Positions 1 through 64,000 of a stretch of 64,000 nt of DNA are shown here, piece after piece. How positions within the stretch are numbered: position 1 is the stretch's first letter; each line of letters begins with the position of its first letter. Under the pieces are notes generated by a model that had not been told where the DNA came from, searched no databases, and was given only the letters and a program-made list of their open reading frames with translations. The stretch covers positions 84,798 to 148,797 of the forward strand of contig JACWEB010000001.1 in NCBI GenBank assembly GCA_014653715.1, written 5' to 3'. Source of the DNA: Pelagibacterales bacterium SAG-MED31. Its GTDB lineage: Bacteria; Pseudomonadota; Alphaproteobacteria; HIMB59; GCA-002718135. A program made the position numbers and the translations under genes.

Positions 1-1269
1 TATAACTGCAGATATTCCATTATTTGAAACTCTTACTAAAAGCTTATTTGAAACTAAGGCACGCATTCTTGAATGGTAAAAATGCTGATAAGGACCAACT
101 CTATTTCCAAACCAAGAATCATTTGTTATATTTATTAATATATCTATTTTATTTGTATTTATTTTTTTAAAAATTTTATTAAAAATTATTTCATAACAAA
201 TAATGGGAAGAATATTAATATTGTTATCTCTAACTAATCTTTTTTTGTTTCCTGATGAAAAATCTGTACTTCCAGTAATTTCTTCCATAAATTTTAAATA
301 TTTACGAAAAGGTAAAAATTCTCCAAAAGGCACAAGAATTTCTTTATCAAAAATTTGGATATTATTTTTTTCTAAAAAAAGGAAAGAATTGAAGTATTTT
401 CCATTATTCAGTCTAGACGAACCAATTATTACTTTTTGTTTATCCTTGATAAATTTGACTATATTTAAAAGATTAAAATCTTGGATCAAAAAAGGATAAT
501 TATTTTCACCAAAGACAAGGTATTCTGCATCTGAATTTTTAATTTTTCTAATTATTTCTTTTTCAATTAAAATTTTGTCAGGTTTATTTATGGGTGATAA
601 AATTTGAACAAGCTCTAAACTAATTATTTTACTTTGTTCTTTTTTATTTGGATTAATAATTAAAAATAAAATAACTACTATCAAAAAAGGAAGGTGAATA
701 ATGAAAATTAAAACTTTTTTATACTCTAATTTTGTTAAATTTATAAATAGAAAAGGTGAAATGAAAAAAAATAAAACTAGATAACTAGATACATAAATAC
801 CAAAAAATTTTAATAAATAAAAACCTAATAAATTGTTTGATAGTACTAAAGAATACGTAACCCATGGAAATCCATAAAATGTATTTGAAATAAAAAATTC
901 AATAAATAAAAATATAAAAGGTGTAAAAATTAATAAATAATAAACTTTAGTTATATATTTATAAGCATAAAATCCTAAACCAAAAAATAAAGAAAGAAAT
1001 ATTGGCAATACAATTCCTATTATTGCAAAATTTTCTGTTTGCTGATTTATTAAAAAGGGATTTATAACCCATGACAGAAAAACAAATAAAAAACCTAGGC
1101 CATAAAAAAAACCTATAGAAAAATAGTAAAGAAAATTTTTATTAATATGTATTTTTGATAATAATATTATTATATAGGGAAAAATAATGAAACCCAATGG
1201 TAACATAAAAAAAGGTGGGAATACTAATGCCGATAAGACACCTAAAATAAAAAATTTCAGTAAAATCAA
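1..1269 (-). CDS. lnt: Apolipoprotein N-acyltransferase (Lnt), C-terminus cut by window edge
   Basis: Absent from the ORF track because no stop lies in the window. Hand translation of the minus strand is open for all 423 codons from 1269 down to 1. It gives a multi-helix hydrophobic N-terminus, then LVPFGEFLPF, LPIICYEIIF (catalytic Cys context) and NITNDSWFG, which are CN-hydrolase/Lnt hallmarks. An in-frame TAA at 1272-1270 leaves TTG 1269-1267 as the first possible start, overlapping the corC TGA. This completes the conserved miaB-phoH-ybeY-corC-lnt order. Confidence 0.85.
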   Translation of the reverse strand, partial: MILLKFFILGVLSALVFPPFFMLPLGFIIFPYIIILLSKIHINKNFLYYFSIGFFYGLGFLFVFLSWVINPFLINQQTENFAIIGIVLPIFLSLFFGLGFYAYKYITKVYYLLIFTPFIFLFIEFFISNTFYGFPWVTYSLVLSNNLLGFYLLKFFGIYVSSYLVLFFFISPFLFINLTKLEYKKVLIFIIHLPFLIVVILFLIINPNKKEQSKIISLELVQILSPINKPDKILIEKEIIRKIKNSDAEYLVFGENNYPFLIQDFNLLNIVKFIKDKQKVIIGSSRLNNGKYFNSFLFLEKNNIQIFDKEILVPFGEFLPFRKYLKFMEEITGSTDFSSGNKKRLVRDNNINILPIICYEIIFNKIFKKINTNKIDILINITNDSWFGNRVGPYQHFYHSRMRALVSNKLLVRVSNNGISAVI

Positions 1270-2120
1270 TTAAGTATTTTTCTTATTTGAACAGTTAAGA
1301 TTTTTCTTTCATTTGCCCTCAAAACTTTAATCATAACTATATCATCAATATTAAACTCTTCATTATTTTTAGGTATTCTATTAATCTTAGAAAAAACAAG
1401 ACCTCCAACAGTTTCAACCTCATCTTCATCAGCAAAATCTAAATTTATACTAAAATGTTTTTCTAGATCATCAACTCTAAATGAGGCACTGACCTCCAAT
1501 AAATTTTCTTCTTTTTTAATAATTTCTTCATCTATATCTTCTGCATCATGCTCGTCTTCTATTTCTCCAACTATTTCCTCGACCAAATCTTCAATTGTCA
1601 CTAGACCATCAACTCCACCAATACCATCAACAACCAAGGCAATATGTATTCTGGAAGATCTCATTCTTTTTAATAACTCCAAAATTGGCGATTTTGGTGC
1701 GACATACAGAACTTCTCGAAGTATAGAAGTAAGATTGAAATGATTTTTATTTATTGTAATAAAATCTTTAACATGAAAAAACCCAATTATGTTATCAAGA
1801 TTTTTTTTGTAAACAGGTAATCTTGAATGAGACTCTTCTTTAATGATATTAAAAATCTGATCATAGTTTTGCTTAACATCAATCGATATTATTTCCCCTC
1901 TCGGGACCATTACATCCTCAACACTTTTACTTTCTAATTGAAGTATATTTTTAATTAAATTTTTTTCGTTATTATCATCCAGATTTTCTAATGTATCGTT
2001 ATTAACTTCTTCATTAGCTATAATATTTAAAATTTCTTCTTTAGATGAATTATCAATTACTAATTTTTTTATTAACCAACTTTTCCAAGCACTAAGTTTA
2101 TCTTGATTTTGTTCACTCAT
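1266..2120 (-). CDS. corC: CorC/YbeX-family CBS-domain protein with transporter-associated C-terminal domain
   Basis: 284-aa ORF. It has a CBS-pair region (VEDVMVPRGEI..., IIGFFHVKDF...) followed by a CorC_HlyC-like C-terminal domain. It sits directly after ybeY with an 8-nt overlap. Confidence 0.85.
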   Translation of the reverse strand: MSEQNQDKLSAWKSWLIKKLVIDNSSKEEILNIIANEEVNNDTLENLDDNNEKNLIKNILQLESKSVEDVMVPRGEIISIDVKQNYDQIFNIIKEESHSRLPVYKKNLDNIIGFFHVKDFITINKNHFNLTSILREVLYVAPKSPILELLKRMRSSRIHIALVVDGIGGVDGLVTIEDLVEEIVGEIEDEHDAEDIDEEIIKKEENLLEVSASFRVDDLEKHFSINLDFADEDEVETVGGLVFSKINRIPKNNEEFNIDDIVMIKVLRANERKILTVQIRKILN

Positions 2121-2598
2121 ACAAATAAGGATCTTGTATACCTAAATTTTTTAATATTTTTTTTTCTAAATTTTTCATTTTCAAAAAATCTGAATTAACT
2201 TCATGCTCATATCCATTTATGTGCAAAAAACAATGAATTATTAAATGTGTCAAATGATCATAAAAATTTATTAAGTTTTTTTTTGCATCCTTTTTAATAA
2301 TTTCAGCAGAAAAGAAAATATCACAATATGACTCATTTTTTAATTTTTTATTATTAAAGGAAGAAACAAATGTTAAAACATCAGTTGACTTACTATTATT
2401 CCTATATTTTTTATTTATCATTTTAATTTTCTCATCATTAACAAAAATCAAATTTAAAAAATAAGAGTTACTTTTTTTAAAACCACAATCATCAATCAAA
2501 AGTATTGCTGAAACAATTTTTTTTATTTTTTTCATTCGTCTAGACCAATGATTTGATTTACAGAAAAAATTAGTTTCTATTTTTTTCTTCATAAGCAT
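2113..2598 (-). CDS. ybeY: rRNA maturation endoribonuclease YbeY
   Basis: Zinc motif HLIIHCFLHINGYEH has the same H-x3-H-x3-H-x5-H spacing as E. coli HMVVHGSLHLLGYDH. It lies between phoH and corC. The start is uncertain: an alternative ATG at 2535 would remove the 29-nt overlap with phoH. Confidence 0.85.
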   Translation of the reverse strand: MLMKKKIETNFFCKSNHWSRRMKKIKKIVSAILLIDDCGFKKSNSYFLNLIFVNDEKIKMINKKYRNNSKSTDVLTFVSSFNNKKLKNESYCDIFFSAEIIKKDAKKNLINFYDHLTHLIIHCFLHINGYEHEVNSDFLKMKNLEKKILKNLGIQDPYLYE

Positions 2599-3523
2599 TT
2601 ATTATTTTTCTAACAACTGTATGTCTTACAACATCACTTTGATCTAATTCAATAAAACCTATATCTTCAATATTTTTAAGTTTTTTTGATGCGTCAATCA
2701 AACCTGAATCAGTTTTAGATATTAAATCAATTTGAGTATTATCACCGACAATCACCATTTTACTATTTTTACCTAATCTTGTTAAAAACATTTTCATTTG
2801 AATTTTTGTAGTATTTTGTGCTTCATCTAAAATTATATAACAGTTTTCAAGAGTTCTTCCTCTCATAAAAGCTATCGGCGCAATTTCAATAATATTGTTA
2901 GTAATTTTTTTCTCTACCTGATCATAAGGCATCATTTCATATAAGGCATCATAAATTGGTCGCAAAAATGGATCAACTTTTTCTTTAAGATCTCCAGGCA
3001 AGAAGCCAAGTTTTTCACCAGCCTCAACAGCTGGTCTTGATAAAATAATTTTACTTACCGTGCCCTGCTGAAGTGAAGCAACAGCTTTGGCAACTGCCAA
3101 AAATGTTTTTCCTGTACCAGCAGGACCATAAGCAAATACAATATCTTTAGAATTAAGTAATTGAAAATAATCTTTTTGATTTTGAGTACGAGGTAATATT
3201 TTTCTTTTTTTTGTTTGAAAAAATAGATCCATTTGATCTTGTGAATTTATTTCTAAAATTTTCATGCTTCTAGTTTCCATAATTTTATCTTCATCTATAT
3301 CAATTCCTTTTTTTGCTTCTTCAAATAATAATAAAATTTCTTCTTTAGTATTTTTAATTGATGATTTGGCTCCAATAATTTTTATTTTATTACCTCTATA
3401 TTTAATTCTTACATTATTTACTTTTTCTATTATGTGAATATTTTTATCATCTATCCCAAAAAGATTAGGGATATAATTATTATCACTTAATTCAAAATCC
3501 AAAGAGTAATTTATATTACTCAA
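2570..3523 (-). CDS. phoH: PhoH-like ATPase (YbeZ)
   Basis: Walker A GPAGTGKTFLAVA and Walker B-like ILDEAQN. Canonical position between miaB and ybeY. Confidence 0.9.
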   Translation of the reverse strand: MSNINYSLDFELSDNNYIPNLFGIDDKNIHIIEKVNNVRIKYRGNKIKIIGAKSSIKNTKEEILLLFEEAKKGIDIDEDKIMETRSMKILEINSQDQMDLFFQTKKRKILPRTQNQKDYFQLLNSKDIVFAYGPAGTGKTFLAVAKAVASLQQGTVSKIILSRPAVEAGEKLGFLPGDLKEKVDPFLRPIYDALYEMMPYDQVEKKITNNIIEIAPIAFMRGRTLENCYIILDEAQNTTKIQMKMFLTRLGKNSKMVIVGDNTQIDLISKTDSGLIDASKKLKNIEDIGFIELDQSDVVRHTVVRKIINAYEEKNRN

Positions 3524-4827
3524 ATTGAGCTCTCCAAAGCAAAATCAGTGGAATTAAGTATCTTCACCTTTTTAATAGTATTAATAAGATTTTTATCATT
3601 TTTAGTAAAAACACTCTGATTATATATTGACCGACCAATATATTGATTTTGGTATCTGCCTTTTTTTTCAAATAATATTTCCATACTTGATCCTACAAAA
3701 GATTTATTAAACTTTTTTTGCTGTTCTTTTAAAAGTGATTGTAATGCACTTAATCTTGCTTTTTTATCTGCGAGTGGAACATTATCTTTTTTTTGTGCAG
3801 GAGTACCAGGCCTTTGGCTATACATGAACGAATAAGCAATGACAAACTCAACATCATCTACAAATTTCATAGTCTCTTCAAAATCTCTATCTGTTTCGCT
3901 TGGATAACCTACAATAAAATCTGATGAAAGGGCAATATCAGGCCTCTCATTTCTAAGTTTATTAACAATTTTTTTATAACTATCTACTGTATGTTTTCTG
4001 TTCATATCTTTCAAAATTTTATCTGACCCAGATTGAATTGGAAGGTGTAAAAAAGGCATTAATTTGTGGTTAGTTTTATGGACCTTTATAAGTGAGTCAT
4101 TCATATCTATTGGGTGTGATGTCATATATCTAATTCTTGAGAGATTTTCTATTTCACTAACTTTATTAACCAAATAGGCTAGATTTTTTGATTTACCATC
4201 TAGACCTATCCCGTGGTATGCATTTACATTTTGACCTAGAAAAATAATTTCTTTAACTCCTTGAGTAACATATTTTTCTACTTCAATTATAATATCACTT
4301 ACAGGACGAGAAAACTCTGGTCCTCTAGTGTAAGGTACAACACAAAAAGAGCAAAACTTATCACAACCTTCTTGAATTGAGACAAATTCTGACACACCAC
4401 CAGCTGAGTTATAAAGTAAATTTTTAAATTTTTCGTTTTGAGTAAACTCATCACTTATTATTTTATCACTTCTATCTAACATGTCTGGTAAATTGTGATA
4501 TGATTGAGGTCCAACAACAAAATCAACAGATGGTGCTCTTTTTTTTATTTCTTTACCTTCTGCTTGAGCTACGCAACCAGCAATAACAAGCTTAAAATCA
4601 TCTTTTGATTTATTTTTTTTAATTTTATTAATTCTCCCAATATCCGAATATACTTTTTCTGCTGCCTTCTCCCTAATGTGACAAGTGTTCAAAACTACAA
4701 GATTAGCATCCTTAGGGTCTTCAACTTTTTCATAATTTTTATTTTTAAATAAATCTAAAATTCTATTTGAATCATAAACGTTCATTTGACAGCCATAAGA
4801 TTTAATATAGATTTTATTTTTTTTCAT
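3520..4827 (-). CDS. miaB: tRNA-2-methylthio-N6-dimethylallyladenosine synthase MiaB
   Basis: N-terminal UPF0004 motif SYGCQMNVYDS, radical-SAM CDKFCSFCVVPYTRG (CxxxCxxC), and a C-terminal TRAM-like region. Confidence 0.9.
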   Translation of the reverse strand: MKKNKIYIKSYGCQMNVYDSNRILDLFKNKNYEKVEDPKDANLVVLNTCHIREKAAEKVYSDIGRINKIKKNKSKDDFKLVIAGCVAQAEGKEIKKRAPSVDFVVGPQSYHNLPDMLDRSDKIISDEFTQNEKFKNLLYNSAGGVSEFVSIQEGCDKFCSFCVVPYTRGPEFSRPVSDIIIEVEKYVTQGVKEIIFLGQNVNAYHGIGLDGKSKNLAYLVNKVSEIENLSRIRYMTSHPIDMNDSLIKVHKTNHKLMPFLHLPIQSGSDKILKDMNRKHTVDSYKKIVNKLRNERPDIALSSDFIVGYPSETDRDFEETMKFVDDVEFVIAYSFMYSQRPGTPAQKKDNVPLADKKARLSALQSLLKEQQKKFNKSFVGSSMEILFEKKGRYQNQYIGRSIYNQSVFTKNDKNLINTIKKVKILNSTDFALESSI

Positions 4828-4829
4828 AT

Positions 4830-5300
4830 CTAATAAGTTTTGACCATTACTAAAGCGTCAATGTATTTATTTTTTATAAAAAAATAATTCTTTCTTGTGC
4901 GTATTTTTATAAATTTCATTTTTGTATAAAATAATATTCCTTCAGAATTATTTTTAGAGACCTCAAGATAAATTTTTTTCAAACAAATATTATTTTCTTC
5001 AATTTTATTTAAAAGTTTTGTTCCTAAGCCTTTTTTTCTAAAATGCTTACTAACATATATTAGTAATATCTCATATTCTGACATTTTTTCAATATTAAAT
5101 AGATCACCTAATATAAAAGAGACAAGATTTTCATTATAAAAAGCTCCAAATGATAAATTAGTTTTTTTATTGATTTGATTGATAATCTGATTTTTAGACC
5201 AACCCATACTTAAAAAATCATCATAGTAATTTCCTTCGTAAGAAATAAGATTCTTAAAAAAATTATCATCGTTCTTAGTTAATTGTCTATAATTTATCAA
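4830..5300 (-). CDS. rimI: GNAT acetyltransferase, RimI-like
   Basis: Acetyl-CoA binding motif FRKKGLGTKLL. Typical tsaB-rimI pairing with a 4-nt overlap. Confidence 0.7.
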   Translation of the reverse strand: MINYRQLTKNDDNFFKNLISYEGNYYDDFLSMGWSKNQIINQINKKTNLSFGAFYNENLVSFILGDLFNIEKMSEYEILLIYVSKHFRKKGLGTKLLNKIEENNICLKKIYLEVSKNNSEGILFYTKMKFIKIRTRKNYFFIKNKYIDALVMVKTY

Positions 5301-5905
5301 TTTAGTATGGTGTTATTTGAAATATATATAGGCTTAATTATTAGGTTATTAACAAATTCTAATTTGTTTAAATTTTCTATTATATTAATTTTAATTGAAA
5401 ATATCTCAGATTCAATTTTAGTATTAATAAAATTAGGTAAAGTAAAATTATATAATAACTTAGAAATTGACTCGGGTATTATGTACGACATATCATCAAT
5501 TTTTTCATGAATAAATTGATTATTTTTTTGATAGGAAAAAAATTTTTGTTTGTTTGATGACTCAAAATATATACCTATATGATTACTTGGTTCCAATAAA
5601 TGATTATGTATATTTAAAGTTGACACAGTTGAAACAGGTAAATTCATTGACTGACTTAATCCTGCTATAAATGATGCACCGACTCTTAATGAAGTGTAAG
5701 AACCAGGACCAATGGTAATAATTAATTTTTTTAAGTTATTTGACAATTTATATGCAGTATCTATCTCAATATAGGTAGGAATTAATAGGTCACTAAGTTT
5801 TTGATTGTTATTATCTATGATTTTTATTGAATCTATTATTTTTTTATCATTAATTAAGTGAAATTCTGGTATTGGTGAAGCTACATCTAATAAAAGGAAC
5901 ATCAA
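5297..5905 (-). CDS. tsaB: tRNA threonylcarbamoyladenosine biosynthesis protein TsaB (YeaZ)
   Basis: The motif ITIGPGSYTSLRVGASF is characteristic of the TsaB/Kae1 fold. It is followed by rimI. Confidence 0.8.
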   Translation of the reverse strand: MMFLLLDVASPIPEFHLINDKKIIDSIKIIDNNNQKLSDLLIPTYIEIDTAYKLSNNLKKLIITIGPGSYTSLRVGASFIAGLSQSMNLPVSTVSTLNIHNHLLEPSNHIGIYFESSNKQKFFSYQKNNQFIHEKIDDMSYIIPESISKLLYNFTLPNFINTKIESEIFSIKINIIENLNKLEFVNNLIIKPIYISNNTILN

Positions 5906-6919
5906 GTGTTTATTTTAAGAATATTATTTATCTTTTTTATATGTTTAAACATATCTAGTTCCTATGCAAGCAACATTAAAAATTCCGCAGTTGTATTTAT
6001 GTACCATAAATTTGGAGTATCTAAATATCCATCAACTAGTGTTACGATAAACCAGTTTGATGCCCATTTAAAAGAATTTTCAAAATCAAAATATTCTGTG
6101 AAGTCAGTTGAATTCATAATGGATACGATAATTAATGATGGTGATCTTCCTAACAATACTATTGGCATAAGCGTCGACGATGCCGATAAATCATTTTATG
6201 AAGTTGGGTGGCCAAAGTTTAAAAAAATGGGATTTCCAGTTACACTTTTTGTTAATACATCAACAATTCATGAAAATAATAAAAACTATTTAAATTGGGA
6301 TCAGGTTAGAGAGTTAGTAAATGAAGGTGTGTCAATAGGTGCACATTCTCATAGTCATTATCATATGGCAGATTTATCAATTGAGAAAGTAAGAAATGAA
6401 ATAGAAATTTCAAATAATATTTTTCTCAAAGAATTAGGAAGTATACCTCCTCTTTTTGCTTTTCCTTATGGTGAAGCAAATGAAGAAATTATAAATTTAC
6501 TTAAAGAGTATAAATTTAAAGTTGCCTTTGGTCAGCACTCTGGGGTTATAAATGAAACTTCAAATCTATATTATTTACCTAGATTTTCTCTAAATGAAAA
6601 ATATGCAGAAATAGACAGAGTAAAATTTGCCGCAAATGCAAAGGGATTGGGTATTTATGATTTTATTCCAACAGACCCTAGTATATCTGAGAATCCTCCT
6701 TACATAGGTTTTTCCTTACTTGATGAAAAATTAGCTCTTTCTATTGATTGTTTTATTTTTGATAGCAAAGGACAAGTGGGAAAAGAATTATTCAAATTTA
6801 ATGAACGCATAGAAATTAGATTAAAAAGAAAACTAACAGAAGGTCGATCAAGAGTAAATTGTACAGCTAAGGGAAGTGATAACCAATGGAGATGGTTTGG
6901 CCACCAGTTATATTTATGA
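5906..6919 (+). CDS. Secreted polysaccharide deacetylase (NodB/CE4) family protein
   Basis: GTG start and a signal-like N-terminus MFILRILFIFFICLNISSSYA. Motifs SVDDADKSF (Asp-Asp), the AHSHSHYH His cluster, and FAFPYGE. Confidence 0.7.
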   Translation: MFILRILFIFFICLNISSSYASNIKNSAVVFMYHKFGVSKYPSTSVTINQFDAHLKEFSKSKYSVKSVEFIMDTIINDGDLPNNTIGISVDDADKSFYEVGWPKFKKMGFPVTLFVNTSTIHENNKNYLNWDQVRELVNEGVSIGAHSHSHYHMADLSIEKVRNEIEISNNIFLKELGSIPPLFAFPYGEANEEIINLLKEYKFKVAFGQHSGVINETSNLYYLPRFSLNEKYAEIDRVKFAANAKGLGIYDFIPTDPSISENPPYIGFSLLDEKLALSIDCFIFDSKGQVGKELFKFNERIEIRLKRKLTEGRSRVNCTAKGSDNQWRWFGHQLYL

Positions 6920-7915
6920 GTTATTTATTAAATAACTAAATGCATCAAACTGATCAAACTTATTAGCATCAATTATAGCATTAATTGTTTTAATATAATT
7001 AATATCGGCAGCATATGAATCAAGCTTCTCAACTAATAATTTTATATTACTAAAGTTATTTTTCTCTCTCATCATCTCTCTGACTTCTCTAAAATCTTCA
7101 TAAGCATAGTGCGAGTTAAGGTTATTAAAGTAGGACTGAACACTTTTATCCACTGAGGTGAATGTCTTAACCATATGTTTTTCTCCTTTTTCTCTTAAAA
7201 GTGGGACAACCCCATCAGAATAATCATATGTGTATTCGCCAAATAATGCATTGAATTCTCTAGCAAATCTTGATGTTCCCCAACCGCTTTCATTTGCCGC
7301 CTGGGCGAGAACTATAGAATTAGGAATAATATCAACACGGTTTAGTAATTCATTTAATAAATCATATTTGTGTTTGTCAAAAGTCTTTATTCTATATTTC
7401 TTTGAAATCTTATTTAAAAATTTCAAATCAGTCTTAGATAAAGTATTTTTATCAATTAAAGAAATTCTCAATTCTTCAAGCTTTGATCTCTCTAATAAAA
7501 TATTTTGATTTTGGTATGAAATTAATGGCAGTAAAGTTTTAACAAAATCTTTTTTTGATTGAGATAAAAAATCTAAATTAATGTCATTAATATTTTGATT
7601 AACTATTTTTAATTCTAGCTCTTGATTTATTAGTTTAAATACATTTGGATTTAATGGTTTTTTCTTGAGGGAAACTAAAAATTTATTTGATTTATTAGTA
7701 TTGAATTTTTCATTTAAAATTTTCTTTTGGGAGTAAAGTCTATTAACCGTATATGAATCGTACGTAGTGCAATAATTTAATACAAGATCATCTAGATTTG
7801 CATTTAACTTATAAATGATTTTTTTATTATTTTTTGAGTCATCTTCAAATGCCGTTGTTGCAATAGAGGTCAAAAAAAAAGATAAAAAAGTAAATAAAAA
7901 TAAATTACGCATCAA
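6914..7915 (-). CDS. Bax-like protein with N-acetylglucosaminidase (glucosaminidase) domain
   Basis: Signal-like N-terminus. C-terminal LAQAANESGWGTSRFAREFNALFG matches the mannosyl-glycoprotein endo-beta-N-acetylglucosaminidase motif. Confidence 0.65.
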   Translation of the reverse strand: MMRNLFLFTFLSFFLTSIATTAFEDDSKNNKKIIYKLNANLDDLVLNYCTTYDSYTVNRLYSQKKILNEKFNTNKSNKFLVSLKKKPLNPNVFKLINQELELKIVNQNINDINLDFLSQSKKDFVKTLLPLISYQNQNILLERSKLEELRISLIDKNTLSKTDLKFLNKISKKYRIKTFDKHKYDLLNELLNRVDIIPNSIVLAQAANESGWGTSRFAREFNALFGEYTYDYSDGVVPLLREKGEKHMVKTFTSVDKSVQSYFNNLNSHYAYEDFREVREMMREKNNFSNIKLLVEKLDSYAADINYIKTINAIIDANKFDQFDAFSYLINNS

Positions 7916-8471
7916 CAGGTCTTACTTCTTGTACTTCTGGGATATAATGCTTTAACATATTTTCTATTCCCATTTTTAACGTAGCTGTAGAGCTAGGACA
8001 GCCTGAGCACGCTCCTTGCATCTTTAAAAAAACTACACCGTCTTCAAAGTCATCGTAAATAATATCTCCACCATCCATTGCGACAGCTGGTCGAACTCTT
8101 GTATCTAATAATTCTTTGATTTGTTTAACAATATCAGAGTCATCTTCATTTTTTTCAAGACTTTTTTCAGCTTCTTTTGCAGCAGTTTTTTCAACAGTTT
8201 TATCATCAGAATTAAAGTGATCAATAATTCCACCTAAAACTGAAGGTTTCATAACCTGCCATTCATAGGAATCACTTTTTGTTATTGTAATAAAATCGCT
8301 TCCAAAAAATACACCTTCTACTCCCTCAACAGCAAATAACCGTCTGGCAAATGGTGAATCATCAGCTTCATCAATATTTTGATAAAATGCCGTTCCTTCA
8401 CTCATAACCACTTTTCCAGGTAGAAACTTAAGGGTTTGTGGGTTTGGCGTTTGTTCAGTTTGTATAAACAT
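7905..8471 (-). CDS. Nfu/NifU-type Fe-S cluster scaffold protein
   Basis: Nfu_N start MFIQTEQTPNPQTLKFLPG and a C-terminal NifU domain with GACSGCPSS (CxxC). Confidence 0.85.
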   Translation of the reverse strand: MFIQTEQTPNPQTLKFLPGKVVMSEGTAFYQNIDEADDSPFARRLFAVEGVEGVFFGSDFITITKSDSYEWQVMKPSVLGGIIDHFNSDDKTVEKTAAKEAEKSLEKNEDDSDIVKQIKELLDTRVRPAVAMDGGDIIYDDFEDGVVFLKMQGACSGCPSSTATLKMGIENMLKHYIPEVQEVRPVDA

Positions 8472-8542
8472 GTGATTCTTATATAGTGATTAATGTGTCT
8501 TTAGTATGAAAATTGGTGAAAAAAATACAAAAATTTGGGATA

Positions 8543-9553
8543 TTAATCTCTAAAAAAACCAATTATTTCATAAATTTTTGATAATACAGGATCAGCAACA
8601 TTAATTGCCCGGTCTTTACCCTTACTAATAATAGAATCTAAATACTTTTCATCTTTCATTAATTTATTCATTTCAAGTGAAATGGGGGTTAATTTAGAAG
8701 ATGCAAGTTCCCCTAAATCTTTTTTAAATTGTGAAAATTCTTTTCCAGCATAATCAGCTACTGCCTTCTCAACTTCTAAATCATTTAAAGCGGCGTATAT
8801 AGTAAGTAAGTTTATTGCTTCTGGTCTTTTTTTTGCTTCCTCAATATTATCAGGCAAAGGCAAAGGGTCTGTTTTTGCTTTTCTAATCTTTTTTTGAATT
8901 TCTTCTTCACTATCAGATAACATAATTCTCGAATAATCTGATGGATCTGATTTACTCATTTTTTTTAAACCATCCCGCAGACTCATTACACGTGTTGCTG
9001 CTCCTAAAATTAGAGGTTCAGGAATAGAAAATATATCTGTCTTAAAATCACTATTAAATTTTTGCGCTATATCCCGTGTCAGCTCTAGGTGTTGTTTTTG
9101 ATCTTCTCCGACTGGAACATGAGTTGCTAAATAGATAAGTATATCTGCAGCCATTAAAGTTGGATAAGAAAATAAACCTACTGATACATTTTCACTGTTC
9201 TTCCCAGCCTTGTCCTTAAATTGTGTCATACGATTCAACCACCCCATACGCGCCACACAATTAAAAATCCATGCCAACTGGGCATGCTGAGGAACTTGCG
9301 ATTGAACAAACAAGGTATTTTTTTCTGGATCAATACCTGAAGCAATAAATGCTGCTGCAACCTCTCTTGTCTTTTGTTTTAAAATTTTTGGGTTTTGCCA
9401 AACGGTAATGGCGTGCAAATCAACTACACAGAAGAAACATTCAAATTCTTTTTGAAGAGAGACAAAGTTTTTAATTGCCCCCAAATAATTTCCTAAATGC
9501 AAATCCCCAGAAGGTTGAACACCTGATAAAATTCTTTTGCTTACTTTTTTCAT
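8543..9553 (-). CDS. trpS: Tryptophan--tRNA ligase
   Basis: Class I signatures: [17 protein letters not shown] (HIGH-type) and KMSKSD (KMSKS). Confidence 0.95.
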
Positions 9554-9554
9554 T

Positions 9555-11102
9555 TTATTTTTTTAGATAATTTTTAATATCAGTAATTGTTAGTATTTTT
9601 AATAAAAATATTAATATCCCATAAATAACGACCGTAAAAATAATTGTCAGTAATAAATAAAATATATTCGTCATAGTGTTCATCAAGTATACTTCAATAA
9701 AAAAGAAGTTTTTTAAATACCAAGTAAGAACTATTATGCCCAATGAACATATTAATAATTTAAGAACATTGCTTAAAAATTGACGGTCTAAATTTAATGT
9801 CTTTCTAATTATAAGTATTATAAAAAGTAAAATGGCATTAATCCAAGCACTAATGGCAGTTGCTAAAGCAATACCCATCTCTCTCATCGTACTTATCAGT
9901 ATAAGAGATAAAATAATATTCATTACCACACTCACTATGGAGATATACAAAGGTGTTTTGGTATCTTCCCTTGCAAAAAAACAAACAACTAAAACTTTAA
10001 TTAATACATAGGCTGGAAGACCAAGCGCAAAATATGCAAGAACGTTGGAAGTATATAGCGTGTCTTCTTGAGTAAAGGCTCCACGCTCAAATAAGATATG
10101 AACTATGGGTAAAGATAAAATATATAAACCAATTGCTGAGGGGATAGATATTAATAGAGCAAATTCTAAAGATTTATTTTGAAGTTTAGTGGCTATCTCA
10201 TCATCAGTGGACTTAATAGCTTTTGACAAACTTGGAAGTAACACAACGCCAAGCGCAATGCCAAATATAGCCAGGGGTAACTGATTTAATCTATCCGCAT
10301 AATATAAATGACTGATGGCTCCAATAGGAAGAAAGGAAGCTATAATAGTACCTATGATGATATTTAATTGAATTACTCCTGAACCAATTAAACCTGGAAA
10401 AAATAATCGGAAAAATTTTCTTATCTTATCATTAAGTTTAGGAAATATAATTTTAGGTTTATAGAAATTAAGAGTAGATCGGTACAAAAATAAAAACTGA
10501 CCAACCCCTCCTATTAAAACACCGATTGATAAAGCATGGCCAGCAGAACTTACATACGGTGTAATAATATAAAGAGAGAGAATAAAACTAATATTTAAAA
10601 TAGAAGGAGCAAATGCGCCTGCTGCAAATTTTTCATGAACATTTAAAATGGATGTGAAGTGTGCTGCCAAAGAAATAAAAATTAAATACGGAAATATTAT
10701 TTTTCCAAAAAACACTGCTAAATCAAATGCCTCACTGTTTATAGAAAATCCAGGGGCTAATATTTGAATAATATACGGCATTCCAAAAAAGAAAATGATC
10801 GTTAAACTCACCGTAACAAATAGTAAAAATGACATAGTGTTTTCAACAAAGTCAGCTGCTTCATGGTCATCTTTTGTGTCAATAACAATACCTGAGATAA
10901 CAGGGATTAGTGCAGCGCTATAGGCCCCTTCTGCTAAAACACGTCGAAAGAAATTGGGAATACGAAAAGCTACGAAGAACGCATCTGATGTTACGGTCGA
11001 TCCAAGAAAGCGAGCTATTAATATGTCACGAATAAAGCCTAAAATCCTACTTAGGAGGGTATAAAAACTAACAGTAAAAAATGACCTAAAGAGTGACTGC
11101 AT
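9555..11102 (-). CDS. murJ: Lipid II flippase MurJ (MviN)
   Basis: N-terminus [34 protein letters not shown] is typical of MurJ. About 14 hydrophobic helices, 515 aa. Confidence 0.9.
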
Positions 11103-11246
11103 TATCTAATTTTATATTGTGAAGAGTGATTTGTATAAATTTTATTTGTGTCCCAATTTAGTTGAAAAGTAGTAAATCTATTGTTTTTTATAAGGTTGTT
11201 CAAATATATCCTTGAAAATATAGATTTCATTAGTATTGAGAAAGTA

Positions 11247-11330
11247 ATGAAAAATGAAAATCCTAACCCACCTAAGTGTGGCTGTAGCTGTAGCTGTTGT
11301 TGTACTTGTGAAGGTGGAGGGTGTTGTTAG
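11247..11330 (+). CDS. Candidate 27-aa cysteine-rich (metallothionein-like) micro-protein
   Basis: Hand-translated: ATG 11247 to TAG 11328-11330 gives MKNENPNPPKCGCSCSCCCTCEGGGCC (9 Cys). It is too short for the ORF track. It forms a local G+C spike in the spacer, has purine-rich GAGAAAG at 11238-11244, and is followed by a plus-strand terminator. It competes with the overlapping frame at 11254..11343. Confidence 0.3.
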   Translation: MKNENPNPPKCGCSCSCCCTCEGGGCC

Positions 11331-11343
11331 ATTAACACCCTAA
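11254..11343 (+). CDS. Alternative-frame candidate 29-aa hydrophobic micro-protein
   Basis: ATG 11254 to TAA 11341-11343 gives MKILTHLSVAVAVAVVVLVKVEGVVRLTP, a single-helix-like peptide. GAGAAAG lies 9 nt upstream, which is better SD spacing than for 11247. Its codons end mostly in A/T, as elsewhere in the window. It is mutually exclusive with, or dual-coded with, the Cys-rich frame. Confidence 0.3.
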   Translation: MKILTHLSVAVAVAVVVLVKVEGVVRLTP

Positions 11344-11357
11344 AGTTCCACCTTTTT
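11313..11357 (+). terminator. Intrinsic terminator for a plus-strand transcript in the murJ/znuA spacer
   Basis: The stem is GGTGGAGGGTGTT (11313-11325), an 8-nt loop, AACACCC (11334-11340), a 6-nt bulge, then TCCACC (11347-11352). TTTTT follows at 11353-11357. On the minus strand no T-tract follows the stem. Confidence 0.55.
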
Positions 11358-11370
11358 ATATTATTTAATA

Positions 11371-12510
11371 TTAACAACTCTTAAGTTCATTACCTAAATT
11401 ACTTATCAATTTAAAGTAAAGATCTTTATCAGAATTAATATTTGCTCCTAGAGGATCAAAGACACCCGTTTTGATATTAGTGTCCTCTGCAATTGTTGAA
11501 ATTATCTTTGGATTAAATTGAGGTTCAGAGAAAATACAATTAATTCCTCTATCTTTAATTACATCCTGAATTTCATCAATTTGTTTAGCTCCAGGTAAAA
11601 CATCAGTATTTAATGTTAATGCTCCTGCTGCTCTGACACCAAAACGCTCTTCAAAATATTGATAAGCATCATGGAATACGACAAATTTTGCGTCCTTATT
11701 AATATCTTTACTGACATCTTTAATCAGTTGATCAAGTGCAATAATAGTTGCCTCAGCATTAGCTTCATATTTATCCTTATTCGCAGGATCTAAATCACCT
11801 AATTCGTGAGCAATTTCGTGAACCATTTCTTTGGCATTGCTTGGATCTAACCATATGTGAGCATCAAACTCTCCATGGTTGTGACCTTCATGTCCAGCAT
11901 GATCATCATGATCGTCGTGATCGTCGTGGTCATCATGGTCTTCATGGTCTTCATCATGATCGTCATGATCATCATGGTCTTCATCATGATCGTCATGATC
12001 ATCATGGTCTTCATCGTGGTCATCATGATCTTCATCATGATCGTCGTGATCATCGTGGTCATCATGATCATCATGGTCTTCGTCATGGTCTTCGTCGTGA
12101 TCATCATGATCATCATGGTCGTCATGATCACCATAGATACTTTCTTCTCTAAATTTTAACTTTTCAATGCTATCAACTTCCATAAACTCAACAACTTCAG
12201 CATTTTTAACAATTGACTCAAGAGGTCTTTCCATAAAAGTTTCAATGCCTTCACCAACCCAAAATATAATATCAGCTTCTTCTAGAAGTTTTGCATGAGA
12301 AGGTTTTAACGTAAAGCTATGTGGAGATGTGCTGCCTTCAATTATTAATGACGGCTCACCAACACCATCCATAACATTCGCAATTAATGAATGTAGAGGT
12401 TTTATAGTGGTAACAACTTTTATTTCTGCTCGTACAGGCGCTGTAGCAATAAGCAAAAAAGAGAAAATTGTTACTTTTAATAAGTTTAGTAGATAATTAT
12501 TCTGTTTCAT
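11371..12510 (-). CDS. znuA: Zinc ABC transporter substrate-binding protein ZnuA with hyper-extended His/Asp loop
   Basis: The ORF track gives 11371..12570. I prefer ATG 12510 (MKQNNYLLNLLKVTIFSFLLIATAPVRAE, signal-like) because the upstream 60 nt contain the Zur-box palindrome. The protein has the cluster A-I binding-protein layout. A loop of about 88 residues consists almost only of D/E/H. It is divergent from znuCB-zur. Confidence 0.9.
   Translation of the reverse strand: MKQNNYLLNLLKVTIFSFLLIATAPVRAEIKVVTTIKPLHSLIANVMDGVGEPSLIIEGSTSPHSFTLKPSHAKLLEEADIIFWVGEGIETFMERPLESIVKNAEVVEFMEVDSIEKLKFREESIYGDHDDHDDHDDHDEDHDEDHDDHDDHDDHDDHDEDHDDHDEDHDDHDDHDEDHDDHDDHDEDHEDHDDHDDHDDHDDHAGHEGHNHGEFDAHIWLDPSNAKEMVHEIAHELGDLDPANKDKYEANAEATIIALDQLIKDVSKDINKDAKFVVFHDAYQYFEERFGVRAAGALTLNTDVLPGAKQIDEIQDVIKDRGINCIFSEPQFNPKIISTIAEDTNIKTGVFDPLGANINSDKDLYFKLISNLGNELKSC
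11946..12005. repeat. Perfect 30-bp x2 tandem repeat inside the ZnuA His/Asp-loop coding region
   Basis: GGTCTTCATCATGATCGTCATGATCATCAT occurs at 11946-11975 and again at 11976-12005. A third copy diverges after 9 nt. Both sit in a longer imperfect GAT/CAT/GTC array at about 11880-12135. Confidence 0.9.
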
Positions 12511-12548
12511 ATTATTTTTTTTCAGATATAGGTTTGTTAAATTAAAAA

Positions 12549-12565
12549 ATGTTATAATATAACAT
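12549..12565. promoter_or_regulatory. Zur box in the divergent znuA / znuCB-zur promoter region
   Basis: ATGTTATA-A-TATAACAT is a perfect 8-1-8 palindrome. It matches the core of the enterobacterial and alphaproteobacterial Zur operator (..ATGTTATAxTATAACAT..). It lies 20 nt upstream of the znuC ATG and 39 nt upstream of the preferred znuA ATG. Confidence 0.8.
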
Positions 12566-12584
12566 ATCAAATTGTAAACAAAAA

Positions 12585-13325
12585 ATGGATCAAAATAAAT
12601 TACTTGTTAAATTAGAAAAAGCAGGTGTCTATAGGTCATCTAAATGGCTTGTGAGAGGTATTTCTCTTGAAATAAATCAAGGTCAAATTGTAACACTTAT
12701 TGGCCCCAATGGTTCTGGAAAAACAACAACAGCCAAAATGATATTAAATATTTTGAATACAGACGAAGGTTTTGTGACAGGAAATGCTAATAAGATGGCA
12801 TACGTTCCTCAGAAAATTAATATTGATTGGACAATGCCTCTGCGTGTCATTGATTTTATGAAAATCACAAGCAGCCTTAATAATACTGAGATCACTGAGT
12901 CCTTAGTTATGACAGGTGTTGATAAATTACTCTATAATCAGATCCATAGTTTGTCAGGTGGTGAATTTCAACGTGTTTTAATTGCAAGAGCGATAGCAAA
13001 AAAACCAGATCTATTAGTATTAGATGAACCTGTACAGGGAGTTGATTTTAATGGGGAGATAGCCCTCTATAATCTTATCAAAGATATTTCTGTTAACTTA
13101 AATTGTGGTATCTTATTAATTTCGCATGATATGCATTTTGTCATGTCTACTACCGATCATGTTATCTGTTTAAATGGACATATATGTTGTTCTGGATCAC
13201 CAAGCAATGTTGTAAAAAATCCAGAATATATAAAATTATTTGGTGAACATAACTCAGAGACCTTATCTTATTATCAACATCAACACGATCATTCACACGA
13301 TCATGATGGAAGTATATCTAAATAA
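12585..13325 (+). CDS. znuC: Zinc ABC transporter ATP-binding protein ZnuC
   Basis: Walker A GPNGSGKTT, signature LSGGEFQR, Walker B LLVLDEP. His-rich C-terminal tail HQHDHSHDHD. Confidence 0.9.
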   Translation: MDQNKLLVKLEKAGVYRSSKWLVRGISLEINQGQIVTLIGPNGSGKTTTAKMILNILNTDEGFVTGNANKMAYVPQKINIDWTMPLRVIDFMKITSSLNNTEITESLVMTGVDKLLYNQIHSLSGGEFQRVLIARAIAKKPDLLVLDEPVQGVDFNGEIALYNLIKDISVNLNCGILLISHDMHFVMSTTDHVICLNGHICCSGSPSNVVKNPEYIKLFGEHNSETLSYYQHQHDHSHDHDGSISK

Positions 13326-14128
13326 TGTTTGATGATTTTTTTATTCGCGCATTAATTGCAGGTATCGGCATTGCTATTGTAACTGGCCCGCTTGGTTGTC
13401 TAGTTATATGGCGAAGGCTTTCTTATTTCGGCGATACGTTATCACACTCAGCCTTACTCGGTGTGACACTAGCTTATGCTTTTAGTATTAATATATCTCT
13501 ATCCGTATTTATCATATCTGGAACAGTAGCATTACTTCTACTCAGTTTACAAAAAAGAACAAAGTTAGCGGGAGACTCTTTACTTGGACTGTTAGCGCAT
13601 TCAACTCTAGCAATTGGCCTGGTATTAATTGGTTTTCTATCCTCCATTCGTTTTGATTTAATGGGATTATTATTTGGAGATATATTGGCCGTCACTGTTG
13701 AAGATATTTTTATTATCTGGTTTGGTGGATTAATTATTTTAGGAATATTATTTTACATTTGGAAATCAATATTTGCCGCGACTGTTAATTATGATTTAGC
13801 AGCTGCTGAGGGAATGAAGCCAGATTTATCTAATTTTATTTTTACTCTACTCCTAGCTGGTGTAATTGCTATTTCGATAAAAATGATTGGGGCCTTACTT
13901 ATAACAGGCTTACTTTTAATACCTGCTGCTACGGCAAGAAGCTTAAGCAGCAATCCACGTCAAATGGTTATACTATCAATTTTAGTAGGAATTATCTCAG
14001 TAATATTGGGTTTATTTAGTTCGTTAGAGCTTAATACAGCCTCAGGTCCATCAATCATTGTTGCCGCATTAGTGTTATTTATTCTTTCATTAATATCATT
14101 TAAAAGAAGCGGCGCATTGCAAAAATGA
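13325..14128 (+). CDS. znuB: Zinc ABC transporter permease ZnuB
   Basis: 267-aa polytopic membrane protein of the ABC-3 type, start overlapping the znuC stop. Context: znuC upstream, zur downstream. Confidence 0.9.
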   Translation: MFDDFFIRALIAGIGIAIVTGPLGCLVIWRRLSYFGDTLSHSALLGVTLAYAFSINISLSVFIISGTVALLLLSLQKRTKLAGDSLLGLLAHSTLAIGLVLIGFLSSIRFDLMGLLFGDILAVTVEDIFIIWFGGLIILGILFYIWKSIFAATVNYDLAAAEGMKPDLSNFIFTLLLAGVIAISIKMIGALLITGLLLIPAATARSLSSNPRQMVILSILVGIISVILGLFSSLELNTASGPSIIVAALVLFILSLISFKRSGALQK

Positions 14129-14151
14129 AAACAATTTGATATCTAAATAGT

Positions 14152-14580
14152 ATGGCTCTTTCAGCAGAAAAATTAACAAATAACCAACAAACAGTTCTCG
14201 ATTTATTAGAAAAATCAAAAGAACCATTAAAAGCATATGCCATTCTTTATGATACGCAAAAAAAAGGAATTAAAGCGCCACTTCAAGTCTACCGTGCTTT
14301 AGATAAGCTCATTGAAATTGGTAAGGTTCATAAAATAGAGAGTCGAAATTCCTATATTGCATGCGAGCATAAAAACTGTAACTCATCGACATCTACTTCT
14401 TTTTTAATTTGTGAAACATGTGATCAGGTGAGTGAATTAACACAAAAGAACTTACCTTCCTATTTTGCAAAACAAAGTGAGCAGGCTGATTTTAAATACG
14501 CAAAACATAATTTAGAAATTTATGGTGTGTGTAAAGACTGCAGTAAATCCCTCGTGGTTGGTGGTAAAATAGATCACTAG
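14152..14580 (+). CDS. zur: Fur-family zinc uptake regulator Zur
   Basis: 142 aa with an N-terminal winged-helix region. The Cys pairs CEHKNC, CETC and CKDC are typical of Fur-family structural and sensing Zn sites. It is the last gene of znuCB-zur. Confidence 0.75.
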   Translation: MALSAEKLTNNQQTVLDLLEKSKEPLKAYAILYDTQKKGIKAPLQVYRALDKLIEIGKVHKIESRNSYIACEHKNCNSSTSTSFLICETCDQVSELTQKNLPSYFAKQSEQADFKYAKHNLEIYGVCKDCSKSLVVGGKIDH

Positions 14581-14582
14581 GC

Positions 14583-15011
14583 TTATTCACTAAAGTGAGA
14601 GTCGTATTTGGTTCTAATATTTTCTGGCCACATACTTTTAATATATTCAAGTATTGACCAAACATCATCTTCGCTAAGATCTTCATTACCCAACATCTTG
14701 CCTTTATAATTTGGATCAAATTTTTTGTACCCGTAACGGATGATTTGAAATAATTGATCAGGTGAATGATGCCATGTATGGGCTGTGCCATTTAATGGAG
14801 GTGGTAAACGTTGACCATCTTCATCAACTCCTGTTTTCCAATCAGGCTTTCCTGCTAAATTCATCATATGACAAGAAGAACAGTTTTTGTTGTACAATTC
14901 CATTCCTTTAAACAAATCAATATTTTTACTAATAGAAACTGTATTGAATAATAAAAAAATAATAAAAAATGTCCAAAAAATAACTAAATTACTAAATCTT
15001 GAATTGTTCAT
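14583..15011 (-). CDS. Periplasmic mono-haem c-type cytochrome
   Basis: N-terminal hydrophobic signal or anchor, and a single CSSCH haem-attachment motif. Confidence 0.6.
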   Translation of the reverse strand: MNNSRFSNLVIFWTFFIIFLLFNTVSISKNIDLFKGMELYNKNCSSCHMMNLAGKPDWKTGVDEDGQRLPPPLNGTAHTWHHSPDQLFQIIRYGYKKFDPNYKGKMLGNEDLSEDDVWSILEYIKSMWPENIRTKYDSHFSE

Positions 15012-15081
15012 ATTACACTTACATATTTATAATATATATAAAATCAAACAAATAGATGAGCAAAACTACTACTAAATAATC

Positions 15082-15765
15082 TTACAAACCAAAACTATAC
15101 CCAGCAGAACGCACTGTTCTTATATAATCTTCTTTAACATCATTATTAATTGCTTTTCGAAGTCTTCGTATATGCACGTCTACTGTTCTTGGCTCAACAA
15201 AAGCTTCATCTTTCCAAACGTGATTTAGTAATTGCTCTCTAGAAAATACTCTTCCGATATTCTCCATAAAAAAAACTAATAAATTAAATTCGGTTGGCCC
15301 AAGATGAATCGTTTCATTATCTCTATTGACACTATGAGATACTAAATCAACAACAATACCTTTGTATGATAATACTTCTTCGGCAAACATGGGACGAATT
15401 CTTCTTAGCACTGCTTTTACTCTTGCCATAAGTTCATTCACTGAAAAAGGTTTTGTTATATAATCATCAGCCCCTGTTTCTAATCCTCGTAAACGATCAT
15501 CTTCTTCTCCTCTTGCTGTTAACATAATAATAGGAAGATTTTTTATTTCTTTATTTTTTCGAATACGTCGACATAACTCAATTCCAGATAACTTTGGTAA
15601 CATCCAATCTAAAACTAAAAGATCAGGACCTTTATGTAAAATTTTTTCAAGCGCCGTTTCTCCATCCATTGCAGTATCAACTTTAAAACCATCTTTGGTA
15701 AAATTAAATTTTAATAGCTCTAGTAGAGAGTTTTCATCTTCAACGATTAAGACTTTTAATTTCAT
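15082..15765 (-). CDS. phoB: Phosphate regulon response regulator PhoB
   Basis: Receiver domain (LIVEDE..., DLLVLDWMLPKLSG) plus an OmpR/PhoB winged-helix output (RTVDVHIRRLRKAI). It is the terminal gene of the pst-phoU-phoB operon. Confidence 0.85.
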   Translation of the reverse strand: MKLKVLIVEDENSLLELLKFNFTKDGFKVDTAMDGETALEKILHKGPDLLVLDWMLPKLSGIELCRRIRKNKEIKNLPIIMLTARGEEDDRLRGLETGADDYITKPFSVNELMARVKAVLRRIRPMFAEEVLSYKGIVVDLVSHSVNRDNETIHLGPTEFNLLVFFMENIGRVFSREQLLNHVWKDEAFVEPRTVDVHIRRLRKAINNDVKEDYIRTVRSAGYSFGL

Positions 15766-15788
15766 TATTTATTTTTTAATAAATTTTT

Positions 15789-15806
15789 ATTACAATTTAA
15801 TTACAA
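15789..15806 (-). promoter_or_regulatory. Pho-box-like phased direct repeat upstream of phoB
   Basis: The minus strand reads TTGTAAT-TAAA-TTGTAAT (7+4+7, 11-bp phase). It fills the phoU-phoB spacer, abutting the phoU stop codon (15807-15809). It lies only 23 nt from the phoB ATG, so promoter geometry is tight. Confidence 0.45.
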
Positions 15807-16532
15807 TCATTTTTTTTTCTTTAGCGGTTTTATCGCTTCCCATTCTCTATCAGGTCCTTCATTGTATAGAGGTTCTCCTGATACCGCATAGTAAATATCT
15901 TCAGCAATATTCTGCACATAATCACCTGCTCTCTCTAAATCTTTAACCATATAGAGAAGATTTGTGCATGCAGAAATTCTCTTTGGATCTTCCATCATAT
16001 AGGTAAGAAGTTGTCTAAGAATACCAAGATATTCATCGTCTATTTCTTCATCCATTTTCCATACAACTTTAGCTTCTTCTGCAGAAAAATTAACAAATGA
16101 TTGTATCACTTTTCCGATCATAATCTGTACATGCTCACCCATTCTTAAGATATCACGGACAGGTTTTTCTGGTAAAACAAGTTCAATCATCGCTGTTCGC
16201 TTTGCAATATTTGTTGCGTGATCACCGAGCCTTTCAAGATCTTTATTCATTTTAATAGCTGAGAAAATTGTCCGTAAGTCCGTTGCCATAGGTTGTCTTT
16301 TACCCAAGATAAGAACAAGATTTTGATCAAGTTCTCTAAATTTTTCATCAATTAAATTATCATCTTCTGTCACTTTCTCTGCCAATTCTGTATCTTGATT
16401 TTTTAACGCACTTAAGGCTCTTTTTAATTGATTCTCCACTAAGCTTCCTATGTCTAAGATGTTATTATTAATTTCTTTCATCTCATCGTCATAAGATTTA
16501 ACGATATGTTTATCTTGTTCCATGTTATCCAA
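15807..16532 (-). CDS. phoU: Phosphate signalling complex protein PhoU
   Basis: 241 aa with two PhoU repeats carrying acidic metal-binding motifs ([18 protein letters not shown]). It follows pstB with an 8-nt overlap. Confidence 0.85.
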
Positions 16533-17286
16533 ACCTTCCTGTTATATATCCTTGTGTTTTTTCGTTTTCAGGATTTGTAAAAATTTTTTGTGTCTCTCCA
16601 GTCTCCACAAGTTCACCTAAATGAAAAAAACCTGTTCGTTGCGATACTCTTGCTGCTTGCTGCATTGAGTGTGTTACTATTACAATTGTATATTTGTTTT
16701 TAAGTTCATCAATTAATTCCTCTATTGTTGCTGTTGCAATTGGATCTAATGCTGAGCAAGGCTCATCCATTAAAATAATATCAGGATTAACTGCAATGGC
16801 ACGAGCGATGCATAACCGTTGTTGCTGACCGCCAGACAAACTAGTCCCTGGTTCATGCAAACGATCTTTTACTTCTTTTAACAGTCCTGCTCTTTTTAAA
16901 GATGAATGAACTATCTCTTCTAAATCTGTTTTAGTCTCGACGATTCCATGAATAGTTGGTCCGTAAGCTACATTATCAAAAATAGATTTTGGAAAAGGAT
17001 TTGGTTTTTGAAAAACCATACCAATTTTGGATCGAAGACTTACGACATCAACTTCATCCGAAATAATTTCTTCATTATCAACTGTAATAGATCCATCTAC
17101 TTTACAAATATCAATTAAATCATTCATTCTATTTATACATCTTAGAAAAGTAGATTTACCACAACCAGAAGGTCCAATCAGTGCTGTAACTTCCTTTTCA
17201 TTGATATCAAGTGTTACTCGATGAAGTGCTTGCTTAGTGCCGTAATGCACATTCACATTTTTGGTAGACACTTTTACATTGTTCAT
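16525..17286 (-). CDS. pstB: Phosphate ABC transporter ATP-binding protein PstB
   Basis: Walker [24 protein letters not shown]. The ORF track starts at TTG 17304. I prefer ATG 17286 (MNNVKV...), preceded by AGAGGAAG and placed 1 nt after the pstA TAA. Confidence 0.9.
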
Positions 17287-17287
17287 A

Positions 17288-18568
17288 TTACCACTTCCTC
17301 TCAAATCTACTTCGTAAGAATACTGCTATAGCATTCATTAAAAATAAAAAAATTAATATCATCATTATTGCGGCAGCTGTTTTTTCCTGAAAACCTCTTT
17401 CTGCACTTTCTACCCATAGATATATCTGAACAGGAAGAGCAGCTGAGGGTTCGGTGAAACCTGTTGGAATATTGGGAATAAAAGCAATCATACCAATCAT
17501 AATTAAAGGCGCCGTTTCTCCTAAGGCTTGAGCTAAACCAATTATTGTCCCCGTTAATGTACCCGGTAATGCTAAAGGAACTTGGTGATGGAAAACTGCC
17601 TGCATTTTTGAAGCTCCCATTGCTAAAGCGCCTTCTTTTATCGAAGGTGGAACCGCTTTGAGAGATGCTCGGCATGCTATAATAATCGTTGGGAGTGTCA
17701 TTAATGCCAAAACAGTTCCTCCTACTAAAGGAGTGCTTCTTGGAAATCCAAAAACATTTAACAGGATTCCCAATCCTAATAAACCAAACACAATAGAAGG
17801 GACTGCTGCTAAATTTGCAATATTGACTTCTATGAGTTCTGTAAATTTATTTTTTGGTGCAAATTCTTCCAAGTAAATTGACGCCCCAATGCCTATTGGA
17901 AACGCTAATAAAAAAACTGTGATTAAAGTAAATAAAGATCCTACAAAAGAGCCCGCAATACCCGCTAGCTCAGGATGTCTAGAATCCGCATTGGTGAAAA
18001 AGAAATTATTGAATTTTGATTTTAATCTTCCAGTAAAAACAAATTCATCGAAAAATTCCAACTGTCTATCATTCAATTTTCTTTTTTTCTCTTCAATATC
18101 ACGTTTAGCATTTCCTTTTAACATTTGATCTACATCACTATGCGCTGTAACTAAAAGCTTCTGCGTAGTGTTTAGGATATTTGGATTTTGTAAAAAATAC
18201 TCTTTAATTTCCTTATCAACATTTATTGAAAACATTTTTTTCATTAACTTAATATCCTTTTTACTTAAGTCAGGTAGCGCATTCGCTATGGCGTTTTTCT
18301 TTACTTTAAAAAATTTAGCTTCTACTTGTTCTTCATAAGTTGCGTTGGGTGTAATTTTTAACGTTTCCTGATCAAACGTTACGTCTAGTTCAATGACTGT
18401 TTTTTGAAAGGAAGAGTATCCCTTAGAAAAAATTGTAAATAATAAAAAAAATAAAATTGCCATTCCTATTACGGTGGCTATTAATCCATAGGTTTTAAAA
18501 CGACGATCAGCTGCGCTTCTTTTTTTTCGTAACTGAATTATTTTTTCATGTGAGAATTGATTACTCAT
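17288..18568 (-). CDS. pstA: Phosphate ABC transporter permease PstA (long form)
   Basis: 426 aa. One N-terminal helix, a large loop, then a permease core with an EAA-like region (ALGETAPL). It lies between pstC and pstB. Confidence 0.85.
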
Positions 18569-19934
18569 AGCGCTCTCTATATTTTTTCACAATTCTTAAA
18601 GCAAAAATATTAAGAATTAATGTAATGACAAATAATACTAATCCCAAAGCAAAAGCAGATAAAGTTCTTGGATCATCAAATTCTTGATCACCTATTAGGG
18701 CAATTACAATTTGGACGGTAACGGTAGTGACATTTTCAAAGGGATTGGCTGTTAAATTTGGAGCTGTTCCAGCCGCCACAACGACAATCATTGTCTCTCC
18801 TATAGCCCTTGAAACTCCTAATAAAAAAGCACCAACAATTCCAGGCAGTGCTGCTGGCAAGATGACTCTTTTAATTGTTTCCGCTTTATTTGCACCAATG
18901 CCCAAAGAGCCTTCTCTTAAACTTTGAGGAACAGAATTGATAACATCATCTGATAATGACGATATAAAAGGAATAATCATAATGCCCATCACTAACCCTG
19001 CTGCAAGAGCACTCGTGGGTGAAGCATCAATACCAATTGATTGCCCAAATGTTTTTACAAAAGGCGCAACAGTGACAAATGCAAAAAACCCATAAACTAT
19101 TGTCGGTACGCCAGCTAAAATTTCTAAAAGAGGTTTGATAATTCTTCTTACTCTTGGTGATGCATATTCTGCCAAGTAAATAGCAGTAAATAAACCAATA
19201 GGCGTAGCTACACACATGGCAACAATCATTATTAAAAATGTCCCAGCAAAAATTGGTACTGCACCAAATGATCCTTGTGATCCTGACTGTCCTTCGCGAA
19301 TTGGAATGTAAGGATACCACTTTGTTCCAAATAAAAATTCAAATACAGATACATCAGAAAAAAATCGTAAACTTTCAAATAATAATGAAAAGACGATTCC
19401 AACAGTTGTTAACACTGCAACAGAGGAGCAAAAAAATAAAAAATATTTAACATAATTTTCAATTGATTGTTGTGCACGAAAAGAAGGTTGCAGTTTTCTA
19501 GAAGCAAACATCACACCCAAAATCATAACAATTAAAATCGATAAATAAAAAGAAATTGAGCTTACATATTTAATTGAAGCGTAGTGTTCAGCAGCATTTA
19601 ATATTTCAATTGCCTTGCCTTCAGCAAACGAGTCACTAAGAGCGACATTTTTTATTTCTGCAATTAATAAGCTTGCATTAAGGGCAGGATTCAAATCAAA
19701 ATCAAAATTAGCAAGGACAAGATTTTGAATAATCTGATCTTCAAAAATAATCCAACCAAAATACACTATAAGAGCAGGGAGTAAGCACCAAACCATAATG
19801 TATTGCGCGTAATACGTTGGCAGGGAAGCTGTCTTAATTTCTAATTGTCTAGAATTTGAAGTTATGCGTGATTTGCCAAAAATATAAGCAGAGTAAATGC
19901 CAAGTAAAATGATTATTAGAGACCAGTAAAACAT
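18561..19934 (-). CDS. pstC: Phosphate ABC transporter permease PstC (long form)
   Basis: 457-aa polytopic protein with an EAA-like AIGETMIV. 8-nt overlap with pstA. Confidence 0.85.
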   Translation of the reverse strand: MFYWSLIIILLGIYSAYIFGKSRITSNSRQLEIKTASLPTYYAQYIMVWCLLPALIVYFGWIIFEDQIIQNLVLANFDFDLNPALNASLLIAEIKNVALSDSFAEGKAIEILNAAEHYASIKYVSSISFYLSILIVMILGVMFASRKLQPSFRAQQSIENYVKYFLFFCSSVAVLTTVGIVFSLLFESLRFFSDVSVFEFLFGTKWYPYIPIREGQSGSQGSFGAVPIFAGTFLIMIVAMCVATPIGLFTAIYLAEYASPRVRRIIKPLLEILAGVPTIVYGFFAFVTVAPFVKTFGQSIGIDASPTSALAAGLVMGIMIIPFISSLSDDVINSVPQSLREGSLGIGANKAETIKRVILPAALPGIVGAFLLGVSRAIGETMIVVVAAGTAPNLTANPFENVTTVTVQIVIALIGDQEFDDPRTLSAFALGLVLFVITLILNIFALRIVKKYRERYE

Positions 19935-19964
19935 GCAAATGAAAGAATGGAATACTAAAGTTTT

Positions 19965-19982
19965 ATTACAATTATATTACAA
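19965..19982 (-). promoter_or_regulatory. Pho-box-like phased direct repeat upstream of pstC
   Basis: The minus strand reads TTGTAAT-ATAA-TTGTAAT. It lies between the pstS terminator hairpin and the pstC ATG (30 nt away), with TAGTAT as a possible -10. Confidence 0.45.
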
Positions 19983-20003
19983 TAAAATTAAGATATAAAA
20001 AAA

Positions 20004-20022
20004 AGAGGGGAAAATCCCCTCT
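20004..20022 (-). terminator. Intrinsic terminator/attenuator after pstS
   Basis: AGAGGGGA-AAA-TCCCCTCT forms an 8-bp GC-rich stem flanked by an A-run and a T-run, so it is bidirectional. On the minus strand it follows the pstS stop by 21 nt and is followed by TTTTTTTT. Confidence 0.8.
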
Positions 20023-20043
20023 TTTTATTCAATTTAATTAAGA

Positions 20044-21039
20044 CTATTTGTAGTTCTTTAAATTAGCAATGTCATCTAGAACCTTAGCTCTATCAGCTGG
20101 GCTTAACTCAACCAAACCAGCATCTAAAAGATAACCTTCTGTTGCTTCTTCGCTTACAAATTCATTAACGTAATCCATTAAACCCGGGATTACACCTACA
20201 TGTGCTTTCTTGATATAGAAGAATAATGGTCTTGCAATTGGGTATGAATAATCTTGAATACCTTCCATTGAAATTTCAACACCATTAACTTTAGAAGCAG
20301 CTACTTTATCTTCGTTATTAGCTAAGAAACTATATCCAAAGATACCAAATGCACCTTGCTCTTTTGAAATGTGTTCGACGTACAATTCATCATTTTCACC
20401 ACCTTCAATAACATGACCATCTTCACGGTACGCTTTGCAGTCACCATCAGCAACTAACATATCCTTAACACAGCCTTTTTTCATAACAAGCGAGTCAAAA
20501 GCATCTCTGGTTCCTGAAGAAGGAGGAGGTGCCATAATAGATATTTCTACCTTTGGTAATCTTTTATCAATATCAAACCAAGTTTCTGGCGCATCTTTAT
20601 TATCTCTAGCCATTGCTTGCCAGATTTCTTCTTTGGAAAGATCAATACCACCAGCCATTGATGCACCGTTTGTATATTTCCATTCATAATCAGCAGAGTA
20701 AGCAAATGCTATACCATCATTTCCTACACGAACTTCAACGATATCAGTTACACCACCATCTTGGCAAAGTGCAAATTCTTTATCTTTCTGTGCTCTTGAA
20801 GAGTTTGTAATATCAGGGTGCTCTACACCAACACCTGCACAAAATAATTTATGCCCACCACCAGAACCAGTACTTTCAATAACTGGTGCTTTCATTCCTT
20901 CTGATGCCATCTTTTCTGCAACCAATGTTGCAAAAGGATACACCGTCGAAGATCCAACAATAGATATGTAATCTCTTGCAGAAGCTGAACTGGTTACTGC
21001 AAAAGAAAGAGTAATTAAACTAACAATAATTTTTTTCAT
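20044..21039 (-). CDS. pstS: Phosphate ABC transporter substrate-binding protein PstS
   Basis: Signal peptide MKKIIVSLITLSFAVTSSASA. The motif IVGSSTVYPFA is typical of PstS-family binding proteins. AAAGAGG Shine-Dalgarno sequence. Confidence 0.85.
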   Translation of the reverse strand: MKKIIVSLITLSFAVTSSASARDYISIVGSSTVYPFATLVAEKMASEGMKAPVIESTGSGGGHKLFCAGVGVEHPDITNSSRAQKDKEFALCQDGGVTDIVEVRVGNDGIAFAYSADYEWKYTNGASMAGGIDLSKEEIWQAMARDNKDAPETWFDIDKRLPKVEISIMAPPPSSGTRDAFDSLVMKKGCVKDMLVADGDCKAYREDGHVIEGGENDELYVEHISKEQGAFGIFGYSFLANNEDKVAASKVNGVEISMEGIQDYSYPIARPLFFYIKKAHVGVIPGLMDYVNEFVSEEATEGYLLDAGLVELSPADRAKVLDDIANLKNYK

Positions 21040-21084
21040 TCTAAACCTCTTTAAATAAATTTAAATTTTAAATAGAAGTCTATT

Positions 21085-21102
21085 GTTACAGAAATATTAA
21101 AG
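21085..21102 (-). promoter_or_regulatory. Pho-box-like element upstream of pstS
   Basis: The minus strand reads CTTTAAT-ATTT-CTGTAAC, 45 nt upstream of the pstS ATG. It is identical in 17 of 18 positions to the element at 45751-45768 upstream of the Ugp-like binding-protein gene. Confidence 0.5.
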
Positions 21103-21118
21103 ATTTATTTTTTATTAG

Positions 21119-22153
21119 TTAATTTAGTGCAGGTAAGTAAACACTAAAAATGCTCCCTTTTTCAAGCTCACTTTCAATTGTTAGTTTTCCATTATGACGA
21201 TTTATAATGTGTTTAACAATTGATAAGCCTAATCCTGTACCGCCTAAATCTCTAGAGCGGTTTTTATCAATTCTGTAAAATCGCTCTGTTAAACGGCCGA
21301 GGTGCTCACTTGAAATTCCTTCACCTTGATCTTTAATTTGCACTTGAACATATATATTGTCATCTACCATAGCCTCCTTAAGAGCAATATTTATATCACT
21401 GCCTTTCTGACAATATTTAATGGCATTATCGATGATATTAATAAATACTTGAATCATAGAATCACTGTTAAGAGAAATTATTTTTTTATTACAATCATCA
21501 TTTAAATTTACTTTTAAATTTTTATCTTCTATTTTTTTATTTAAGTTATCAATGGCGCTTTGAACAACTTTTACAATTTCTACTTCTTTAAACTGAAGAG
21601 GTTTATCTTCAGTTTCATATTTACTTAATAGCAATAAATCCTCAACCAACCTTGTCATCCGCCATGCTTGATCTTCCATAATATCCAAAAATTTATGAGT
21701 GGTCGTTTTATCAAGATTAATATCATTCTTTATAGTCTCAATATAACCTACAATAGAGGAGAGGGGTGTTCTTAATTCGTGACTAACATTGGCAACAAAA
21801 TCAGTTCGCATTTTTTCATAACTATAAAGCATTGTTTGATCTGTTAGCATGATAGTTAATTCAGAATCTGAGCCATCATTTTCATGAAAAAAAACAAGAT
21901 CAGCTATAAAATACCAATCTTCAAAATTAGATGGTTGAAATTCAACTTTAAAATCTTTTTTTTCACTAAACGCTTTATTAATAAAGGTATTTAGATCTGT
22001 AGATCTAATTACAGTATTGATATCCCTTCCTTCTTCAAGAAAAAGAAATTTTTGTTTAGCAAAATTATTATAGTAAGTGACATTCTTATCAATATCGATA
22101 ACAATTGTAATTAAAGGTGTTTTATCTAGTGCCCTTTTTATGTTTTTTTTCAT
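21119..22153 (-). CDS. phoR: Phosphate regulon sensor histidine kinase PhoR (no transmembrane segment)
   Basis: PAS-like N-terminus, H-box NVSHELRTPL, N-box NIIDNAIKY, G1 DQGEGI, G2 GGTGLGLSIV. No hydrophobic helix anywhere in the 344 aa. Confidence 0.8.
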   Translation of the reverse strand: MKKNIKRALDKTPLITIVIDIDKNVTYYNNFAKQKFLFLEEGRDINTVIRSTDLNTFINKAFSEKKDFKVEFQPSNFEDWYFIADLVFFHENDGSDSELTIMLTDQTMLYSYEKMRTDFVANVSHELRTPLSSIVGYIETIKNDINLDKTTTHKFLDIMEDQAWRMTRLVEDLLLLSKYETEDKPLQFKEVEIVKVVQSAIDNLNKKIEDKNLKVNLNDDCNKKIISLNSDSMIQVFINIIDNAIKYCQKGSDINIALKEAMVDDNIYVQVQIKDQGEGISSEHLGRLTERFYRIDKNRSRDLGGTGLGLSIVKHIINRHNGKLTIESELEKGSIFSVYLPALN

Positions 22154-22619
22154 ATTTTTTTAACTTGGGCCAATCATCATCACTTAAAATATATCCTACA
22201 CATTTTTTTGATCCACATTTACAAATATGATCCTCAAAATCACTATCAAAAGGATATCCATAATTATAAGTTAGCTCTGCATCTTTTTTAATATTCTTTA
22301 TCGCAGATATCCAGATTTGATTATCAGTAATTTCCACTTCACAATTTGGATTACAAGAATGATTAATGAATCTTGCATAATTCCGTAAAACACCCCCATC
22401 AATATCATATTTTTTATTGAGTTCAAAAACATACACCATGCCATTTTTCTTATTTTTTTCAGCCTTTTTTAACTGAATATCTGCACGGCGATCACCTTCT
22501 TTTTTTGTAACCTTGTCTCCAATATATTGGATGACTTGATCACCTTTTTTAATATTAGATAAAGCAAAAAGACCAGAACCATGTAGGTATGATTTTTTTT
22601 TATACCATACTTTTTGCAT
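22122..22619 (-). CDS. SET-domain protein (putative protein-lysine methyltransferase)
   Basis: SET signatures RFINHSCNPNCE and ELTYNYGY, plus a post-SET Cys cluster CKCGSKKC. It overlaps the phoR start by 32 nt. Confidence 0.8.
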   Translation of the reverse strand: MQKVWYKKKSYLHGSGLFALSNIKKGDQVIQYIGDKVTKKEGDRRADIQLKKAEKNKKNGMVYVFELNKKYDIDGGVLRNYARFINHSCNPNCEVEITDNQIWISAIKNIKKDAELTYNYGYPFDSDFEDHICKCGSKKCVGYILSDDDWPKLKKYEKKHKKGTR

Positions 22620-22714
22620 AGAGATTTATTAGATGTTTTTATTTGATATTCAAGAAATTACTGGTTATTTTTTAGATGAAATAAAAGTTTAACAAAATAA
22701 ATTTATTTTATGAT

Positions 22715-23425
22715 ATGAAAAATACTATCTTCAGTAAAGTTTTAGCTGAATTTATTGGCACATTCTTTCTTGTATTAACCGTTGTTGGTAGTGGGATCAT
22801 GGGAGAAAATTTATCTGATAATTTAGCGCTCACTCTTCTTGGTAATTCTATTGCAACTGGTGCAATTTTATTTGTTATAATTACAATGTTTATAAATATA
22901 TCAGGTGCATACTTTAATCCTGTTGTTATTATTAGTGATTATATTAATGGAAAAATATCTCTAAACATATCAACAATATTCATACTTGCTCAAATAATAG
23001 GAGGAGTTTTAGGATGCCTGCTTTCTAATATTTATTTTGAAAAAGAGATTTTTGAATGGTCAACTAATCAGCGCTATAGTTTTTCAACTTTTATATCTGA
23101 AATTGTAGCCACATTCGGTCTTATATTAACTATTATTATTATAGGCGCAAAAAATAAAGAAAAACTAGCTGTAGCGGTTGCATTGTACATAACAGCTGGC
23201 TATTGGTTTACATCTTCAACTAGTTTTGCAAATCCTGCAGTTACAATTGCAAGAATGTTTACAGATACTTTTACAGGTATTCATCCCGCGAGTGTTTTAT
23301 ACTTTATTCTAGCACAGGTAATTGGAGCATTAGTTGCATCATTTGTTGGAAAATTTTTTATAAATTCAAAAAATATTAAATCACTCACAACTATATCAAC
23401 AAAATATACGGCAGAAAAAGAATAG
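22715..23425 (+). CDS. MIP-family channel (aquaporin / aquaglyceroporin-like)
   Basis: Six hydrophobic helices. First box FNPVV (NPV instead of NPA), second box ANPAVTIAR. Convergent with arsC. Confidence 0.8.
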   Translation: MKNTIFSKVLAEFIGTFFLVLTVVGSGIMGENLSDNLALTLLGNSIATGAILFVIITMFINISGAYFNPVVIISDYINGKISLNISTIFILAQIIGGVLGCLLSNIYFEKEIFEWSTNQRYSFSTFISEIVATFGLILTIIIIGAKNKEKLAVAVALYITAGYWFTSSTSFANPAVTIARMFTDTFTGIHPASVLYFILAQVIGALVASFVGKFFINSKNIKSLTTISTKYTAEKE

Positions 23426-23522
23426 TGTGAGTGATGTGAATTTAATAATGATTTAATTTTACAAAAATATGAACAAAATATTATTATTTAAATTTTTATA
23501 AAATAAAATTATATATTTGAAA

Positions 23523-23936
23523 TTAATCTCCAAAATTAATTATTAATTCCTTTAATTTATATTTAATTAAATCTCTTACTTCTCTGAATTTATTTAATTG
23601 ATGATCAGAAAAATTTTCTGATGCAGGGTCTTCAAGTGGGATTGGGATAACAATAGCATCAGAATTTAATAAAGGGCATACTTCTTCTTTACATAAAGGA
23701 ATAACGTAATCTAAATTATTTATAAAATCATCATTCAAGCTTTCAAAATCTTTGGAAGAGTGATTAGAAATATCGATATTTATTTCCTTCATAACTTCAA
23801 TAGCAAGGGGGTTAACCCTTGACGGCATTGAACCTGCACTTTGAAATTCAATATTTGGGAAAAGTGCTCTTGCAATGCCCTCAGCCATTTGACTACGAGC
23901 TGAATTTGCAACACACATAAATAAAATTTTTTTCAT
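23523..23936 (-). CDS. arsC: Arsenate reductase, LMW-PTPase (thioredoxin-coupled) type
   Basis: P-loop MCVANSARSQMAEG (CX5R-S) and downstream Cys residues in CKEEVCP. I prefer ATG 23936 (MKKILFMC...) to the ORF-track start 23969, which removes the overlap with the upstream small ORF. Confidence 0.75.
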   Translation of the reverse strand: MKKILFMCVANSARSQMAEGIARALFPNIEFQSAGSMPSRVNPLAIEVMKEINIDISNHSSKDFESLNDDFINNLDYVIPLCKEEVCPLLNSDAIVIPIPLEDPASENFSDHQLNKFREVRDLIKYKLKELIINFGD

Positions 23937-23943
23937 TAATAAA

Positions 23944-24171
23944 TTATGACAAGTAGTAAGTGTATCCAATTATAAAAAGTGGAATTTGTAGGCCAAAGTT
24001 AGTCATCAACGCTCTGTCTTTAGTTATTAAGCCAGCAATAGACCAACCGATAGCCCCCAAACCATGAATAAAAATATTAAGAGGATAATTATTTAGATTG
24101 GTTAGAAGTATTCCAGTTAAAATTAAAATTGTACTTAACCACTTTAAATTGTTTGTTGTAATAAGACTCAT
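23944..24171 (-). CDS. 75-aa membrane protein of unknown function (about 3 helices)
   Basis: Hydrophobic ORF immediately upstream of arsC and co-oriented with it. No motif recognised. Confidence 0.4.
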   Translation of the reverse strand: MSLITTNNLKWLSTILILTGILLTNLNNYPLNIFIHGLGAIGWSIAGLITKDRALMTNFGLQIPLFIIGYTYYLS

Positions 24172-24236
24172 TGATGCTCCTAAAATTAATTTATTTATAT
24201 ATTTCTTATATTACAGTAATTTGAAATTTTGTTTAA

Positions 24237-24255
24237 ATGTAACAAATTTGTAACA
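24237..24255 (+). promoter_or_regulatory. Pho-box-like phased direct repeat upstream of the DUF47-PiT operon
   Basis: ATGTAAC-AAAT-TTGTAAC gives a TGTAACA perfect repeat at 24238 and 24249. TATAAG at 24282-24287 is a possible -10. The ATG is at 24294. Confidence 0.5.
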
Positions 24256-24293
24256 TTCCTTTATTTTTTTTTTAAAAGTTCTATAAGCCCCCG

Positions 24294-24956
24294 ATGTTTG
24301 GATTAAAAAGTAGCTCTTTATTTAGTGATACAAAAAAACTTGAGCGAGAAATTGATGGGTTTGTTGATATTCTCTCGGAGGTTGGCTTAGTATTTAAAAG
24401 TATTGTACCAACCTATCTCAACCATTCTGCCAATGGTAAATTTGATGAAATGGTTGAAAAAGTTAAAGAAATGGAGAGTAAAGCAGATAAAATAACAAAA
24501 GAAGTGGAACACACATTATATGAGGAAACGCTCATCCCTGATGCACGAAGTGATGTGTTACGTCTTCTAGAACATATGGATGAATTAATTGGTATGTACC
24601 AAGGTAATTGTTATCACTTCTCTATTCAAAAACCAAATTTTCCAAAAGAGTTTCATGAAGATCTTATCGAATTAACAGAAACCGTTGTGAATTGTGTAGA
24701 AGCTTTATGCTTAACAGTGCGTTCGTTTTTTCGTGATATTAAAAGTGTACGTGATAATGGACATAAAGTTACCTTTTATGAAAAAGAATCAGATATAAAA
24801 TTTAGTGCCTTAGCACGAAGAATTTTTGATTCCGAACTTCCTTTAGATCAAAAAATGCATCTTCGATATTTTGTTGAAAAAATTGATCGCATTTGTGATC
24901 AAGCAGAAGATATTGCTGATGAAGTTCAGATCTATGCAATTAAAAGATCCGTTTAA
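24294..24956 (+). CDS. DUF47 / PhoU-like Pit accessory protein
   Basis: 220-aa helical protein with paired acidic motifs. It sits directly upstream of a PiT transporter, the same pairing as orfA-pit in rhizobia. Confidence 0.7.
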   Translation: MFGLKSSSLFSDTKKLEREIDGFVDILSEVGLVFKSIVPTYLNHSANGKFDEMVEKVKEMESKADKITKEVEHTLYEETLIPDARSDVLRLLEHMDELIGMYQGNCYHFSIQKPNFPKEFHEDLIELTETVVNCVEALCLTVRSFFRDIKSVRDNGHKVTFYEKESDIKFSALARRIFDSELPLDQKMHLRYFVEKIDRICDQAEDIADEVQIYAIKRSV

Positions 24957-24962
24957 TAACTA

Positions 24963-26015
24963 ATGGACATCTCCATCATTATTTTTCTCTTAGGTGGATT
25001 ATTTCTTGGGTGGTCTTTAGGGGCAAATGATGCTGCTAATGTTTTTGGTACAGCGGTTGGAACACGCATGGTGCGTTTTAAAACTGCTGCTATCATCTGT
25101 AGTATCTTTGTTATATTGGGTGCGATCATTAGCGGTGCAGGAACTACCGAAACATTAGGGAAGCTTGGTGCCATCAATGCACTTCCCGGTGCTTTTGCTG
25201 CTTGTATTGCTGCAGGCATTTCAGTTTATCTAATGACGAAAGCAGGGCTTCCTGTGTCTACAACGCAAGCAATTGTTGGTGCTATTGTTGGATGGAATTT
25301 ATACACTGGATCAGCAACCAATATAAAAGTTCTCATTACAATTTTAGGCACGTGGGTATTATGTCCAGTCATTGCAGGACTAATCGCTATGGGTTTTTTT
25401 ACATTTACAAAAAATTTTATTTTAAAAAGAAAGCTTCATATTCTAAGACTGGATGCATACACACGAACAGCTCTGCTATTAGCAGGAGCCTTTGGTGCAT
25501 ACAGTTTAGGGGCAAACAATATTGCTAACGTTATGGGTGTATTTGTTCCTATATCGCCGTTTACAGATATTTCTATTTCTAGTTTTTTTGTTTTTAGCTC
25601 AAAGGAGCAATTATTTTTACTTGGGGGATTAGCTATTGCAGTTGGTGTTTTTACATATTCTAAAAAAGTTATGTTCACTGTGGGTAATGATTTATTAAAG
25701 ATGTCACCTGTTGCCGCTTTTATTGTTGTTATCTCCCACTCTATCGTTTTATTTTTATTTGCCTCTCAGGGTATTAGTAATTTTTTACAGTCAATTAATT
25801 TACCCTCTATTCCTCTTGTTCCCGTCTCCAGTTCTCAGGCTGTTGTTGGCGCTGTCATTGGAATTGGTTTATTAAAAGGAGGAAAAGAAGTGCAGTGGTC
25901 TATAGCGGGGAGAATTACAATTGGTTGGTTTACGCTTCCTGTAATTTCAGCATTAATATCAATAATACTTTTATTTATTCTCTCAAATATTTTTAACTTA
26001 ACAGTGTCGTTTTAA
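24963..26015 (+). CDS. pit: PiT-family inorganic phosphate transporter
   Basis: Duplicated PiT signature: GANDAANVFGTAVG near the N-terminus and GANNIANVMG in the second half. Polytopic, 350 aa. Confidence 0.85.
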   Translation: MDISIIIFLLGGLFLGWSLGANDAANVFGTAVGTRMVRFKTAAIICSIFVILGAIISGAGTTETLGKLGAINALPGAFAACIAAGISVYLMTKAGLPVSTTQAIVGAIVGWNLYTGSATNIKVLITILGTWVLCPVIAGLIAMGFFTFTKNFILKRKLHILRLDAYTRTALLLAGAFGAYSLGANNIANVMGVFVPISPFTDISISSFFVFSSKEQLFLLGGLAIAVGVFTYSKKVMFTVGNDLLKMSPVAAFIVVISHSIVLFLFASQGISNFLQSINLPSIPLVPVSSSQAVVGAVIGIGLLKGGKEVQWSIAGRITIGWFTLPVISALISIILLFILSNIFNLTVSF

Positions 26016-26533
26016 TTTACTGCTCGGTACGCAGTGATAAAATCTTCTTGAACTTTCGTTTCTATCGCACCTTTTCTTCTCTCTCTCACGATTTCAATTG
26101 CATCTTTTTTTTCATAGCCAAAATCGACTAACAATATTGCTGCAATTGTTCCTGCTCGTCCTTTGCCACCTCGACAATGAAATACAACGTTCGATCCCTC
26201 TATAAGTTCATTTTTAAGTAATACTTTTGTTGTCTCCCATTTGAATTTAAAATCCTGGTTGGGTGCTCCTAAATCTTGAATAGGTAAGTGATACCATTTT
26301 AAATGATGTCGATAAATTTTTTCAACAAACAATTTTTTATCACATAACTTTTCAAATTCTTTATCTTCTACAAAAGAAGTAATCGAGCTACATTGTTTTT
26401 TTGAAAATAATTCGAGTTGAGATGCAAGAATTTTGTCCTCAAATTTTCCTTCATCATTTAAGCCCGGAAAAGAAGTTAAAACTATTTTGCCATCAAATTT
26501 ATTTGAATCGATAAAATCATATGCATCGAACAT
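26012..26533 (-). CDS. Cys-based protein-tyrosine / dual-specificity phosphatase-like protein
   Basis: Active-site loop VVFHCRGGKGRAGT (HCX5R-S/T), with an upstream Asp loop IQDLGAP. It lies 2 nt downstream of the HD-domain gene. Confidence 0.6.
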   Translation of the reverse strand: MFDAYDFIDSNKFDGKIVLTSFPGLNDEGKFEDKILASQLELFSKKQCSSITSFVEDKEFEKLCDKKLFVEKIYRHHLKWYHLPIQDLGAPNQDFKFKWETTKVLLKNELIEGSNVVFHCRGGKGRAGTIAAILLVDFGYEKKDAIEIVRERRKGAIETKVQEDFITAYRAVN

Positions 26534-26535
26534 TA

Positions 26536-27096
26536 TTAGTTTGCAGATGCTTGAAATGAATTTTCTACGTATTTTCTGAAATGCTCCACAGACGGTGTTT
26601 CTTTATTAAGTATTTTTGCCTGATCATCATAACGACGCATTTCAACGGCTTCTTTCATCTGAGGTTTATTGATAAACTCCTCTGCTTCCTCTTTTGTGAA
26701 AATACCACCCTGTACTTTAAGTGACTCTTTTGATGCTTCAGATAGTTGATCATAGTACCCATCTTCTACAGCCGCCAAATATCGCTTTGATGCAACGTGT
26801 GCTCGAATAGGAAGTGTTACTTCTTCACCAAAATATTTTGACAAATAATCGGCCCCTAAATCTTCATGCACGCCATCTTTTCCCTCATGAATAGGATCTT
26901 TATCTTCATATATTAGATGACCAATATCATGAAGTAATGCAGCTGTAATAAATGCGTCTGATTTATTATTTTGCTCAGCTAATTCAGCACATTGAAGAGC
27001 GTGTTCTAACTGGGTAACATCTTCATTCCCATATTGAATATCAGCACCTTTTATCTTAAGTAAATTCAAAAGTTTATTAACGATATTGTTTTTCAT
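26536..27096 (-). CDS. HD-domain protein of the phosphonate-associated PhnZ/TmpB type (putative C-P cleaving diiron oxygenase)
   Basis: 186 aa. The ligand pattern is H32 ... H56-D57 ... H77 ... H100 ... D157, the H/HD/H/H/D series recalled for PhnZ. The Y22-x2-E25-x6-H32 spacing equals the Tyr/Glu/His spacing I recall for PhnZ. Phosphorus-gene context. Confidence 0.6.
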   Translation of the reverse strand: MKNNIVNKLLNLLKIKGADIQYGNEDVTQLEHALQCAELAEQNNKSDAFITAALLHDIGHLIYEDKDPIHEGKDGVHEDLGADYLSKYFGEEVTLPIRAHVASKRYLAAVEDGYYDQLSEASKESLKVQGGIFTKEEAEEFINKPQMKEAVEMRRYDDQAKILNKETPSVEHFRKYVENSFQASAN

Positions 27097-27140
27097 GAAT
27101 AATTAGTTAGTAAAATTATTTTATATCAAAACAATTACTA

Positions 27141-27983
27141 ATGACAAGTGCATCAATATATTTTCTAATTTTTTTTGCAGCTTTTTTACATGCTCTATGG
27201 AATATAATTATTAAATCTCTTGATAATTCTTTAGTTGGAATTGCTGTTAAGGTTTTCTTTCAAAGCATTATTTTTTTTCCACTTATTTTTTTTGTTCCTT
27301 TCCCAGAAGGTATAACTTGGCTTTACATCACTTGCTCATTTTTATTACATAGTCTTTATTTTATACTACTTGGAATTATGTATGATCGAGAAGATTTAAC
27401 TTTCATCTATCCGGTTGCAAGAGGTTGTGCTCCTGTTTTTGTAACAATTTTATCTTTTATTTTTCTTAAAGATATTATCCCTTTTTTTGGTTTTATTGGA
27501 ATTTTAATTATTTGTATTGCTTTGCTATTAATATCTGTAAGTAACTTTAATACAAAAATAGATTTTAAAACAATTGGTATTTCAATCTTTATAGCTTTTA
27601 TTATTTCTATTTATACATTCTCTGATGGAGCAGGTGTTAGATCAGTTAACAATAGTTTATCATTTATTGTGTGGAATTTTTTTTTAGGCGGTTGGATTTC
27701 TATAGGTTATGTATATCTAACAAGAAAACAGTCTTTATTTAGTTTAAAAATTAAAGAGTTATTTTTAATTTTATGTGCAACGGTAGTTTCATTTAGTGCA
27801 TATGCTATAATCATCTGGTCAATGAAATATGAGCCTTTTGGATTTGTTGCGTCAATGAGAGAGTCTAGTATTTTGTTTGCCTCACTAATTGGATTGGTTT
27901 TTTTAAAAGAAAAAATTGGGTATTTAAGAATAATATCAGGTATTTTATTCTTTATAGGCGTTAGTTTTATATTTAATGCTTAA
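27141..27983 (+). CDS. EamA/DMT-family transporter (280 aa), paralog of 51663..52505
   Basis: Ten hydrophobic helices. It shares the blocks FIYPVARG and SMRESSILFASLIGLVFLKE with the second copy. Confidence 0.7.
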   Translation: MTSASIYFLIFFAAFLHALWNIIIKSLDNSLVGIAVKVFFQSIIFFPLIFFVPFPEGITWLYITCSFLLHSLYFILLGIMYDREDLTFIYPVARGCAPVFVTILSFIFLKDIIPFFGFIGILIICIALLLISVSNFNTKIDFKTIGISIFIAFIISIYTFSDGAGVRSVNNSLSFIVWNFFLGGWISIGYVYLTRKQSLFSLKIKELFLILCATVVSFSAYAIIIWSMKYEPFGFVASMRESSILFASLIGLVFLKEKIGYLRIISGILFFIGVSFIFNA

Positions 27984-27995
27984 TTTTTCCATAAT

Positions 27996-28039
27996 TTGTA
28001 ATACTTTTGTAAAAAAAATGTAATTAAATCTCTTGTAAT
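27996..28039 (+). promoter_or_regulatory. Cluster of Pho-box-like repeats upstream of phnS
   Basis: TTGTAAT (27996), TTGTAAA (28007) and ATGTAAT (28018) are in exact 11-bp phase. A fourth TTGTAAT lies at 28033. The phnS ATG is at 28097, preceded by GGGAGG. Confidence 0.55.
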
Positions 28040-28096
28040 ACATAATTTTTTATCTTTAATGAGGTAAATAGATAACTTTTATAAACGGGAGGTAAT

Positions 28097-29116
28097 ATGA
28101 AAAAAATAACTACTATAATAAGTTTTATAAGTGTATTTTTTTTAAATTTAGTAAATGCTAATGCTGGCTCTTTAACAGTGTACACAGCAATTGAAGCAGA
28201 AGATTTAAAAAGATATGCTGCGACTTTTAATGAGGATCATCCAGATATAGAAATTAATTGGGTTCGTGACTCAACTGGAATTGTTACTGCTAAATTATTA
28301 GCAGAAAAAAATAATCCGCAAGCAGATATTATTTGGGGATTAGCCGGAACAAGTCTTATGCTAATGAAAGGTGAAGGAATGTTTGAGCCTTACTCTCCAA
28401 AAGGCATAGACAAACTTGATCCAAAATTCCGTGATGGTGATGAGCCTGCTTCATGGACAGGTATTGATGCTTGGGTTGCTGCTGTATGTGTGAATACTGT
28501 TGAGATGGCAAAACATGGTTTCTCAATGCCTTCTTCTTGGGAAGATTTGACTAAACCTGAATATGCAGGACATGTAGCAATGCCAAATCCAAATTCATCA
28601 GGAACAGGTTTTTTAGATGTTTCAAGTTGGTTACAAATTTTTGGTGAAGATGGTGGTTGGGACTTTATGGATAGACTTCATAATAATATTTCTCACTACA
28701 CTCACTCAGGTTCAAAACCTTGTAAGCAAGCTGCTTCAGGAGAAGTTCCAATAGGAGTATCTTTCGCATTTAGAGGTGCAAGATCTAAAGCAAAAGGTGC
28801 GCCAATTGAAATTATTGTTCCATCAGAAGGTGTTGGATGGGAAATGGAAGCTAACGCAATACTTAAAGGTACTGATAACTTAGAGGATGCTAAAACTTTA
28901 GCAGACTGGGCTATTTCTAAAAAAGCAATGGAGATGTATAATGTGGCATATGCTGTTGTTGGAATGCCTGGGGTTGCAAAACCCGTTGAGCATTTTCCTC
29001 CAGCATTGTTAGGCGCAATGATCAAAAATGATTTTGAGTTTGCAGCAACAAATAGAAAGGCTATCCTTGCTGAATGGCAAAGTAGATACGATTCTAAATC
29101 AGAGCCAAAAAGCTAA
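28097..29116 (+). CDS. phnS: Putative 2-aminoethylphosphonate ABC transporter substrate-binding protein (PhnS2-like)
   Basis: Signal peptide, and an Fbp-like binding-protein fold. The block WVRDSTGIVTAKLLAEKNNPQADIIWGLAGTSL resembles the AEP-binding subfamily as I recall it. It is followed by the matching ATPase, fused permease and aminophosphonate oxidoreductase. Confidence 0.7.
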   Translation: MKKITTIISFISVFFLNLVNANAGSLTVYTAIEAEDLKRYAATFNEDHPDIEINWVRDSTGIVTAKLLAEKNNPQADIIWGLAGTSLMLMKGEGMFEPYSPKGIDKLDPKFRDGDEPASWTGIDAWVAAVCVNTVEMAKHGFSMPSSWEDLTKPEYAGHVAMPNPNSSGTGFLDVSSWLQIFGEDGGWDFMDRLHNNISHYTHSGSKPCKQAASGEVPIGVSFAFRGARSKAKGAPIEIIVPSEGVGWEMEANAILKGTDNLEDAKTLADWAISKKAMEMYNVAYAVVGMPGVAKPVEHFPPALLGAMIKNDFEFAATNRKAILAEWQSRYDSKSEPKS

Positions 29117-29131
29117 TTTAATCTAGAAAAT

Positions 29132-29164
29132 AAAAAGCTTACAATTAATTTTGTAAGCTTTTTA
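29132..29164 (+). terminator. Hairpin terminator/attenuator after phnS
   Basis: AAAAAGCTTACAA-TTAATT-TTGTAAGCTTTTT forms a 13-bp stem including A/T ends, followed by a T-run. It starts 16 nt after the phnS stop. Confidence 0.7.
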
Positions 29165-29177
29165 TTAATGTAATTTT

Positions 29178-30239
29178 ATGGAACAATATTTATCAGTAAA
29201 AAATATCAATAAGTACTTTGGGGATTTCCAAGCACTTAAAAATGTAAGTTTTGATGTTAAAGAAGGTGAGTTTGTATGCATACTAGGTCCTTCAGGATGT
29301 GGAAAAACAACTCTACTAAGAGTAATTGCAGGGCTAGAGAGTCAATCAGAGGGATTAATTAATCAAAACAATAAAGACATATCTTTACTTCCTCCTGATC
29401 AAAGAGACTTTGGAATTGTATTTCAATCTTATGCTTTATTTCCAAACTTAAGCGTAAAAAATAATATATCCTTTGGATTAAAAACAAGAAAAAAAAATAA
29501 AGAAACAATTGATAAAAGGGTTGATGAATTATTAGAATTAGTTGGTTTAAGTGATCATATAAATAAGTTTTCCGCTCAATTATCCGGTGGCGAACAACAA
29601 CGTGTTGCATTAGCAAGAGCTTTAGCGCCTTCCCCAGGATTATTACTTTTAGATGAACCTCTTTCAGCATTAGATGCAAAAGTAAGACAGCATTTACGGT
29701 TAGAAATAAAAAATCTTCAAAGACAGTTAGGCGTGACTACAATTATGGTTACTCATGATCAAGAAGAGGCATTAACTATGGCGGATAGAATCATATTAAT
29801 GAATAATGGAGTTATTGAACAAGAAGGATCACCTCAAGATCTGTATTCAAAACCAGAAACTGCGTTTTCTGCAAATTTTATAGGAACAACAAATTTATTT
29901 AAAGCTAAAAGAATTTCTGAAAATAGTCTTGAAATTAATGGATCAATATTAGAATGTAATGAAAATATAAAAGATGATTTATTAACAATAACAATCAGAC
30001 CAGAGGATATTAAGATTTGTGAAACTGGTAGTGAAAAAAATATTTTAAAAGGGACAATAAAAGAGCTTGAGTTTTTAGGGTCAAATATTAGAGGGCATAT
30101 AGAAGTAGACTTCAAATCAGAAAAGACAAATGTTATTTGTAATTTTGCCTCTGAATATATTTTAAATAATAATATTCAAAATAATTCTTCTGTTAGCATT
30201 TCACTACAACCGCATGCACTTAAAGTTGTTAAGGCATAG
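29178..30239 (+). CDS. phnT: Putative AEP ABC transporter ATP-binding protein (PhnT2-like)
   Basis: GPSGCGKTT, LSGGEQQRVALARAL, LLLDEP, and a C-terminal TOBE-like regulatory domain. Confidence 0.7.
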   Translation: MEQYLSVKNINKYFGDFQALKNVSFDVKEGEFVCILGPSGCGKTTLLRVIAGLESQSEGLINQNNKDISLLPPDQRDFGIVFQSYALFPNLSVKNNISFGLKTRKKNKETIDKRVDELLELVGLSDHINKFSAQLSGGEQQRVALARALAPSPGLLLLDEPLSALDAKVRQHLRLEIKNLQRQLGVTTIMVTHDQEEALTMADRIILMNNGVIEQEGSPQDLYSKPETAFSANFIGTTNLFKAKRISENSLEINGSILECNENIKDDLLTITIRPEDIKICETGSEKNILKGTIKELEFLGSNIRGHIEVDFKSEKTNVICNFASEYILNNNIQNNSSVSISLQPHALKVVKA

Positions 30240-30247
30240 ATTTAACT

Positions 30248-31915
30248 ATGAAAAAAAGTAGAGACGATTATCTAACCATATTTTTTATATCAATTATAGG
30301 TATTTATATTTTGATAGCGCTTGCTTTTCCGATGTATGCAATATTATCAAAAAGTGTTGAAAATAAAGATGGTATTTTTATAGGTTTTGAAAACTATCAA
30401 AGTTATTTTTCAAATCCTGCCTTAGTATATTCAATATATAACAGTTTATTTATTTCCATTATTACAATGGTTATAACAATATCTTTAGCATTTGTTTTTG
30501 CCTATGCACTTACAAAGAGTTGCATGATAGGAAAAAGTGTATTTCGATCAATCGCAATGATCCCTATTTTAGTGCCATCTCTTTTATCTGGTATTTCTCT
30601 TATTTATCTCTTTGGCAAACAAGGAATATTTAGAGATTTAATGATGGGTTACGATATCTATGGTCCTATTGGTATCATTATAGCTGAAGTTTTTTATACC
30701 TTCCCACATGCATTGCTTATTATTATTACAGCATTATCAATAGGGGATGCAAGGTTATACGAAGCAGCAAAAGTTTTACGATCAAAATCTATTCGGACTT
30801 TTTTTACTGTTACCCTTCCTTCAGCAAAATATGGTGTTATCAGTGCAGCATTTGTGGTTTTCACTTTAGTTATTACAGACTTTGGAATTCCTAAAGTTAT
30901 AGGCGGGCAATTTAATGTTCTTGCAGTTGATGTATACAAGCAAGTAATAGGGCAACAAAATTTTGAAATGGGAGCTGTTGTAAGTGTTGTGCTTATTTTT
31001 CCCGCTCTTTTAGCTTTTGTAGTCGATCGTATTGTTCAAAGAAAACAAGTAGCTATATTAACCTCTCGCTCCGTTGTGCATGAACCAAATAAAAGTAAAA
31101 AATTTGATTTAATTATGCTTATTTATTGTTCTGTTATATCCGTGTTTATTCTTACTATTATAGGGATGTGTTTATACGCAAGTCTAGTTACGTTTTGGCC
31201 CTACAATTTATCTCTTTCATTAGATAACTATCAATTTGATTTAATGGATGGAGGAGGATGGGATTCATATTACAACTCAATTCGTATGGCTTGTTACACA
31301 GCTTTTTTTGGAACAATTGTTGTCTTTACTGGAGCATATTTTGTAGAAAAATCACGAAGTGTTAAGACAGGACGCTCAATTCTTCATTTATTATCTATGA
31401 TGCCTATGGCTATTCCAGGTTTAGTGCTAGGACTTGCTTACATTTTCTTTTTTAATCATCCTGATAATCCATTAAATTTTATATACGGCACAATGGCAAT
31501 ATTAGTAATTTGTACAATCACTCACTTTTATACTGTATCTCATTTAACAGCACTAACATCATTAAAACAAATAGATAATGAATTTGAGCATGTATCGTCT
31601 TCACTTAAACAGCCTTTTTATAAAACTTTTTTTCGTGTAACAGTACCAATTAGTCTTCCAGCAATTTTTGAAATTGGTATTTATTTCTTTGTAAATGCAA
31701 TGACTACAGTATCAGCTGTTGTTTTTCTTTATAGCTCTAAAACAAATTTAGCATCGGTTGCCGTTTTAAATATGGATGATGCTGGAGACATTGCGCCTGC
31801 TGCTGCTATGGGAATGATGATTTTTTATACAAATGCTGCAGTTAGAATTATTTATGTACTGATAACTAAGAAAATATTAGTTAGATTTCAAAAATGGCGA
31901 ACAAAAACTGTATAA
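30248..31915 (+). CDS. phnU: Putative AEP ABC transporter fused two-domain permease (PhnU2-like)
   Basis: 555 aa with two six-helix permease modules, as in the fused iron(III)/AEP-type permeases. Confidence 0.7.
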   Translation: MKKSRDDYLTIFFISIIGIYILIALAFPMYAILSKSVENKDGIFIGFENYQSYFSNPALVYSIYNSLFISIITMVITISLAFVFAYALTKSCMIGKSVFRSIAMIPILVPSLLSGISLIYLFGKQGIFRDLMMGYDIYGPIGIIIAEVFYTFPHALLIIITALSIGDARLYEAAKVLRSKSIRTFFTVTLPSAKYGVISAAFVVFTLVITDFGIPKVIGGQFNVLAVDVYKQVIGQQNFEMGAVVSVVLIFPALLAFVVDRIVQRKQVAILTSRSVVHEPNKSKKFDLIMLIYCSVISVFILTIIGMCLYASLVTFWPYNLSLSLDNYQFDLMDGGGWDSYYNSIRMACYTAFFGTIVVFTGAYFVEKSRSVKTGRSILHLLSMMPMAIPGLVLGLAYIFFFNHPDNPLNFIYGTMAILVICTITHFYTVSHLTALTSLKQIDNEFEHVSSSLKQPFYKTFFRVTVPISLPAIFEIGIYFFVNAMTTVSAVVFLYSSKTNLASVAVLNMDDAGDIAPAAAMGMMIFYTNAAVRIIYVLITKKILVRFQKWRTKTV

Positions 31916-31928
31916 TTATATTACTTTA

Positions 31929-33344
31929 ATGGATTTACATTATCAATCACCTTGGTTTAATGAAGCTTTAGCAAAAGAAGAAAATTTAAAAATTAGTGAA
32001 TTAAATTTAAATCTTTCTTGTGACGTTTGTATTATTGGGGGTGGGTTCACAGGTCTGTGGACTGCAATTAAAATTAAAGAAAAAAAACCCAAACTAAATA
32101 TTATTTTAATTGAAAAAGATTTATGTGGAAGTGGTGCTTCAGGAAGAAACGGTGGTTGTATGATACCTCAATCAACAAAATTTCAAGGAATAAGAGATGT
32201 GGTTGGTGTTAATGATGCAAAAAAAATGGTTTTGTCAACTGAAGCTGCAGTAAAAAATATAAAAGATTTTTGTTCTGAAAATAAGATTAATGCAGAAATA
32301 AGAGATGATGGCGTTTTATACGGTGCTACAAATAAATTCCATCAAGGGGCTTTTGAAAATCTTATAAGAGATTTAAATCAACATAATATAAATAGCTGGG
32401 AAAGATTATCAAAAGAAAAAGTCCAAGACTTAACAAAATCAAAAAAATTTATTGATGGTTATTTTTCACCAATAGGCGGAAGTTTACAGCCAGCTATTCT
32501 TGTAAGAGGTCTGAAAAAATTAGCTGAAAATATTGGCATTAAAATTTTTGAAAAAAGTACTGTAACTTCTTATAATTATAAAAAAGAGATACTTGTAAAA
32601 ACTAAGAATGGATCAGTATCTTGTGAGAAATTAGTGTTCGCAATCAATGCATGGACTCCAAAATTTTTACCTTTTTTATCAAGAAGCGTAGTTTTAGTTT
32701 CTTCCGATATGATAATTAGTGAACCAATAAAACACCAATTACAAAATATCGGTTTAACTAATGGGCTTGTAATATTAGACTCTAATTTATTTACTCATTA
32801 TTCTAGAACAACTCCAGATGGAAAAATTATCTTAGGCAAGGGAGGAAATACTTTTTCTTTTAGAAATAAAGTTATTGATTCATTTGATGGTCCGAGCACT
32901 ATTGAAAAATATTTAAAAAAATCACTAGTGAGTTTCTATCCTTCGCTCAAAGAAGCAAAAATTACTGCATCTTGGAATGGTCCTTCTGAGAGAACAAAAA
33001 CTGGATTTCCTTTTTTTGGATACCATCCAAAAAATAAAAATATTTCATATGCTTTTGGTTATTCAGGAAATGGCGTTCTTACGTGTCATGTTGGTGGAGA
33101 AATATTAAGCAGTATGACTCTTGATGAAAATAATAAGTGGACTGATAGTAATTTTTGTAAAGGACCATTAAAAAACTTTCCTCCTGAACCATTTAGATGG
33201 TTAGGCGCCATGATAATAAGAAATGCTGTACGAAGAAAGGAAAATGCTCAGGAAAAAGAGATAAATCCAAATTGGATTGATAAACAGCTTGCAAAACTTG
33301 CTGCTTCTGTTGGAAGAGTCGATCTTAAGAAGAATAAAAATTAA
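31929..33344 (+). CDS. FAD-dependent aminophosphonate oxidoreductase (DAO family)
   Basis: Dinucleotide fold VCIIGGGFTGLWTA, 471 aa. It sits directly after phnS/T/U, the context of the family annotated as putative aminophosphonate oxidoreductase (PbfC/PbfD-like). Confidence 0.65.
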   Translation: MDLHYQSPWFNEALAKEENLKISELNLNLSCDVCIIGGGFTGLWTAIKIKEKKPKLNIILIEKDLCGSGASGRNGGCMIPQSTKFQGIRDVVGVNDAKKMVLSTEAAVKNIKDFCSENKINAEIRDDGVLYGATNKFHQGAFENLIRDLNQHNINSWERLSKEKVQDLTKSKKFIDGYFSPIGGSLQPAILVRGLKKLAENIGIKIFEKSTVTSYNYKKEILVKTKNGSVSCEKLVFAINAWTPKFLPFLSRSVVLVSSDMIISEPIKHQLQNIGLTNGLVILDSNLFTHYSRTTPDGKIILGKGGNTFSFRNKVIDSFDGPSTIEKYLKKSLVSFYPSLKEAKITASWNGPSERTKTGFPFFGYHPKNKNISYAFGYSGNGVLTCHVGGEILSSMTLDENNKWTDSNFCKGPLKNFPPEPFRWLGAMIIRNAVRRKENAQEKEINPNWIDKQLAKLAASVGRVDLKKNKN

Positions 33345-33559
33345 TTCTTATTTTTTTTAATAGCACTTATGTGTTGATTAAAGTCAGGATTTTGCATCAA
33401 TAATTTACAGCGTTCAAAATGCTCTATTATTTAAACACAAAAACCTTTTAAACCTTCAACTTTCTAAAATATATTTTGTAAATATATTTGATATTAATTT
33501 TTTTATAATATTTTTTTGTTGACCATTAGCTATTATAATTATTAAACATAAATATTAAA

Positions 33560-34324
33560 ATGAAATTAAAAAATAAAAAAGTAATTATTACAGGTGGTGC
33601 TTCTGGAATGGGAAAAGCTACTGCAGAATTATTTTGTCGTGAAGGCGCAATAGTTGCCATCATGGATATTAATAAAGCTGAAGGGGAAAAAACAATTAGT
33701 CAAATTAATTCAAATATTGAAAAGGCATTTTTCTTTCATACTGATTTAACAAAATCTAAAGAAGTCAAAAAATCAATTAATCAAATTATAGATTTGTTTG
33801 GGACAATTAATATTCTATTTAACCATGCTGGAACAATAATAGTTAAGCCCCTTCATGAATCTTCTGAAGAAGACTATGATTATTTAATGAATATTAACGT
33901 AAGATCTGCTTTTCTTGTGTGTAACGAAATAATTCCTTCAATGTTAAAAAATAAAGGAGGTAATATAATTATTACTTCATCAATTGGGGGAGAAAAAGGT
34001 TTTGCTTTGGAATCTTTATACTGCATGACAAAGGGGGCTGTTTTACAATTAGCTAGATCAATTGCTGTTGAATATAGAGATCAGGGAATTAGATGTAATG
34101 CAATTTGCCCAGGATTTGTTAAAACTAATCACGGATTAAGAGAAATAAAAGAATTAGATGAGCAAGGACAAAATTGGAATGAAAACGATTTGCATTCTGT
34201 TCAGGGGAGAATATGTAAACCAGAAGAGGTTGCATCTGCAGTTTTATACTTAGCGTCTGATGATTCTAGTTTTGTTAATGGAACTGCTTTGTATGTTGAT
34301 AATGGTTGGTATGCTAAAGGATAA
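33560..34324 (+). CDS. Short-chain dehydrogenase/reductase (SDR)
   Basis: TGGASGMGKA cofactor motif, catalytic YCMTKGA (YxxxK), NAICPG. Confidence 0.8.
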   Translation: MKLKNKKVIITGGASGMGKATAELFCREGAIVAIMDINKAEGEKTISQINSNIEKAFFFHTDLTKSKEVKKSINQIIDLFGTINILFNHAGTIIVKPLHESSEEDYDYLMNINVRSAFLVCNEIIPSMLKNKGGNIIITSSIGGEKGFALESLYCMTKGAVLQLARSIAVEYRDQGIRCNAICPGFVKTNHGLREIKELDEQGQNWNENDLHSVQGRICKPEEVASAVLYLASDDSSFVNGTALYVDNGWYAKG

Positions 34325-34327
34325 TAA

Positions 34328-35338
34328 GTGAATCAAACACCTAAACTAATTTGTAAAAATGTTTGGAAATTATACGGAGATAATCCAAAAGAATTTTTAC
34401 AAAGTCACAATAATAATCCTAATAAAGAAATAATAAAAACAGGTGGTTATATTCAGGCAATTAGAAATGCTTCTTTAGAAGTTTATGAAAATGAGATTCT
34501 TGTAATAATGGGACTAAGTGGATCAGGAAAATCAACTTTAGTAAGGTGTATGTCAAGATTAGTTGAGCCAACCATTGGAGAAATATTTTTTGAAAATATT
34601 GATATGGGAAAATTATCAAAAAATGAATTAATTGAAATTAGAAGACATAAGATGGGAATGGTGTTTCAGCACTTTGCACTTTTCCCTCATAGAACTGTCA
34701 TTGAAAATATTGCTTTCCCTTTAGAGATTCAAGGTATAAGCAGAAGAGATAGAGAAAAATCTGCTTTAGAAATAATTGAGTTAGTAGGCTTACAAGGAAG
34801 AGAAAATTATTTTCCTAAAGAGCTTTCAGGTGGACAGCAGCAAAGAGTTGGTATTGGACGTTCATTAGCTGTCAAACCAGAGTTATGGTTTTTAGATGAA
34901 CCTTTTTCTGCTCTTGATCCCTTAATAAGAAAAGAGATGCAAAATGAATTTTTAAAAATTCAAAACACATTAAAAAAAACTATTATTTTTATTACTCATG
35001 ATTTTGATGAAGCAATTAAATTGGCAGATAGAATAATAATTATGAACGAAGGCAGAATAGTTCAAATTGGAAGTCCTGAAGATTTAATTATGAAGCCTGC
35101 AGATGATTATGTAAAGGAATTTACTGAAGATCTTCCAAGAGAAAGATTATTGTCTGTAAAAAGTATAATGAGTAATGAAAAAGATCTTAATAACTCAACA
35201 AAAGTAAATGAGGATGAAAAAATATTTTCAATTCTTGAAAAAGTTCTCTCAAAAGGTTCAGTTTCAGTAATCGATAAATCAAATAATGTTGTAGGCTCAT
35301 TAAGCAAAGAGACGGTTTCAAAATTTATTAATAACTAA
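34328..35338 (+). CDS. Quaternary-amine (ProV/OpuAA-type) ABC transporter ATP-binding protein
   Basis: GTG start 4 nt after the SDR stop. [27 protein letters not shown]. The N-terminal extension before Walker A is typical of ProV. Confidence 0.75.
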   Translation: MNQTPKLICKNVWKLYGDNPKEFLQSHNNNPNKEIIKTGGYIQAIRNASLEVYENEILVIMGLSGSGKSTLVRCMSRLVEPTIGEIFFENIDMGKLSKNELIEIRRHKMGMVFQHFALFPHRTVIENIAFPLEIQGISRRDREKSALEIIELVGLQGRENYFPKELSGGQQQRVGIGRSLAVKPELWFLDEPFSALDPLIRKEMQNEFLKIQNTLKKTIIFITHDFDEAIKLADRIIIMNEGRIVQIGSPEDLIMKPADDYVKEFTEDLPRERLLSVKSIMSNEKDLNNSTKVNEDEKIFSILEKVLSKGSVSVIDKSNNVVGSLSKETVSKFINN

Positions 35339-35464
35339 TTAAAGCAGTAATATTTATAAAATCTATATATTATTAATATAATTTATATTTTATTAGTTTT
35401 TTTTAGTAGTTTTATACAATAGTTTTATTTAGTATTTTTATATAATTAAATACTGGGAGGTAAA

Positions 35465-36412
35465 ATGATAATTCTTAAAAAGAAATTAAGTGTTTTAATT
35501 AGTTTAATTTTTATTTTATTTGCACAAAATGTATATGCAGTAGAATCAAAAGATCCTATCAAGCTCACTTTACATGATTGGACTGGTCAATTGATTACAA
35601 CGAATATTATGGCTGAAGTTCTAAAGGAAGCAGGCTACAATGTAGAACTTGTTCCAGCTGATTATATTGCACAATTTGCAGGTCTTCAAACAGGAGATCT
35701 TCATGTTGCAATGGAAATGTGGGAAACAACTGGTCGTGATGCAATTGATGAATATACTGCTGATGGAAGAGTAGTCAATGTAGGTAGTACAGGAATGGAT
35801 GCAATAGAGGAGTGGTGGTACCCTTCATATATGAAAGAAAAATGTCCAGGATTGCCAAATTGGGAAGCGCTGAATGATTGCGCAGAAGCTTTTTCTACAC
35901 CTGAAACATCTCCAAAAGGAAGATACTTAGGTGGACCTGTAACCTGGGGTGGTTATGATGATGAACGTGTTGAAGCTCTTGAGTTAGATTGGGAAGTAAT
36001 TCATGCAGGAACTGATGGAGCCCTTTTTGGCGAATTAGAATCTGCATATCAAAGAAAAGCTCCAATAATGCTTTGGGTTTATGCACCTCATTGGGCACCT
36101 TCTAAATATGATGGAGAATTTGTAGATTTTCCACCTTACACAACTGAATGTTATACTAATCCATCTTGGGGTATAAATAAAAATGCTGCTTATGATTGTG
36201 GTAAACCAAGAGGACCTATTTGGAAAGTTGCATCCAGTATGCTGAAAGATAAATGGCCCGGTGCTTATGATGCTGTAGAATCATTTACACTTGATAGTAA
36301 TGAAATGGGTAATCTTGTAGCAGCTGTTGACCTAGACGGTAATACTGTGGAAGCAGTAGTAGCTGATTGGATGTCTAATAATAAAGATAGATGGAGTTCT
36401 TGGATTAACTAA
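35465..36412 (+). CDS. Glycine-betaine-type (ProX/OpuAC-like) substrate-binding protein
   Basis: Signal peptide. The blocks LHDWTGQ, MEMWETTG and EEWWYPSY are typical of the betaine-binding family and provide Trp candidates for an aromatic cage. Confidence 0.7.
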   Translation: MIILKKKLSVLISLIFILFAQNVYAVESKDPIKLTLHDWTGQLITTNIMAEVLKEAGYNVELVPADYIAQFAGLQTGDLHVAMEMWETTGRDAIDEYTADGRVVNVGSTGMDAIEEWWYPSYMKEKCPGLPNWEALNDCAEAFSTPETSPKGRYLGGPVTWGGYDDERVEALELDWEVIHAGTDGALFGELESAYQRKAPIMLWVYAPHWAPSKYDGEFVDFPPYTTECYTNPSWGINKNAAYDCGKPRGPIWKVASSMLKDKWPGAYDAVESFTLDSNEMGNLVAAVDLDGNTVEAVVADWMSNNKDRWSSWIN

Positions 36413-36432
36413 ACCTTATAAATTTATTCTTT

Positions 36433-36460
36433 AGGGGGATATAAATCCCCCTTTTATTTT
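36433..36460 (+). terminator. Hairpin terminator/attenuator after the ProX-like gene
   Basis: AGGGGGAT-ATAA-ATCCCCCT followed by TTTTATTTT. It starts 21 nt after the stop. Confidence 0.8.
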
Positions 36461-36466
36461 TAAAAC

Positions 36467-38455
36467 ATGAAGAAAAATAAAATATCAAATAAAATTATTT
36501 TTATTTCTCTAACTATCTTAACATTTCTTTTTTATTTGTATGGTAAAGAAATAGCAAACTACTTTGACAGTAAGTGGCTAATAAAATACCCAAAACACTA
36601 TTCTTTTCCTTTTGCAATTTATACTTCATCTTTTGTCAAATGGTTAATAAATGATGCTAGTTTTGGTTTATTTTCTTTTAATGATCTTACCCGTTTTTTT
36701 GCTTGGATTATTGAGCAACCCTATAACGTAGTCTTAGCTATTTTTTCTAAAGGAATTTTAAAAGGTCAAGGTCAAGACGCGATTCAAATAATGGAACCAT
36801 TAAGTTGGATTTCAGTTGTAGGTATTTTTTTTACACTTGCACTTTATACAAGGGATAAATTTTTAATTTTACTTGTAGTTCTCTCAATTGTTTATTTAGC
36901 TGTTTTTGATCAATGGCAAAGTTCAATGATTACACTATCATCAATTATTATAGCGGTGCCAATAGGGGTGGTTTTGGGAATATTATTTGGAATATTATCC
37001 TATAAGTCAAAAATTTTAGAACAAATAATAACCCCTATTTTAGATCTTATGCAAACAGTGCCTGTGTTTGCTTACTTAGTTCCCATATTAGTTATGTTTG
37101 GGTTTGGGCCAGTATCAGCATTAATTGCTACAATAATATATGCAATGCCTCCAATGGTGAGGACGACTCTTCTCGCATTAAACAACATTGATCCGCAACT
37201 AAAGGAAAGTGGAATAATGTCAGGTTGTACAGATAGACAATTAATGTGGAAGGTGCTTATCCCTGTGTCAAAACCTACTTTACTAATAGGGGTTAATCAA
37301 GTCATTATGCTATCACTTAATATGGTTATCATAGCTTCTATGATAGGTGCTGGAGGATTAGGTTATGATGTATTAGCCTCTCTTAGAAGATTAGATATTG
37401 GAGGAGGTATAGAATCAGGTATAGCTATTGTTGTTATTGCGATAGCTTTAGATCGCTTGAGTCAATCATTCGCAAATTTACCTACTCTCTCAAAAAAAAC
37501 ACAGGAAAAATTTTTTACTAAATATAAAAAAATAATTTTCCTAGTTTTTTATATAATTGGAATTTATATATTAGGAGCTTTTTTTAATTTTTTTAAATTA
37601 TTTCCTAAAGAGTTAATGATTGATACTTCATTATTTTGGGAAGAATTAGTTAAGTATATAAATATAAATTATTTTGATAATCTAGAGAGCTTTAAAATAA
37701 CTTTGTTAACTTTTTTCATGCTTCCAATAAAAAAATTCTTTTTAGGAATTCCATGGCCATGGTTTATTTTTATTATTACAATTATTGGATGGTATTTTGG
37801 AAAAATTAAATTAGCATTACTTTGTTTAATGATGTCAATTTTTATAGTGACAACTGGTCTTTGGGAAAAAGCAATGATTACACTTTATTTATGTGGTTCA
37901 AGTGTAATAATAGCATCGATTATAGGAATTCCTCTAGGGATATGGGCCGGTTTAAGCAGAAGAGCAAATAAAATATTAACTGCTTTTATTGATACTCTTC
38001 AAACTTTACCAAGTTTTGTTTACTTAATACCTGTTGTAATGCTTTTTCGTGTAGGTGACTTTACAGCAATGATTGCTGTTATACTTTATGCGCTAGCTCC
38101 TGCAGTCAGATATACCGCTCATGGAGTAAAAAATATAAATAATCAAATTGTTGAGGCAGCATTAATAAGTGGATGTTCTCAAAGACAGTTATTATTTAAA
38201 ATTAGATTGCCCTTAGCCTTGCCAGAAATTTTACTAGGTATTAACCAAACCATAATGCTTGCTTTATCTATGCTAGTTATTACTGCATTGGTTGGAACTA
38301 GAGACCTTGGACAAGAAGTATATATAGGTTTAACTAAAGCAGATATAGGAAGGGGCTTAGTTGCTGGATTATGTGTAGCTTTTATATCTATAATTGCAGA
38401 TAGAATAATTAAGGCTGGAAGCAATAATCTTAAAAATAAATATGGAATCAAATAA
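36467..38455 (+). CDS. Fused two-domain ProW-type ABC permease
   Basis: 662 aa with two permease modules, each carrying an EAA-like region (LKESGIMSGCTDRQ and VEAALISGCSQRQ). Confidence 0.75.
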   Translation: MKKNKISNKIIFISLTILTFLFYLYGKEIANYFDSKWLIKYPKHYSFPFAIYTSSFVKWLINDASFGLFSFNDLTRFFAWIIEQPYNVVLAIFSKGILKGQGQDAIQIMEPLSWISVVGIFFTLALYTRDKFLILLVVLSIVYLAVFDQWQSSMITLSSIIIAVPIGVVLGILFGILSYKSKILEQIITPILDLMQTVPVFAYLVPILVMFGFGPVSALIATIIYAMPPMVRTTLLALNNIDPQLKESGIMSGCTDRQLMWKVLIPVSKPTLLIGVNQVIMLSLNMVIIASMIGAGGLGYDVLASLRRLDIGGGIESGIAIVVIAIALDRLSQSFANLPTLSKKTQEKFFTKYKKIIFLVFYIIGIYILGAFFNFFKLFPKELMIDTSLFWEELVKYININYFDNLESFKITLLTFFMLPIKKFFLGIPWPWFIFIITIIGWYFGKIKLALLCLMMSIFIVTTGLWEKAMITLYLCGSSVIIASIIGIPLGIWAGLSRRANKILTAFIDTLQTLPSFVYLIPVVMLFRVGDFTAMIAVILYALAPAVRYTAHGVKNINNQIVEAALISGCSQRQLLFKIRLPLALPEILLGINQTIMLALSMLVITALVGTRDLGQEVYIGLTKADIGRGLVAGLCVAFISIIADRIIKAGSNNLKNKYGIK

Positions 38456-38467
38456 ATATTACTTTAT

Positions 38468-39580
38468 TTGATCAATATGGATAAAAAGTTATTAACACCT
38501 GGACCTCTTACTACTTCACTCAGCACTAAAGAAGCAATGCTTCATGATTGGGGATCACGAGATCAAAAATTTATAGATTTAAATCAATCTATTCGCGACT
38601 CTTTAATAAAATTAATTGATGGAGAAGATAATTATCAATGTGTACCTATGCAAGGCAGTGGAACATTTGCTGTAGAGTCCATGATAAGTTCACTCACACC
38701 TAAAAATGCTCAAATTTTAATTTTAATTAATGGCGCGTATGGACAAAGAATGAAGAAAATGTGCTCCTATTTAAACAGAAATACTATTGAATATGAGGTT
38801 CCTGAACATAAACCTCATGACATAAAAAAATTAGAAGAAATAATTGATGCTAATAAAAAACTAACCCATGTTTTTGCTGTTTACTGTGAAACTACATCAG
38901 GAATCCTAAATCCAATAAATGATATTGCTAAAATAGTTGCAAAAAAAAACTTATCTTTATTTATTGACGCAATGAGTGCATTTGGCGCACTTCCACTTAG
39001 TAGTAAAAATGTTACTTTTGATGCTGTTGCCGCCTCATCAAATAAATGCCTTGAGGGTGTTCCTGGTGTTGGATTTATTTTGATGAAAAATGAAGTGATT
39101 GAAAAGGCAAAAGGAAATTGTCATTCTTTAAGCTTAGATTTGTATGATCAATGGGCAACAATGGAAAAAAATAAACAATGGCGCTTTACACCTCCAACAC
39201 ATGTTTTAGCAGCATTCAATCAAGCAATTAAAGAACATGAAAAAGAAGGTGGAATTGAGGGTCGTAACAATAGGTATAAAAATAATTGTAAGATAATATG
39301 TGAGGGAATGAAAGAAATTGGCTTTGAACAACTTTTACCAGATGAGTTGCAAGCACCTATAATTATAACTTTTAAACAGCCAAATGATCCAAACTTTAAT
39401 TTTACAGCATTTTATAATGCTCTAAGTGATAAAGACTTTCTTATTTATCCAGGTAAATTAACCGTTGCAGATACCTTTCGTATTGGATGTATTGGTAATT
39501 TAAATGATCAAGATATGAGAGATACGCTTACGTCTGTTAAAGAGGTGGTCAGCGATTTAAACATAAATTTAAAAAATTAA
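38468..39580 (+). CDS. phnW: 2-aminoethylphosphonate--pyruvate transaminase PhnW
   Basis: Close block-by-block resemblance to Salmonella PhnW as I recall it: LLTPGPLTTS..KEAML, SSNKCLEGVPG (PLP Lys), SLSLDLYDQW, KQWRFTPPTH, FRIGCIGN. The track start is TTG 38468; ATG 38477 is an alternative. Confidence 0.9.
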   Translation: MINMDKKLLTPGPLTTSLSTKEAMLHDWGSRDQKFIDLNQSIRDSLIKLIDGEDNYQCVPMQGSGTFAVESMISSLTPKNAQILILINGAYGQRMKKMCSYLNRNTIEYEVPEHKPHDIKKLEEIIDANKKLTHVFAVYCETTSGILNPINDIAKIVAKKNLSLFIDAMSAFGALPLSSKNVTFDAVAASSNKCLEGVPGVGFILMKNEVIEKAKGNCHSLSLDLYDQWATMEKNKQWRFTPPTHVLAAFNQAIKEHEKEGGIEGRNNRYKNNCKIICEGMKEIGFEQLLPDELQAPIIITFKQPNDPNFNFTAFYNALSDKDFLIYPGKLTVADTFRIGCIGNLNDQDMRDTLTSVKEVVSDLNINLKN

Positions 39581-39590
39581 AGGTAAGCTT

Positions 39591-40229
39591 ATGAGTAATT
39601 CAGATGCCGTTGAAATTCCTTTAATTAAAGCAACTAATGAATCACTAAAAGGTTATGGATATTTAATTGACTCGTATGAAGGCAGTAACATTGAAATTGT
39701 AACTTGGCCTAAACAAGGATGGCGTGAGATTGATAAAGGCACAGGCAATGAAGGTGGGAGTACAGAAGGATCCTTTGATACCTGGTGGGAAGGTAGTACT
39801 TTATGGGGGCAAAATAATGCTGTTCAACATAATAATAATGATTATGAAGTAGATGGAAAATATATACTTGGGCATGCCTTGCCTCCTGAAAGTAACACAA
39901 CTTTAGAATATTCACTTCCAGAACATATTTATATATGGCATGTTAACTATCATCCTGATGGAGGACAACTTTTCTATCCCTCAATAAAAAGTGCTTTTAT
40001 CTCTCCTTTAGCTTTACCGGGTGATGATGTGCAAGTTGGAGATTTTAAAGCTTTTTATTTTGATGGTTCACAAGGATTATATATTCATCCTAACGTATGG
40101 CATGAAGGAGTCTTTCCAATTAAAGAAAAAAGTTCATTTCAAGGTCGCCAAGGGAAAGTACATGCAAGAGTAAGTATAGACTTACAAAAAGAATTTAAAA
40201 AATATATTTATTTTAAAACTAAACTTTAA
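39591..40229 (+). CDS. Ureidoglycolate-lyase (AllA)-like cupin-fold protein, function unknown here
   Basis: 212 aa. The blocks HVNYHPDGGQLFYP and GLYIHPNVWHEGVFP resemble AllA blocks (HP.GSQ.F.P and GV.H...). Sandwiched between phnW and the metallophosphoesterase with 10-16 nt spacers. Confidence 0.45.
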   Translation: MSNSDAVEIPLIKATNESLKGYGYLIDSYEGSNIEIVTWPKQGWREIDKGTGNEGGSTEGSFDTWWEGSTLWGQNNAVQHNNNDYEVDGKYILGHALPPESNTTLEYSLPEHIYIWHVNYHPDGGQLFYPSIKSAFISPLALPGDDVQVGDFKAFYFDGSQGLYIHPNVWHEGVFPIKEKSSFQGRQGKVHARVSIDLQKEFKKYIYFKTKL

Positions 40230-40245
40230 ATTTAATTTAATTAAA

Positions 40246-41079
40246 ATGAAAATTGCACATTTCTCAGATACACATATTCATTCACAAAAAATATTAGGTT
40301 ATAATCCAGTAGAACGATTTCACTTTGCACTTGAGCATTTAAAAAAAAATCATTCTGACTCAGATATGCTAATTATATCTGGCGATATTTCACATCATGG
40401 GGTTCTAGATTCATATAAAAAATTTGATGAAATTATAGAAAAAGTTAAACTACCTAAGCATCTTTACCCTAAACTGATATTAGGTAATCATGATAATCGT
40501 GAAATTTTTAAAAATTATTTTACCAATGTTCCTATTGATGAAAATGGATTTGTTCAATATGATATTGAAATTGAAGATAAAAGATTGATTTTTTTAGATA
40601 CGAATATTCCTAAATCACATCAAGGCAGGTTCTGTGAAAAAAGACAAGCCTGGCTTAGAAAAAAAATAGAAAAAAGTATTATAAAAAATCAAAAAGTTTT
40701 TATATTCATGCATCATAATCCATTTCCACTGGTAGAATTAGACAGTGATTACATTGGGTTATTAGATAGAGATCAATTTAAGTTGATAATTAATGAGTAC
40801 AAAAATATAATAAAGCATATTTTCTTTGGACACCAACACCTAACTGTCTCTGGTAATTATTTAGGAATTTCTTTTTCTTCTCCGAGAAGCATAAATCACC
40901 CACTTGTAACTAATTTCTCAAAAGATTATAGGTTAGGGTCAGCTGATACAGATCCTAATTACAATATTATTCTAATAAATAATGATTCTATTATTGTGCA
41001 CAATGAAGATTTTTTAAAAGTCAAAATTAATTGGTTTGAAACAACACAATCAGGATGGCTAGAAGAAAATGAAGATTAA
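40246..41079 (+). CDS. Calcineurin-like metallophosphoesterase (CpdA/GpdQ/PlcP-like)
   Basis: Motifs in canonical order: FSDTHIH (DxH), SGDISHHG (GDxxxxG), LGNHDN (GNHD/E), FMHHNP, FGHQH. Confidence 0.8.
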   Translation: MKIAHFSDTHIHSQKILGYNPVERFHFALEHLKKNHSDSDMLIISGDISHHGVLDSYKKFDEIIEKVKLPKHLYPKLILGNHDNREIFKNYFTNVPIDENGFVQYDIEIEDKRLIFLDTNIPKSHQGRFCEKRQAWLRKKIEKSIIKNQKVFIFMHHNPFPLVELDSDYIGLLDRDQFKLIINEYKNIIKHIFFGHQHLTVSGNYLGISFSSPRSINHPLVTNFSKDYRLGSADTDPNYNIILINNDSIIVHNEDFLKVKINWFETTQSGWLEENED

Positions 41080-42185
41080 CCTGTCCTTTGAATTACAAAA
41101 ATTTCATTATTAAAATATAATCCATTATTTTTATTTATAATGTCTGATACAATCTTTTGATATTTTTGTAACTTCTCTGCATCAAAAACTTTGGAATCAT
41201 CTATTTGATTTACATAAATTGCAACATTCCATGCTGAAAATATGACAGAGGTTGCTATACCTCCTCTAATTTCATTAGGAAGTGCACGCAACTTACATCG
41301 AATTATTTTTTTATCTAAAAATTTTAATTTTTTTAAATCTTCTAGAGATAAGTTTGACTTTAGATATCTAATAATTTCATAAGCAAGAGCAGGGTATGGA
41401 TTTTCTTTTGGCCAAATTTTTTTAATTATTTGATTAGTAGGATCTTTCCCAGCAGCATGAACGATAATTAATTTACCTTTAGGTGAAAGCGCCTTGATCA
41501 TTGGATTAATAACGTATTTTGCCTTTTTCTCTGCTGAAATTCTAGATCGATATGGTTGAGAGGCAATAATTAAATCGAATTTGTTAGTAGCCTTTGCTTT
41601 TGTTGGAATTATATCATTTAAAACAAACTCTTGATCACCTCGATAAATAACTAGAACTGAAGGAATTTTATATGTTGGATTTCCTGTTTTAGCCGCTCTT
41701 TCTATTTGCCAGTTTTTTTCTAAAAAAGGATTAAGGGTTCTTAGTTGGTTTGCAAAGTCAATAGACGAATTACCTTTTAATTTTATATGCTTCCAATTAA
41801 TTTTTTTTTGTTTTGTGGAATTTTTAGATCGTAGATCTGCTGCTTCTGCATAATGAAGATTTGAAATTATAAAAACTGTATTTTTATGTTCAACAAATCT
41901 ATCAGGCAATTTTTCTAAGCCCAATCGCACATCCTCCATGCTAATTTCTTTTGTCGAAACCAAAAGAGGAATGTTTGGATGTTCTTGATGTGATTGTCTC
42001 ATTACATTCATTAACAATGAACCATCACCCATTCCTGCATCAAATATTTTAAGAGCAGGTTTAGTTGGTTTAATTTTTTTTATATGTGGATGAATATTAT
42101 CTGCAATTACATTCTTTTCATTGGTAGTTGTGACAAATAATAAATACTTTTGTCTATTATCAAAAAATCTAAAATTTTTTTTCAT
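41076..42185 (-). CDS. Class I SAM-methyltransferase-like protein with large insertion, unknown function
   Basis: Motif I-like IFDAGMGDGSLL, later DLIIASQPY and LSPKGKLIIV. 369 aa. Abuts the Fe-ADH stop with zero spacer. Confidence 0.4.
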   Translation of the reverse strand: MKKNFRFFDNRQKYLLFVTTTNEKNVIADNIHPHIKKIKPTKPALKIFDAGMGDGSLLMNVMRQSHQEHPNIPLLVSTKEISMEDVRLGLEKLPDRFVEHKNTVFIISNLHYAEAADLRSKNSTKQKKINWKHIKLKGNSSIDFANQLRTLNPFLEKNWQIERAAKTGNPTYKIPSVLVIYRGDQEFVLNDIIPTKAKATNKFDLIIASQPYRSRISAEKKAKYVINPMIKALSPKGKLIIVHAAGKDPTNQIIKKIWPKENPYPALAYEIIRYLKSNLSLEDLKKLKFLDKKIIRCKLRALPNEIRGGIATSVIFSAWNVAIYVNQIDDSKVFDAEKLQKYQKIVSDIINKNNGLYFNNEIFVIQRTG

Positions 42186-43295
42186 TTAAAAAACTCTCAA
42201 TTCTTCACAAGCTTTATTAAACGCTTTTTTATTACCTAAAAAATTTTTTCCTCTTTCCCCTTCAAAAGCATCAGAAACAATAATATCCCAATCTTGTTTA
42301 GCAATTTTTAATTCATTTAAATTCAAGGGGATTTCTAAATTTCGAAGTTCTTCTAAAAGCATAATTGATGAGTTATCTAAATCATCATTCAAAATTTTTT
42401 CTAATCTTTCTTCAGCAACTTTATTTACCCCTTTCATACTGCGCATAACAAATGGAAGACTGAAAGAGCAGGCAATGCCATGCTGAATACCGTGCTGTAT
42501 TGTAATTGGATATGAAATATTATGTGCAATAGCTGTTTTAGTGTTTGAAAAAGCAAGACCTGCGTGAACACAAGCCATAGCTAAATTAGTTCTGAGCTCA
42601 AGGTTTTGTAGGTCACTCACTAATTTTGGTAAATTTTCTAAAATCATTTTTGCTCCAGCAATTCCATGCATAGCCGATATTGGATTTGCATTTATATTCC
42701 AAATACTTTCCATCGAGTGGGATAATGCATCTAAACCTGTTGAGATCGTCAATCCTTTTGGTTTATCTAACATGATTGAAGGATCGATAATCGCTATTTT
42801 GGGATATAAATCTTTATGTGCTAATGATAGTTTACTATCCATCTCCTTATCCCAAATTGTTGCCCAACATGTAAATTCACTGGATGTTCCTGATGTTGTT
42901 GGTATAGCAATAATATCAATTGGCTGCTCAACTTGAGGGGCTTGTTTATTTCTAACAAATTCAGTTAAGAGATTTTTATTATCTTTAAAAGAAGCTAATG
43001 CCTTTGCAGTATCGGTAACAGAGCCTCCTCCAATAGCAACTATACAATCAATTTCTTTCACTGCTGAAAATTTTTCAAGAAGCAATAAGATGTTATTATA
43101 GTCAGGATTAGGTTGTACTTCAGTAATAATCATTTGAGGTGGGTTATGAAAGCCAGACAAAACATCTGTGTATTTTTTAAAAATATCTTCAGGATGAGTT
43201 ACAATTACATATTTTTTATTATTTAATATTGAAGACAGCTCATTAAACTTATTTGCTCCAAAAACAATATCAACAGGATTATAATATTTCCACAT
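42186..43295 (-). CDS. Iron-containing (group III) alcohol dehydrogenase
   Basis: YYNPVDIVFG start, GGGSVTDTAKA NAD motif, and a His cluster (LSHSMES, AIAHNISY, HGIQHGIA) for metal binding. Confidence 0.8.
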   Translation of the reverse strand: MWKYYNPVDIVFGANKFNELSSILNNKKYVIVTHPEDIFKKYTDVLSGFHNPPQMIITEVQPNPDYNNILLLLEKFSAVKEIDCIVAIGGGSVTDTAKALASFKDNKNLLTEFVRNKQAPQVEQPIDIIAIPTTSGTSSEFTCWATIWDKEMDSKLSLAHKDLYPKIAIIDPSIMLDKPKGLTISTGLDALSHSMESIWNINANPISAMHGIAGAKMILENLPKLVSDLQNLELRTNLAMACVHAGLAFSNTKTAIAHNISYPITIQHGIQHGIACSFSLPFVMRSMKGVNKVAEERLEKILNDDLDNSSIMLLEELRNLEIPLNLNELKIAKQDWDIIVSDAFEGERGKNFLGNKKAFNKACEELRVF

Positions 43296-43307
43296 GCTAA
43301 AAAATAA

Positions 43308-44387
43308 TTAAATAGATTTTGCTGCCTTGGACATAATTGTCATTTTTTCTATAGCCTGCTCTCTTGTAAAAAAACCTAAACCACAATCTGGTGCTGCAAT
43401 CAATCTGTCTTCATCAATATGATTGAGAGCAAATATTATACGCTCTCTTACTTCTTCAATACTTTCCATTCTACTTTTGGCAATATCAACAATACCAAGT
43501 ATAATTTTAGTATTATTAAATTTTTCTAATAGGCTTAAATCATTATGACGATGCGCATCTTCTAATGATACTTCATCTAGAGATGATTGATCGATTAAAT
43601 CTGCAATCTTATCATATGCGTCTTTGTCTGCTTTTTTATATCCTTCTGAATCAAGAGAGTTTGGATAACCACAACAAATGTGACAAACACGTTGGACCTC
43701 ATCTGGAATACCATGCATCGTTCTTTCTAAATTTTCCATACCATACTCAATAGCCTCATCAGGCTTTCTTGCAAAAACAGGTTCATCAACTTGAATATAT
43801 TTACAGCCAGCCTCTACTAAAGCTAAAACTTCTTTATTCAAAGCTTGAGCGAAATCAAAACCCATCTTTTTAGGATCGTCATAATAATTATTTGCTATTG
43901 AGTCTGATATTGTCATAGGTCCTGGCAATGTTATTTTAAGGGGGTTATTAGTAAACTGTTGTGCGCTTTTCCAATCCTTATCTAATTGAATTTCTTTACT
44001 TGAAATAGGTCCAACTATCGTCGGTAAATCAGCTTCAAAAGCACCTTGCCTTACAGATTTATGAGTTACTTCTTCAAAACTTATCCCATTTAAAAAACGA
44101 CATTGATAAAGTACATAACTCTCTCGTCTAATTTCTCCATCAGTTGGGACATCTATACCTGCGTTAACTTGATCAGTGACTGCTTGCTGGATTGATTCTA
44201 AAAATAAATTTTCAACATTGTCGCCAGCTTTTTTAATTGATTTTTCATAAGCTCCGGGAGACCAATTGGCTAAAAGCCCCTTCGAAGCTTTTCTTTCTTC
44301 TTCTGATTTTGTGCTTAAAAACCAATCTTGAATTGGTGTTTCTTTTGGCTTTGGAAATGCTCCAATAGTAGTAGTTTTCAAAGTCAT
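43308..44387 (-). CDS. Core MetE-like (cobalamin-independent methionine synthase C-terminal domain family) Zn alkyltransferase
   Basis: TTIGAFPKP, VPTDGEIRR, ITLPGPMT, IQVDEP. Candidate Zn ligands are retained: CHICCGY (H-x-C), SLEDAH (E), APDCGLG (C). 359 aa, that is single-domain. Confidence 0.7.
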   Translation of the reverse strand: MTLKTTTIGAFPKPKETPIQDWFLSTKSEEERKASKGLLANWSPGAYEKSIKKAGDNVENLFLESIQQAVTDQVNAGIDVPTDGEIRRESYVLYQCRFLNGISFEEVTHKSVRQGAFEADLPTIVGPISSKEIQLDKDWKSAQQFTNNPLKITLPGPMTISDSIANNYYDDPKKMGFDFAQALNKEVLALVEAGCKYIQVDEPVFARKPDEAIEYGMENLERTMHGIPDEVQRVCHICCGYPNSLDSEGYKKADKDAYDKIADLIDQSSLDEVSLEDAHRHNDLSLLEKFNNTKIILGIVDIAKSRMESIEEVRERIIFALNHIDEDRLIAAPDCGLGFFTREQAIEKMTIMSKAAKSI

Positions 44388-44412
44388 TGATAATTCCTTT
44401 TGGTAAAAACAA

Positions 44413-44430
44413 CGGCCAGTATACTGGCCG
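44413..44430 (-). terminator. Hairpin terminator/attenuator after the Ugp-like binding-protein gene
   Basis: CGGCCAG-TATA-CTGGCCG forms a 7-bp GC stem. On the minus strand it is followed by TTGTTTTTAC. Only 25 nt remain before the MetE-like ATG. Confidence 0.7.
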
Positions 44431-44465
44431 CTGGAATAAAATTCTAATAAAAATGTAATATTAAA

Positions 44466-45701
44466 TTACATTAAGTCTTCAATTTCCTCCATCATCTCTT
44501 CTTGTAAAGCAGCCATATCAGTTGCTTCACCAGTAACTATCATTTCTGTATAGTCATAGATAACCTGAGTAATTGCTAATCCATTTTGACCTGGATATGC
44601 AAACCAATCAGCTAATAATGGAAGCTGATCTACCGCAGTCAGTTTATTAGGATTAGCATCATAGAAATCTCCTAAGAGTTCATTAGCTGCTTTATTAGGT
44701 GGAACATATCCGGTTGTTTCTGCAACTGCTGCTGCACCAACACCTGAAGTAATGAACTTCAAGAACGTCCAAGCTGCTTGAATTCTTTCTGGATCATCAG
44801 AAGTAGAAACAAACATTGCTGCATTACCACCAGCAGGTAATGCTGTTGGGGTACCTCCATTTACACCAGGCATTCCTGGAAATGGTTCAGTGTCAAGAAC
44901 CCAATCACCTTTTGCTGCCTCAACTGAACCTAAACTAGAAGTAGACCAAAAGAACATTGGTAATTTACCAGCATTAAAAGCTGCAAGTCCATCTGCGTTA
45001 GAATAATTATTCATGTCACAGCCATCAAAAATTGCTTTCATTTGATTTAATGCATTAAGACCTGCCTGACCTCCAATATTAACCTTACCATCTTTTACCA
45101 TTGGCTCTCCTTGTGAATGCATTAATGCTTGGAAGAACCAGTTACCAGTTATACTCCATCCCCACCACATTGGGTCATGTCCAGCTGCAGAAAGTTTACC
45201 ACACGCATCAATAACTTCATCCCAAGTACTTGGAAGATCAATGATACCAACAGAAGACATTAAATCTACATTGTAGTATCCTATTGGTGTTGAAACAGAA
45301 AATGGAAGTCCATAAACTTCACCTCCAAAAGTTGATAAGCTTAACATTGCAGAATGATAACCATCTTTTTCAAAGTCAGCCTCATTTGCAATAAACGGCT
45401 CTAAAGATTTTGCAATACCTTTGTCAACTAGTGGAGCCTGTCTATTAAGACCTTGCATAGTTACATCAGGTAAGTTTCCTGAAGTAGCTTCACGTAATAT
45501 TGTACTAGTAGCATCTTCATAATTTTCATAAGTTGCTCTAAATTTTACTTTAATATCAGGATGCGCAGCTTCAAACTGAGGCATTATTCTTTGATATGTT
45601 ACATCAAAAAGACCTGAGTATGGATAAGCAAACTCAATTTCAACTGCATTTGCAGTACTAAAAATAAAAGTTGCTAAAATTCCAGTTATAAATTTTTTCA
45701 T
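44466..45701 (-). CDS. Family-1 (UgpB/sugar-type) ABC substrate-binding protein
   Basis: Signal peptide MKKFITGILATFIFSTANA. 411 aa of the carbohydrate/glycerol-3-phosphate binding-protein type. The cognate UgpC/A/E-like genes lie on the opposite strand at 48649-51639. Confidence 0.6.
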   Translation of the reverse strand: MKKFITGILATFIFSTANAVEIEFAYPYSGLFDVTYQRIMPQFEAAHPDIKVKFRATYENYEDATSTILREATSGNLPDVTMQGLNRQAPLVDKGIAKSLEPFIANEADFEKDGYHSAMLSLSTFGGEVYGLPFSVSTPIGYYNVDLMSSVGIIDLPSTWDEVIDACGKLSAAGHDPMWWGWSITGNWFFQALMHSQGEPMVKDGKVNIGGQAGLNALNQMKAIFDGCDMNNYSNADGLAAFNAGKLPMFFWSTSSLGSVEAAKGDWVLDTEPFPGMPGVNGGTPTALPAGGNAAMFVSTSDDPERIQAAWTFLKFITSGVGAAAVAETTGYVPPNKAANELLGDFYDANPNKLTAVDQLPLLADWFAYPGQNGLAITQVIYDYTEMIVTGEATDMAALQEEMMEEIEDLM

Positions 45702-45750
45702 TAATCCTCCCTTTTATAATTCAGAATTATATTATTTTTAAAATACTTAG

Positions 45751-45768
45751 GTTACATAAATATTAAAG
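45751..45768 (-). promoter_or_regulatory. Pho-box-like element upstream of the Ugp-like binding-protein gene
   Basis: The minus strand reads CTTTAAT-ATTT-ATGTAAC, 49 nt upstream of the ATG. It matches the pstS element at 21085-21102 in 17 of 18 positions. Confidence 0.5.
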
Positions 45769-45842
45769 TATTATTTCAAATAATTTGTTAAAAATATTAG
45801 TTGATTTGTATAAGTTTATAGAAAACTAAGTATTTTTTCAAA

Positions 45843-47282
45843 TTACCAAGGAAGTGAAAAGGTTTTTACATTTGTAAAACTTTTCATGGCTTCTATAACA
45901 CCTTCTTTATATCCAAGCCCAGAATCCTTAATACCACCAAATGGCGACATCTCAATTCGGTAACCTGGAACTTCCCATATATTTACAGTTCCTACATCCA
46001 AGTTCTGGATATAATTTTTTGCTCGCATAAAATTATTTGTACAAACACCTGAAGATAAACCAAAGGCGGTAGAGTTTGATATTTTAATTACTTCTTCATC
46101 TTCATCAGGCACACGTATAATTGGTATTATTGGTCCAAAAGTTTCTTCTAAAACTAATTCACTTTTTGGATTTACATTATCAACAACTATAGGGGGGAGC
46201 AGTGCGCCCTCTCTCCCAGGATGATATAAAATTTTTGCTCCTTCTTCTTCAGCCATAGAAACTCTTTTATCAAAAAACTCAGCTGCTTCAGCATTCACAA
46301 CAGTACCAAGATCAGTTGATAAATCCATAGGATCGCCAAACTTAATTTTCTTTGCTCTTACAAGAGCCATTTCAACAAATTTATCAGCAATTTTATTTTG
46401 ACATAAAATTCTTTTAACTGCTGTACATCGTTGCCCAGAATTTTTTGTTGCTCCAGTTACAGCTAACTCTACTGCTTTTTTAAGATCATCATCATTCAAA
46501 TCATTTAAAACAATTAAAGGATCATTCCCACCTAATTCTAAAACTGTCCTCTTGTAACCAGCCTGTTCTGCAATATATTTTCCAACCCCAACACTTCCTG
46601 TAAATGTTATCAGGTCAATATTTGGATTTTGTATCATCTCTAATCCAATATCTTTAGGCCATCCTGTAACAACAGAAAACATTTCTGGAGGAAGACCTGC
46701 TTCATACAATACATCTGCCAATAGCATAGCAGTCATAGGTGTTAATTCAGTTTGTTTACATACAGTGCAATTATTCGTTGCAATTGAAGGAGCAATTTTA
46801 TGAGCAACCATATTGAGTGGATGATTAAAAGGAGTGATTGCAGAAATAGCTCTTAAAGGTTCACGAATTGTAAATATTTTTCTTGCTTTTCCATGAGGTG
46901 TTAAATCACAAGAAAATATTTCTCCATCATCATAAATGCATAGCTGGGCTGTAAGAGAAAATACATCAAAAGCTCTTCCAACTTCATAAAGAGAATCTTG
47001 TTTTGATATACCAAGTTCATAAGTAATCACATCAGAGATTTCTTCTTTTCTTTTAACAAGAGCTTCAGCAGTATTTTGAAGTATTTTTTGACGCTCATAG
47101 CGTGTTAGATTAGGTTTATAGTTTGTTGCAATATCTAAAGCTTGTTTTGCATGTTCAGCTGTCCCTGCAGGAACAGTTCCTATTACTTCTTTTGTATAAG
47201 GATATTCAACATTGATAACTGTATCAGTGTTTACTTTTTTACCAGCAATTCTCATTGATTCATTAATAATTTTTTTATTCAT
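45843..47282 (-). CDS. phnY: Phosphonoacetaldehyde dehydrogenase (aldehyde dehydrogenase family)
   Basis: ALDH motifs ELGGNDP and catalytic Cys in SGQRCTA. 8-nt overlap with phnA upstream, the same pairing as the rhizobial phnW-phnA-phnY pathway. Confidence 0.75.
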
Positions 47283-48519
47283 GACTTGCTCCTAATATTG
47301 CATAATAAAATGCATCATAGTTATACAATTGCGTATCTTTATTAATTGGTATTTTTTTATTAACTATAAATGGCACTTCACGTTCATGCAATCCACCATG
47401 TGAGCGAAGAGGTTCGTTTAAACCGCTAAGATTATGTTTTTCTTCTGAAGAGCCAATAGTCATAAACTCAGAAGACATACAAACAATATCACCCATTCTA
47501 TCTGAAGGAAGATTATATTCTTTACATGCATCACTGTTATTTAAAACCACTTCAATTTCTTTAATTTTTTTAATTTCATTCATCACATCTTCTGTTTTGT
47601 TTTTATCCTCTAAGTAGATAGTTGCAAAGGAACCAAGTGATCCATGGTGGACCACATAAGGATCAGTAATAGGTAAAATAACTTTAGTTTCGTTTTCTCT
47701 AAAAATATTATTTAAATAGTCTTGTAAGAAAATTGCATTGGGAGAACCATCCTCTTTTGATTTTGGTTTCATACCATGATCTGCTGTAATAATTATTGTT
47801 GCTCCCATTTCATCTAATTGACCTATATAGTTATCAAACATTTCGTAAAACTTATTTGCAACTTCATGACCTGGTGCATATTTATGTTGGATATAATCAG
47901 TAGTGGAGAGATACAAAATATTTGGATTAAACTCTTTTAACAACTTTACACCAGACGCCATAACAAACTCTGATAAATCCTGCGAATACACTTCAGGGAC
48001 TGGTCTATTTATCCAGTCATTTACATTTTCAATGCCATTTTCTTCTTTAGTAGCTAGATTTGATTTTTCTGCAGAAAAACAAATAGCTCTACCTTCATTA
48101 AATTTTAGACCATTTCCAAGAAGTGTTCGCAATTTATCTTTTGCTGTTACGACGGCAATTTTTGCACCACTATCATAGAATTTTTCAAAAATAGTTGGAG
48201 CACGCAGATATTGAGGATCGTTCATCATCACTTCTTTACTTGTTGATGGTGTATAAAAAAAATTACCACAAATGCCATGAACAGAACTAGGTCTCCCAGT
48301 GACTATGGATATATTGTTCGGATTAGTGAAGCTTGGAATAGCGCTATGTGCCATTAAATATTCACCAGCTTTAGTAATTCTGTCTAAATTTGTTGTTAAG
48401 CCTAACTTTGAAGCTTCATCTAAATATTCTTTCTGACTTCCATCAAGGCATATTACTACCGAAGTAGTCTTAAAAGAATTAGGATAATTTCTTTCATTAA
48501 CAGAAATCATATCAGACAT
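47275..48519 (-). CDS. phnA: Phosphonoacetate hydrolase PhnA (alkaline-phosphatase superfamily)
   Basis: Long collinear blocks match Pseudomonas PhnA as I recall it: [96 protein letters not shown]. Confidence 0.9.
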
Positions 48520-48558
48520 TGATGCCTATATATTGATAAACCCTAATAAAGCAACATG

Positions 48559-48587
48559 AGATAACAAATCTGTAACATTTATTTAAT
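48559..48587 (+). promoter_or_regulatory. Pho-box-like phased repeats upstream of the ugpC-like operon
   Basis: AGATAAC-AAAT-CTGTAAC-ATTT-ATTTAAT gives three half-sites in 11-bp phase. It is oriented toward the plus-strand operon whose ATG is 61 nt downstream. Confidence 0.45.
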
Positions 48588-48648
48588 AAAAGTATGGAAA
48601 AAAACTTTTAATTCTTTTTAATATTAGTATCTTAATTTTTTATAATTT

Positions 48649-49785
48649 ATGGGAACAATCAAATTACAAAATATAAATAAATCTTTTGGAAAAACAGAAG
48701 TTCTTAATGATCTTAATTTAGAAATAGAAGATGGTGAGTTTCTTACTTTAGTTGGTCCAAGTGGTTGTGGAAAATCAACATTATTAAGAATCATTGCTGG
48801 ATTAGAACAACAAACTTCTGGAGATGTTTTTATAGATGATAAAAATGTAAATAAAACTAGAGCAAGCGAACGTGATCTTGCCATGGTGTTTCAATCCTAT
48901 GCACTGTACCCTCATTTGACTGTAAGACGAAATTTAGAAACACCACTTAGACTTAGAGATTATTCCAGTTTAGAAAGGTTTCCAATTTTAGGTAACTTGT
49001 TTCCTAATAAAAAAAATAAAACAAAAAAAATACATGACCTAGTTCAAAAAACATCAGAGACTTTAAAAATTACTGAACTTCTAGATCGAAAGCCAGGGCA
49101 ACTATCAGGTGGTCAGCGTCAAAGAGCAGCTTTGGGTAGAGCGATGGTTAGGGAACCTGTGGCTTTTTTAATGGATGAGCCGCTATCAAATCTAGATGCA
49201 GCTCTTCGTGTACATATGCGCTCAGAACTATCTGAGTTACATGCAAATCTCAAAACAACTTTTATTTATGTGACTCATGATCAAGCAGAAGCATTAACAA
49301 TGTCAACAAGAATGGCAGTAATGATTGATGGAAAACTTCTTCAGTTAGATACTCCTCAACAAGTTTATGATAATCCTTTATCGTTAGCAGTTGCTCAATT
49401 TGTAGGAAGTCCAAAAATTAATACAATAAAAGGATCTACTAATTCTGATGGAACAATAAAATTTTTGAATTTAGAATTACAAAGAAAAACATCAATTACA
49501 AATACTGATATTATAATAGGTATTAGGCCAGAGCATCTTGAAATCTCTAAAGATCATTCAAATAATTCGATAGAAGGTGTGGTAAGTTATAGAGAAAATT
49601 TGGGCTCTGATATGTTTTTCCATATTGAAATAGGTGGTGATAATAAAAAATTAATAGCAAGAGGAGCACCACAATTAACCAGCTCAATAAGTATTGGCTC
49701 TAAAGTGTTTGTTACTAGGTTAAAAGGGGAAGCATTGTTATTTGATCAAAACGGTTCTCGAATAAAATTTACAAGCGATAATTAG
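48649..49785 (+). CDS. UgpC/MalK-type ABC ATP-binding protein
   Basis: [30 protein letters not shown], and a C-terminal TOBE-like domain. There is an unusual insertion of about 30 aa after the Q-loop (YSSLERFPILGNLFPNKKNKTKK). Confidence 0.75.
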   Translation: MGTIKLQNINKSFGKTEVLNDLNLEIEDGEFLTLVGPSGCGKSTLLRIIAGLEQQTSGDVFIDDKNVNKTRASERDLAMVFQSYALYPHLTVRRNLETPLRLRDYSSLERFPILGNLFPNKKNKTKKIHDLVQKTSETLKITELLDRKPGQLSGGQRQRAALGRAMVREPVAFLMDEPLSNLDAALRVHMRSELSELHANLKTTFIYVTHDQAEALTMSTRMAVMIDGKLLQLDTPQQVYDNPLSLAVAQFVGSPKINTIKGSTNSDGTIKFLNLELQRKTSITNTDIIIGIRPEHLEISKDHSNNSIEGVVSYRENLGSDMFFHIEIGGDNKKLIARGAPQLTSSISIGSKVFVTRLKGEALLFDQNGSRIKFTSDN

Positions 49786-49789
49786 AGGG

Positions 49790-50746
49790 ATGCATTACTC
49801 AAGAGCACATATATGGTTTGTTGGTCCAGCAGTGTTGTTAATGTTTATTATTCTTATCTTTCCAATACTTCTTGCAGGAGGAATTTCTTTTACAAATTAT
49901 AATTTAGGTAATTCATCATTTGAATGGATAGGTCTAGAAAACTATGAAAAAATGTTTTCTAGAAAAACATATATAAAAATGATCTGGGCAACAGCAACAT
50001 ATGTTTTAATCGTTGTTCCTTTTTCAGTAGTAATAGGTTTATGTGCGGCCATGCTGCTTAACTCTCTTCGTTTTGGCGCAGACATATACAAAACAATTTT
50101 CTTTTTACCTGTTATGGCAACTTTATTAGCTATGGCTATTGCATGGGAATTTACTCTTCACCCAACAATGGGTTTAGTTAATTCATTTTTAGCAAATGGA
50201 TGCGGTGGTATTAGAGAATTTATCTTAGGGTTTCATTGGTTGCCTTGGGTTAACTCTAATGAAAGCTGGTATCATATTGCATGTGAGAATAATAACGACT
50301 TTCCTTTTTGGTTAAAAGACAGAGGATATGCAATTTGGACAGTTTGTTTTATTGGAGTTTGGCAAGCTTTTGGTTTTAATATGGTTTTATATCTTGCTGG
50401 TTTAACAAGTATACCAAGAGAGCTATATCACGCTGCTGAAATGGATGGTGCCAAATCAACATGGGAGCAATTTAAGTTAGTTACTTGGCCAATGCTTGGA
50501 CCAACGACTCTATTTGTCATTACAATCACTACTATTCGATCATTTCAAGTTTTTGATACAATTGAAGTGCTTACTAAAGGTGGTCCATCTAAATCAACTT
50601 ATGTAATGATGTATGCAATTTTTGAAAAAGGTATTCAACAAAACTTAACAGCTATAGCTGCAGCAATTACTGTTGTGTTTATTATATTTGTTATACTGCT
50701 GACTTTCTTCCAACGATATGTCATTGAAAAACGAGTTCATTATTAA
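49790..50746 (+). CDS. UgpA/MalF-type ABC permease
   Basis: Six-helix permease with the EAA motif HAAEMDGAKSTWEQF. Confidence 0.75.
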   Translation: MHYSRAHIWFVGPAVLLMFIILIFPILLAGGISFTNYNLGNSSFEWIGLENYEKMFSRKTYIKMIWATATYVLIVVPFSVVIGLCAAMLLNSLRFGADIYKTIFFLPVMATLLAMAIAWEFTLHPTMGLVNSFLANGCGGIREFILGFHWLPWVNSNESWYHIACENNNDFPFWLKDRGYAIWTVCFIGVWQAFGFNMVLYLAGLTSIPRELYHAAEMDGAKSTWEQFKLVTWPMLGPTTLFVITITTIRSFQVFDTIEVLTKGGPSKSTYVMMYAIFEKGIQQNLTAIAAAITVVFIIFVILLTFFQRYVIEKRVHY

Positions 50747-51639
50747 TGAAAAATAATCAGTATATTGGGGAAGGGTGGAAACATGCCATACTTATTATTG
50801 GTGCTCTAGTCGTTTTATTACCATTTTATATGGTTGTTTCTATTTCTTTAAAATCACAACAAGAAATTCAATCAATTTCTGGCGGATTGATAGGGGCCCA
50901 AGAGGTACAAACTTTTCCAGTGTGTACAAAAATGGGGATGTCGGAAAAAACGTGTACAATGAAACCTTATGTATACAATTATTGGTTTGCTTTTAAAAAG
51001 GCACCTATTGCAAGATACTTATTAAATGGATTGTTTGTTACTGTTTCAATATTTTTAATTCAGATACTAATTGCATTACCGTGTGCCTATGCTTTATCGA
51101 AATTGAGATTTTATGGAAGAGAATTTATTTTTTCTATGGTTCTATTTTGTTTATTAATACCTGTTCATGCAATTGCATTACCTCTTTATGTTATGCTAGC
51201 AAAAGTAGGATTGGTTGATACCTACGCCGCCTTAATCATACCCTGGACGATATCTGTTTTTGGTATATTTTTAATGCGGCAATTTTTTATGACAGTCCCC
51301 GATGAATTAATCGATGCCGCTAGGATGGATGGTATGGGAGAATATTCAATCGTTTGGAAAGTCATGTTACCAACTGCTATTCCTGCTCTTTTAGCTTTTG
51401 CTATTTTCTCAGTTGTTGCCCATTGGAATGATTATTTCTGGCCACGAATTGTTATTACTGGAAATAGAGATTTATTTACACCTCCACTAGGTATACGAGA
51501 ATTTAGAGGAGGGGTTGATAGTGATGAATTTGGTCCAATGATGGCATCAATCGTTACTATTACAGTGCCGTTAGTTGTTGCTTTTATTATTGCTCAAAAA
51601 AGATTTATTGAAGGTATTACAATGACAGGTATGAAGTAA
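50746..51639 (+). CDS. UgpE/MalG-type ABC permease
   Basis: The start overlaps the previous stop. EAA motif DAARMDGMGEYSIVW. Confidence 0.75.
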   Translation: MKNNQYIGEGWKHAILIIGALVVLLPFYMVVSISLKSQQEIQSISGGLIGAQEVQTFPVCTKMGMSEKTCTMKPYVYNYWFAFKKAPIARYLLNGLFVTVSIFLIQILIALPCAYALSKLRFYGREFIFSMVLFCLLIPVHAIALPLYVMLAKVGLVDTYAALIIPWTISVFGIFLMRQFFMTVPDELIDAARMDGMGEYSIVWKVMLPTAIPALLAFAIFSVVAHWNDYFWPRIVITGNRDLFTPPLGIREFRGGVDSDEFGPMMASIVTITVPLVVAFIIAQKRFIEGITMTGMK

Positions 51640-51662
51640 AATAGATTATCTAACTTTACCTC

Positions 51663-52505
51663 ATGCCGGATTATTTTTTATTTTTACTTTTATTAATCGC
51701 TGCCCTATCACACGCTATTTGTCATAGTATTCTTAAATATAATAAAAACCCTCTTGGAATTTTAGGTATAACCTCAATTTTTGAAATAATTATTTTTACT
51801 CCTTTTGTATTACATGTTCCTTTTCCCACTCCTTATATTTGGGCTTTAATTATTACATCTGCATTGCTTCATGGTTTGTATAGATTGCTTGTAATTTTTT
51901 CATATAATTATGGTGACCTTTCATTTATCTATCCCATAGCCAGAGGGAGCTCATCTTTATTGTTGGCAATAATAAGTTTAATTTATTTAACTGATAAAAT
52001 TTCTTTATTAGGATTTATCGCAATCATTATTGTATGTATGGGTTTGTTTTTAATTTCTTATAATGACAGAGTAAAATTTAATTATTCTGCTTTTAGTTTG
52101 GGTTTTTTAACAGCTATTATGATAACAGCCTATACATTAGTAGATGGTATTGGTGTTAGACACTCAGCAAATCCTTACAGCTTTTTATATTGGATGCTTT
52201 TATTAAACGGAACCCCGGCACTAATTGCTGCTTTCTTTTTTAAAAACAATGGCCTTCGCATAGTAAATAAAAATCTTATTTTGACAGGAGTGATATTTGG
52301 TATTCTTGCTCCTTTAGCATATGGTTTAGCCGTTTGGTGTATGCAATTTTTGCCTATTGCCTATGTATCCTCAATGCGTGAAACTAGTATCATATTTGCT
52401 ACAATAATTGGTTTACTGCTTTTAAAAGAAACTACAGCTTCTAAAAGAATAATACCATCAATATTTATAGTTATAGGTATATCTCTTCTATATTTCCAAA
52501 TTTAA
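51663..52505 (+). CDS. EamA/DMT-family transporter (280 aa), paralog of 27141..27983
   Basis: Same length and helix layout as the first copy. Shared blocks FIYPIARG and SMRETSIIFATIIGLLLLKE. Confidence 0.7.
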   Translation: MPDYFLFLLLLIAALSHAICHSILKYNKNPLGILGITSIFEIIIFTPFVLHVPFPTPYIWALIITSALLHGLYRLLVIFSYNYGDLSFIYPIARGSSSLLLAIISLIYLTDKISLLGFIAIIIVCMGLFLISYNDRVKFNYSAFSLGFLTAIMITAYTLVDGIGVRHSANPYSFLYWMLLLNGTPALIAAFFFKNNGLRIVNKNLILTGVIFGILAPLAYGLAVWCMQFLPIAYVSSMRETSIIFATIIGLLLLKETTASKRIIPSIFIVIGISLLYFQI

Positions 52506-52563
52506 GGCTGGATCTTAAATATTATTGGACATCAAATCATAAATTTTCTATAGAACTCTAAAG

Positions 52564-52722
52564 ATGGAAGAAATAGAAAAAGTGCCCGCAAATACTGAAA
52601 CTATTTGTTGCGATGGTGGTCAAGATGGTTTAGGACACCCCGCAGTTTATTATAGTTTTGATAATCAAGATAAAGTTATCTGTGGTTATTGTGACAAGAT
52701 TTACATTAAAAAAGAAGAGTAA
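52564..52722 (+). CDS. 52-aa zinc-finger (zf-CHCC / NDUFS6 C-terminal-like) protein
   Basis: Below the ORF-track size cutoff, so hand-translated: MEEIEKVPANTETICCDGGQDGLGHPAVYYSFDNQDKVICGYCDKIYIKKEE. The C..GHP.V......CxYC pattern is that of the small alphaproteobacterial zinc-finger proteins. Confidence 0.65.
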   Translation: MEEIEKVPANTETICCDGGQDGLGHPAVYYSFDNQDKVICGYCDKIYIKKEE

Positions 52723-52727
52723 TTAAT

Positions 52728-53084
52728 ATGCATAAAGAATCTTGGGGAGAAAAAAGAATTTGTCCAATGTGTAGTAAACAATACTACGACTTAGGAAGAA
52801 CCGAATTAGAATGTCCAGAATGTGGTAAAGAAATTGAAGTTACTACAATGTCTAGACCTAGGCGAGGAAGAAAACCTGGTAGTACAAATGCGGCTCCTTT
52901 AGTAAATCCAATCCCACCAAAAACCAAAGAAAAAGACGATGAGTTAGATATCGAAAATTTGGATATTGACAATAATGAAGATAATTTGGAAGATGATACT
53001 GTGCTTCTTGAAGATGAAACTGATATTGACCCAGCTGCTGATGCAGGCATTGTTACACCTGATGAAGGTGAAGAAGAATATTAA
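52728..53084 (+). CDS. FYDLN_acid-family protein (zinc ribbon plus acidic tail)
   Basis: CPMCSKQYYDLGR...CPECG zinc ribbon, a basic patch RPRRGRKPG, then a long D/E-rich tail. This is the family architecture (TIGR02300 as I recall). Confidence 0.7.
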   Translation: MHKESWGEKRICPMCSKQYYDLGRTELECPECGKEIEVTTMSRPRRGRKPGSTNAAPLVNPIPPKTKEKDDELDIENLDIDNNEDNLEDDTVLLEDETDIDPAADAGIVTPDEGEEEY

Positions 53085-53107
53085 TTTTTAAACTATAATA
53101 AATTAAA

Positions 53108-54346
53108 ATGTTAAATGTCCTACGCAACACTTGGGCCCTTTTTTTTGGCTTTGGAATCATTAGTTTAGCTCATGGCTTGCAAGGAACATTAATTGGTGTT
53201 CGATCTATCATTGAGGGATTTAGTTTTATTTCAGCAGGATTAGTTATTGCAGGATATTATGTTGGTTATCTAACGGGTTCTATTATTATTCCTATCTTTT
53301 TAAAACGCGTTGGTCATATAAGAGTCTTCGCTGCCCTAGCATCTTTGGCATCAATCGCAATATTGCTACACTCCATATTTCTAGATCCATATTCTTGGTT
53401 TTTAATTAGAATTTTTACTGGGATCAGTTTGTCTGGAATTTTTATTATTATGGAGAGTTGGCTAAATGATAAATCAACCAACCAAACACGTGGTAAATTA
53501 CTTTCTATATATATGATCATAACTTTTGTTTTTGTTGGGTTAGGTCAATTACTTTTAAATATAAGCGATCCATCTAAAGTTGATTTATTTATTTTAGTAT
53601 CAATTTTATTATCATTTGCTTTGCTTCCTATACTTCTCACAAATACTGAACAACCAAATACATCTGATACAAAAAGTCTAACTCTTTCAGAGTTTTATGC
53701 AATCTCTCCTTTAGGGTTTGTAGGAGCTTTATTTACAGGTTTGGCCCATAGTGCAGTATTTGGATATGGTGCTGTTTATGCTACTTCAAAAGGATTGAGT
53801 GTTTTAGAAGTTTCCATCTTTATGGTTATTATAACTTCCTTTGGTGCACTTTCTCAATGGCCAATTGGTTATCTGTCAGACAAAATGGATAGAAGATTAA
53901 TTTTAATTGGTGTTACTTTCGCAGCATCTGGGTTATGTATTTTAATAGTTCTTTCCTCTTATATTTCTCTAACTTTATTTTTTATCTTAACTGCACTTTA
54001 TTCCTGCATGTCTCTACCAATGTATTCTTTAGCTATTGCGCATACAAATGACTTTCTTGAACAAAATGAAATTGTTGCTGCTAGTTCTGCTTTTGCTAAA
54101 CTCTTAGGGATAGGATCTATTCTTGGTCCACTTTTAGTTTCAGGAATGATGAGTATAACTGGCCCTAACGGATATCATGTATATTTATTATTAATTCACG
54201 GATTGCTTGGTTTATTTGGTTTATATCGTATGACAAAAAGAGCTGTTCCTGTTGATAGTGAATCACAATATGTTCCTCTTCCTCGCAACATTACACCTGC
54301 GGGTATGGAGCTTAATCCTATTACCGAGCCAATTGAGGAAGAATAA
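53108..54346 (+). CDS. MFS transporter
   Basis: 412 aa, about 12 helices, with an MFS-like loop motif between helices 2 and 3 (FLKRVGHIR). Confidence 0.7.
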   Translation: MLNVLRNTWALFFGFGIISLAHGLQGTLIGVRSIIEGFSFISAGLVIAGYYVGYLTGSIIIPIFLKRVGHIRVFAALASLASIAILLHSIFLDPYSWFLIRIFTGISLSGIFIIMESWLNDKSTNQTRGKLLSIYMIITFVFVGLGQLLLNISDPSKVDLFILVSILLSFALLPILLTNTEQPNTSDTKSLTLSEFYAISPLGFVGALFTGLAHSAVFGYGAVYATSKGLSVLEVSIFMVIITSFGALSQWPIGYLSDKMDRRLILIGVTFAASGLCILIVLSSYISLTLFFILTALYSCMSLPMYSLAIAHTNDFLEQNEIVAASSAFAKLLGIGSILGPLLVSGMMSITGPNGYHVYLLLIHGLLGLFGLYRMTKRAVPVDSESQYVPLPRNITPAGMELNPITEPIEEE

Positions 54347-54926
54347 TCTTAAAGTATAGTCTGTAAAGTAATAATAATAAAATTAAAAAAATATAAATTG
54401 CTGGTTCAATTTTATTTGCTCTAACCAACATATAAAAGTGAACACTTGATAAAATTGCAGCAGGATAAATTAAATAATGAATTTTTTTCCAAATTTTAAA
54501 CCCTAATTTTCTTAACATTATTTTTGGTGAAGTAATAGCGAGGGGGATTAAAAAAATAAAACTAATAAATCCAAAAGTTATAAAGGGTCTCTTTATAATA
54601 TCCTTAATAATAAAGGTCAGATCAAAAAAATGATCAAGGGCTATATAGGTTAAAAAATGACAAGAGACATAAAAGAAGGCAAATAAGCCAATCATTCTTC
54701 TCGCTTCAATTAAAAAACGAAATTTTTTGAATTCACTTAAAGAAGAAATAAATAATGTTAATACGATTAAGCGTAAAGCCATCTCTCCCATATTATCCAT
54801 GAATTTCTCAATTGGATTTACACCTAAAGAGCCATTAATAAATTGATATGACCAAAAAAGACTTGGTAAAATTATGGTTAAAAATATTAAAGGTTTAATT
54901 TTTTTAAATGATGGTGTGGATATCAT
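54321..54926 (-). CDS. msrQ: Methionine-sulfoxide reductase haem-binding subunit MsrQ (YedZ)
   Basis: Six-helix ferric-reductase-like membrane protein with conserved His in helices. It lies directly downstream of msrP. Confidence 0.75.
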   Translation of the reverse strand: MISTPSFKKIKPLIFLTIILPSLFWSYQFINGSLGVNPIEKFMDNMGEMALRLIVLTLFISSLSEFKKFRFLIEARRMIGLFAFFYVSCHFLTYIALDHFFDLTFIIKDIIKRPFITFGFISFIFLIPLAITSPKIMLRKLGFKIWKKIHYLIYPAAILSSVHFYMLVRANKIEPAIYIFLILLLLLYRLYFKIILPQLAR

Positions 54927-54929
54927 TAA

Positions 54930-55847
54930 TTAATAGTATTTTTTTAAATCCATTCCTTCATATAAATAACTAACCTCTTCTTCATATCCATTATATATCA
55001 ATGTCTCTCGTCTTTTAAATTCACCAATACGTCTTTCTGTGCCCTGACTCCATCTAGGGTGATCAACAAGATTATTTACATTAGAATAAAAACCATATTC
55101 ACTAGGAGCCAGCATTGACCAAGTAGCCTCAGGTTGCTTATCAACAAACCTAATAGAAGAAATAGACTTAATAGATTTAAAGCCATACTTCCACGGGACA
55201 ACTAATCGAAGAGGTGCACCACTTTGATTGAGTAAATCATGTCCATATAATCCTGTTGATAATATAGTTAAGGGATGCATCGCCTCATCCATTCGCAAGC
55301 CTTCTACGTATGGCCAGGGGAGCAATCTTCTTTTTTGACCAGGCATTTCCTCTGGTCTAAAAACTGTTATAAATTGAATAAATTTTGCTGATGATAGAGG
55401 GTCTGCAATATTTATTAATTCCGATAAAGGAAAACCTTGCCAAGGAATTACCATAGACCATGCCTCAACACATCGTAATCTATATACTCTATCTTCAATA
55501 GTTACTTTTTCTAATACTTTTTCCAAATCAATTACTTGAGGATTATTAATTAAACCTTCAAGGGATATTGACCATGGCTTAGGTTTAAAATTTTTAGAAT
55601 TTTCAGAGGGGTCTGTCTTGCCCATACCAAACTCATAAAAATTGTTATAAGTGGTGATTTCCTCATAGCTGTTTAAAGAATCATTTTCATCAAGTTGATC
55701 AGTATAAATGTTTGCATTAGATAAGTGGTTTGCCTTAAGTCCTGTTGATGTTCCTAAAACAAAACCAGTTGCTACAGAAGATTTAATAAACTTTCTCCTA
55801 TTCAAATAATTTTTGTAAGGAGTGATTTCTGATGGTAAAATTTTCAT
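54930..55847 (-). CDS. msrP: Periplasmic methionine-sulfoxide reductase molybdopterin subunit MsrP (YedY)
   Basis: Tat-like NRRKFIKS signal. YNNFYEFG and RLRCVEAWSMVIPW blocks are typical of YedY. Confidence 0.85.
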   Translation of the reverse strand: MKILPSEITPYKNYLNRRKFIKSSVATGFVLGTSTGLKANHLSNANIYTDQLDENDSLNSYEEITTYNNFYEFGMGKTDPSENSKNFKPKPWSISLEGLINNPQVIDLEKVLEKVTIEDRVYRLRCVEAWSMVIPWQGFPLSELINIADPLSSAKFIQFITVFRPEEMPGQKRRLLPWPYVEGLRMDEAMHPLTILSTGLYGHDLLNQSGAPLRLVVPWKYGFKSIKSISSIRFVDKQPEATWSMLAPSEYGFYSNVNNLVDHPRWSQGTERRIGEFKRRETLIYNGYEEEVSYLYEGMDLKKYY

Positions 55848-55936
55848 CTTTTTTCTATATATATCGTAAATAGAAAAAGAGTAGTTTCAAAGAACTTCCT
55901 CTTCAAAATACCTTATTTAGTTGATACAAACTTTCA

Positions 55937-57739
55937 ATGAATCTTAAATTTTTCTTAATTGTTAGTATATTTCTTACGTTTTATACTTCTGCTTTATTTG
56001 CTGAGAAAACACATGGGATTGCTATGCATGGAAAACCAAAATATGAAAAAGATTTTACTCATCTAAATTATGTTAATCCAAATGCTCCAAAAGGAGGTAT
56101 TGTTCGTTTTGGTGTTTATGGAACTTTTGATAATTTAAATAGAGTAGCCTTTAAAGGATCTAAAGCTGCTGGTCTTGGATACATAAATGATACGTTAATG
56201 AGAAGAGTATGGGATGAAGCATTTACCTTATATGGTTTAATTGCAGAATATGCTGACATGCCAGAAGATAGATCATCAATTACATTTTATATTAACCCAA
56301 AAGCAAAATTTCATGATGGTTCATCCATTACCAGGGAAGATGTATTATTTAGTCTAGAGACTTTTCAGACAAAAGGAACACCAAATCAAAAAAAAACTTA
56401 TGGGAAAGTAACCTCTACTGAAATGGTTGGTTTAAATGGAATTAAAATGAATTTTATTAGTAACGATGATAAAGAACTGCCCCTGATTGTTGCTGGCTTT
56501 CTGCCCATTATCTCAAAAAAATATTATAGCAAGATTGATGTTACTAAAACTTTCCTCGACATTCCTCTTGGAAGTGGTCCTTATCGTATTGAAAGCTTAG
56601 AGCCGGGTCGTCAAATAAAATATCAAAGAGTAAAAAATTACTGGGCAAAAGATTTACTTATTCATAAAGGACAATATAACTTTGATCAAATAATTTATGA
56701 TTATTACAAAGATTCTAATGTGCTTGTAGAAGCTTTTAAGGTTGGAGAGTATGATTATCGTCGTGAGTATAATGCCAAAAAATGGTTTACTGAATATAAT
56801 TTCAATGCTGTCTCAAATGGTGATGTTATTTTAAATGAAATGAAAAATGACAGACCCTCTGGAATGAATGCATTAATTTTTAATTCACGAAAAGATATAT
56901 TTAGTAATCCAAGAGTTAGGTATGCTCTTTCTTTTGCTTATGATCATGAATGGATTAATAAAGTTTTGTACAACAATGCCTATGTTAGAACTGATAGTTA
57001 TTTTGATAATTCACCTTTAGCCTCAACTGGTTTACCGTCTGAACAAGAATTACAATTATTAGACCCTTTCAAAGATGAACTACCTACAGAAATTTTTACC
57101 ACAACATATGCACCACCAAAGACTGATGGAAGTGGTAACCCTAGAGATAACCTAAGAATAGCCAAAAAAATATTAGAAGAAGAAGGGTGGTTTGTCATTG
57201 ATGGAAAACTCATGAAAGATGGAAAACATTTTGAATTTGAGTTTTTAATTCTCAGTCCTTCAGTGGAAAGAATAGCGTTGGCTTTTCAGAAAACATTAGA
57301 AATATTAGGAATAACAATGAATGTACGCACTATAGATTCTTCACAATACCAAGCACGCTTGTTAAATTATGATTTTGATATGATTAAAGCATCGTGGAAT
57401 GTTAGTCTCAGTCCAGGCAATGAACAACAGTTTTACTATGGTTCAGAAGTAGGTAAAAAAGAAGGAAGCAGAAACTATGCTGGTGTTGACAGTGAGGTTG
57501 TTGATTTTCTAATAGAAAAATTAGTGGGAGCCAAAACAAGAGAAGAACTAACAACTGCAATTCATGCTTTAGACCGTGTTCTTTTATGGAATCATTATGT
57601 TATCCCTTTGTATCATAGTAATACTGATAGAATTGCTTATTGGAATATGTTTGAGTTCCCTGAAACAATTCCACTATACGGTATTGTGATTGAGTCTTGG
57701 TGGGTTGATCAAGAAAAAGTAAAAAAACTAAATAGATAG
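55937..57739 (+). CDS. Family-5 (peptide/opine/YejA-type) ABC substrate-binding protein
   Basis: 600 aa with a signal peptide. Overall layout of cluster C binding proteins. No cognate permease or ATPase genes are adjacent. Confidence 0.7.
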   Translation: MNLKFFLIVSIFLTFYTSALFAEKTHGIAMHGKPKYEKDFTHLNYVNPNAPKGGIVRFGVYGTFDNLNRVAFKGSKAAGLGYINDTLMRRVWDEAFTLYGLIAEYADMPEDRSSITFYINPKAKFHDGSSITREDVLFSLETFQTKGTPNQKKTYGKVTSTEMVGLNGIKMNFISNDDKELPLIVAGFLPIISKKYYSKIDVTKTFLDIPLGSGPYRIESLEPGRQIKYQRVKNYWAKDLLIHKGQYNFDQIIYDYYKDSNVLVEAFKVGEYDYRREYNAKKWFTEYNFNAVSNGDVILNEMKNDRPSGMNALIFNSRKDIFSNPRVRYALSFAYDHEWINKVLYNNAYVRTDSYFDNSPLASTGLPSEQELQLLDPFKDELPTEIFTTTYAPPKTDGSGNPRDNLRIAKKILEEEGWFVIDGKLMKDGKHFEFEFLILSPSVERIALAFQKTLEILGITMNVRTIDSSQYQARLLNYDFDMIKASWNVSLSPGNEQQFYYGSEVGKKEGSRNYAGVDSEVVDFLIEKLVGAKTREELTTAIHALDRVLLWNHYVIPLYHSNTDRIAYWNMFEFPETIPLYGIVIESWWVDQEKVKKLNR

Positions 57740-57746
57740 TTTTTTC

Positions 57747-58631
57747 ATGTCACAAACTCGCGCAAATATTTTAATGCTCATTGCTACCCTGATATGGGGG
57801 ACGGCATTTGTGTCCCAAACAACAGGCATGGGTGCAATTGGTCCTTTTACATTTAGTTTTTCGCGATTTTTTTTTGCTACGATAACAGTATTGCCCTTAG
57901 CTCTATATTTTGAAAGAAATAATTTTGCTAAAATTTTTTCTAACTCAAAATTATTAATTTTAACAATTGCTACAGGTATTTTTCTTTTTCTAGGAATGGG
58001 ATTGCAGCAATACGCACTTCAAGTTTCTCAAATTTCTACCGTTGCATTTATTACAACACTGTATGTTCCTATTGTAGGAATTATTTCACGCTTTGTTTTT
58101 AGATCTCAACTACCTTGGATAATTTGGATTGCAATACTGTTATGTGTTTTTGGCTCATATTTATTATCATCAAATCAAAGTATTGAGATACAGCAATCTG
58201 ACTCATTAATATTTATTGCAGCTTTTTGTTTCGCTGTTCATATAATCCTAATTGATGTTTTTATGAAACAATTCAACTCACCTTTTACTTATGGAAGTAT
58301 TCAATATTTTATTGTCTTTCTTATTTCTCTTTTTGTTGCAGGGATTTATGAAAGTCCAACTTTAAAAAATATTTCGATTGAATGGTTTGAAATATTGTAC
58401 ACAGGAGTTCTATCTGCTGGTTTAGGATACACATTACAAATAATTGCACAACGAAAAGCAAGTCCTGCTCCTGCAGCTATTATTTTATCTATGGAAGGTG
58501 TCTTTGCTACAATCGCAGGATGGTTACTTATTAATCAAACTTTAGATTTAAATAAATTTCTTGGATGTATTGCAATTTTTATAGGCGTCATTATAGTACA
58601 ATTATTACCAATTATAAAAAAAAACAAATGA
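57747..58631 (+). CDS. EamA/DMT-family transporter
   Basis: 294 aa, ten helices, two EamA repeats. Confidence 0.7.
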   Translation: MSQTRANILMLIATLIWGTAFVSQTTGMGAIGPFTFSFSRFFFATITVLPLALYFERNNFAKIFSNSKLLILTIATGIFLFLGMGLQQYALQVSQISTVAFITTLYVPIVGIISRFVFRSQLPWIIWIAILLCVFGSYLLSSNQSIEIQQSDSLIFIAAFCFAVHIILIDVFMKQFNSPFTYGSIQYFIVFLISLFVAGIYESPTLKNISIEWFEILYTGVLSAGLGYTLQIIAQRKASPAPAAIILSMEGVFATIAGWLLINQTLDLNKFLGCIAIFIGVIIVQLLPIIKKNK

Positions 58632-59602
58632 CAGATAAATTAGATATTGTTGGCATTGGAAACGCTATGGTGGATGCTATCATCCCCTCAAATAAAAATG
58701 AGGTTGAAAAAAATAACTTAAATCGTGACTCCATGAATTTAATCGATGAAGGTTTAAAAAGTTCTCTTCATAATAACTATTCTATTAAAGAAATGGCTGG
58801 TGGAGGATCTCTTGGAAATTCGATGTTCGGTATCACTTCTTTTGGTGGCAATGGTAGCTTTATTGGTAAAATTAAAAATGATGAAGTAGGAATATTTCTT
58901 CAGAAAGATATGGTCAGAGAAGGTCTACAATTCCCTCTTGGTTTTACTTCACCTGATATTTCTACTGGTTGTTGTACTATTTTTGTTGAAGATGATGGAA
59001 CAAGAACTATGTGTACTTTTCTGGGGGCAGGTACTTTAATTGGACCTGATGATATTCAACCAGCTCATATAACTAATCATAAGATTGCTTATCTAGAAGG
59101 TTATTTGTGGGATAATCAAGATGCCAAAATGGCAATGAAAAAAATGGTTGATATATGTAAGTCAGATAATCAAAAAATTGCCTTTACTTTATCAGACTTG
59201 TTTTGTGTTGATAGACATAGAGATTCCTTCAAAGAACTTATAGAAAATGATGTAGATATTTTATTTGCCAATGAAGATGAAATTAAAGCGCAGTGTGAAA
59301 CTGATAGTTTTGAGAAAGCTGTAGAATATGCAAAATCATTAAATATGATTGTTGCTATCACAAGATCCGCTGATGGTTCTGTTATTGTAAACAATAATGA
59401 GGTGATCGAAATCAATCCTGTGCAAGTTGATAGAGTCGTGGATACAACTGGGGCAGGAGATTTGTATGCGGGTGGTTTTTTATTTGGTATGGCAAAAGGA
59501 AAAGATCTTACTACTTGTGGAAACTATGCATCTATCGCAGCAGCAGAGATAATATCTCATTATGGTGCAAGACCATTAGTAAAGTTATCTAATCTAATTT
59601 AG
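58628..59602 (+). CDS. PfkB-family kinase (adenosine-kinase-like)
   Basis: I prefer ATG 58628 (MTDKLDIVGIGNAMVD...), which overlaps the EamA stop as ATGA. The ORF-track start 58565 lies inside EamA. C-terminal motif DTTGAGDLYAGGF. Confidence 0.75.
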   Translation: MTDKLDIVGIGNAMVDAIIPSNKNEVEKNNLNRDSMNLIDEGLKSSLHNNYSIKEMAGGGSLGNSMFGITSFGGNGSFIGKIKNDEVGIFLQKDMVREGLQFPLGFTSPDISTGCCTIFVEDDGTRTMCTFLGAGTLIGPDDIQPAHITNHKIAYLEGYLWDNQDAKMAMKKMVDICKSDNQKIAFTLSDLFCVDRHRDSFKELIENDVDILFANEDEIKAQCETDSFEKAVEYAKSLNMIVAITRSADGSVIVNNNEVIEINPVQVDRVVDTTGAGDLYAGGFLFGMAKGKDLTTCGNYASIAAAEIISHYGARPLVKLSNLI

Positions 59603-60569
59603 TTAAAATTTTATTTTTTTTATCCTCTTCTAAAAAAGAAGACTCGATAGCATTGCGTGTCATGGATACAAGTTCATTTTCAGCAAAACCAATACCCACC
59701 ATGGCTTCGTATTCACCTTGAATTGTTGCATTAAAAAAAGGAGGGTCATCCGAATTAACAGTTACTCTTACACCTAAATCATGCAATTTTTTTACAGGAT
59801 GCATTTCATAATTTTCATAAATCTTTGTTGCAATATTACTTGTAGGACATGTTTCTAAAACAATGTCTTTGTCGATAATTTCTTTTACTAAATCTAAATC
59901 TTCAATGGAACGAACGCCGTGACCTAATCGAGTTGGATGTAAAAGATGAATGGCATTACGTATATTTTCTGGTCCATCCCATTCACCAGCATGAACTGTT
60001 ATGGGATATGATTCTTGCTTTAACATGTCAAAAGTTTTGGTAAATAAATGTGGTGGAAAATGTAATTCATCACCTGCTAAACCAAAACCTACAAGAGCTG
60101 GGTGAGGATTACTAAGAACTTCTTCGGCTGTTCCTTGGACAGACTCAGCTCCCAAATGCCGTATTCCATTCATTAAATATCTTGAAACAATACCAAAATC
60201 TCTTTCCGCATCTTGAGATGCTTGATGAACACTATCTAAAAAAGAATGGTAAGTCATCCCTTTTGCTTTGGCATGTGTTGAGGAAACCATCGCCTCAACA
60301 TAAAGCACATTGTAGGAAGCGCATTCTTTTAAATATTCATAAGTTAATTCATAATAATCTTCTGGGGTATAAATAACACCAGTCACAATATCGTATCTTT
60401 TAATAAAATCATAAAAATCCTCCCATTGATATGCATACTCAGAGCCAAAAATGTCGGCAGATAACTTAACTTTATTTCGTTCAGCAAATTTTCTACATAA
60501 AGATGGTGTTATTGTTGCCTCAAGATGGACATGAATTTCTGCTTTTGGTATATGGAGAGTTGAGTTCAT
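59589..60569 (-). CDS. add: Adenosine/adenine deaminase family metallohydrolase
   Basis: AEIHVHLEA (HxH), HAGE, and NSDDPPFF signatures. Confidence 0.8.
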   Translation of the reverse strand: MNSTLHIPKAEIHVHLEATITPSLCRKFAERNKVKLSADIFGSEYAYQWEDFYDFIKRYDIVTGVIYTPEDYYELTYEYLKECASYNVLYVEAMVSSTHAKAKGMTYHSFLDSVHQASQDAERDFGIVSRYLMNGIRHLGAESVQGTAEEVLSNPHPALVGFGLAGDELHFPPHLFTKTFDMLKQESYPITVHAGEWDGPENIRNAIHLLHPTRLGHGVRSIEDLDLVKEIIDKDIVLETCPTSNIATKIYENYEMHPVKKLHDLGVRVTVNSDDPPFFNATIQGEYEAMVGIGFAENELVSMTRNAIESSFLEEDKKNKILTKLD

Positions 60570-60595
60570 TATGTGTTTTTTATATTTAGAAATTA

Positions 60596-61420
60596 ATGTC
60601 AGTTTTTAATAACATATCAAGAAGAAAATTTGTTTATGGATGTTCTTGTGTTTGTGCATCATCCATAATTCTTCCATCTTGTACTGAAGTTGCATTATCT
60701 GAAAGAAAACAAATTAACATCATGTCGGATGATTTTTTATATTCAAGAACTTTTCCTGCATACAACAATTTTAAATCTCAATCAAAATTAATAACTGGCA
60801 CTTCAGAGTATAATCAAATTGTTGATATTGGATTTAAAATTCGTGATGCAATTAATATTTATTATGAAACAAATAGAGAAGAAAACCCAACTTCAAACTT
60901 TCAATGGGAATTTATTTTAGTCGATGATGATCAAACAAAAAATGCATGGTGTATGCCTGGAGGTAAAATTGCTTTTTACTCAGGCATTTTACCCATCTTA
61001 AAAAATGCTGATGGTGTGGCTTCTGTTATGGGACATGAAATAGCACACGCAGTAGCAAGACACTCAGCTGAAAGAGCAAGTACTGCTATGGTAACAGATC
61101 TTGGAATCATAGCCTTAGAACGGTTAGTTTTGGGGCAGAGACTCCCTAAAGCAGCTGGTTATGTTCGTCAATTTGGATTAGATCTCCCCTTTAATAGAAA
61201 GCAAGAATCAGAAGCAGACTATCTGGGTTTAATTTTTTCTAGTTTAGCAGGTTATGATATTAATGAGTCGTATAAAGTGTGGGAACGTATGAAAGAAGAT
61301 ATGGGTGACTCCGGGCGTTCAGAATTTTTCAGCACGCATCCTTCTCCTGATAATAGAATCAATAATTTAAAAGGATGGATACCTCTTGTTAATGCAAAGT
61401 ACCCTGCTATAAGCGCTTAA
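60596..61420 (+). CDS. M48-family zinc metallopeptidase, probable lipoprotein
   Basis: Lipobox-like ILPSC. HEIAHAVARH (HExxH) with a downstream E in ESEADYLG. Confidence 0.75.
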   Translation: MSVFNNISRRKFVYGCSCVCASSIILPSCTEVALSERKQINIMSDDFLYSRTFPAYNNFKSQSKLITGTSEYNQIVDIGFKIRDAINIYYETNREENPTSNFQWEFILVDDDQTKNAWCMPGGKIAFYSGILPILKNADGVASVMGHEIAHAVARHSAERASTAMVTDLGIIALERLVLGQRLPKAAGYVRQFGLDLPFNRKQESEADYLGLIFSSLAGYDINESYKVWERMKEDMGDSGRSEFFSTHPSPDNRINNLKGWIPLVNAKYPAISA

Positions 61421-62466
61421 TGTTGGCAGTAAATATAAAAAATCTTAGCCATAAAATTAACAATAAATCTATTTTAAATAATGTTAATTTTGAGCTTAAA
61501 AAAGATTCTATAGCTTGTATTCTTGGACCATCAGGGAGTGGCAAAACTACACTTCTGAAATTAATTGCTGGTTTAGATAAAGTTCAAAATGGATACATAC
61601 TGATAAATGATCAAGAGGTAAGTTCAGCAAATAAACATTTACCAACTGAAAAAAGAAGAATTGGTTTTCTCTTTCAGGATTATGCTCTCTTTCCACATTT
61701 AACGGTAAAAGAAAATCTTAAATACCCAATTAATTTTAAGAACTCTATATATAAGATTGATGATATCATTGATGTTGTCAAGCTTCCTGACTCATTAGAT
61801 AAATATCCACATGAATTAAGTGGTGGTGAACAGCAACGAGTTGCTCTCGCAAGATCAATAATTTCCAATCCTGCTTTATTGTTACTAGATGAACCTTTTT
61901 CAAGTTTAGATTTAAACTTAAGGGAGGAGATACGTGATGACACACTTCATTTATTACAAAGCTCTAATGTCTCCACAATAATAGTTACACATGACCCATT
62001 TGAAGCAATGTTTATTTCTAATCAAATAAATATAATGGATGATAAAGGCTCAATCATTCAATCTGGCGCTCCAGCTGATTTATATAATACCCCCAAAAAT
62101 GAATATGTGACAAGGTTTTTTGGTGAAACAAATGTCTTTAAAGGAAATGCAAATAACTCTATTGTTACTACTCCAGTTGGTGATGTAAAAGTAGACTCTA
62201 AGTATGAAAACAAAAATGTAACTGTTCACATCAGGCCTCAAGGAATAAAATTAAGTGAACAACCTACACCTGTTAATGGAATTAAAGGAACTGTTATGGC
62301 TTCAAAATTAATGGGATCATTTAGTTTTATACATTTATCAGTATTGAATAATGATAATGAAATTGTTCATGTCCATAGCCATATGCCTCCAGAATTTAAT
62401 CCTAAACAATCTTCAGCAGTCGAAATTTCAGTAGATGAAAAACATACTTTTGTTTTTGAAAATTAA
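61420..62466 (+). CDS. Fe(3+)/polyamine-type ABC ATP-binding protein (FbpC/PotA-like)
   Basis: GPSGSGKTT, LSGGEQQRVALARS, LLLDEP, and a TOBE-like C-terminus. Confidence 0.75.
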   Translation: MLAVNIKNLSHKINNKSILNNVNFELKKDSIACILGPSGSGKTTLLKLIAGLDKVQNGYILINDQEVSSANKHLPTEKRRIGFLFQDYALFPHLTVKENLKYPINFKNSIYKIDDIIDVVKLPDSLDKYPHELSGGEQQRVALARSIISNPALLLLDEPFSSLDLNLREEIRDDTLHLLQSSNVSTIIVTHDPFEAMFISNQINIMDDKGSIIQSGAPADLYNTPKNEYVTRFFGETNVFKGNANNSIVTTPVGDVKVDSKYENKNVTVHIRPQGIKLSEQPTPVNGIKGTVMASKLMGSFSFIHLSVLNNDNEIVHVHSHMPPEFNPKQSSAVEISVDEKHTFVFEN

Positions 62467-64000
62467 ATACTTTCTTTTTTTTGTGATACTCTTTGTAATG
62501 CTGAATTCAAAAATATTATTGGCCCTAAACCTACTACAACAATAATAAGAGCAGCAAATGAAGACTCTTGTAAAAGCTCATCAGAAGCATATTGATAAAC
62601 ATATGTGGCCAAGGTTTCAAAATTAAATGGACGTAACAAAAGAGTAATAGGAAGTTCTTTCAATATATCTACAAAAACTAATATTCCTCCAATTAATATG
62701 TTGGATAATATTAAAGGCATAATTACAATTTTTACCCCTCTAAAAAATCCAGCACCCATCGTTAAAGATGCATCCATAGCATTTGGATGAATTTTTAAAA
62801 TTCCTGATCTGATAGATGCATTACCTACCGCTAAGAATCTAACTATGTAAGCAAATATTAAAACAATAAATCCACCTGCAAAATAACTAAGGTGAAAATG
62901 TAGATATTCATTAATCCACCCTAAAAAAATTACCATTCCAACAGCCAAAATTGTTCCTGGTAATGCATAACCGCATGATGCTAAAAAGATTATCGATTTT
63001 TGTAAATTATTTGATTTATAATTAGAAATTATAATTAAAAAAATTGAGACAAGCATTACAAAAAAAGCACCTGTGAAAGCTAAAGTAATGCTAAAAAAAG
63101 ATGTGTAAAAAATTTGTTTAAAATCAATAATAGAAAAACCACTGAGTATAAAATTTAATAATACAGACACAGGGATCACAAATCCAATTATAATAGGGAT
63201 TAGGCAAATAAAAAAACATATTATTTTATGAATATTTGATGATGACTTTGACTCTATCATATTTTGGCCGCTACTTTTTTCGTGAAATCTTTGGTTCCTT
63301 CTTGCAAGATATTCAATGGTTAACAAGACAACAACAAAAACAAATAAGACAGAAGATATTTGGGAAGCTCCTGATAAACTATTCATTCCAAGCCACACAT
63401 TAAAAACTCCTAATGTTAATGTCTCAAGAGCAAAATACTCAACTGTTCCAAAGTCTGATACAGTCTCCATTAAAACCAAAGCTAAACCTGCTATAATGCC
63501 TGGCCTTGCAAGAGGTAAAGCAACACTAAAAAAAGTATTTCTTCCATATATCATACTTGTTTGAAAAAAAGAGATTGGGACGGTTAAAAAAGAAGCTCTA
63601 GTTGTCATGTAAATATAGGGATACAAAACAAATGACATTACAAATATTGCACCTTCCATTGATCGTATTTCTGGGAACCAGTATTCTTCTGCATTTTGAA
63701 AATTAAAAAATTCTCTTATAATTTTTTGTACAGGGCCAGCATACTCTAAAAAATCTGTGTATGTATAAGCAATAATATAAGCAGGCACCGCAGCTGGTAA
63801 TAATAAAGCCCACTCAAAAAAACTTCTTCCAAAAAAATTATACCTTGTTACTACCCATGCTGTAGATACACCCAATAAAGAACTTAATATTCCAACTCCT
63901 ATCATCAAGATAACAGTATTTGAAATATAACGTGGTAATACCGTAGAAAATAAATGAGGCCATAAAGAAGTATCTCCTAGAAGAGCTGAATAAAAGATTG
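62463..64000 (-). CDS. Two-domain iron(III)-type ABC permease (FbpB-like), N-terminus beyond window
   Basis: The ORF track starts it at TTG 63908. The same frame stays open to the window end (..SALLGDTSLWPHLFSTVLPRYISNTVILMIGVG..), a typical FbpB N-terminal block, so the gene is 5'-truncated here. Confidence 0.7.
   Translation of the reverse strand, partial: IFYSALLGDTSLWPHLFSTVLPRYISNTVILMIGVGILSSLLGVSTAWVVTRYNFFGRSFFEWALLLPAAVPAYIIAYTYTDFLEYAGPVQKIIREFFNFQNAEEYWFPEIRSMEGAIFVMSFVLYPYIYMTTRASFLTVPISFFQTSMIYGRNTFFSVALPLARPGIIAGLALVLMETVSDFGTVEYFALETLTLGVFNVWLGMNSLSGASQISSVLFVFVVVLLTIEYLARRNQRFHEKSSGQNMIESKSSSNIHKIICFFICLIPIIIGFVIPVSVLLNFILSGFSIIDFKQIFYTSFFSITLAFTGAFFVMLVSIFLIIISNYKSNNLQKSIIFLASCGYALPGTILAVGMVIFLGWINEYLHFHLSYFAGGFIVLIFAYIVRFLAVGNASIRSGILKIHPNAMDASLTMGAGFFRGVKIVIMPLILSNILIGGILVFVDILKELPITLLLRPFNFETLATYVYQYASDELLQESSFAALIIVVVGLGPIIFLNSALQRVSQKKESI

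What the first reader, a model, noticed from the sequence alone, without database searches (positions are those of the whole stretch)
11247..11357. Unannotated micro-ORF: Cys-rich metallothionein-like peptide or hydrophobic mini-protein, with its own terminator, beside the Zur-regulated zinc locus
murJ and znuA are both on the minus strand, yet their 268-bp spacer holds a plus-strand unit. From ATG 11247 it reads MKNENPNPPKCGCSCSCCCTCEGGGCC. That is 9 Cys in the last 17 residues (CxCxCxCCCxC...CC) with no hydrophobic core. The pattern recalls very small metallothioneins. The segment is a sharp local G+C spike in an AT-rich spacer. It runs straight into a plus-strand intrinsic terminator (11313-11357), which argues for a discrete short transcript. 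Its position next to znuA / Zur box / znuCB-zur suggests a metal-buffering or metallochaperone peptide. I know of no metallothionein described for SAR11-type genomes. A caveat is that the +1 frame from ATG 11254 encodes MKILTHLSVAVAVAVVVLVKVEGVVRLTP, a single-helix peptide. That frame has somewhat better SD spacing and more typical third-position usage. Small membrane modulators of transporters exist elsewhere (MntS or AcrZ style). One sequence cannot decide between the two frames or a non-coding sRNA.
Basis: partly seen in the sequence, partly recalled or inferred. Interest (0 to 1): 0.7.

Follow-up and report, generated by a model that had tools for sequence, protein, structure and literature searches.

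The report
Unannotated cysteine-rich mini-gene beside zinc uptake genes
A 27-codon gene that no annotation lists encodes a peptide that is one-third cysteine; evolution has kept the peptide sequence intact in ocean SAR11-type bacteria, where it sits next to the zinc-uptake genes, so it is probably a tiny metal-binding (metallothionein-like) peptide, though metal binding is untested.

Summary
Window 11247-11330 (+) reads MKNENPNPPKCGCSCSCCCTCEGGGCC and runs into a -22.9 kcal/mol hairpin plus U5 at 11310-11357.

Comparative data settle the reading frame.
- In 14 distinct copies, 24 of 28 variable sites fall on codon position 3 (P=1.6e-8).
- A second variant, MDNNKPKPDCGCSCSCCCTCGDGCCQ, differs at 11 of 33 core bases but at no core residue. 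Both Ser codons switch from AGC to TCT/TCA.
- The start codon varies only among ATG, GTG and TTG.
- The hydrophobic frame loses its ATG in 5 of 9 type-1 copies and in all five type-2 copies. The hairpin is lineage-specific, so a plain sRNA or terminator reading fails.

The gene follows the zinc locus, not murJ. Upstream neighbours differ (murJ, pirin, other), yet it always converges on the 3' end of the znuA arm. It was present in 5 of 5 loci sampled through ZnuA at 96% identity, and absent where ZnuA identity is 86.5% or lower.

No Pfam, NCBIfam, PDB, Rfam or literature match exists, and no Zur box lies upstream.

Best reading: a real small protein of a new sequence family that most likely binds metal through thiolates. 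Coding is shown; metal binding, the metal and the regulation are inferred.

The parts
11247..11330 (+). 27-codon coding sequence (ATG to TAG): MKNENPNPPKCGCSCSCCCTCEGGGCC
   Evidence: Searches give the sequence. Purifying selection acts in this frame: variable sites by codon position are [2,2,15] in type 1 and [0,0,9] in type 2, P=1.6e-8. The start codon varies only among ATG, GTG and TTG.
11277..11309 (+). Invariant core CGCSCSCCCTC (codons 11-21). The C-terminal CC pair is at 11322-11327.
   Evidence: The core is identical in all 23 copies seen. Between types, 11 of 33 nt differ and 0 of 11 aa differ. Both Ser codons change from AGC/AGT to TCT/TCA.
11310..11357 (+). Intrinsic-terminator-type hairpin with an internal loop, followed by U5. 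The 5' arm is formed by the last six codons and the stop codon lies in the loop.
   Evidence: Folds at -22.9 kcal/mol. The same stems occur in L002, L183, L243 and L255-L259. It is weaker or lacks the U-run in L156, L209, L003 and L109. It is absent in L045, L246 and type 2. The consensus scan did not call it.
11196..11246 (+). Candidate promoter and leader. Contains TATAGAT (11219-11225), which recurs upstream of nearly all type-1 copies. Alternative elements are TTGAAA (11212-11217) and TATTGA (11234-11239). A weak GAGAAAG lies before the ATG.
   Evidence: Read by eye. No plus-strand site here passed the consensus scan. This part is inferred, not shown.
11371..12510 (-). znuA, the periplasmic zinc-binding protein, with a long His/Asp/Glu loop. 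It converges on the mini-gene, and the two stop codons are 40 nt apart.
   Evidence: Pfam PF01297, E=7.5e-59. Closest named relatives are from Pelagibacteraceae.
12549..12565 (.). Perfect palindrome ATGTTATAATATAACAT in the znuA/znuC divergent promoter region: the presumed Zur operator.
   Evidence: It is the only match in the window with 2 or fewer mismatches. None lies near the mini-gene.
12585..14580 (+). znuC (12585-13325), znuB (13325-14128) and a Fur-family regulator, presumed Zur (14152-14580)
   Evidence: ORFs. The regulator hits FUR Pfam at E=3.9e-9. Syntenic loci carry ABC_tran and ABC-3 tags.
9555..11102 (-). murJ, the upstream neighbour in this lineage only. It is not part of the unit.
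   Evidence: MurJ Pfam tags appear in the syntenic loci L002 and L256-L257. It is replaced by pirin in L003, L004, L109, L045 and L001.

Best explanation
Window 11247-11330 is a genuine, translated 27-codon gene that annotation misses because of its length. Its product has a polar Pro/Asn/Lys N-terminal tail of 10 residues, followed by 17 residues with 9 cysteines (CGCSCSCCCTC-x4-CC). It has no histidine, no aromatic residue and no hydrophobic core.

Shown: selection acts on the peptide sequence.

Inferred, step 1: such a peptide cannot fold without ligands. It most likely wraps metal ions in a thiolate cluster as a metallothionein does. Nine thiolates would suit about 3 Zn(II)/Cd(II) or about 6 Cu(I).

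Inferred, step 2: it belongs functionally to the accessory pep-znuA / znuCB-zur module of surface-ocean SAR11. There it would buffer or bank zinc brought in by ZnuABC, or sequester Cu/Cd that competes for the same sites.

Inferred, step 3 (weakest): it has no Zur box of its own, and znuA has no terminator of its own. The conserved tail-to-tail arrangement may therefore let Zur-controlled znuA transcription run antisense into the mini-gene. Peptide expression would then fall when zinc uptake is derepressed and rise when zinc is replete.

In this lineage the transcript ends at its own hairpin and U-run.
For: Coding in this frame:
- 24 of 28 variable sites are at codon position 3.
- The 33-nt core differs at 11 bases between the two types with no amino-acid change, including two AGC to TCT/TCA serine switches.
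- Only ATG, GTG or TTG occur at the start. The sequence upstream of the Met is unalignable between contexts, while the CDS is 85-99% identical.
- Both other plus-strand frames are broken or lack a start. The minus strand has no ORF of at least 20 aa across the gene.

Composition criteria of metallothioneins are met: 27 aa, 33% Cys, CxC and CC motifs, and no aromatic residue or His. The one exception is L246/P0002, which ends in Tyr (GGDCY).

Linkage to the zinc locus:
- In the 17 type-1 loci with a readable downstream flank (window included), the gene converges on the 3' end of znuA or of the znuA-cobW-WD40-84aa operon. This holds with three different upstream neighbours.
- It was present in 5 of 5 informative loci sampled through ZnuA rather than through the peptide.

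Termination: znuA has no terminator-like site of its own on the minus strand. Peptide-less znuA loci do have strong hairpin plus U-run terminators.

Precedent: a marine cyanobacterium couples a metallothionein to Zur and znuABC (PMC9337993). A 26-residue, 7-Cys metallothionein exists in fungi (PMC4755600).
Against: - There is no expression, proteomic or metal-binding data.
- No Zur box or other metal-sensor site lies upstream, and no plus-strand promoter passes the consensus scan.
- The type-2 variant lies between a SAM-methyltransferase and an Anbu/ATP-grasp cluster, with no zinc gene within 8 kb. Zinc linkage is therefore not universal for the family.
- znu loci with ZnuA identity of 86.5% or lower lack the gene. 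It is dispensable for ZnuABC function.
- The very dense CxC/CCC spacing is more typical of Cu(I)-thioneins than of Zn-thioneins (own knowledge).
- No homology to any metallothionein family was found.
Confidence: 0.5

Rival explanations
1. A real, translated Cys-rich peptide whose role is not metal buffering. Options include a thiol/redox peptide, a precursor of a modified peptide, or a small binding partner or regulator of another protein.
For: All the coding evidence applies equally here. Type-2 copies sit divergently next to a SAM-dependent methyltransferase and near an ATP-grasp/Anbu cluster, not near zinc genes. No metal-sensor operator lies upstream.
Against: Type-1 loci have no maturase, transporter or radical-SAM gene beside the gene, and their neighbours vary except for the znu arm. 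The peptide has no signal peptide or leader/core architecture. SAR11 genomes are streamlined. The composition fits metal-thiolate peptides best.
Confidence: 0.3
2. A cysteine-codon leader ORF, that is, a ribosome-mediated attenuator. It would sense Cys-tRNA (reduced-sulfur) supply and decide whether transcription stops at the hairpin or reads antisense into znuA.
For: There are nine Cys codons just upstream of a terminator whose 5' arm lies inside the ORF. The GGUGG segment can pair either with upstream CCACC (11266-11270) or with downstream CCACC. Polycysteine leader ORFs act this way in mycobacteria (bioRxiv 10.1101/834739). SAR11 depends on exogenous reduced sulfur (own knowledge).
Against: There is no co-directional downstream gene. 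The hairpin, U-run and alternative pairing are absent in L045, L246 and all type-2 copies, and are weakened by a synonymous TGT to TGC change in L003/L109. Non-Cys residues (Gly, Ser, Thr, the Pro-rich tail) are conserved at the protein level, even through serine codon-family switches. A codon-counting leader does not need that.
Confidence: 0.08
3. Non-coding: a small RNA, or merely a terminator/structural element at the end of the znuA region, with the ORF incidental.
For: The region folds better than shuffles (z=-2.3). A strong hairpin and U-run are present in this lineage.
Against: No Rfam family matches (best E=1.8, far below gathering scores). The substitution pattern has three-base periodicity with amino-acid conservation. 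The structure is not conserved where the ORF is. No compensatory changes were seen, and one synonymous change breaks a pair.
Confidence: 0.02
4. The overlapping +1 frame (11254-11343, MKILTHLSVAVAVAVVVLVKVEGVVRLTP) is the real product: a single-helix membrane mini-protein of the MntS or AcrZ style.
For: The frame is open in the window and its product is hydrophobic. T/C changes at Cys third positions give conservative Ala/Val swaps in this frame.
Against: Its ATG is ATC or ATA in 5 of 9 type-1 copies. Leu to Gln or Arg changes occur in the N-terminus. In type 2 the frame has no start and contains His or Asp within the 'helix'. Variable sites fall on its second codon position.
Confidence: 0.01

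Closest known systems
Fungal family-8 Cu-metallothioneins (Neurospora crassa, Agaricus bisporus; 26 aa, 7 Cys; PMC4755600)
   Same: Nearly the same length. Both begin the Cys region with CGCS and are rich in CxC, Gly and Ser. Neither has aromatic residues, His or a hydrophobic core.
   Different: No detectable homology. This peptide has 9 Cys packed into 17 residues, with a CCC triplet and a terminal CC. It also has a Pro/Asn/Lys N-terminal tail and is bacterial. Metal binding is shown for the fungal proteins but not for this one.
Cyanobacterial BmtA/SmtA metallothionein under Zur control in marine Synechococcus WH8102 (PMC9337993)
   Same: Both occur in oligotrophic-ocean bacteria. Both are Cys-rich small proteins functionally tied to Zur and znuABC. 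The idea of 'banking' scarce zinc applies to both.
   Different: BmtA is about 55 aa, uses His as well as Cys, and has a zinc-finger-like fold and a Pfam family (own knowledge). This peptide gives no hit to it and has no His. There Zur binds the bmtA promoter, whereas here no Zur box is found. Any coupling would have to be by gene arrangement.
Beta-domain of vertebrate metallothionein (9 Cys, M(II)3S9 or Cu(I)6 cluster; own knowledge)
   Same: The same number of cysteines and CxC-dominated spacing, which gives a plausible stoichiometry.
   Different: It is a domain of about 30 residues within a 61-aa protein. It is unrelated in sequence and its Cys spacing is looser.
Polycysteine leader sORFs of mycobacteria (bioRxiv 10.1101/834739)
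   Same: Both are unannotated short ORFs dense in Cys codons. In this lineage the ORF is followed by a terminator that overlaps its end.
   Different: The mycobacterial sORFs precede and control co-directional cysteine-metabolism operons, and their peptide sequence beyond the Cys run is not the selected feature. Here there is no downstream co-directional gene, and the whole peptide is under purifying selection.

Membership tests
Metallothioneins (operational class) | Low molecular mass | tested here: met
   27 aa in type 1 and 26 aa in type 2.
Metallothioneins (operational class) | High Cys content (roughly 15-35%) in CxC / CC / CxxC motifs | tested here: met
   9 of 27 residues are Cys (33%), in the pattern CxCxCxCCCxC-x4-CC. 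All nine Cys are kept in the intact copies, except L246/P0002, which ends CY (8 Cys). L001 is frameshifted after the core.
Metallothioneins (operational class) | Few or no aromatic residues and no hydrophobic core | tested here: met
   No F, W, Y or H occurs in the mature ORF of the window copy or of any other copy except L246/P0002, which has a terminal Y.
Metallothioneins (operational class) | Binds several metal ions in thiolate clusters | not testable with these tools
   This needs ESI-MS, UV or CD titration of the peptide.
Metallothioneins (operational class) | Metal-responsive expression | tested here: inconclusive
   No Zur box with 3 or fewer mismatches lies near the gene, and no sensor gene is adjacent. 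Only the positional link to the znu/zur module exists. No expression data are available.
Bacterial BmtA/SmtA family (Pfam Metallothio_Pro) and other Pfam/NCBIfam metallothionein families | Match to the family profile | tested here: not met
   No family matched at E up to 10 in Pfam or NCBIfam, and no PDB sequence matched.
Fungal family-8 metallothionein | Cys pattern C-G-C-S-x4-C-x-C-x3,4-C-x-C-S-x-C (recalled from the Binz-Kagi classification) | tested here: not met
   Only the initial CGCS matches, and the spacing thereafter differs (sequence). The pattern itself is from memory.
Leader-peptide transcription attenuators | sORF lies upstream of, and co-directional with, the operon it controls | tested here: not met
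   The next gene is znuA, or the 84-aa gene in some loci, on the opposite strand in every type-1 locus.
Leader-peptide transcription attenuators | Conserved alternative terminator/antiterminator structures overlapping the sORF | tested here: not met
   The terminator is present only in the murJ-type lineage. It is absent in L045, L246 and type 2.
Rho-independent terminator | G+C-rich hairpin followed directly by a U-run | tested here: met
   11310-11355 folds at -22.9 kcal/mol, with U5 at 11353-11357. The strict scan missed it because of the internal loop.
Small hydrophobic transporter modulators (MntS/AcrZ style), +1 frame | Conserved start codon and open frame with a conserved helix | tested here: not met
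   The ATG is lost in 5 of 9 type-1 copies and in all type-2 copies, and polar or charged substitutions occur.
Known RNA families (Rfam 15) | Covariance-model match | tested here: not met
   The best hits have E of 1.8 or higher and score far below gathering thresholds.

The most novel reading that the evidence does not exclude
This would be the first metallothionein-type peptide of SAR11/Pelagibacterales and the shortest bacterial one. It would represent a sequence family unrelated to BmtA/SmtA. It travels as the outermost gene of the accessory znuA/znuCB-zur module. It would be expressed reciprocally to zinc uptake, not through a metal sensor of its own, but because Zur-controlled znuA transcription runs antisense into it. 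If so, the most abundant heterotroph of the surface ocean would have a zinc (or Cu/Cd) 'bank' that no annotation, proteome search database or trace-metal model includes.
Probability: 0.3. Interest if true: 0.8.

Novelty: new variant of a known kind. Interest (0 to 1): 0.62.

Why it matters
SAR11 dominates surface-ocean bacterioplankton, where free zinc is extremely scarce. Only about half of SAR11 genomes carry znuABC, and why is not known (PMC4771312).

A conserved, unannotated Cys-rich peptide that travels with that module would add a storage or buffering component to SAR11 trace-metal physiology. It would affect estimates of cellular Zn/Cd/Cu quotas. It would also give a synthesizable 27-residue peptide for direct testing.

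The gene is costly for an organism that needs exogenous reduced sulfur, since its product is one-third cysteine. That argues for a real benefit.

There is a methodological point too. The family is invisible to gene callers. It appears in a 5.8-billion-protein database only where a spurious upstream extension makes the ORF long enough. Similar mini-genes may therefore be missed systematically.

Tried and rejected
I used the 49-aa upstream-extended ORF instead.
- Genome-collection scan with the CGCxCxCCCxC pattern: too loose. It still yielded L045, L109 and the five type-2 loci.
- Metagenome scan with CSCSCCCTC written with WSN for Ser: WSN also matches TGY, so it returned mostly (TGY)n microsatellites. 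Only L156, L183, L209 and L243 were real. Prevalence therefore could not be measured.
- Viral contig scan: no hit, so there is no sign that the gene is phage-borne.
- Profile search of 1.84 billion representative proteins: nothing beyond the nine proteins already known. P0010 and P0011 are unrelated repeat proteins.
- Pfam, NCBIfam, PDB and Rfam: no hits.
- Zur-box search near the gene: none.
- Exact look-up of the window's ZnuC to name the genome: not on record.
- Literature searches for the motif, and for Pelagibacter with metallothionein or 'cysteine-rich': nothing relevant.
- Rejected readings: the hydrophobic frame, the plain sRNA/terminator and a chance ORF or microsatellite. The TGTAGC repeat of type 1 is gone in type 2, yet the peptide is unchanged.
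- L245 was set aside as a probable inverted-join assembly chimera.
- Structure prediction was not run, because a ligand-dependent 27-mer would give no usable model.

Full report
**1.

Window 11247-11330 (+) reads ATG...TAG and encodes MKNENPNPPKCGCSCSCCCTCEGGGCC. The overlapping frame, 11254-11343, encodes MKILTHLSVAVAVAVVVLVKVEGVVRLTP. On the minus strand, murJ (9555-11102) lies to the left. To the right lies znuA (11371-12510; Pfam ZnuA E=7.5e-59).

G+C reaches 0.40-0.47 across the ORF, against 0.20-0.23 on either side.

The last six codons form the 5' arm of a hairpin at 11310-11355. It folds at -22.9 kcal/mol, has the stop codon in its loop, and ends in U5 at 11353-11357. The strict consensus scan missed it because of an internal loop, and it reported no terminator on either strand in 10900-11600.

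The Cys density is an outlier. It is the highest of 1591 six-frame segments in the window. Markov simulations reached at most 7 Cys per 17 residues, usually 5. Long ORFs of the window are 1.0% Cys.

**2. Related copies**

The protein database accepts only queries of at least 40 aa. I therefore queried the 49-aa ORF that starts at an upstream TTG. Nine proteins came back. All share M(K/R)N(E/Q)NP(N/E)PPKCGCSCSCCCTCEGG(G/D)C(C/Y). All diverge completely upstream of that Met. They are in the database only because spurious upstream extensions made them long enough to be called.

A profile search of 1.84 billion representative proteins found nothing further.

Two DNA pattern scans were poorly designed on my part. 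They still yielded six more type-1 copies: L045, L109, L156, L183, L209 and L243. They also yielded a second variant in five single-cell genomes (L008, L040, L072, L108, L114): M(D/E)NNKPKPDCGCSCSCCCTCGDGCCQ.

Sampling through ZnuA added L255-L259.

**3. Which reading frame**

Nine distinct type-1 coding sequences vary at 2, 2 and 15 sites at codon positions 1, 2 and 3. Five type-2 sequences vary at 0, 0 and 9 sites. Getting 24 of 28 at position 3 has P=1.6e-8 under no periodicity.

The four codons with amino-acid changes in type 1 (positions 2, 4, 8 and 25) all lie outside the Cys core.

Between the two types, the 33-nt core differs at 11 bases and at no residue. Both serines switch codon family, from AGC/AGT to TCT/TCA. 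That switch cannot be explained by DNA- or RNA-level conservation. It also removes the TGTAGC mini-repeat of type 1.

The start codon is ATG, GTG (L183, L045) or TTG (L156), and never a non-start codon.

The hydrophobic +1 frame fails. Its ATG is ATC or ATA in 5 of 9 type-1 copies. Leu becomes Gln or Arg in its N-terminus. In type 2 it has no start and carries His or Asp in the supposed helix. The +2 frame is full of stops. The minus strand has no ORF of at least 20 aa across the gene.

Coding in the Cys frame is therefore shown as firmly as comparative sequence data allow.

**4. RNA-only readings**

No Rfam family matches.

The hairpin and U-run are identical in the murJ-type lineage (window, L002, L183, L243, L255-L259). 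They are weaker or lack the U-run in L156 and L209. They are shortened in L003 and L109, where a synonymous TGT to TGC change breaks a pair. They are absent in L045, L245, L246 and all type-2 copies.

The terminator is thus a lineage-specific accessory of a conserved coding sequence, not the conserved element.

**5. Genomic context**

That is not the conserved relationship. Upstream neighbours are:
- murJ in the window, L002, L183, L246 and L255-L259;
- pirin in L003, L004, L109, L045 and L001;
- something else in L156.

In every type-1 locus with a readable downstream flank, the gene converges tail-to-tail on one of two things. One is znuA itself. The other, in L001 and L045, is the last gene of a znuA-cobW(COG0523)-WD40-84aa operon. 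L246 is the one uninformative case, because its contig ends.

CDS identity to the window is 85-99%. The upstream 84 nt fall to the roughly 65% baseline of unrelated AT-rich DNA in pirin-type loci.

As a less biased test, I sampled loci through ZnuA homologues. At 96% ZnuA identity, 5 of 5 informative contigs carry the gene, and a sixth contig ends inside the hairpin. The gene is absent next to the znuA arm at:
- 86.5% identity (L264);
- 72% (L262);
- 69% (L263);
- 67% (L247-L254, one lineage);
- 60% (L261).

Those loci instead have ordinary strong terminators after znuA or after its operon.

Hogle et al. report znuA in about half of SAR11 genomes, with conserved synteny to a Fur-family gene (PMC4771312). 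The mini-gene is thus the outermost member of this accessory module in one sublineage.

The type-2 variant has a different context. It lies divergent from a 203-aa SAM-dependent methyltransferase and next to an Anbu-type proteasome homologue and an ATP-grasp gene. No zinc gene lies within 8 kb.

No copy was found in viral contigs.

**6. Regulation**

The znuA/znuC divergent region holds a perfect palindrome, ATGTTATAATATAACAT (12549-12565). This is the presumed Zur operator. Nothing within three mismatches lies near the mini-gene.

No plus-strand promoter passes the consensus scan. A TATAGAT motif recurs upstream of nearly all type-1 copies in both upstream contexts, which I read by eye. I list it only as a candidate -10 element.

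znuA in peptide-bearing loci has no terminator of its own, and the shared hairpin has its U-run on the peptide's strand. Derepressed znuA transcription may therefore read antisense through the mini-gene. That would give reciprocal expression without a dedicated sensor. This is an inference that would explain the strictly conserved convergent arrangement. It is untested.

**7. Likely function**

A 17-residue stretch with nine thiols, glycine, serine and threonine between them, and no hydrophobic core cannot fold on its own. The known class with these properties is the metallothioneins. All sequence-level criteria of that class are met. Metal binding could not be tested.

The closest analogues are:
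- the 26-residue, 7-Cys Cu-thioneins of Neurospora and Agaricus (PMC4755600), which also start their Cys region with CGCS;
- the 9-Cys beta-domain of vertebrate metallothionein (own knowledge);
- functionally, BmtA of marine Synechococcus, which Zur activates to bank zinc (PMC9337993).

There is no homology to any of them. I therefore do not file it as a member of any existing family.

The zinc assignment rests on type-1 synteny alone. The dense CxC/CCC spacing and the zinc-free context of type 2 leave Cu(I) or Cd(II) sequestration, or a non-metal thiol role, open.

**8. Rival explanations**

The cysteine-sensing leader-peptide model has some appeal. It would resemble mycobacterial polycysteine sORFs (bioRxiv 10.1101/834739). 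SAR11 needs reduced sulfur, and the GGUGG segment can pair with CCACC on either side. However, there is no co-directional gene to control. The structures are not conserved. Selection acts on non-Cys residues too.

A modified-peptide precursor is unsupported in type-1 loci, because no maturase is conserved beside it. The type-2 neighbourhood keeps a non-metal function possible.

**9. Verdict**

This is a real, previously undescribed small-protein gene. I found no literature or database record of it. It belongs to a new sequence family with at least two types in marine AT-rich alphaproteobacteria. The nearest ZnuA relatives are named Pelagibacteraceae.

It is best read as a metallothionein-like thiolate peptide attached to the zinc-uptake module. 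My confidence that it is a coding gene is about 0.95. My confidence that it binds metal as its function is about 0.5-0.6. My confidence that the metal is zinc specifically is about 0.35.

Noticed in passing
window 11849-12145 (within znuA, minus strand): ZnuA carries a His/Asp/Glu loop of about 110 residues (HDDHDDHDE...). It is encoded by 17 overlapping copies of 9/12-nt tandem units. Loop length differs between related loci: ZnuA is 310-325 aa in L156, L209 and L243, against 379-384 aa in the window and L109. Gene callers split ZnuA at this point in many assemblies.
   Followed up: partly
L072 about 6497-6580 (minus strand); same position in L008, L040, L108, L114: Type-2 loci hold a second conserved unannotated mini-ORF on the opposite strand: MARKKGKYVDVIFGFILGIIVLVKIIY, a 27-aa single helix. 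In L114 it shows conservative changes. Its stop overlaps the stop of the Cys peptide, and it lies between the peptide and the Anbu-type proteasome homologue (read by eye).
   Followed up: no
L262 3391-3627 (+): At a znu locus without the mini-gene (ZnuA 72% identical), a 78-aa Lys/Glu-rich ORF lies directly downstream of znuA and co-directional with it. It ends in ...KKEGSCSCC. This may be an unrelated coincidence or a different Cys-tailed partner.
   Followed up: no
L001 4092-4346, L045 7241-7495, L264 5057-5311: An 84-aa ORF with a CHEP(D/N)CPP motif and no Pfam match closes the znuA-cobW(COG0523)-WD40 operon in some SAR11 znu loci. It is probably an uncharacterized member of the zinc-limitation regulon.
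   Followed up: no
L001 4060-4075: The single-cell genome copy has a 1-nt deletion in GGTGGAGGG, which gives a frameshifted 47-aa product (P0009). Restoring the base gives ...GCC and then a stop. This is either a sequencing error in a G-run or a recent pseudogene.
   Followed up: partly
L245 1-1079: This contig joins WD40 (+) and the first 20 codons of the 84-aa gene (+) to the pirin start (-) and the mini-gene (+). It looks like an inverted-join assembly chimera rather than a real fusion (P0008).
   Followed up: partly
L247-L254 about 3429-3845: A lineage with ZnuA 67% identical carries a second Fur-family gene and a DUF4856 gene downstream of znuA, in addition to the Fur-family gene after znuB.
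   Followed up: no

What the first reader, a model, noticed from the sequence alone, without database searches (positions are those of the whole stretch)
26012..27096. Orphan PhnZ/TmpB-like HD-domain oxygenase co-operonic with a Cys-based phosphatase, with no partner hydroxylase in sight
The 186-aa HD protein keeps the H / HD / H / H / D ligand series and the Tyr-x2-Glu-x6-His spacing that I recall for PhnZ. PhnZ is a mixed-valent diiron oxygenase that oxidatively cleaves the C-P bond of 1-hydroxy-2-aminoethylphosphonate. Known systems pair this enzyme with a 2-oxoglutarate/Fe(II) hydroxylase (PhnY* or TmpA) that makes the 1-hydroxy substrate. No such gene exists in this 64-kb window. Instead the HD gene is followed 2 nt later by an HCX5R dual-specificity / PTP-like phosphatase. 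I do not know this pairing from described phosphonate pathways. Three readings are possible. The cell may use environmental 1-hydroxy-phosphonates directly. The HD enzyme may have a new substrate. Or the Cys-phosphatase may process a phosphorylated or esterified precursor first.
Basis: partly seen in the sequence, partly recalled or inferred. Interest (0 to 1): 0.65.

Follow-up and report, generated by a model that had tools for sequence, protein, structure and literature searches.

The report
SAR11 hydroxylase-less PhnZ oxygenase plus Cys-phosphatase
A marine SAR11-type genome has a phosphonate-cleaving PhnZ-like iron oxygenase with no nearby hydroxylase partner; it is fused into one operon with a small cysteine phosphatase that elsewhere rides on phosphonate-type importers, so the ocean's commonest 'phnZ' probably works differently from the textbook pathway.

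Summary
On the minus strand, a 186-aa HD protein (26536-27096) is followed 2 nt later by a 173-aa HCX5R phosphatase (26012-26533).

- **HD protein.** It is a genuine PhnZ-family protein. It matches TmpB at E 4e-34 and PhnZ at 1e-30, and all metal ligands and substrate residues are conserved. It belongs to its own SAR11 clade.
- **No hydroxylase.** No PhyH or TauD hydroxylase occurs in the 64-kb window or in 47 related SAR11 loci. This is a stable architecture, not operon decay.
- **Not contextless.** The pair sits in a Pho/phosphonate island with PhnS2T2U2, a FAD amine oxidoreductase, PhnW, PhnY, PhnA and a PhpC-like dehydrogenase.
- **Pairing.** The phosphatase directly follows HD in 34 of 37 SAR11 species representatives.
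- **Deeper partner.** The phosphatase's more widely conserved partner is a second PhnS2T2U2-type importer. In other Alphaproteobacteria it is the last gene of EamA | S2' | T2'-U2'-PTP modules that have no C-P enzyme nearby.

Best reading: HD oxidatively cleaves pre-formed alpha-hydroxyphosphonates taken up from seawater. The phosphatase is a cytoplasmic phosphate-releasing accessory of the importer module. Both substrates are inferred, not shown. This is a new variant of a known kind, of moderate to high interest.

The parts
26536..27096 (-). PhnZ-family HD-domain protein, a putative mixed-valent diiron oxygenase (186 aa)
   Evidence: TIGR03276 gives 206.7 bits against a 214.6 cutoff, and Pfam HD gives 33.5 bits. 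It matches TmpB 6npa at E 4e-34 and PhnZ 4mlm at 1e-30 over the full length. All ligand and substrate columns are conserved and it falls in a monophyletic SAR11 clade. Median dN/dS is about 0.10.
26012..26533 (-). Cytoplasmic Cys-based DSP/PTP-fold phosphatase (173 aa) with HCRGGKGR P-loop, D87 general acid and Q162
   Evidence: Pfam PTP-SAK gives 53.5 bits against a cutoff of 27. It matches SsoPTP at E 5e-11. The AF2 model has pLDDT 89.9, and the top Foldseek hits are PRL-1, KAP, Tk-PTP and SsoPTP with TM 0.7-0.86. C120, R126, D87 and Q162 are invariant. Median dN/dS is about 0.18. The lack of a signal peptide was judged by eye, not tested.
27118..27147 (-). Sigma-70-like promoter match (TTGTCA-18-TAAAAT) upstream of the HD-PTP operon; the HD/EamA intergenic region is only 44 bp
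   Evidence: This is a consensus scan only. Promoter-like sites were fewer than in shuffled sequence, and no terminator lies between HD and PTP.
27141..27983 (+). EamA/DUF6 membrane protein, the 'phosphonate utilisation associated' type, divergent from HD
   Evidence: TIGR03340 gives 146 bits, below its 288 cutoff, and Pfam EamA matches. An EamA gene also flanks every PTP-bearing importer module outside SAR11.
28097..31915 (+). PhnS2-PhnT2-PhnU2 ABC importer, type A: 28097-29116, 29178-30239, 30248-31915
   Evidence: TIGR03261 scores 500.9, TIGR03265 scores 489 and TIGR03262 scores 802 bits, all above their cutoffs.
27997..28024 (+). Pho-box-like triple direct repeat (TGTAAT-N5)x3 upstream of phnS2
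   Evidence: The window holds 6 such sites against 0.51 expected, and none of 100 shuffles reached 6. The others lie upstream of phoB, pstC and the SBP at 44466-45701.
31929..33344 (+). FAD-dependent aminophosphonate oxidoreductase (PbfB/C-like)
   Evidence: TIGR03329 gives 585 bits against a 632.8 cutoff. The function of this enzyme class is taken from PMC10590968.
38468..41079 (+). PhnW (38468-39580), ureidoglycolate-lyase-like cupin (39591-40229) and SpdA/GpdQ-like metallophosphoesterase (40246-41079). In most SAR11 relatives this operon sits directly divergent from HD-PTP.
42186..43295 (-). PhpC-type iron alcohol dehydrogenase (2-hydroxyethylphosphonate to phosphonoacetaldehyde)
   Evidence: TIGR03405 gives 364 bits. 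The catabolic role is taken from PMC13576164.
45843..48519 (-). Likely PhnY phosphonoacetaldehyde dehydrogenase (45843-47282) and PhnA phosphonoacetate hydrolase (47275-48519)
   Evidence: I did not run these two window ORFs against any family library. The names rest on reading their translations. Their homologues in L001 carry precomputed Pfam Aldedh and Phosphodiest hits. The pair is conserved in the SAR11 loci.
24294..26015 (+). PhoU_div/DUF47 (24294-24956) and PiT/PHO4 phosphate transporter (24963-26015). They are convergent with PTP and overlap it by 4 nt.
   Evidence: This pair is the neighbour of PTP in nearly all SAR11 loci.

Best explanation
This is a two-gene operon in the phosphorus-acquisition island of a SAR11 (Pelagibacterales) genome.

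**Gene 1** encodes a PhnZ-family HD-domain mixed-valent diiron oxygenase. It binds an alpha-hydroxyalkylphosphonate through its C1-OH and phosphonate oxygens, then uses O2 to cleave the C-P bond, releasing phosphate and a carboxylic acid. No hydroxylase is linked to it in this lineage. The 1-hydroxy substrate is therefore most likely taken up ready-made from seawater. The leading candidate is (R)-1-hydroxy-2-aminoethylphosphonate, because the amine-binding Tyr and Glu are kept. Hydroxymethylphosphonate or a related compound is also possible. Uptake would be through PhnS2T2U2-type importers.

**Gene 2** encodes a cytoplasmic Cys-nucleophile DSP-fold phosphohydrolase. Its orthologues are the terminal gene of a second PhnS2T2U2-type importer module. 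It most likely releases phosphate from a small phosphate ester that enters by the same route. An amino-alkyl phosphate analogue of AEP is the kind of compound expected.

In streamlined SAR11 genomes the two phosphate-releasing enzymes ended up as one transcription unit.

**Shown:** the gene pair, the catalytic residues, the folds, purifying selection, absence of a linked hydroxylase, and the conserved neighbourhoods.

**Inferred:** the oxygenase chemistry, both substrates, and co-regulation.
For: **HD identity.** TIGR03276 gives 206.7 bits. The protein matches TmpB and PhnZ structures at E 4e-34 and 1e-30 over the full length. All 15 ligand and substrate columns are identical to PhnZ and TmpB across 55 family members.

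**Purifying selection.** Median dN/dS is about 0.10 for HD and 0.18 for PTP.

**No linked hydroxylase.** The window's six-frame translation has no PhyH or TauD match. None of the SAR11 loci L001-L047 has one. By contrast, 9 Poribacteria loci have a GmPhnY*-like PhyH directly upstream of HD.

**Pairing with PTP.** PTP follows HD within 0-6 nt in 34 of 37 GTDB SAR11 representatives. One more has it 4.9 kb downstream, after T2'U2'. The remaining two are truncated contigs.

**PTP and the importer.** The closest non-SAR11 PTP clusters (P0242, P0254, P0249-like, P0427, P0429) all overlap or follow PhnU2' in EamA | S2' | T2'-U2'-PTP modules. No HD, PhnW, PhnX or PhnA lies within about 10 kb of these. 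Type-B importer proteins are 70-81% identical between SAR11 and those organisms, but only 48-56% identical to the window's type A.

**PTP fold and residues.** The AF2 model has pLDDT 89.9 and matches PRL, KAP and SsoPTP. C120, R126, D87 and Q162 are invariant.

**Literature.**
- Free (R)- and (S)-HAEP are treated as environmental nutrients with dedicated catabolic enzymes (PMC12366243, PMC10574752).
- PhnZ enzymes tolerate several (R)-alpha-hydroxyphosphonates (PMC10574752).
- Marine phnZ outnumbers phnY* by about 3- to 6-fold (PMC3266647).
- Pelagibacterales make up 45% of marine phnZ sequences (PMC9381506).
Against: - No biochemical data exist for this clade.
- A hydroxylase could be encoded elsewhere in the genome. 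Only the 64-kb window and about 10 kb of flank per related locus were examined.
- The HD score is slightly below the TIGR03276 cutoff and far below the GmPhnZ1 and TmpB equivalog cutoffs, so the substrate may differ from all characterised ones.
- The phosphatase fold (PRL/KAP/SsoPTP-like) is typical of protein phosphatases and says nothing about a small-molecule substrate.
- More distant relatives of the phosphatase are fused to ADP-ribosylglycohydrolases, which points to nucleotide-derived substrates.
- The tight HD-PTP spacing might be a by-product of deleting the importer genes that separate them in L007 and L041.
- The Pho-box-like repeat that marks neighbouring operons is absent upstream of HD-PTP, so co-regulation with phosphorus starvation is not shown.
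Confidence: 0.45

Rival explanations
1. This is the canonical two-step pathway with an unlinked hydroxylase. A PhyH- or TauD-family 2-oxoglutarate dioxygenase encoded elsewhere in the SAR11 genome hydroxylates 2-AEP or methylphosphonate. HD then cleaves the product. The phosphatase would be an unrelated neighbour.
For: Only the 64-kb window and about 10 kb of flank per locus were searched. All characterised PhnZ-type enzymes work with such a partner (PMC10574752). That SAR11 genomes carry PhyH-family genes is my recollection, not something tested here.
Against: In every characterised system, and in the 9 Poribacteria loci, the hydroxylase is adjacent to HD. None of 47 SAR11 loci has one, across 71-92% HD divergence. 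Metagenome surveys find phnY* 3- to 6-fold rarer than phnZ (PMC3266647). About 18 Bacteroidota and Planctomycetota relatives also lack it.
Confidence: 0.2
2. HD and the phosphatase act in sequence on phosphonate esters. HD cleaves the C-P bond of an esterified alpha-hydroxyphosphonate, such as a phosphonolipid or phosphonoglycan head-group fragment. That reaction leaves a phosphate monoester, and the Cys-phosphatase then hydrolyses it to free phosphate.
For: The gene order HD then PTP, with a 0-6 nt spacer, is conserved in 34 of 37 loci. C-P cleavage of a phosphonate monoester must yield a phosphate monoester; this is chemical reasoning. The island also encodes a GpdQ/SpdA-like phosphodiesterase and a Ugp-like transporter. 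That marine phosphonates are largely esterified is general knowledge.
Against: Outside SAR11 the phosphatase occurs with the importer and without any HD. All phosphonate-binding residues of PhnZ (K104, R105, S119, S122, Q129, R154) are kept, which suggests a free dianionic phosphonate. No enzymology supports phosphonate esters as PhnZ substrates.
Confidence: 0.15
3. The phosphatase is regulatory or protective rather than catabolic. It might be a protein phosphatase or PRL-like binding partner that modulates the importer, the PiT transporter or Pho signalling. Or it might be a thiol protein that keeps the diiron site of HD in its active mixed-valent state.
For: The best structural matches are protein phosphatases. 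They include the PRLs, which regulate CNNM transporters by binding them. The gene always lies beside transporters, either PiT/PhoU_div or PhnT2'U2'. That MVDO enzymes need reductive activation is general knowledge.
Against: The full catalytic set (Cys, Arg, general-acid Asp, Gln) is invariant, so this is not a pseudophosphatase. Only one Cys is invariant, so there is no redox pair. Neither the kinase nor the substrate of such a regulatory circuit is identified.
Confidence: 0.1
4. The phosphatase is an Acr2-like arsenate reductase. It would detoxify arsenate that enters through PiT or Pst during phosphorus starvation.
For: It has an HCX5R motif. PiT, an LMW-PTP-type ArsC and an aquaporin lie nearby at 22715-26015. 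Arsenate stress in low-phosphate SAR11 is documented (PMC6426599).
Against: The fold is DSP, not rhodanese/Cdc25 or LMW-PTP. A dedicated ArsC is already present. PTP-bearing modules outside SAR11 have no ars genes. The SAR11 survey cited found only ArsC and the aquaporin as arsenic genes (PMC6426599).
Confidence: 0.04
5. The HD protein is an ordinary HD phosphohydrolase, acting on nucleotides or (p)ppGpp, and not an oxygenase.
For: Pfam places it only in the generic HD family.
Against: The full-length match is to PhnZ and TmpB only. Both the six-ligand diiron set and the Y/E/H substrate motif are conserved. A weak MIOX match appears, and no nucleotide-hydrolase family does.
Confidence: 0.03

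Closest known systems
PhnY*/PhnZ oxidative 2-AEP pathway (marine fosmid HF130_AEPn_1; PhnZ structures 4MLM/4MLN)
   Same: The HD-domain architecture is the same length. The H/HD/H/H/D ligands, the Y-x2-E-x6-H motif, the extra His after the HD dyad and the phosphonate-binding K/R/S/S/Q/R residues are all conserved. Identity is 36.6% at E 1e-30.
   Different: No adjacent PhyH-type hydroxylase is present. The protein belongs to a separate SAR11 clade. It is co-transcribed with a Cys-phosphatase and embedded in a PhnW/PhnY/PhnA island.
TmpA/TmpB (Leisingera caerulea; 6NPA) and GmPhnY*/GmPhnZ1 (Gimesia maris)
   Same: TmpB is the best solved-structure match, at 40.6% identity and E 4e-34. These systems show that the family accepts different alpha-hydroxyphosphonates (PMC10574752).
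   Different: Scores on the TmpB and GmPhnZ1 equivalog models are 159 and 164 bits against cutoffs of 300. No TauD or PhyH partner is present. The GmPhnZ1-like Poribacteria sequences form a different branch.
TIGR03276 'Phn-HD' context: HD with PhnS2T2U2, DUF6/EamA and a FAD oxidoreductase
   Same: The window reproduces this curated genome context: EamA, PhnS2T2U2 and a TIGR03329 oxidoreductase lie next to HD. JGI already names close homologues 'phosphonate degradation associated HDIG domain protein'.
   Different: The phosphatase is matched by no curated phosphonate model; its only NCBIfam hit is negligible, 14.3 bits on a 'hypothetical protein' model with a 505-bit cutoff. The HD score is just under the trusted cutoff.
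HD + TIGR03364 (PbfD-like) FAD oxidase + PhnX-like HAD + DUF5690 clusters of Bacteroidota and Planctomycetota
   Same: This is another widespread PhnZ-like architecture without a hydroxylase, and it holds the nearest non-SAR11 relatives at 45-51% identity.
   Different: The partners differ. These clusters have no phosphatase and no PhnS2T2U2.
PbfA/PbfF route for environmental (R)/(S)-HAEP
   Same: It sets a precedent for bacteria catabolising pre-formed 1-hydroxy-2-aminoethylphosphonate without making it themselves (PMC12366243).
   Different: Those enzymes funnel HAEP into phosphonoacetaldehyde. Here an oxygenase would cleave it directly.
Small DSP-fold Cys phosphatases: SsoPTP, Tk-PTP, PRL/PTP4A, KAP
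   Same: The fold, the HCX5R P-loop, the general-acid Asp and the C-terminal 'GAIET..QE' motif are shared. Identity to SsoPTP is 29-30%, with TM 0.7-0.86.
   Different: This phosphatase is encoded as the terminal gene of ABC-importer and phosphonate operons. Its P-loop is basic (HC[R/M/W]GGKGR). Its substrate is unknown.

Membership tests
[quoted passage not shown] | Six diiron ligands H / HD / H / H / D in an HD-domain protein of about 190 aa | tested here: met
   H32, H56-D57, H77, H100 and D157 align to the PhnZ and TmpB ligands and are invariant in 55 sequences.
[quoted passage not shown] | Substrate-gating and binding residues: Tyr and Glu of the Y-x2-E motif, the His after the HD dyad, and the K/R/S/S/Q/R phosphonate pocket | tested here: met
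   Y22, E25, H60, K104, R105, S119, S122, Q129 and R154 are identical to PhnZ and TmpB.
[quoted passage not shown] | Score above the curated family threshold | tested here: inconclusive
   TIGR03276 gives 206.7 against a 214.6 cutoff. The GmPhnZ1 model gives 163.6 and the TmpB model 158.8, both against cutoffs of 300. The protein is therefore a family-level member that matches none of the characterised equivalogs.
[quoted passage not shown] | O2-dependent C-P cleavage with an Fe(II)/Fe(III) cofactor | not testable with these tools
   This requires enzymology and Moessbauer or EPR spectroscopy.
Canonical two-enzyme oxidative pathway (PhnY*/PhnZ, TmpA/TmpB, GmPhnY*/PhnZ1) | An adjacent Fe(II)/2-oxoglutarate hydroxylase (PhyH or TauD family) that makes the 1-hydroxy substrate | tested here: not met
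   No PhyH or TauD match occurs in the window's six-frame translation or in L001-L047. As a positive control, PhyH sits at position -1 in 9 Poribacteria loci.
Cys-based PTP/DSP superfamily | HCX5R P-loop, general-acid Asp and the DSP alpha/beta fold | tested here: met
   H119, C120 and R126 form the P-loop, and D87 and Q162 are invariant. Pfam PTP-SAK gives 53.5 against a cutoff of 27. The AF2 model has pLDDT 89.9, and Foldseek places PRL-1, KAP and SsoPTP on top.
Cys-based PTP/DSP superfamily | Phosphatase activity and substrate class (protein or small molecule) | not testable with these tools
   Only context is available. The gene is the terminal gene of importer operons, and distant relatives are fused to ADP-ribosylglycohydrolase.
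PhnS2T2U2 'type II 2-AEP' ABC importer | Scores above the TIGR03261, TIGR03265 and TIGR03262 cutoffs | tested here: met
   The window's type A scores 500.9, 489 and 802 bits. The type-B binding proteins score 399-410 against a cutoff of 392.75, and the type-B permeases score 756-769 bits. The actual ligand of either type is not known.
Arsenate reductases (Acr2/Cdc25-type or LMW-PTP ArsC) | Rhodanese or LMW-PTP fold, with ars gene context | tested here: not met
   The fold is DSP. The ArsC in the window is a different gene, at 23523-23969. PTP modules outside SAR11 lack ars genes.

The most novel reading that the evidence does not exclude
The Cys-phosphatase may be a dedicated catalytic component of an undescribed organophosphorus-scavenging route. 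It could finish the job after the HD oxygenase cleaves C-P bonds of esterified hydroxyphosphonates. Or, together with EamA and the type-B PhnS2'T2'U2' importer, it could dephosphorylate an imported phospho-amine or phosphagen-like compound. If either is right, the most abundant 'phnZ' lineage in the ocean (SAR11) is not a 2-AEP/PhnY*-dependent gene at all. Marine phosphonate budgets built on phnZ counts would then need re-reading.
Probability: 0.25. Interest if true: 0.8.

Novelty: new variant of a known kind. Interest (0 to 1): 0.6.

Why it matters
Pelagibacterales contribute about 45% of marine phnZ sequences, and one survey ranks phnZ as the most abundant phosphonate-catabolic gene in the ocean (PMC9381506). 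A second survey, which counted only characterised PhnZ subclades, found them rare (PMC8316502), and a review flags this disagreement (PMC10574752). Earlier metagenome counts already showed phnZ 3- to 6-fold more common than phnY* (PMC3266647).

This locus shows what the abundant SAR11 form looks like. It is a separate clade with no linked hydroxylase, it sits in a phosphonate island, and it is co-transcribed with a conserved Cys-phosphatase. That turns a bookkeeping discrepancy into a testable question: which hydroxyphosphonates, or phosphate esters, does SAR11 actually harvest?

It also adds a candidate component, the phosphatase and the type-B importer module, that is missing from current phosphonate pathway models and curated HMM sets.

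Tried and rejected
- **Hidden hydroxylase.** I built a PhyH HMM from the Poribacteria neighbours of HD and used TauD and PhyH seeds from L174 and L175. I searched the window's six-frame translation and all loci. Nothing turned up in SAR11.
- **Other dioxygenases in SAR11 loci.** Clustering all unassigned ORFs of the SAR11 loci, judged from their sequences without a family search, gave what look like Pho-island genes (PlcP-like, a glycosyltransferase, Ppk, Ppx, SixA-like). No dioxygenase-like cluster was seen.
- **Ureidoglycolate-lyase-like cupin as the missing oxygenase.** It has an invariant H-x-D that AllA lacks, and a homologue lies beside an HD cluster in a planctomycete. However, its conserved motifs otherwise track AllA, and no 2-oxoglutarate-binding signature could be shown. 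This is left as a lead.
- **HD-phosphatase gene fusions.** None of the 120 listed HD hits or 120 listed phosphatase hits has both domains. Long phosphatase relatives are tandem PTP repeats or fusions to ADP-ribosylglycohydrolase.
- **Pho-box regulation of HD-PTP.** A (TGTAAT-N5)x3 repeat marks phoB, pstC, phnS2 and the SBP operon. It is absent upstream of HD in the window and in 44 SAR11 loci.
- **Arsenate-reductase reading.** Rejected on fold and context.
- **Literature.** Searches for any description of a phosphonate, HD and dual-specificity-phosphatase pairing, or of this gene in SAR11 phosphorus-starvation work, found nothing. The Carini 2014 paper is not held.
- **Phosphatase fold search.** It returned only generic small DSPs and so could not indicate a substrate.


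Full report
**Setting.** The window has about 30% G+C. Its gene content and its closest relatives are Pelagibacterales (SAR11) single-cell and metagenome genomes. The finding lies in the phosphorus-acquisition island. The layout, in order:

| Genes | Coordinates |
|---|---|
| pstSCAB-phoU-phoB-phoR | 15082-22153 |
| SET-domain protein, aquaporin, LMW-PTP ArsC | 22122-23969 |
| PhoU_div + PiT | 24294-26015 |
| The phosphatase/HD pair | 26012-27096, minus strand |
| EamA-PhnS2T2U2 and a TIGR03329 FAD oxidoreductase | 27141-33344 |
| SDR and a ProVXW-like importer | 33560-38455 |
| PhnW, ureidoglycolate-lyase-like cupin, metallophosphoesterase | 38468-41079 |
| An unknown 369-aa protein | 41076-42185 |
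| PhpC-type iron alcohol dehydrogenase | 42186-43295 |
| MetE-like protein | 43308-44387 |
| A binding protein | 44466-45701 |
| PhnY aldehyde dehydrogenase, PhnA | 45843-48519 |
| Ugp-like transporter | 48649-51639 |
| A second EamA | 51663-52505 |

**Checking the observation.** HD (26536-27096, minus, 186 aa) ends in TAA. Two bases later comes the ATG of a 173-aa ORF (26012-26533). No terminator-like site separates them, and a promoter-like match sits in the 44-bp HD/EamA spacer. The phosphatase carries H119-C120-RGGKG-R126.

The HD protein matches only TmpB (6NPA, E 4e-34) and PhnZ (4MLM, E 1e-30) among solved structures, over its full length. It is 40.6% identical to TmpB and 36.6% to PhnZ. 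In a 55-sequence alignment the following are identical to PhnZ and TmpB:
- the metal ligands H32, H56-D57, H77, H100 and D157;
- the Y22-x2-E25 motif and H60;
- the phosphonate pocket K104, R105, S119, S122, Q129 and R154.

TIGR03276 ('phosphonate degradation HD-domain oxygenase') gives 206.7 bits, just under its 214.6 cutoff. The GmPhnZ1 and TmpB equivalog models give 164 and 159 bits against cutoffs of 300. The protein is a PhnZ-family member that matches none of the three characterised subtypes.

**Is the hydroxylase really missing?** Every window ORF of at least 100 aa that I ran against Pfam or NCBIfam fell in a family other than PhyH or TauD; the others were judged from their translations alone. 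A PhyH HMM built from true PhnY*-like neighbours of HD in Poribacteria found nothing in the six-frame translation. Neither did TauD and PhyH seed sequences, even at E up to 1-10.

I then fetched 80 HD loci from one genome per GTDB species, plus 10 loci anchored on the phosphatase.
- Among 37 SAR11 representatives (HD 73-92% identical) and the 10 others, none has a PhyH or TauD gene within about 10 kb.
- HD evolves under purifying selection, with median dN/dS about 0.10.

This is not operon decay. It is a lineage-wide architecture. It is also not unique to SAR11. Of 43 non-SAR11 relatives (45-51% identical):
- only 9 (Poribacteria) have the GmPhnY*-like hydroxylase directly upstream;
- about 18 Bacteroidota and Planctomycetota loci instead combine HD with a TIGR03364 (PbfD-like) FAD oxidase, a PhnX-like HAD hydrolase and a DUF5690 transporter;
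- cyanobacterial copies sit next to PhnM-like and ABC ATPase genes, which I read by eye as C-P lyase clusters.

A neighbour-joining tree places the SAR11 sequences in their own clade. That clade is separate from PhnZ, TmpB and the GmPhnZ1-like group.

This fits published surveys. phnZ is found in 9.4-10% of marine genome equivalents, against 1.6-3% for phnY* (PMC3266647). Pelagibacterales supply 45% of marine phnZ (PMC9381506). The characterised PhnZ subclades are rare (PMC8316502), and the discrepancy is noted in PMC10574752.

**The phosphatase.** Pfam places it in PTP-SAK and the DSP families. The nearest solved sequences are SsoPTP, Tk-PTP and the PRLs. An AlphaFold2 model (pLDDT 89.9) superposes on PRL-1, KAP, Tk-PTP, SsoPTP and PTPMT1 with TM 0.7-0.86. 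Across 25 homologues down to 55% identity, C120, R126, the general-acid D87 and Q162 are invariant, and no second Cys is invariant. By eye I see no signal peptide at the N-terminus; this was not tested. Median dN/dS is about 0.18. It therefore looks like an active cytoplasmic Cys-phosphatase. The fold does not reveal the substrate.

**Neighbourhood statistics.** In 34 of the 37 SAR11 HD loci the phosphatase starts 0-6 nt after HD. The usual layout is PhnA-PhnY-...-[MPE, cupin, PhnW] <-> [HD, PTP] | [PiT, PhoU_div]. L041 and the metagenome locus L007 read HD | EamA | S2' | T2'-U2'-PTP instead. L014 and L020 are contigs that end before a phosphatase could appear.

A profile search of 1.84 billion representatives shows a compact SAR11 cluster at 294 bits. 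A few close clusters follow (P0242 at 193 bits, P0247 at 148, P0248 at 142, P0249 at 141, P0254 at 127). Beyond those lies the broad DSP family.

Loci for these close clusters were recovered from metagenomes and assemblies: P0242, P0254, P0249-like, P0427 and P0429. In every case the phosphatase overlaps or directly follows a PhnU2-type permease, in modules EamA(+) | S2'(-) | T2'(+)-U2'(+)-PTP(+). A convergent HAD hydrolase often follows. No HD, PhnW, PhnX or PhnA lies within about 10 kb.

This importer, here called type B, still passes the PhnS2 and PhnU2 models. It is only 48-56% identical to the window's own type-A importer. It is 70-81% identical between SAR11 and these other Alphaproteobacteria of 37-44% G+C.

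The deep, conserved partner of the phosphatase is therefore the importer. The HD-phosphatase junction is specific to SAR11. It may have arisen when the importer genes between them were lost.

**How it most likely works.** HD would carry out the known PhnZ chemistry on an alpha-hydroxyphosphonate. Because no hydroxylase is linked, the substrate is probably imported ready-made. (R)-HAEP is the leading candidate, since the amine-binding Tyr and Glu are kept. Free HAEP is already treated as an environmental nutrient with dedicated enzymes (PbfA, PbfF; PMC12366243). PhnZ enzymes accept several (R)-alpha-hydroxyphosphonates (PMC10574752).

The rest of the island handles other compounds through phosphonoacetaldehyde, PhnY and PhnA:
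- 2-AEP through PhnW;
- N-methyl-AEP, probably through the FAD oxidoreductase (PMC10590968);
- 2-hydroxyethylphosphonate through the PhpC-type dehydrogenase (PMC13576164).

HD would add the 1-hydroxy compounds that these routes cannot take.

The phosphatase is encoded at the end of importer operons that have no C-P enzyme nearby. It most plausibly releases phosphate from a small phosphate ester that enters by that route. These steps are inferred from context only.

**Rival explanations.** Four rivals were weighed:
- an unlinked hydroxylase elsewhere in the genome;
- sequential action on phosphonate esters, where C-P cleavage of an ester leaves a phosphate monoester for the phosphatase;
- a regulatory or protective role for the phosphatase;
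- arsenate reduction.

Each is laid out with its evidence in the rival explanations section.

**Regulation.** A triple direct repeat (TGTAAT-N5)x3 occurs six times in the window against 0.51 expected. It lies upstream of phoB, pstC, phnS2 and the binding-protein operon, like a Pho box. It is absent upstream of HD-PTP here and in 44 SAR11 loci. Those loci carry instead a conserved inverted repeat in the phnW/HD spacer. Phosphorus-starvation control of the pair is therefore not shown.

**Novelty.** The HD gene is already counted as 'phnZ' in surveys, and JGI names it a phosphonate-associated HDIG protein. Three things are not described, either in curated models or in the papers searched:
- the conserved phosphatase partner;
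- the type-B importer-phosphatase module;
- the explicit demonstration that the dominant marine phnZ clade lacks a linked hydroxylase.

I rate it a new variant of a known kind. Interest is moderate to high because it makes a standing discrepancy in marine phosphonate gene counts experimentally testable.

Noticed in passing
window 39591-40229 (+); L077 6509-7300 (-): A 212-aa ureidoglycolate-lyase-like cupin (PF04115, E 1e-9) always follows phnW in SAR11 loci. A 50%-identical homologue sits beside an HD / FAD-oxidase / PhnX-like / DUF5690 cluster in a Pirellulaceae MAG. It has an invariant W-H-x-N-Y-H-P-D-G-G-Q motif, whose H-x-D is H-P-L in E. coli AllA. It is probably an uncharacterised enzyme of phosphonate catabolism.
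   Followed up: partly
window 15778-15805, 19954-19992, 27997-28024, 44432-44459, 45751-45778: A Pho-box-like triple direct repeat (TGTAAT-N5)x3 lies upstream of phoB, pstC, phnS2 and the binding-protein operon. There are 6 sites against 0.51 expected from shuffles. It is absent upstream of HD-PTP.
   Followed up: partly
L012-L016 phnW/HD intergenic regions (e.g. L012 about 3370-3465): A conserved inverted repeat AACTTA-N19/20-TAAGTT lies in the roughly 95-bp spacer between divergent phnW and HD in other SAR11 genomes. It may be an operator for a regulator other than PhoB. The window's own 44-bp spacer has a different 7-nt inverted repeat (TTAGTAA...TTACTAA).
   Followed up: no
L002 2769-6767; L007 2206-6722; L041; L091-L094; L171-L177: A second PhnS2T2U2 paralogue, type B, is only 48-56% identical to the window's importer. 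It is 70-81% identical between SAR11 and Alphaproteobacteria of 37-44% G+C, which suggests horizontal transfer. It carries the phosphatase as its last gene.
   Followed up: yes
L171 2644-5037; L174 3856-4845 and 13761-14789; L093 822-1811; L176 8102-11569: Guanidino-compound enzymes lie next to non-SAR11 type-B importer-phosphatase modules: arginase-family hydrolases, and creatinase together with a DAO-type oxidase. This hints that the cargo could be a phospho-guanidino or amino-alkyl phosphate compound. The lineages are few and not independent.
   Followed up: no
proteins P0260, P0269, P0273, P0279, P0309, P0342: More distant relatives of the phosphatase are fused to ADP-ribosylglycohydrolase domains or form tandem PTP repeats. 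This likely explains why JGI labels some SAR11 copies (P0052) 'ADP-ribosyl-[dinitrogen reductase] hydrolase'.
   Followed up: partly
L048-L090, e.g. L057 8798-11250, L087 8620-12665: A widespread architecture without a hydroxylase occurs in Bacteroidota and Planctomycetota: DUF5690 transporter, TIGR03364 (PbfD-like) FAD oxidase, PhnZ-like HD and a PhnX-like HAD hydrolase. Its pathway logic is also unexplained.
   Followed up: partly
window 41076-42185 (-): A conserved 369-aa protein matches no family apart from a faint methyltransferase signal. It is retained between the metallophosphoesterase and the PhpC-type dehydrogenase in most SAR11 phosphonate clusters.
   Followed up: no
window 11371-12570 (-): A ZnuA-like binding protein carries an unusually long, roughly 100-aa Asp/Glu/His repeat tract (DHDDHDDHDEDHD...). 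The tract also creates spurious ORFs on the opposite strand.
   Followed up: no
window 22122-22619 (-), 23944-24171 (-): A SET-domain protein overlaps the start of phoR, and a 75-aa DUF6552 membrane protein lies nearby. Both are conserved fixtures of the SAR11 phosphate island in nearly all related loci, and their role is unknown.
   Followed up: no

Follow-up and report, generated by a model that had tools for sequence, protein, structure and literature searches.

An optional OpuAC-type importer cassette upstream of phnW in the phosphonate island of Pelagibacterales bacterium SAG-MED31

We consider it fairly probable that positions 33345–38476 of the window (the whole 64,000 nt stretch of Pelagibacterales bacterium SAG-MED31 DNA analysed here) form an accessory, optional cassette that occupies a variable slot upstream of an older phnW unit and imports a choline-type ligand. 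The accessory nature follows from two observations, namely that the phnW unit is found intact without the cassette and that the cassette is rare and also present at other sites. The cassette starts with a 5′ region of its own, carries genes for an SDR, an ABC ATPase, a periplasmic binding protein (SBP) and a fused permease, and occupies this slot in a minority of SAR11-type strains.

Organization of the locus

The genes for the SDR, ATPase, SBP, permease, PhnW, AllA-like protein and metallophosphoesterase (MPE) are arranged head to tail on one strand within a phosphonate island (Table 1), as the original prediction had described. Its claim of minimal spacers holds for the packing before phnW, but the SDR–ProV gap is 3 nt rather than 4 nt and a spacer of 126 nt precedes the SBP gene. 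The permease–phnW gap also departs from the predicted 12 nt; the MDKKLLTPGP N-terminus encoded from ATG 38477 is common to all relatives, so phnW most likely starts there and the spacer is 21 nt. Locus L009 has the identical junction sequence, L010 and L013 have nearly the same one, and L095 has a spacer of 144 nt. In this arrangement phnW lacks a separate spacer, so it must be expressed by transcription that runs through the cassette. The hairpin between the SBP and permease genes is a probable attenuator that would set the SBP:permease ratio, and the last ~125 nt of the cassette 5′ region are kept in sister genomes regardless of which gene lies upstream.

Table 1. Features of the phosphonate island in and around the cassette (positions in the window)
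Feature	Position	Strand	Remarks
PhnZ-like HD gene	26536–27096		7 kb from cassette
PhnS2-PhnT2-PhnU2 AEP-type ABC importer	28097–31915	+	TIGR03261, TIGR03265, TIGR03262, all above cut-off
FAD aminophosphonate oxidoreductase	31929–33344	+	TIGR03329 585 bits, just under cut-off 632.8
5′ region of cassette	33345–33559	+	215-nt spacer before SDR
SDR oxidoreductase (classical)	33560–34324	+	PF13561 and PF00106
ProV/TmoV-type ABC ATPase	34328–35338	+	GTG start; TIGR01186 340.8 bits, cut-off 326.6
OpuAC-family periplasmic binding protein (SBP)	35465–36412	+	PF04069 E = 1.3e-46
G+C-rich hairpin + T-run	36433–36452	+	Between SBP and permease genes
Tandem-fused double ProW/TmoW-type permease	36467–38455	+	662 aa; two BPD_transp_1 cores
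Cassette/phnW junction	38456–38476	+	21 nt if phnW starts at ATG 38477
phnW	38468–39580 (probable start 38477)	+	NF010006 519.9 bits, cut-off 296
AllA-like cupin	39591–40229	+	Downstream of phnW
Metallophosphoesterase (MPE)	40246–41079	+	NF050112 SpdA 189 bits, below cut-off; class-III phosphodiesterase-like

A PF04069 SBP, a ProV-type ATPase and a ProW-type permease are all present, as in importers of the OpuAC/ProU type (cluster F-III). PF04069 is the sole Pfam match of the SBP (159.7 bits, cut-off 21.2). The ATPase has 336 aa and a short C-terminus; it matches the TIGR01186 proV profile over positions 3–296 of 363, and a Pfam search found P-loop families only, with no CBS domain or C-terminal tandem CBS pair detected. 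The fused permease matches TIGR03416 in two stretches (411.7 bits, cut-off 363), and an NCBIfam search of the SDR gave only generic matches, all below cut-off. The module upstream of the cassette (28097–33344) is not part of it, although the predicted AEP importer is indeed there.

The binding protein and its relatives

The best match of the SBP in the PDB is 4XZ6 (TmoX; E = 3.9e-65, 36.7 % identity). This structure belongs to TmoXWV of Ruegeria pomeroyi (SPO1548–1550), the TMAO-specific ABC importer, and the window importer resembles it in having a cluster F-III SBP of the OpuAC fold, a tandem-fused permease and a ProV-type ATPase, and in being of a marine, nutrient type. The search for further ProVWX copies in the same genome (54 % complete) found two, giving three OpuAC systems in all: TmoXVW beside tmm/tdm on contig C34, and a ProX/DmpX-type system beside catabolic choline/betaine genes on contig C60. 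The window ATPase and permease are 53 % and 40 % identical to their C34 counterparts. The C34 SBP is closer to 4XZ6 (43.7 % identity) than the window SBP is, and the two are 30 % identical to each other; the window SBP is thus a TmoX paralogue, and the true TmoX orthologue of this genome is the C34 gene. Judged from its sequence, the SBP belongs to a tightly conserved sister clade of TMAO-binding TmoX.

Given the betaine/choline and tmm/tdm contexts of the two other systems, the window importer is a distinct extra system and not the ordinary betaine transporter. The null alternative in the original prediction, that the cell's usual glycine-betaine osmoprotectant transporter had been placed here by chance, agrees with the name in the source databases (glycine betaine/proline binding protein), but the SBP is just 22 % identical to the C60 SBP, its ATPase has no detectable CBS domains, and the cassette SBP is found in only 8 of the 116 genomes of the window's own family; we regard this explanation as extremely unlikely. 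ChoXWV is the choline ABC importer of Sinorhizobium meliloti, and ProU and OpuA are betaine importers whose osmoregulated members carry tandem CBS domains. The window importer is of the same ABC family, its permease scoring above the ChoW equivalog cut-off and its ATPase above that of proV, but it differs in its fused double permease, its gene order and partners, and its SBP, which falls far below the ChoX (35.6 bits, cut-off 379) and ProX (31 bits, cut-off 215) models.

Seven residues line the TmoX pocket (W55, W102, F106, E131, W177, F220 and W222), and four of these are kept in the window SBP: E131, and W55, W102 and W177 out of the four tryptophans of the cage; F106 is replaced by Gly, F220 by Trp and W222 by Tyr. 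The corresponding putative pocket is W39, W86, G90, E115, W161, W204 and Y206, in which W39 (HDW) and W86 (EMW) correspond in the alignment to W55 and W102 of the cage, and E115 (within EEWWYP) to Glu131, the residue that binds the N-oxide, so that the cation-π cage suggested by the original prediction is upheld by the alignment. The Gly in place of F106 would enlarge the pocket. Unlike TmoX, the window clade has additional invariant or near-invariant residues nearby (T88, T89, R91, H209 and W210), and the neighbouring W117, W118 and G163 are likewise invariant or nearly so; altogether 15 putative pocket or adjacent residues are invariant or nearly so among 85 orthologues, and position 91 holds a conserved Arg/Lys in both this clade and its sister clade. 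The protein retains the Trp cage and the Glu whose hydrogen bond holds a ligand by its polar end, with Thr-Thr-Gly-Arg and His added. The structure model (pLDDT 67) is too poor for reading pocket geometry, and an NCBIfam search of the SBP gave no phosphonate-SBP match. We note that the invariant Thr-Thr-Gly-Arg and His by the cage could equally hold an anionic tail (phosphonate, phosphate or carboxylate).

Genomic contexts of the cassette

SBP homologues number 3768 at E ≤ 1e-20, the top 120 being 70–93 % identical, and peptide patterns drawn from the window SBP matched at least 576 stretches from genomes, taken at species level, in which a relative is encoded; the 80 best matches, which we examined, are 69–95 % identical to it. 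The clade is spread over hundreds of marine genomes, and its usual layout is DeoR / SBP-ProV-ProWW-choline-kinase-like-DMGDH-like. Among the 63 loci whose downstream flank reaches 6.5 kb or more, a choline-kinase-like (ChoK-like) gene is present in 55, a DMGDH-like demethylase gene in 52 and both in 49, a pattern with which precomputed Pfam neighbourhoods agree, and phnW is present in three. PhnW above the family cut-off is absent from 10 of 22 non-SAR11 carrier genomes, so consistent co-occurrence with phosphonate genes did not emerge. The original prediction counted orthologues in the same arrangement in phosphonate-free genomes as evidence against it, and this is largely what is seen: orthologues at 69–89 % identity, with the 15 residues invariant or nearly so, sit in operons devoid of phosphonate genes. 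The sister SBP clade (44–46 % identity) has the layout DeoR / SBP-permease-GlpABC-like-FGGY kinase-DMGDH-like, which is a like operon logic with a kinase of another type. SDR orthologues (72–94 % identity) adjoin the importer in L009, L010, L013–L015, L019 and L023, and the SDR is thus a long-term importer partner in SAR11 and MarineAlpha lineages; in L010 and L013 a divergent ChoK1-like kinase is kept beside the SDR even within the phosphonate island.

Within the window's own family, phnW is present in 96 of the 116 genomes, and the SBP adjoins it in four of the eight carriers (G000, G044, G057 and G060). In the other four (G056, G062, G104 and G108) the SBP lies elsewhere: beside sarcosine-oxidase-like genes (L011/L012), with a ChoK-like gene (L015/L107), or directly after TmoXVW/tmm/tdm, where the cassette seems to share the TmoXVW ATPase (L014). 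The phnW-AllA-MPE unit occurs without the cassette in about 90 family genomes, many of them with an HD enzyme; the arrangement in cassette-free relatives is a leftward PhnZ followed by a rightward PhnW-AllA-MPE, and in L097–L105 phnW-AllA(-MPE) comes directly after PhnZ or an FAD oxidase. In G008 the FAD oxidase is 20 nt 5′ of phnW, the layout that the window site should have without the cassette. The phnW-AllA-like-MPE segment is therefore an older, widely conserved unit, and the MPE belongs to it and not to the cassette. Four genomes of the family and a single metagenome contig show the cassette linked to phnW. This linkage is no one-off, since the linked copies (window, L009, L010, L013 and L095) diverge by as much as 18 % at the nucleotide level, and the cassette copies now elsewhere in that subclade appear to descend from a phnW-linked state.

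The phosphate-starvation island that surrounds the cassette, the phosphodiesterase-like MPE a few genes 3′ of it and the conserved Arg/Lys 91 could point to an importer of phosphocholine- or glycerophosphocholine-type esters from which the MPE frees phosphate as a phosphorus-scavenging device. We think this very unlikely, as the MPE is a resident of the older unit, the orthologous operons hold kinases and not phosphatases or GDPD enzymes, and the Pho-box-like repeat was not found upstream of the cassette (see below).

A second importer of TMAO, or of methylamines and betaines generally, that serves one-carbon/nitrogen metabolism and overlaps in part with the function of TmoXVW or of the ProX-type system, is unlikely. 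TmoX is the closest solved relative and most of its cage is retained, the partner genes include demethylases of THF-linked type, the L014 cassette adjoins TmoXVW, and a ChoK-like paralogue lies upstream of tdm in the window genome. However, three of the seven pocket residues differ and an Arg and a His are new, the SBP clade persists, strictly conserved, as a lineage of its own beside true TmoX within the same genomes, and the constant kinase and SDR partners, in place of Tmm/Tdm, suggest a hydroxylated ligand. Linkage of a window-type cassette to tmm/tdm is seen in L014 only, the tmm/tdm of the window genome sitting with the other paralogue.

Phosphonates and the probable ligand

Phased TGTAA Pho-box-like repeats are present at 27996 and 28007, and such repeats lie upstream of pst, pit, phnS2 and a ugpB-like gene, but none was found at 33345–33559, ahead of the SDR. 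The HD gene near the cassette is PhnZ-like, as originally proposed, but its product does not pass as TmpB (158.8 bits on NF049941, cut-off 300; a generic Phn-HD model scores higher). TmpA and TmpB form an oxidative pathway for 2-(trimethylammonio)ethylphosphonate in Leisingera caerulea (PMC10574752), a quaternary ammonium phosphonate that a cation-π cage could in principle bind. No TmpA was found in the island, and the only TmpA-like gene found in the 54 % complete genome is a dioxygenase beside the C60 transporter that scores 272.4 bits on NF049936 (cut-off 400) and higher on a BBOX model. Like AepXVW in many cases (PMC8316502), the window importer has phnW as its neighbour within a phosphonate island, but AepX and PhnS are PF13343 proteins, whereas the window SBP is a PF04069 protein and not of the PhnD type, and true PhnS2T2U2 is already encoded 5 kb upstream. 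Nor does the importer show the consistent co-location with phosphonate catabolic genes that marks AEP importers, given the three of 63 loci and four of eight family carriers noted above.

An importer of N-methylated or quaternary 2-aminoethylphosphonates, recognized specifically or by loose (CH3)nN+-CH2CH2-X recognition and fed either to the FAD oxidase, PhnW, PhnY and PhnA or to the HD oxygenase, would account for the tight packing before phnW and its persistence across ~18 % divergence. It would also suit the Pbf-type FAD oxidase directly upstream of the cassette in the window and L010, since Pbf enzymes oxidise N-methyl AEP (M1AEP) and N,N-dimethyl AEP (M2AEP) (PMC10590968), and the larger predicted pocket, in which T88, T89, R91 and H209 could hold a phosphonate. 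The specificity of AepX-type proteins for plain AEP is high (PMC8316502), and such narrowness leaves a possible gap for the N-methylated forms. We nevertheless judge this reading quite improbable. The same putative pocket is found in hundreds of genomes with kinase and DMGDH-like operons that lack phosphonate genes, it is hard to see what a kinase would do with a phosphonate, almost half of the non-SAR11 carriers lack PhnW, many phnW-bearing relatives do without the cassette, L009 and L013 have the cassette but no FAD oxidase, and neither the Pho-box-like repeats nor the Tmp enzymes are where they would be expected. The proposal of an importer dedicated to quaternary or N-methylated aminophosphonates is thus unsupported; the broader phosphonate reading is weakened and only partly borne out, and a role of the importer in phosphonate uptake is unlikely.

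We favour instead uptake of a choline-type ligand by an accessory cassette. Since the putative pocket residues hardly vary from one genomic context to another, all members of the clade probably bind one common ligand, and the ChoK-fold kinase, DMGDH-like THF-linked demethylase, DeoR regulator and (in SAR11) SDR partners point to a hydroxylated N-methylated ammonium compound. Our best guess is a choline-like ligand, as in ChoXWV; it would be a small compound akin to choline or the N-methylethanolamines. It speaks for this reading that choline is the second-best ligand of TmoX from TmoXWV, the TMAO importer of Pelagibacter HTCC1062 (Kd 2.5 μM; PMC8918994). The importer would be of the nutrient type, no CBS osmosensing domain having been detected, and the imported ligand would be the substrate of the SDR in this cassette or of the kinase in other operons. 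Co-transcription with phnW probably reflects the compact gene packing of SAR11 genomes and not a common pathway.

Gene order and regulatory signals around phnW

The SDR-to-permease cassette of the window is an optional copy of a widespread, uncharacterised TmoX-like importer that has landed upstream of phnW. The window covers positions 84798-148797 of contig C1 in a SAR11-type assembly of 0.94 Mb, 54 % complete and about 30 % G+C. As originally predicted, genes for an SDR, a ProV-type ATPase, an OpuAC-family binding protein, a fused permease, PhnW, an AllA-like protein and a phosphoesterase follow one another on a single strand, although the spacing needs correction: the SDR–ProV gap is 3 nt rather than 4 nt, and since MDKKLLTPGP opens phnW in every relative, its start is best placed at ATG 38477, which makes the spacer after the permease gene 21 nt rather than 12 nt. 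Genes for PhnS2T2U2, all three over the NCBIfam cut-offs, and for an FAD aminophosphonate oxidoreductase lie upstream of the cassette, with a PhnZ-like HD gene farther upstream; phnY and phnA are found downstream of the phnW unit on the opposite strand. The hairpin just past the stop codon of the binding-protein gene is probably an attenuator; a hairpin of this kind is unusual in 30 % G+C DNA.

Coordinates of the genes and sites discussed (in the window unless a contig of the same genome, C34 or C60, is named)
Feature	Position	Strand	Remarks
Spacer 5' of the SDR gene	33345-33559		215 nt
SDR	33560-34324	+	
ProV-type ATPase	34328-35338	+	TIGR01186, 340.8 bits (cut-off 326.6)
OpuAC-family binding protein	35465-36412	+	PF04069, E = 1.3e-46
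Hairpin	36433-36452	+	8 bp, G+C-rich, AGGGGGAT/ATCCCCCT, then a T-run
Fused permease	36467-38455	+	662 aa, two ProW-type cores
phnW	38468-39580	+	start most likely ATG 38477
AllA-like cupin	39591-40229	+	
Calcineurin-type phosphoesterase	40246-41079	+	
Choline-kinase-fold gene	C34:27039-27914	-	directly upstream of tdm, in the TmoXVW/tmm/tdm cluster
BBOX/TmpA-like dioxygenase	C60:8308-9447	-	TIGR02409, 308 bits; TmpA model NF049936, 272 bits; both below cut-off

Pho boxes were sought by a crude rule, two TGTAA cores in 11 bp phase. Such direct repeats at 15789, 19965, 24237, 27996/28007, 44442/45751 and 48570 mark the pst, DUF47-pit, phnS2, ugpB-like and phnA-side promoters. By this simple rule the repeat is absent from the spacer upstream of the SDR gene and also from that between PhnZ and PhnW in cassette-free relatives; as the box is missing there too, its absence is weak evidence on phosphate regulation. 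The divergent PhnZ–PhnW spacer, about 90 nt long, carries a palindrome (TTAACTTAT...ATAAGTTAA) at loci L097, L098, L100, L101 and L102, and a palindrome without the phased repeat suggests that phnZ and phnW of these relatives may be under a regulator other than PhoB. Window phnW has no spacer of this type in front of it. A sigma-70 promoter scan gave 49 sites against 46.8 expected, and is uninformative in such A+T-rich DNA.

An optional insert in the phosphonate island

Among the 116 genomes of the window's family phnW is present in 96, and the cassette binding protein in only eight, four of which (G000, G044, G057 and G060) have it next to phnW. Genomes G056 and G062 carry the cassette elsewhere (loci L011 and L012, 8800-13000), as a ProV–binding protein–permease copy that is 95 % identical and without the SDR gene. 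Its neighbours, from N-terminal sequences read by eye, we take to be an Ldh_2-family gene with a sarcosine-oxidase-like (SoxBDAG-like) set at one end and, at the opposite end, proline-racemase-like and creatinase-like genes, a context reminiscent of (hydroxy)proline-betaine catabolism. In G104 the cassette directly follows a TmoXVW/tmm/tdm cluster (L014), and in G108 it is accompanied by a choline-kinase-like gene (L015/L107).

Cassette-free relatives share a common order in which PhoU-like and PiT genes are followed by leftward genes for a Cys phosphatase and PhnZ, then rightward phnW, AllA-like and metallophosphoesterase genes, and farther on leftward phnY and phnA. In G008 the FAD oxidase gene ends 20 nt upstream of phnW, the layout expected with the cassette missing at the phnW site. 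Because these genomes keep the unit without the cassette, phnW–AllA–metallophosphoesterase is the old unit and the SDR-to-permease segment an optional insert. The AllA-like and phosphoesterase genes were considered as cassette members and rejected, as they remain with phnW in cassette-free relatives. The slot upstream of phnW also receives PhnS2T2U2 and FAD modules: at L009, L099 and L102 it holds an additional, diverged and differently oriented copy of PhnS2T2U2 (48-60 % identical to that of the window), so that the site evidently exchanges importer modules. The final ~125 nt 5' of the SDR gene are conserved at L009, L010 and L013 regardless of the upstream gene, and the SDR gene at L010 and L013 still has a divergent ChoK1-like kinase gene as its neighbour within the phosphonate island.

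A TmoX-like binding protein and its likely ligand

The null alternative, that this is the cell's ordinary betaine transporter, is contradicted by the two other OpuAC systems that a search for further ProVWX copies found in the same, 54 % complete genome, which thus encodes three OpuAC-family binding proteins. On contig C60 single ProW and ProV genes come after the binding-protein gene in a ProX/DmpX-type system, whose neighbours are genes for a GMC choline-dehydrogenase-like protein, an aldehyde dehydrogenase and a BBOX/TmpA-like dioxygenase. The C34 system has the same binding protein–ATPase–fused permease layout as that of the window, and since it adjoins Tmm-like flavin monooxygenase and Tdm-like genes it is TmoXVW. 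The best solved relative of the window protein is TmoX, the trimethylamine N-oxide (TMAO)-binding protein of Ruegeria pomeroyi (4XZ6, E = 3.9e-65), and its fold assignment is based on this match; in a structure model built with 30 homologues the mean pLDDT is 67, falling below 55 in the second lobe (residues 130-245), values too low for judging the shape of the pocket or for searching by fold. Identity of the window protein is 36.7 % to 4XZ6 and only 30 % to the C34 protein, while the C34 protein and 4XZ6 share 43.7 %, and the lower identity marks the window protein as a third, TmoX-like paralogue.

Residues W55, W102, F106, E131, W177, F220 and W222 make up the TMAO pocket of TmoX (PMC8918994), and the aligned positions of the window protein are W39, W86, G90, E115, W161, W204 and Y206. 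The predicted cation-pi cage and its polar-end Glu are thus retained, in agreement with the original prediction, whereas Gly replaces Phe106 and T88, T89, R91, H209 and W210 are new nearby; with the Phe replaced, the putative pocket may be larger than that of TmoX. Both the aligned and the new residues are invariant or near-invariant across 85 orthologues, whatever their genomic context, so the ligand is probably the same everywhere.

A protein search gave 3768 homologues at E <= 1e-20; identity is 70-93 % for the best 120, which belong to SAR11, Arenicellales, Granulosicoccus, Kiloniellaceae, Rhizobiales and other groups. When peptide patterns of the window protein were matched to species-level genomes encoding a relative, at least 576 stretches were found, and the best 80, at 69-95 % identity, were annotated; the clade occurs in marine alpha- and gammaproteobacteria, in hundreds of genomes, at 70-95 % identity. 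Beyond the window's sublineage the operon consists of a DeoR-type regulator gene and genes for the binding protein, ProV, fused ProW, a choline-kinase-fold kinase and a DMGDH-like enzyme (DAO, FAO_M and GCV_T domains), often with a second kinase and demethylase, and precomputed Pfam neighbourhoods give the same picture. At the 63 loci with enough downstream sequence a kinase gene is present at 55, a demethylase gene at 52 and both at 49. No characterised member of the clade was found in a literature search.

We infer that the ligand best fitting these partners is a choline- or N-methylethanolamine-type methylated amino alcohol, since the constant partners are predicted to act on hydroxyl groups (the kinases and, in SAR11, the SDR) as well as N-methyl groups (the DMGDH-like enzymes, with ETF and BHMT-like genes in one context), and DeoR-type regulators often sense phosphorylated intermediates. 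The plan is shared by a sister clade (44-46 % identity, motif W-D-T-T-A-K; L106 in G108:C4, L108 and L109), and the TmoX of HTCC1062, which has choline as its second-best ligand (PMC8918994), points the same way. The sister operon, a DeoR gene beside genes for the binding protein, fused permease, GlpA-like and GlpB-like proteins, an FGGY kinase, and GlpC-like and DMGDH-like proteins, appears to be another uncharacterised system of the 'import, phosphorylate, demethylate' kind. A TMAO-like N-oxide would be the next option; the clade's kinases, like the C34 gene upstream of tdm, match best to GntI, the N-oxide kinase of guanitoxin biosynthesis, well below the cut-off (135-157 bits against 357).

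Methylated aminophosphonates and the place of the clade

The gene arrangement around phnW had been read as an importer for quaternary or N-methylated aminophosphonates. The arrangement is real, but this attractive interpretation is mostly contradicted by the comparative context, and we regard it as improbable: phnW is present at only three of the 63 loci, and 10 of 22 carrier genomes, isolates and closed chromosomes included, have no PhnW over the family cut-off, largely the pattern set out beforehand as evidence against the prediction. The HD enzyme likewise does not qualify as TmpB, scoring 158.8 bits on that model (cut-off 300) and 206.7 on the generic Phn-HD model, and the only TmpA-like candidate found in the 54 % complete genome is the C60 dioxygenase. 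Its gene diverges from an EamA gene and from the ProX/DmpX-type system, and for the use of trimethyl-AEP or a butyrobetaine-like compound, should the cell make any, C60 would be the more natural candidate locus.

It is likewise unlikely that the importer was recruited into the phnW operon of one SAR11 sublineage to take up methylated AEPs. Its normal job would then be methylated amino-alcohol catabolism; headgroups of the form (CH3)nN+-CH2CH2-X would fit its cage, among them those of N-methyl, N,N-dimethyl and N,N,N-trimethyl 2-aminoethylphosphonate; cells would reach methylated aminophosphonates beyond the AEP-specific AepX/PhnS2 binder, and the substrates would go to the Pbf-type FAD oxidase, PhnW, PhnY and PhnA. 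Four observations keep a small probability on a phosphonate link. In a nucleotide tree of the binding protein–permease segment the phn-linked copies (the window, L009, L010, L013 and the metagenome contig L095, 82 % identical) form one clade with the relocated L011 and L012, so that the linkage is older than one recent accident. The neighbouring oxidase is of the Pbf type, whose members accept N-methyl and N,N-dimethyl AEP as oxidation substrates (PMC10590968); AepX-type binders have a narrow specificity for AEP (PMC8316502); and the invariant Thr-Thr-Gly-Arg and His of the binding protein could bind an anion. AepX itself was considered as OpuAC-like and rejected, as it belongs to PF13343.

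A correct original prediction would have made this the first importer of methylated aminophosphonates and enlarged the pool of marine organic phosphorus that SAR11 is known to be able to use; the evidence points in another direction. The lesson of the window is a cautionary one, that tight spacing and a common strand in SAR11 are weak evidence for shared function. In ocean gene surveys, binding proteins of the clade could be taken for 'TmoX' or 'glycine betaine' transporters. One such survey retrieved TmoX by profile HMM at a threshold of e-80; for the window protein against 4XZ6 the E-value is 3.9e-65. Judged by its sequences, the clade is a very widespread, strongly conserved and uncharacterised sister of TmoX, and its regular partners, choline-kinase-fold kinases, THF-linked DMGDH-like demethylases and DeoR, suggest a pathway, not described before, that takes methylated amino alcohols through phosphorylated intermediates.
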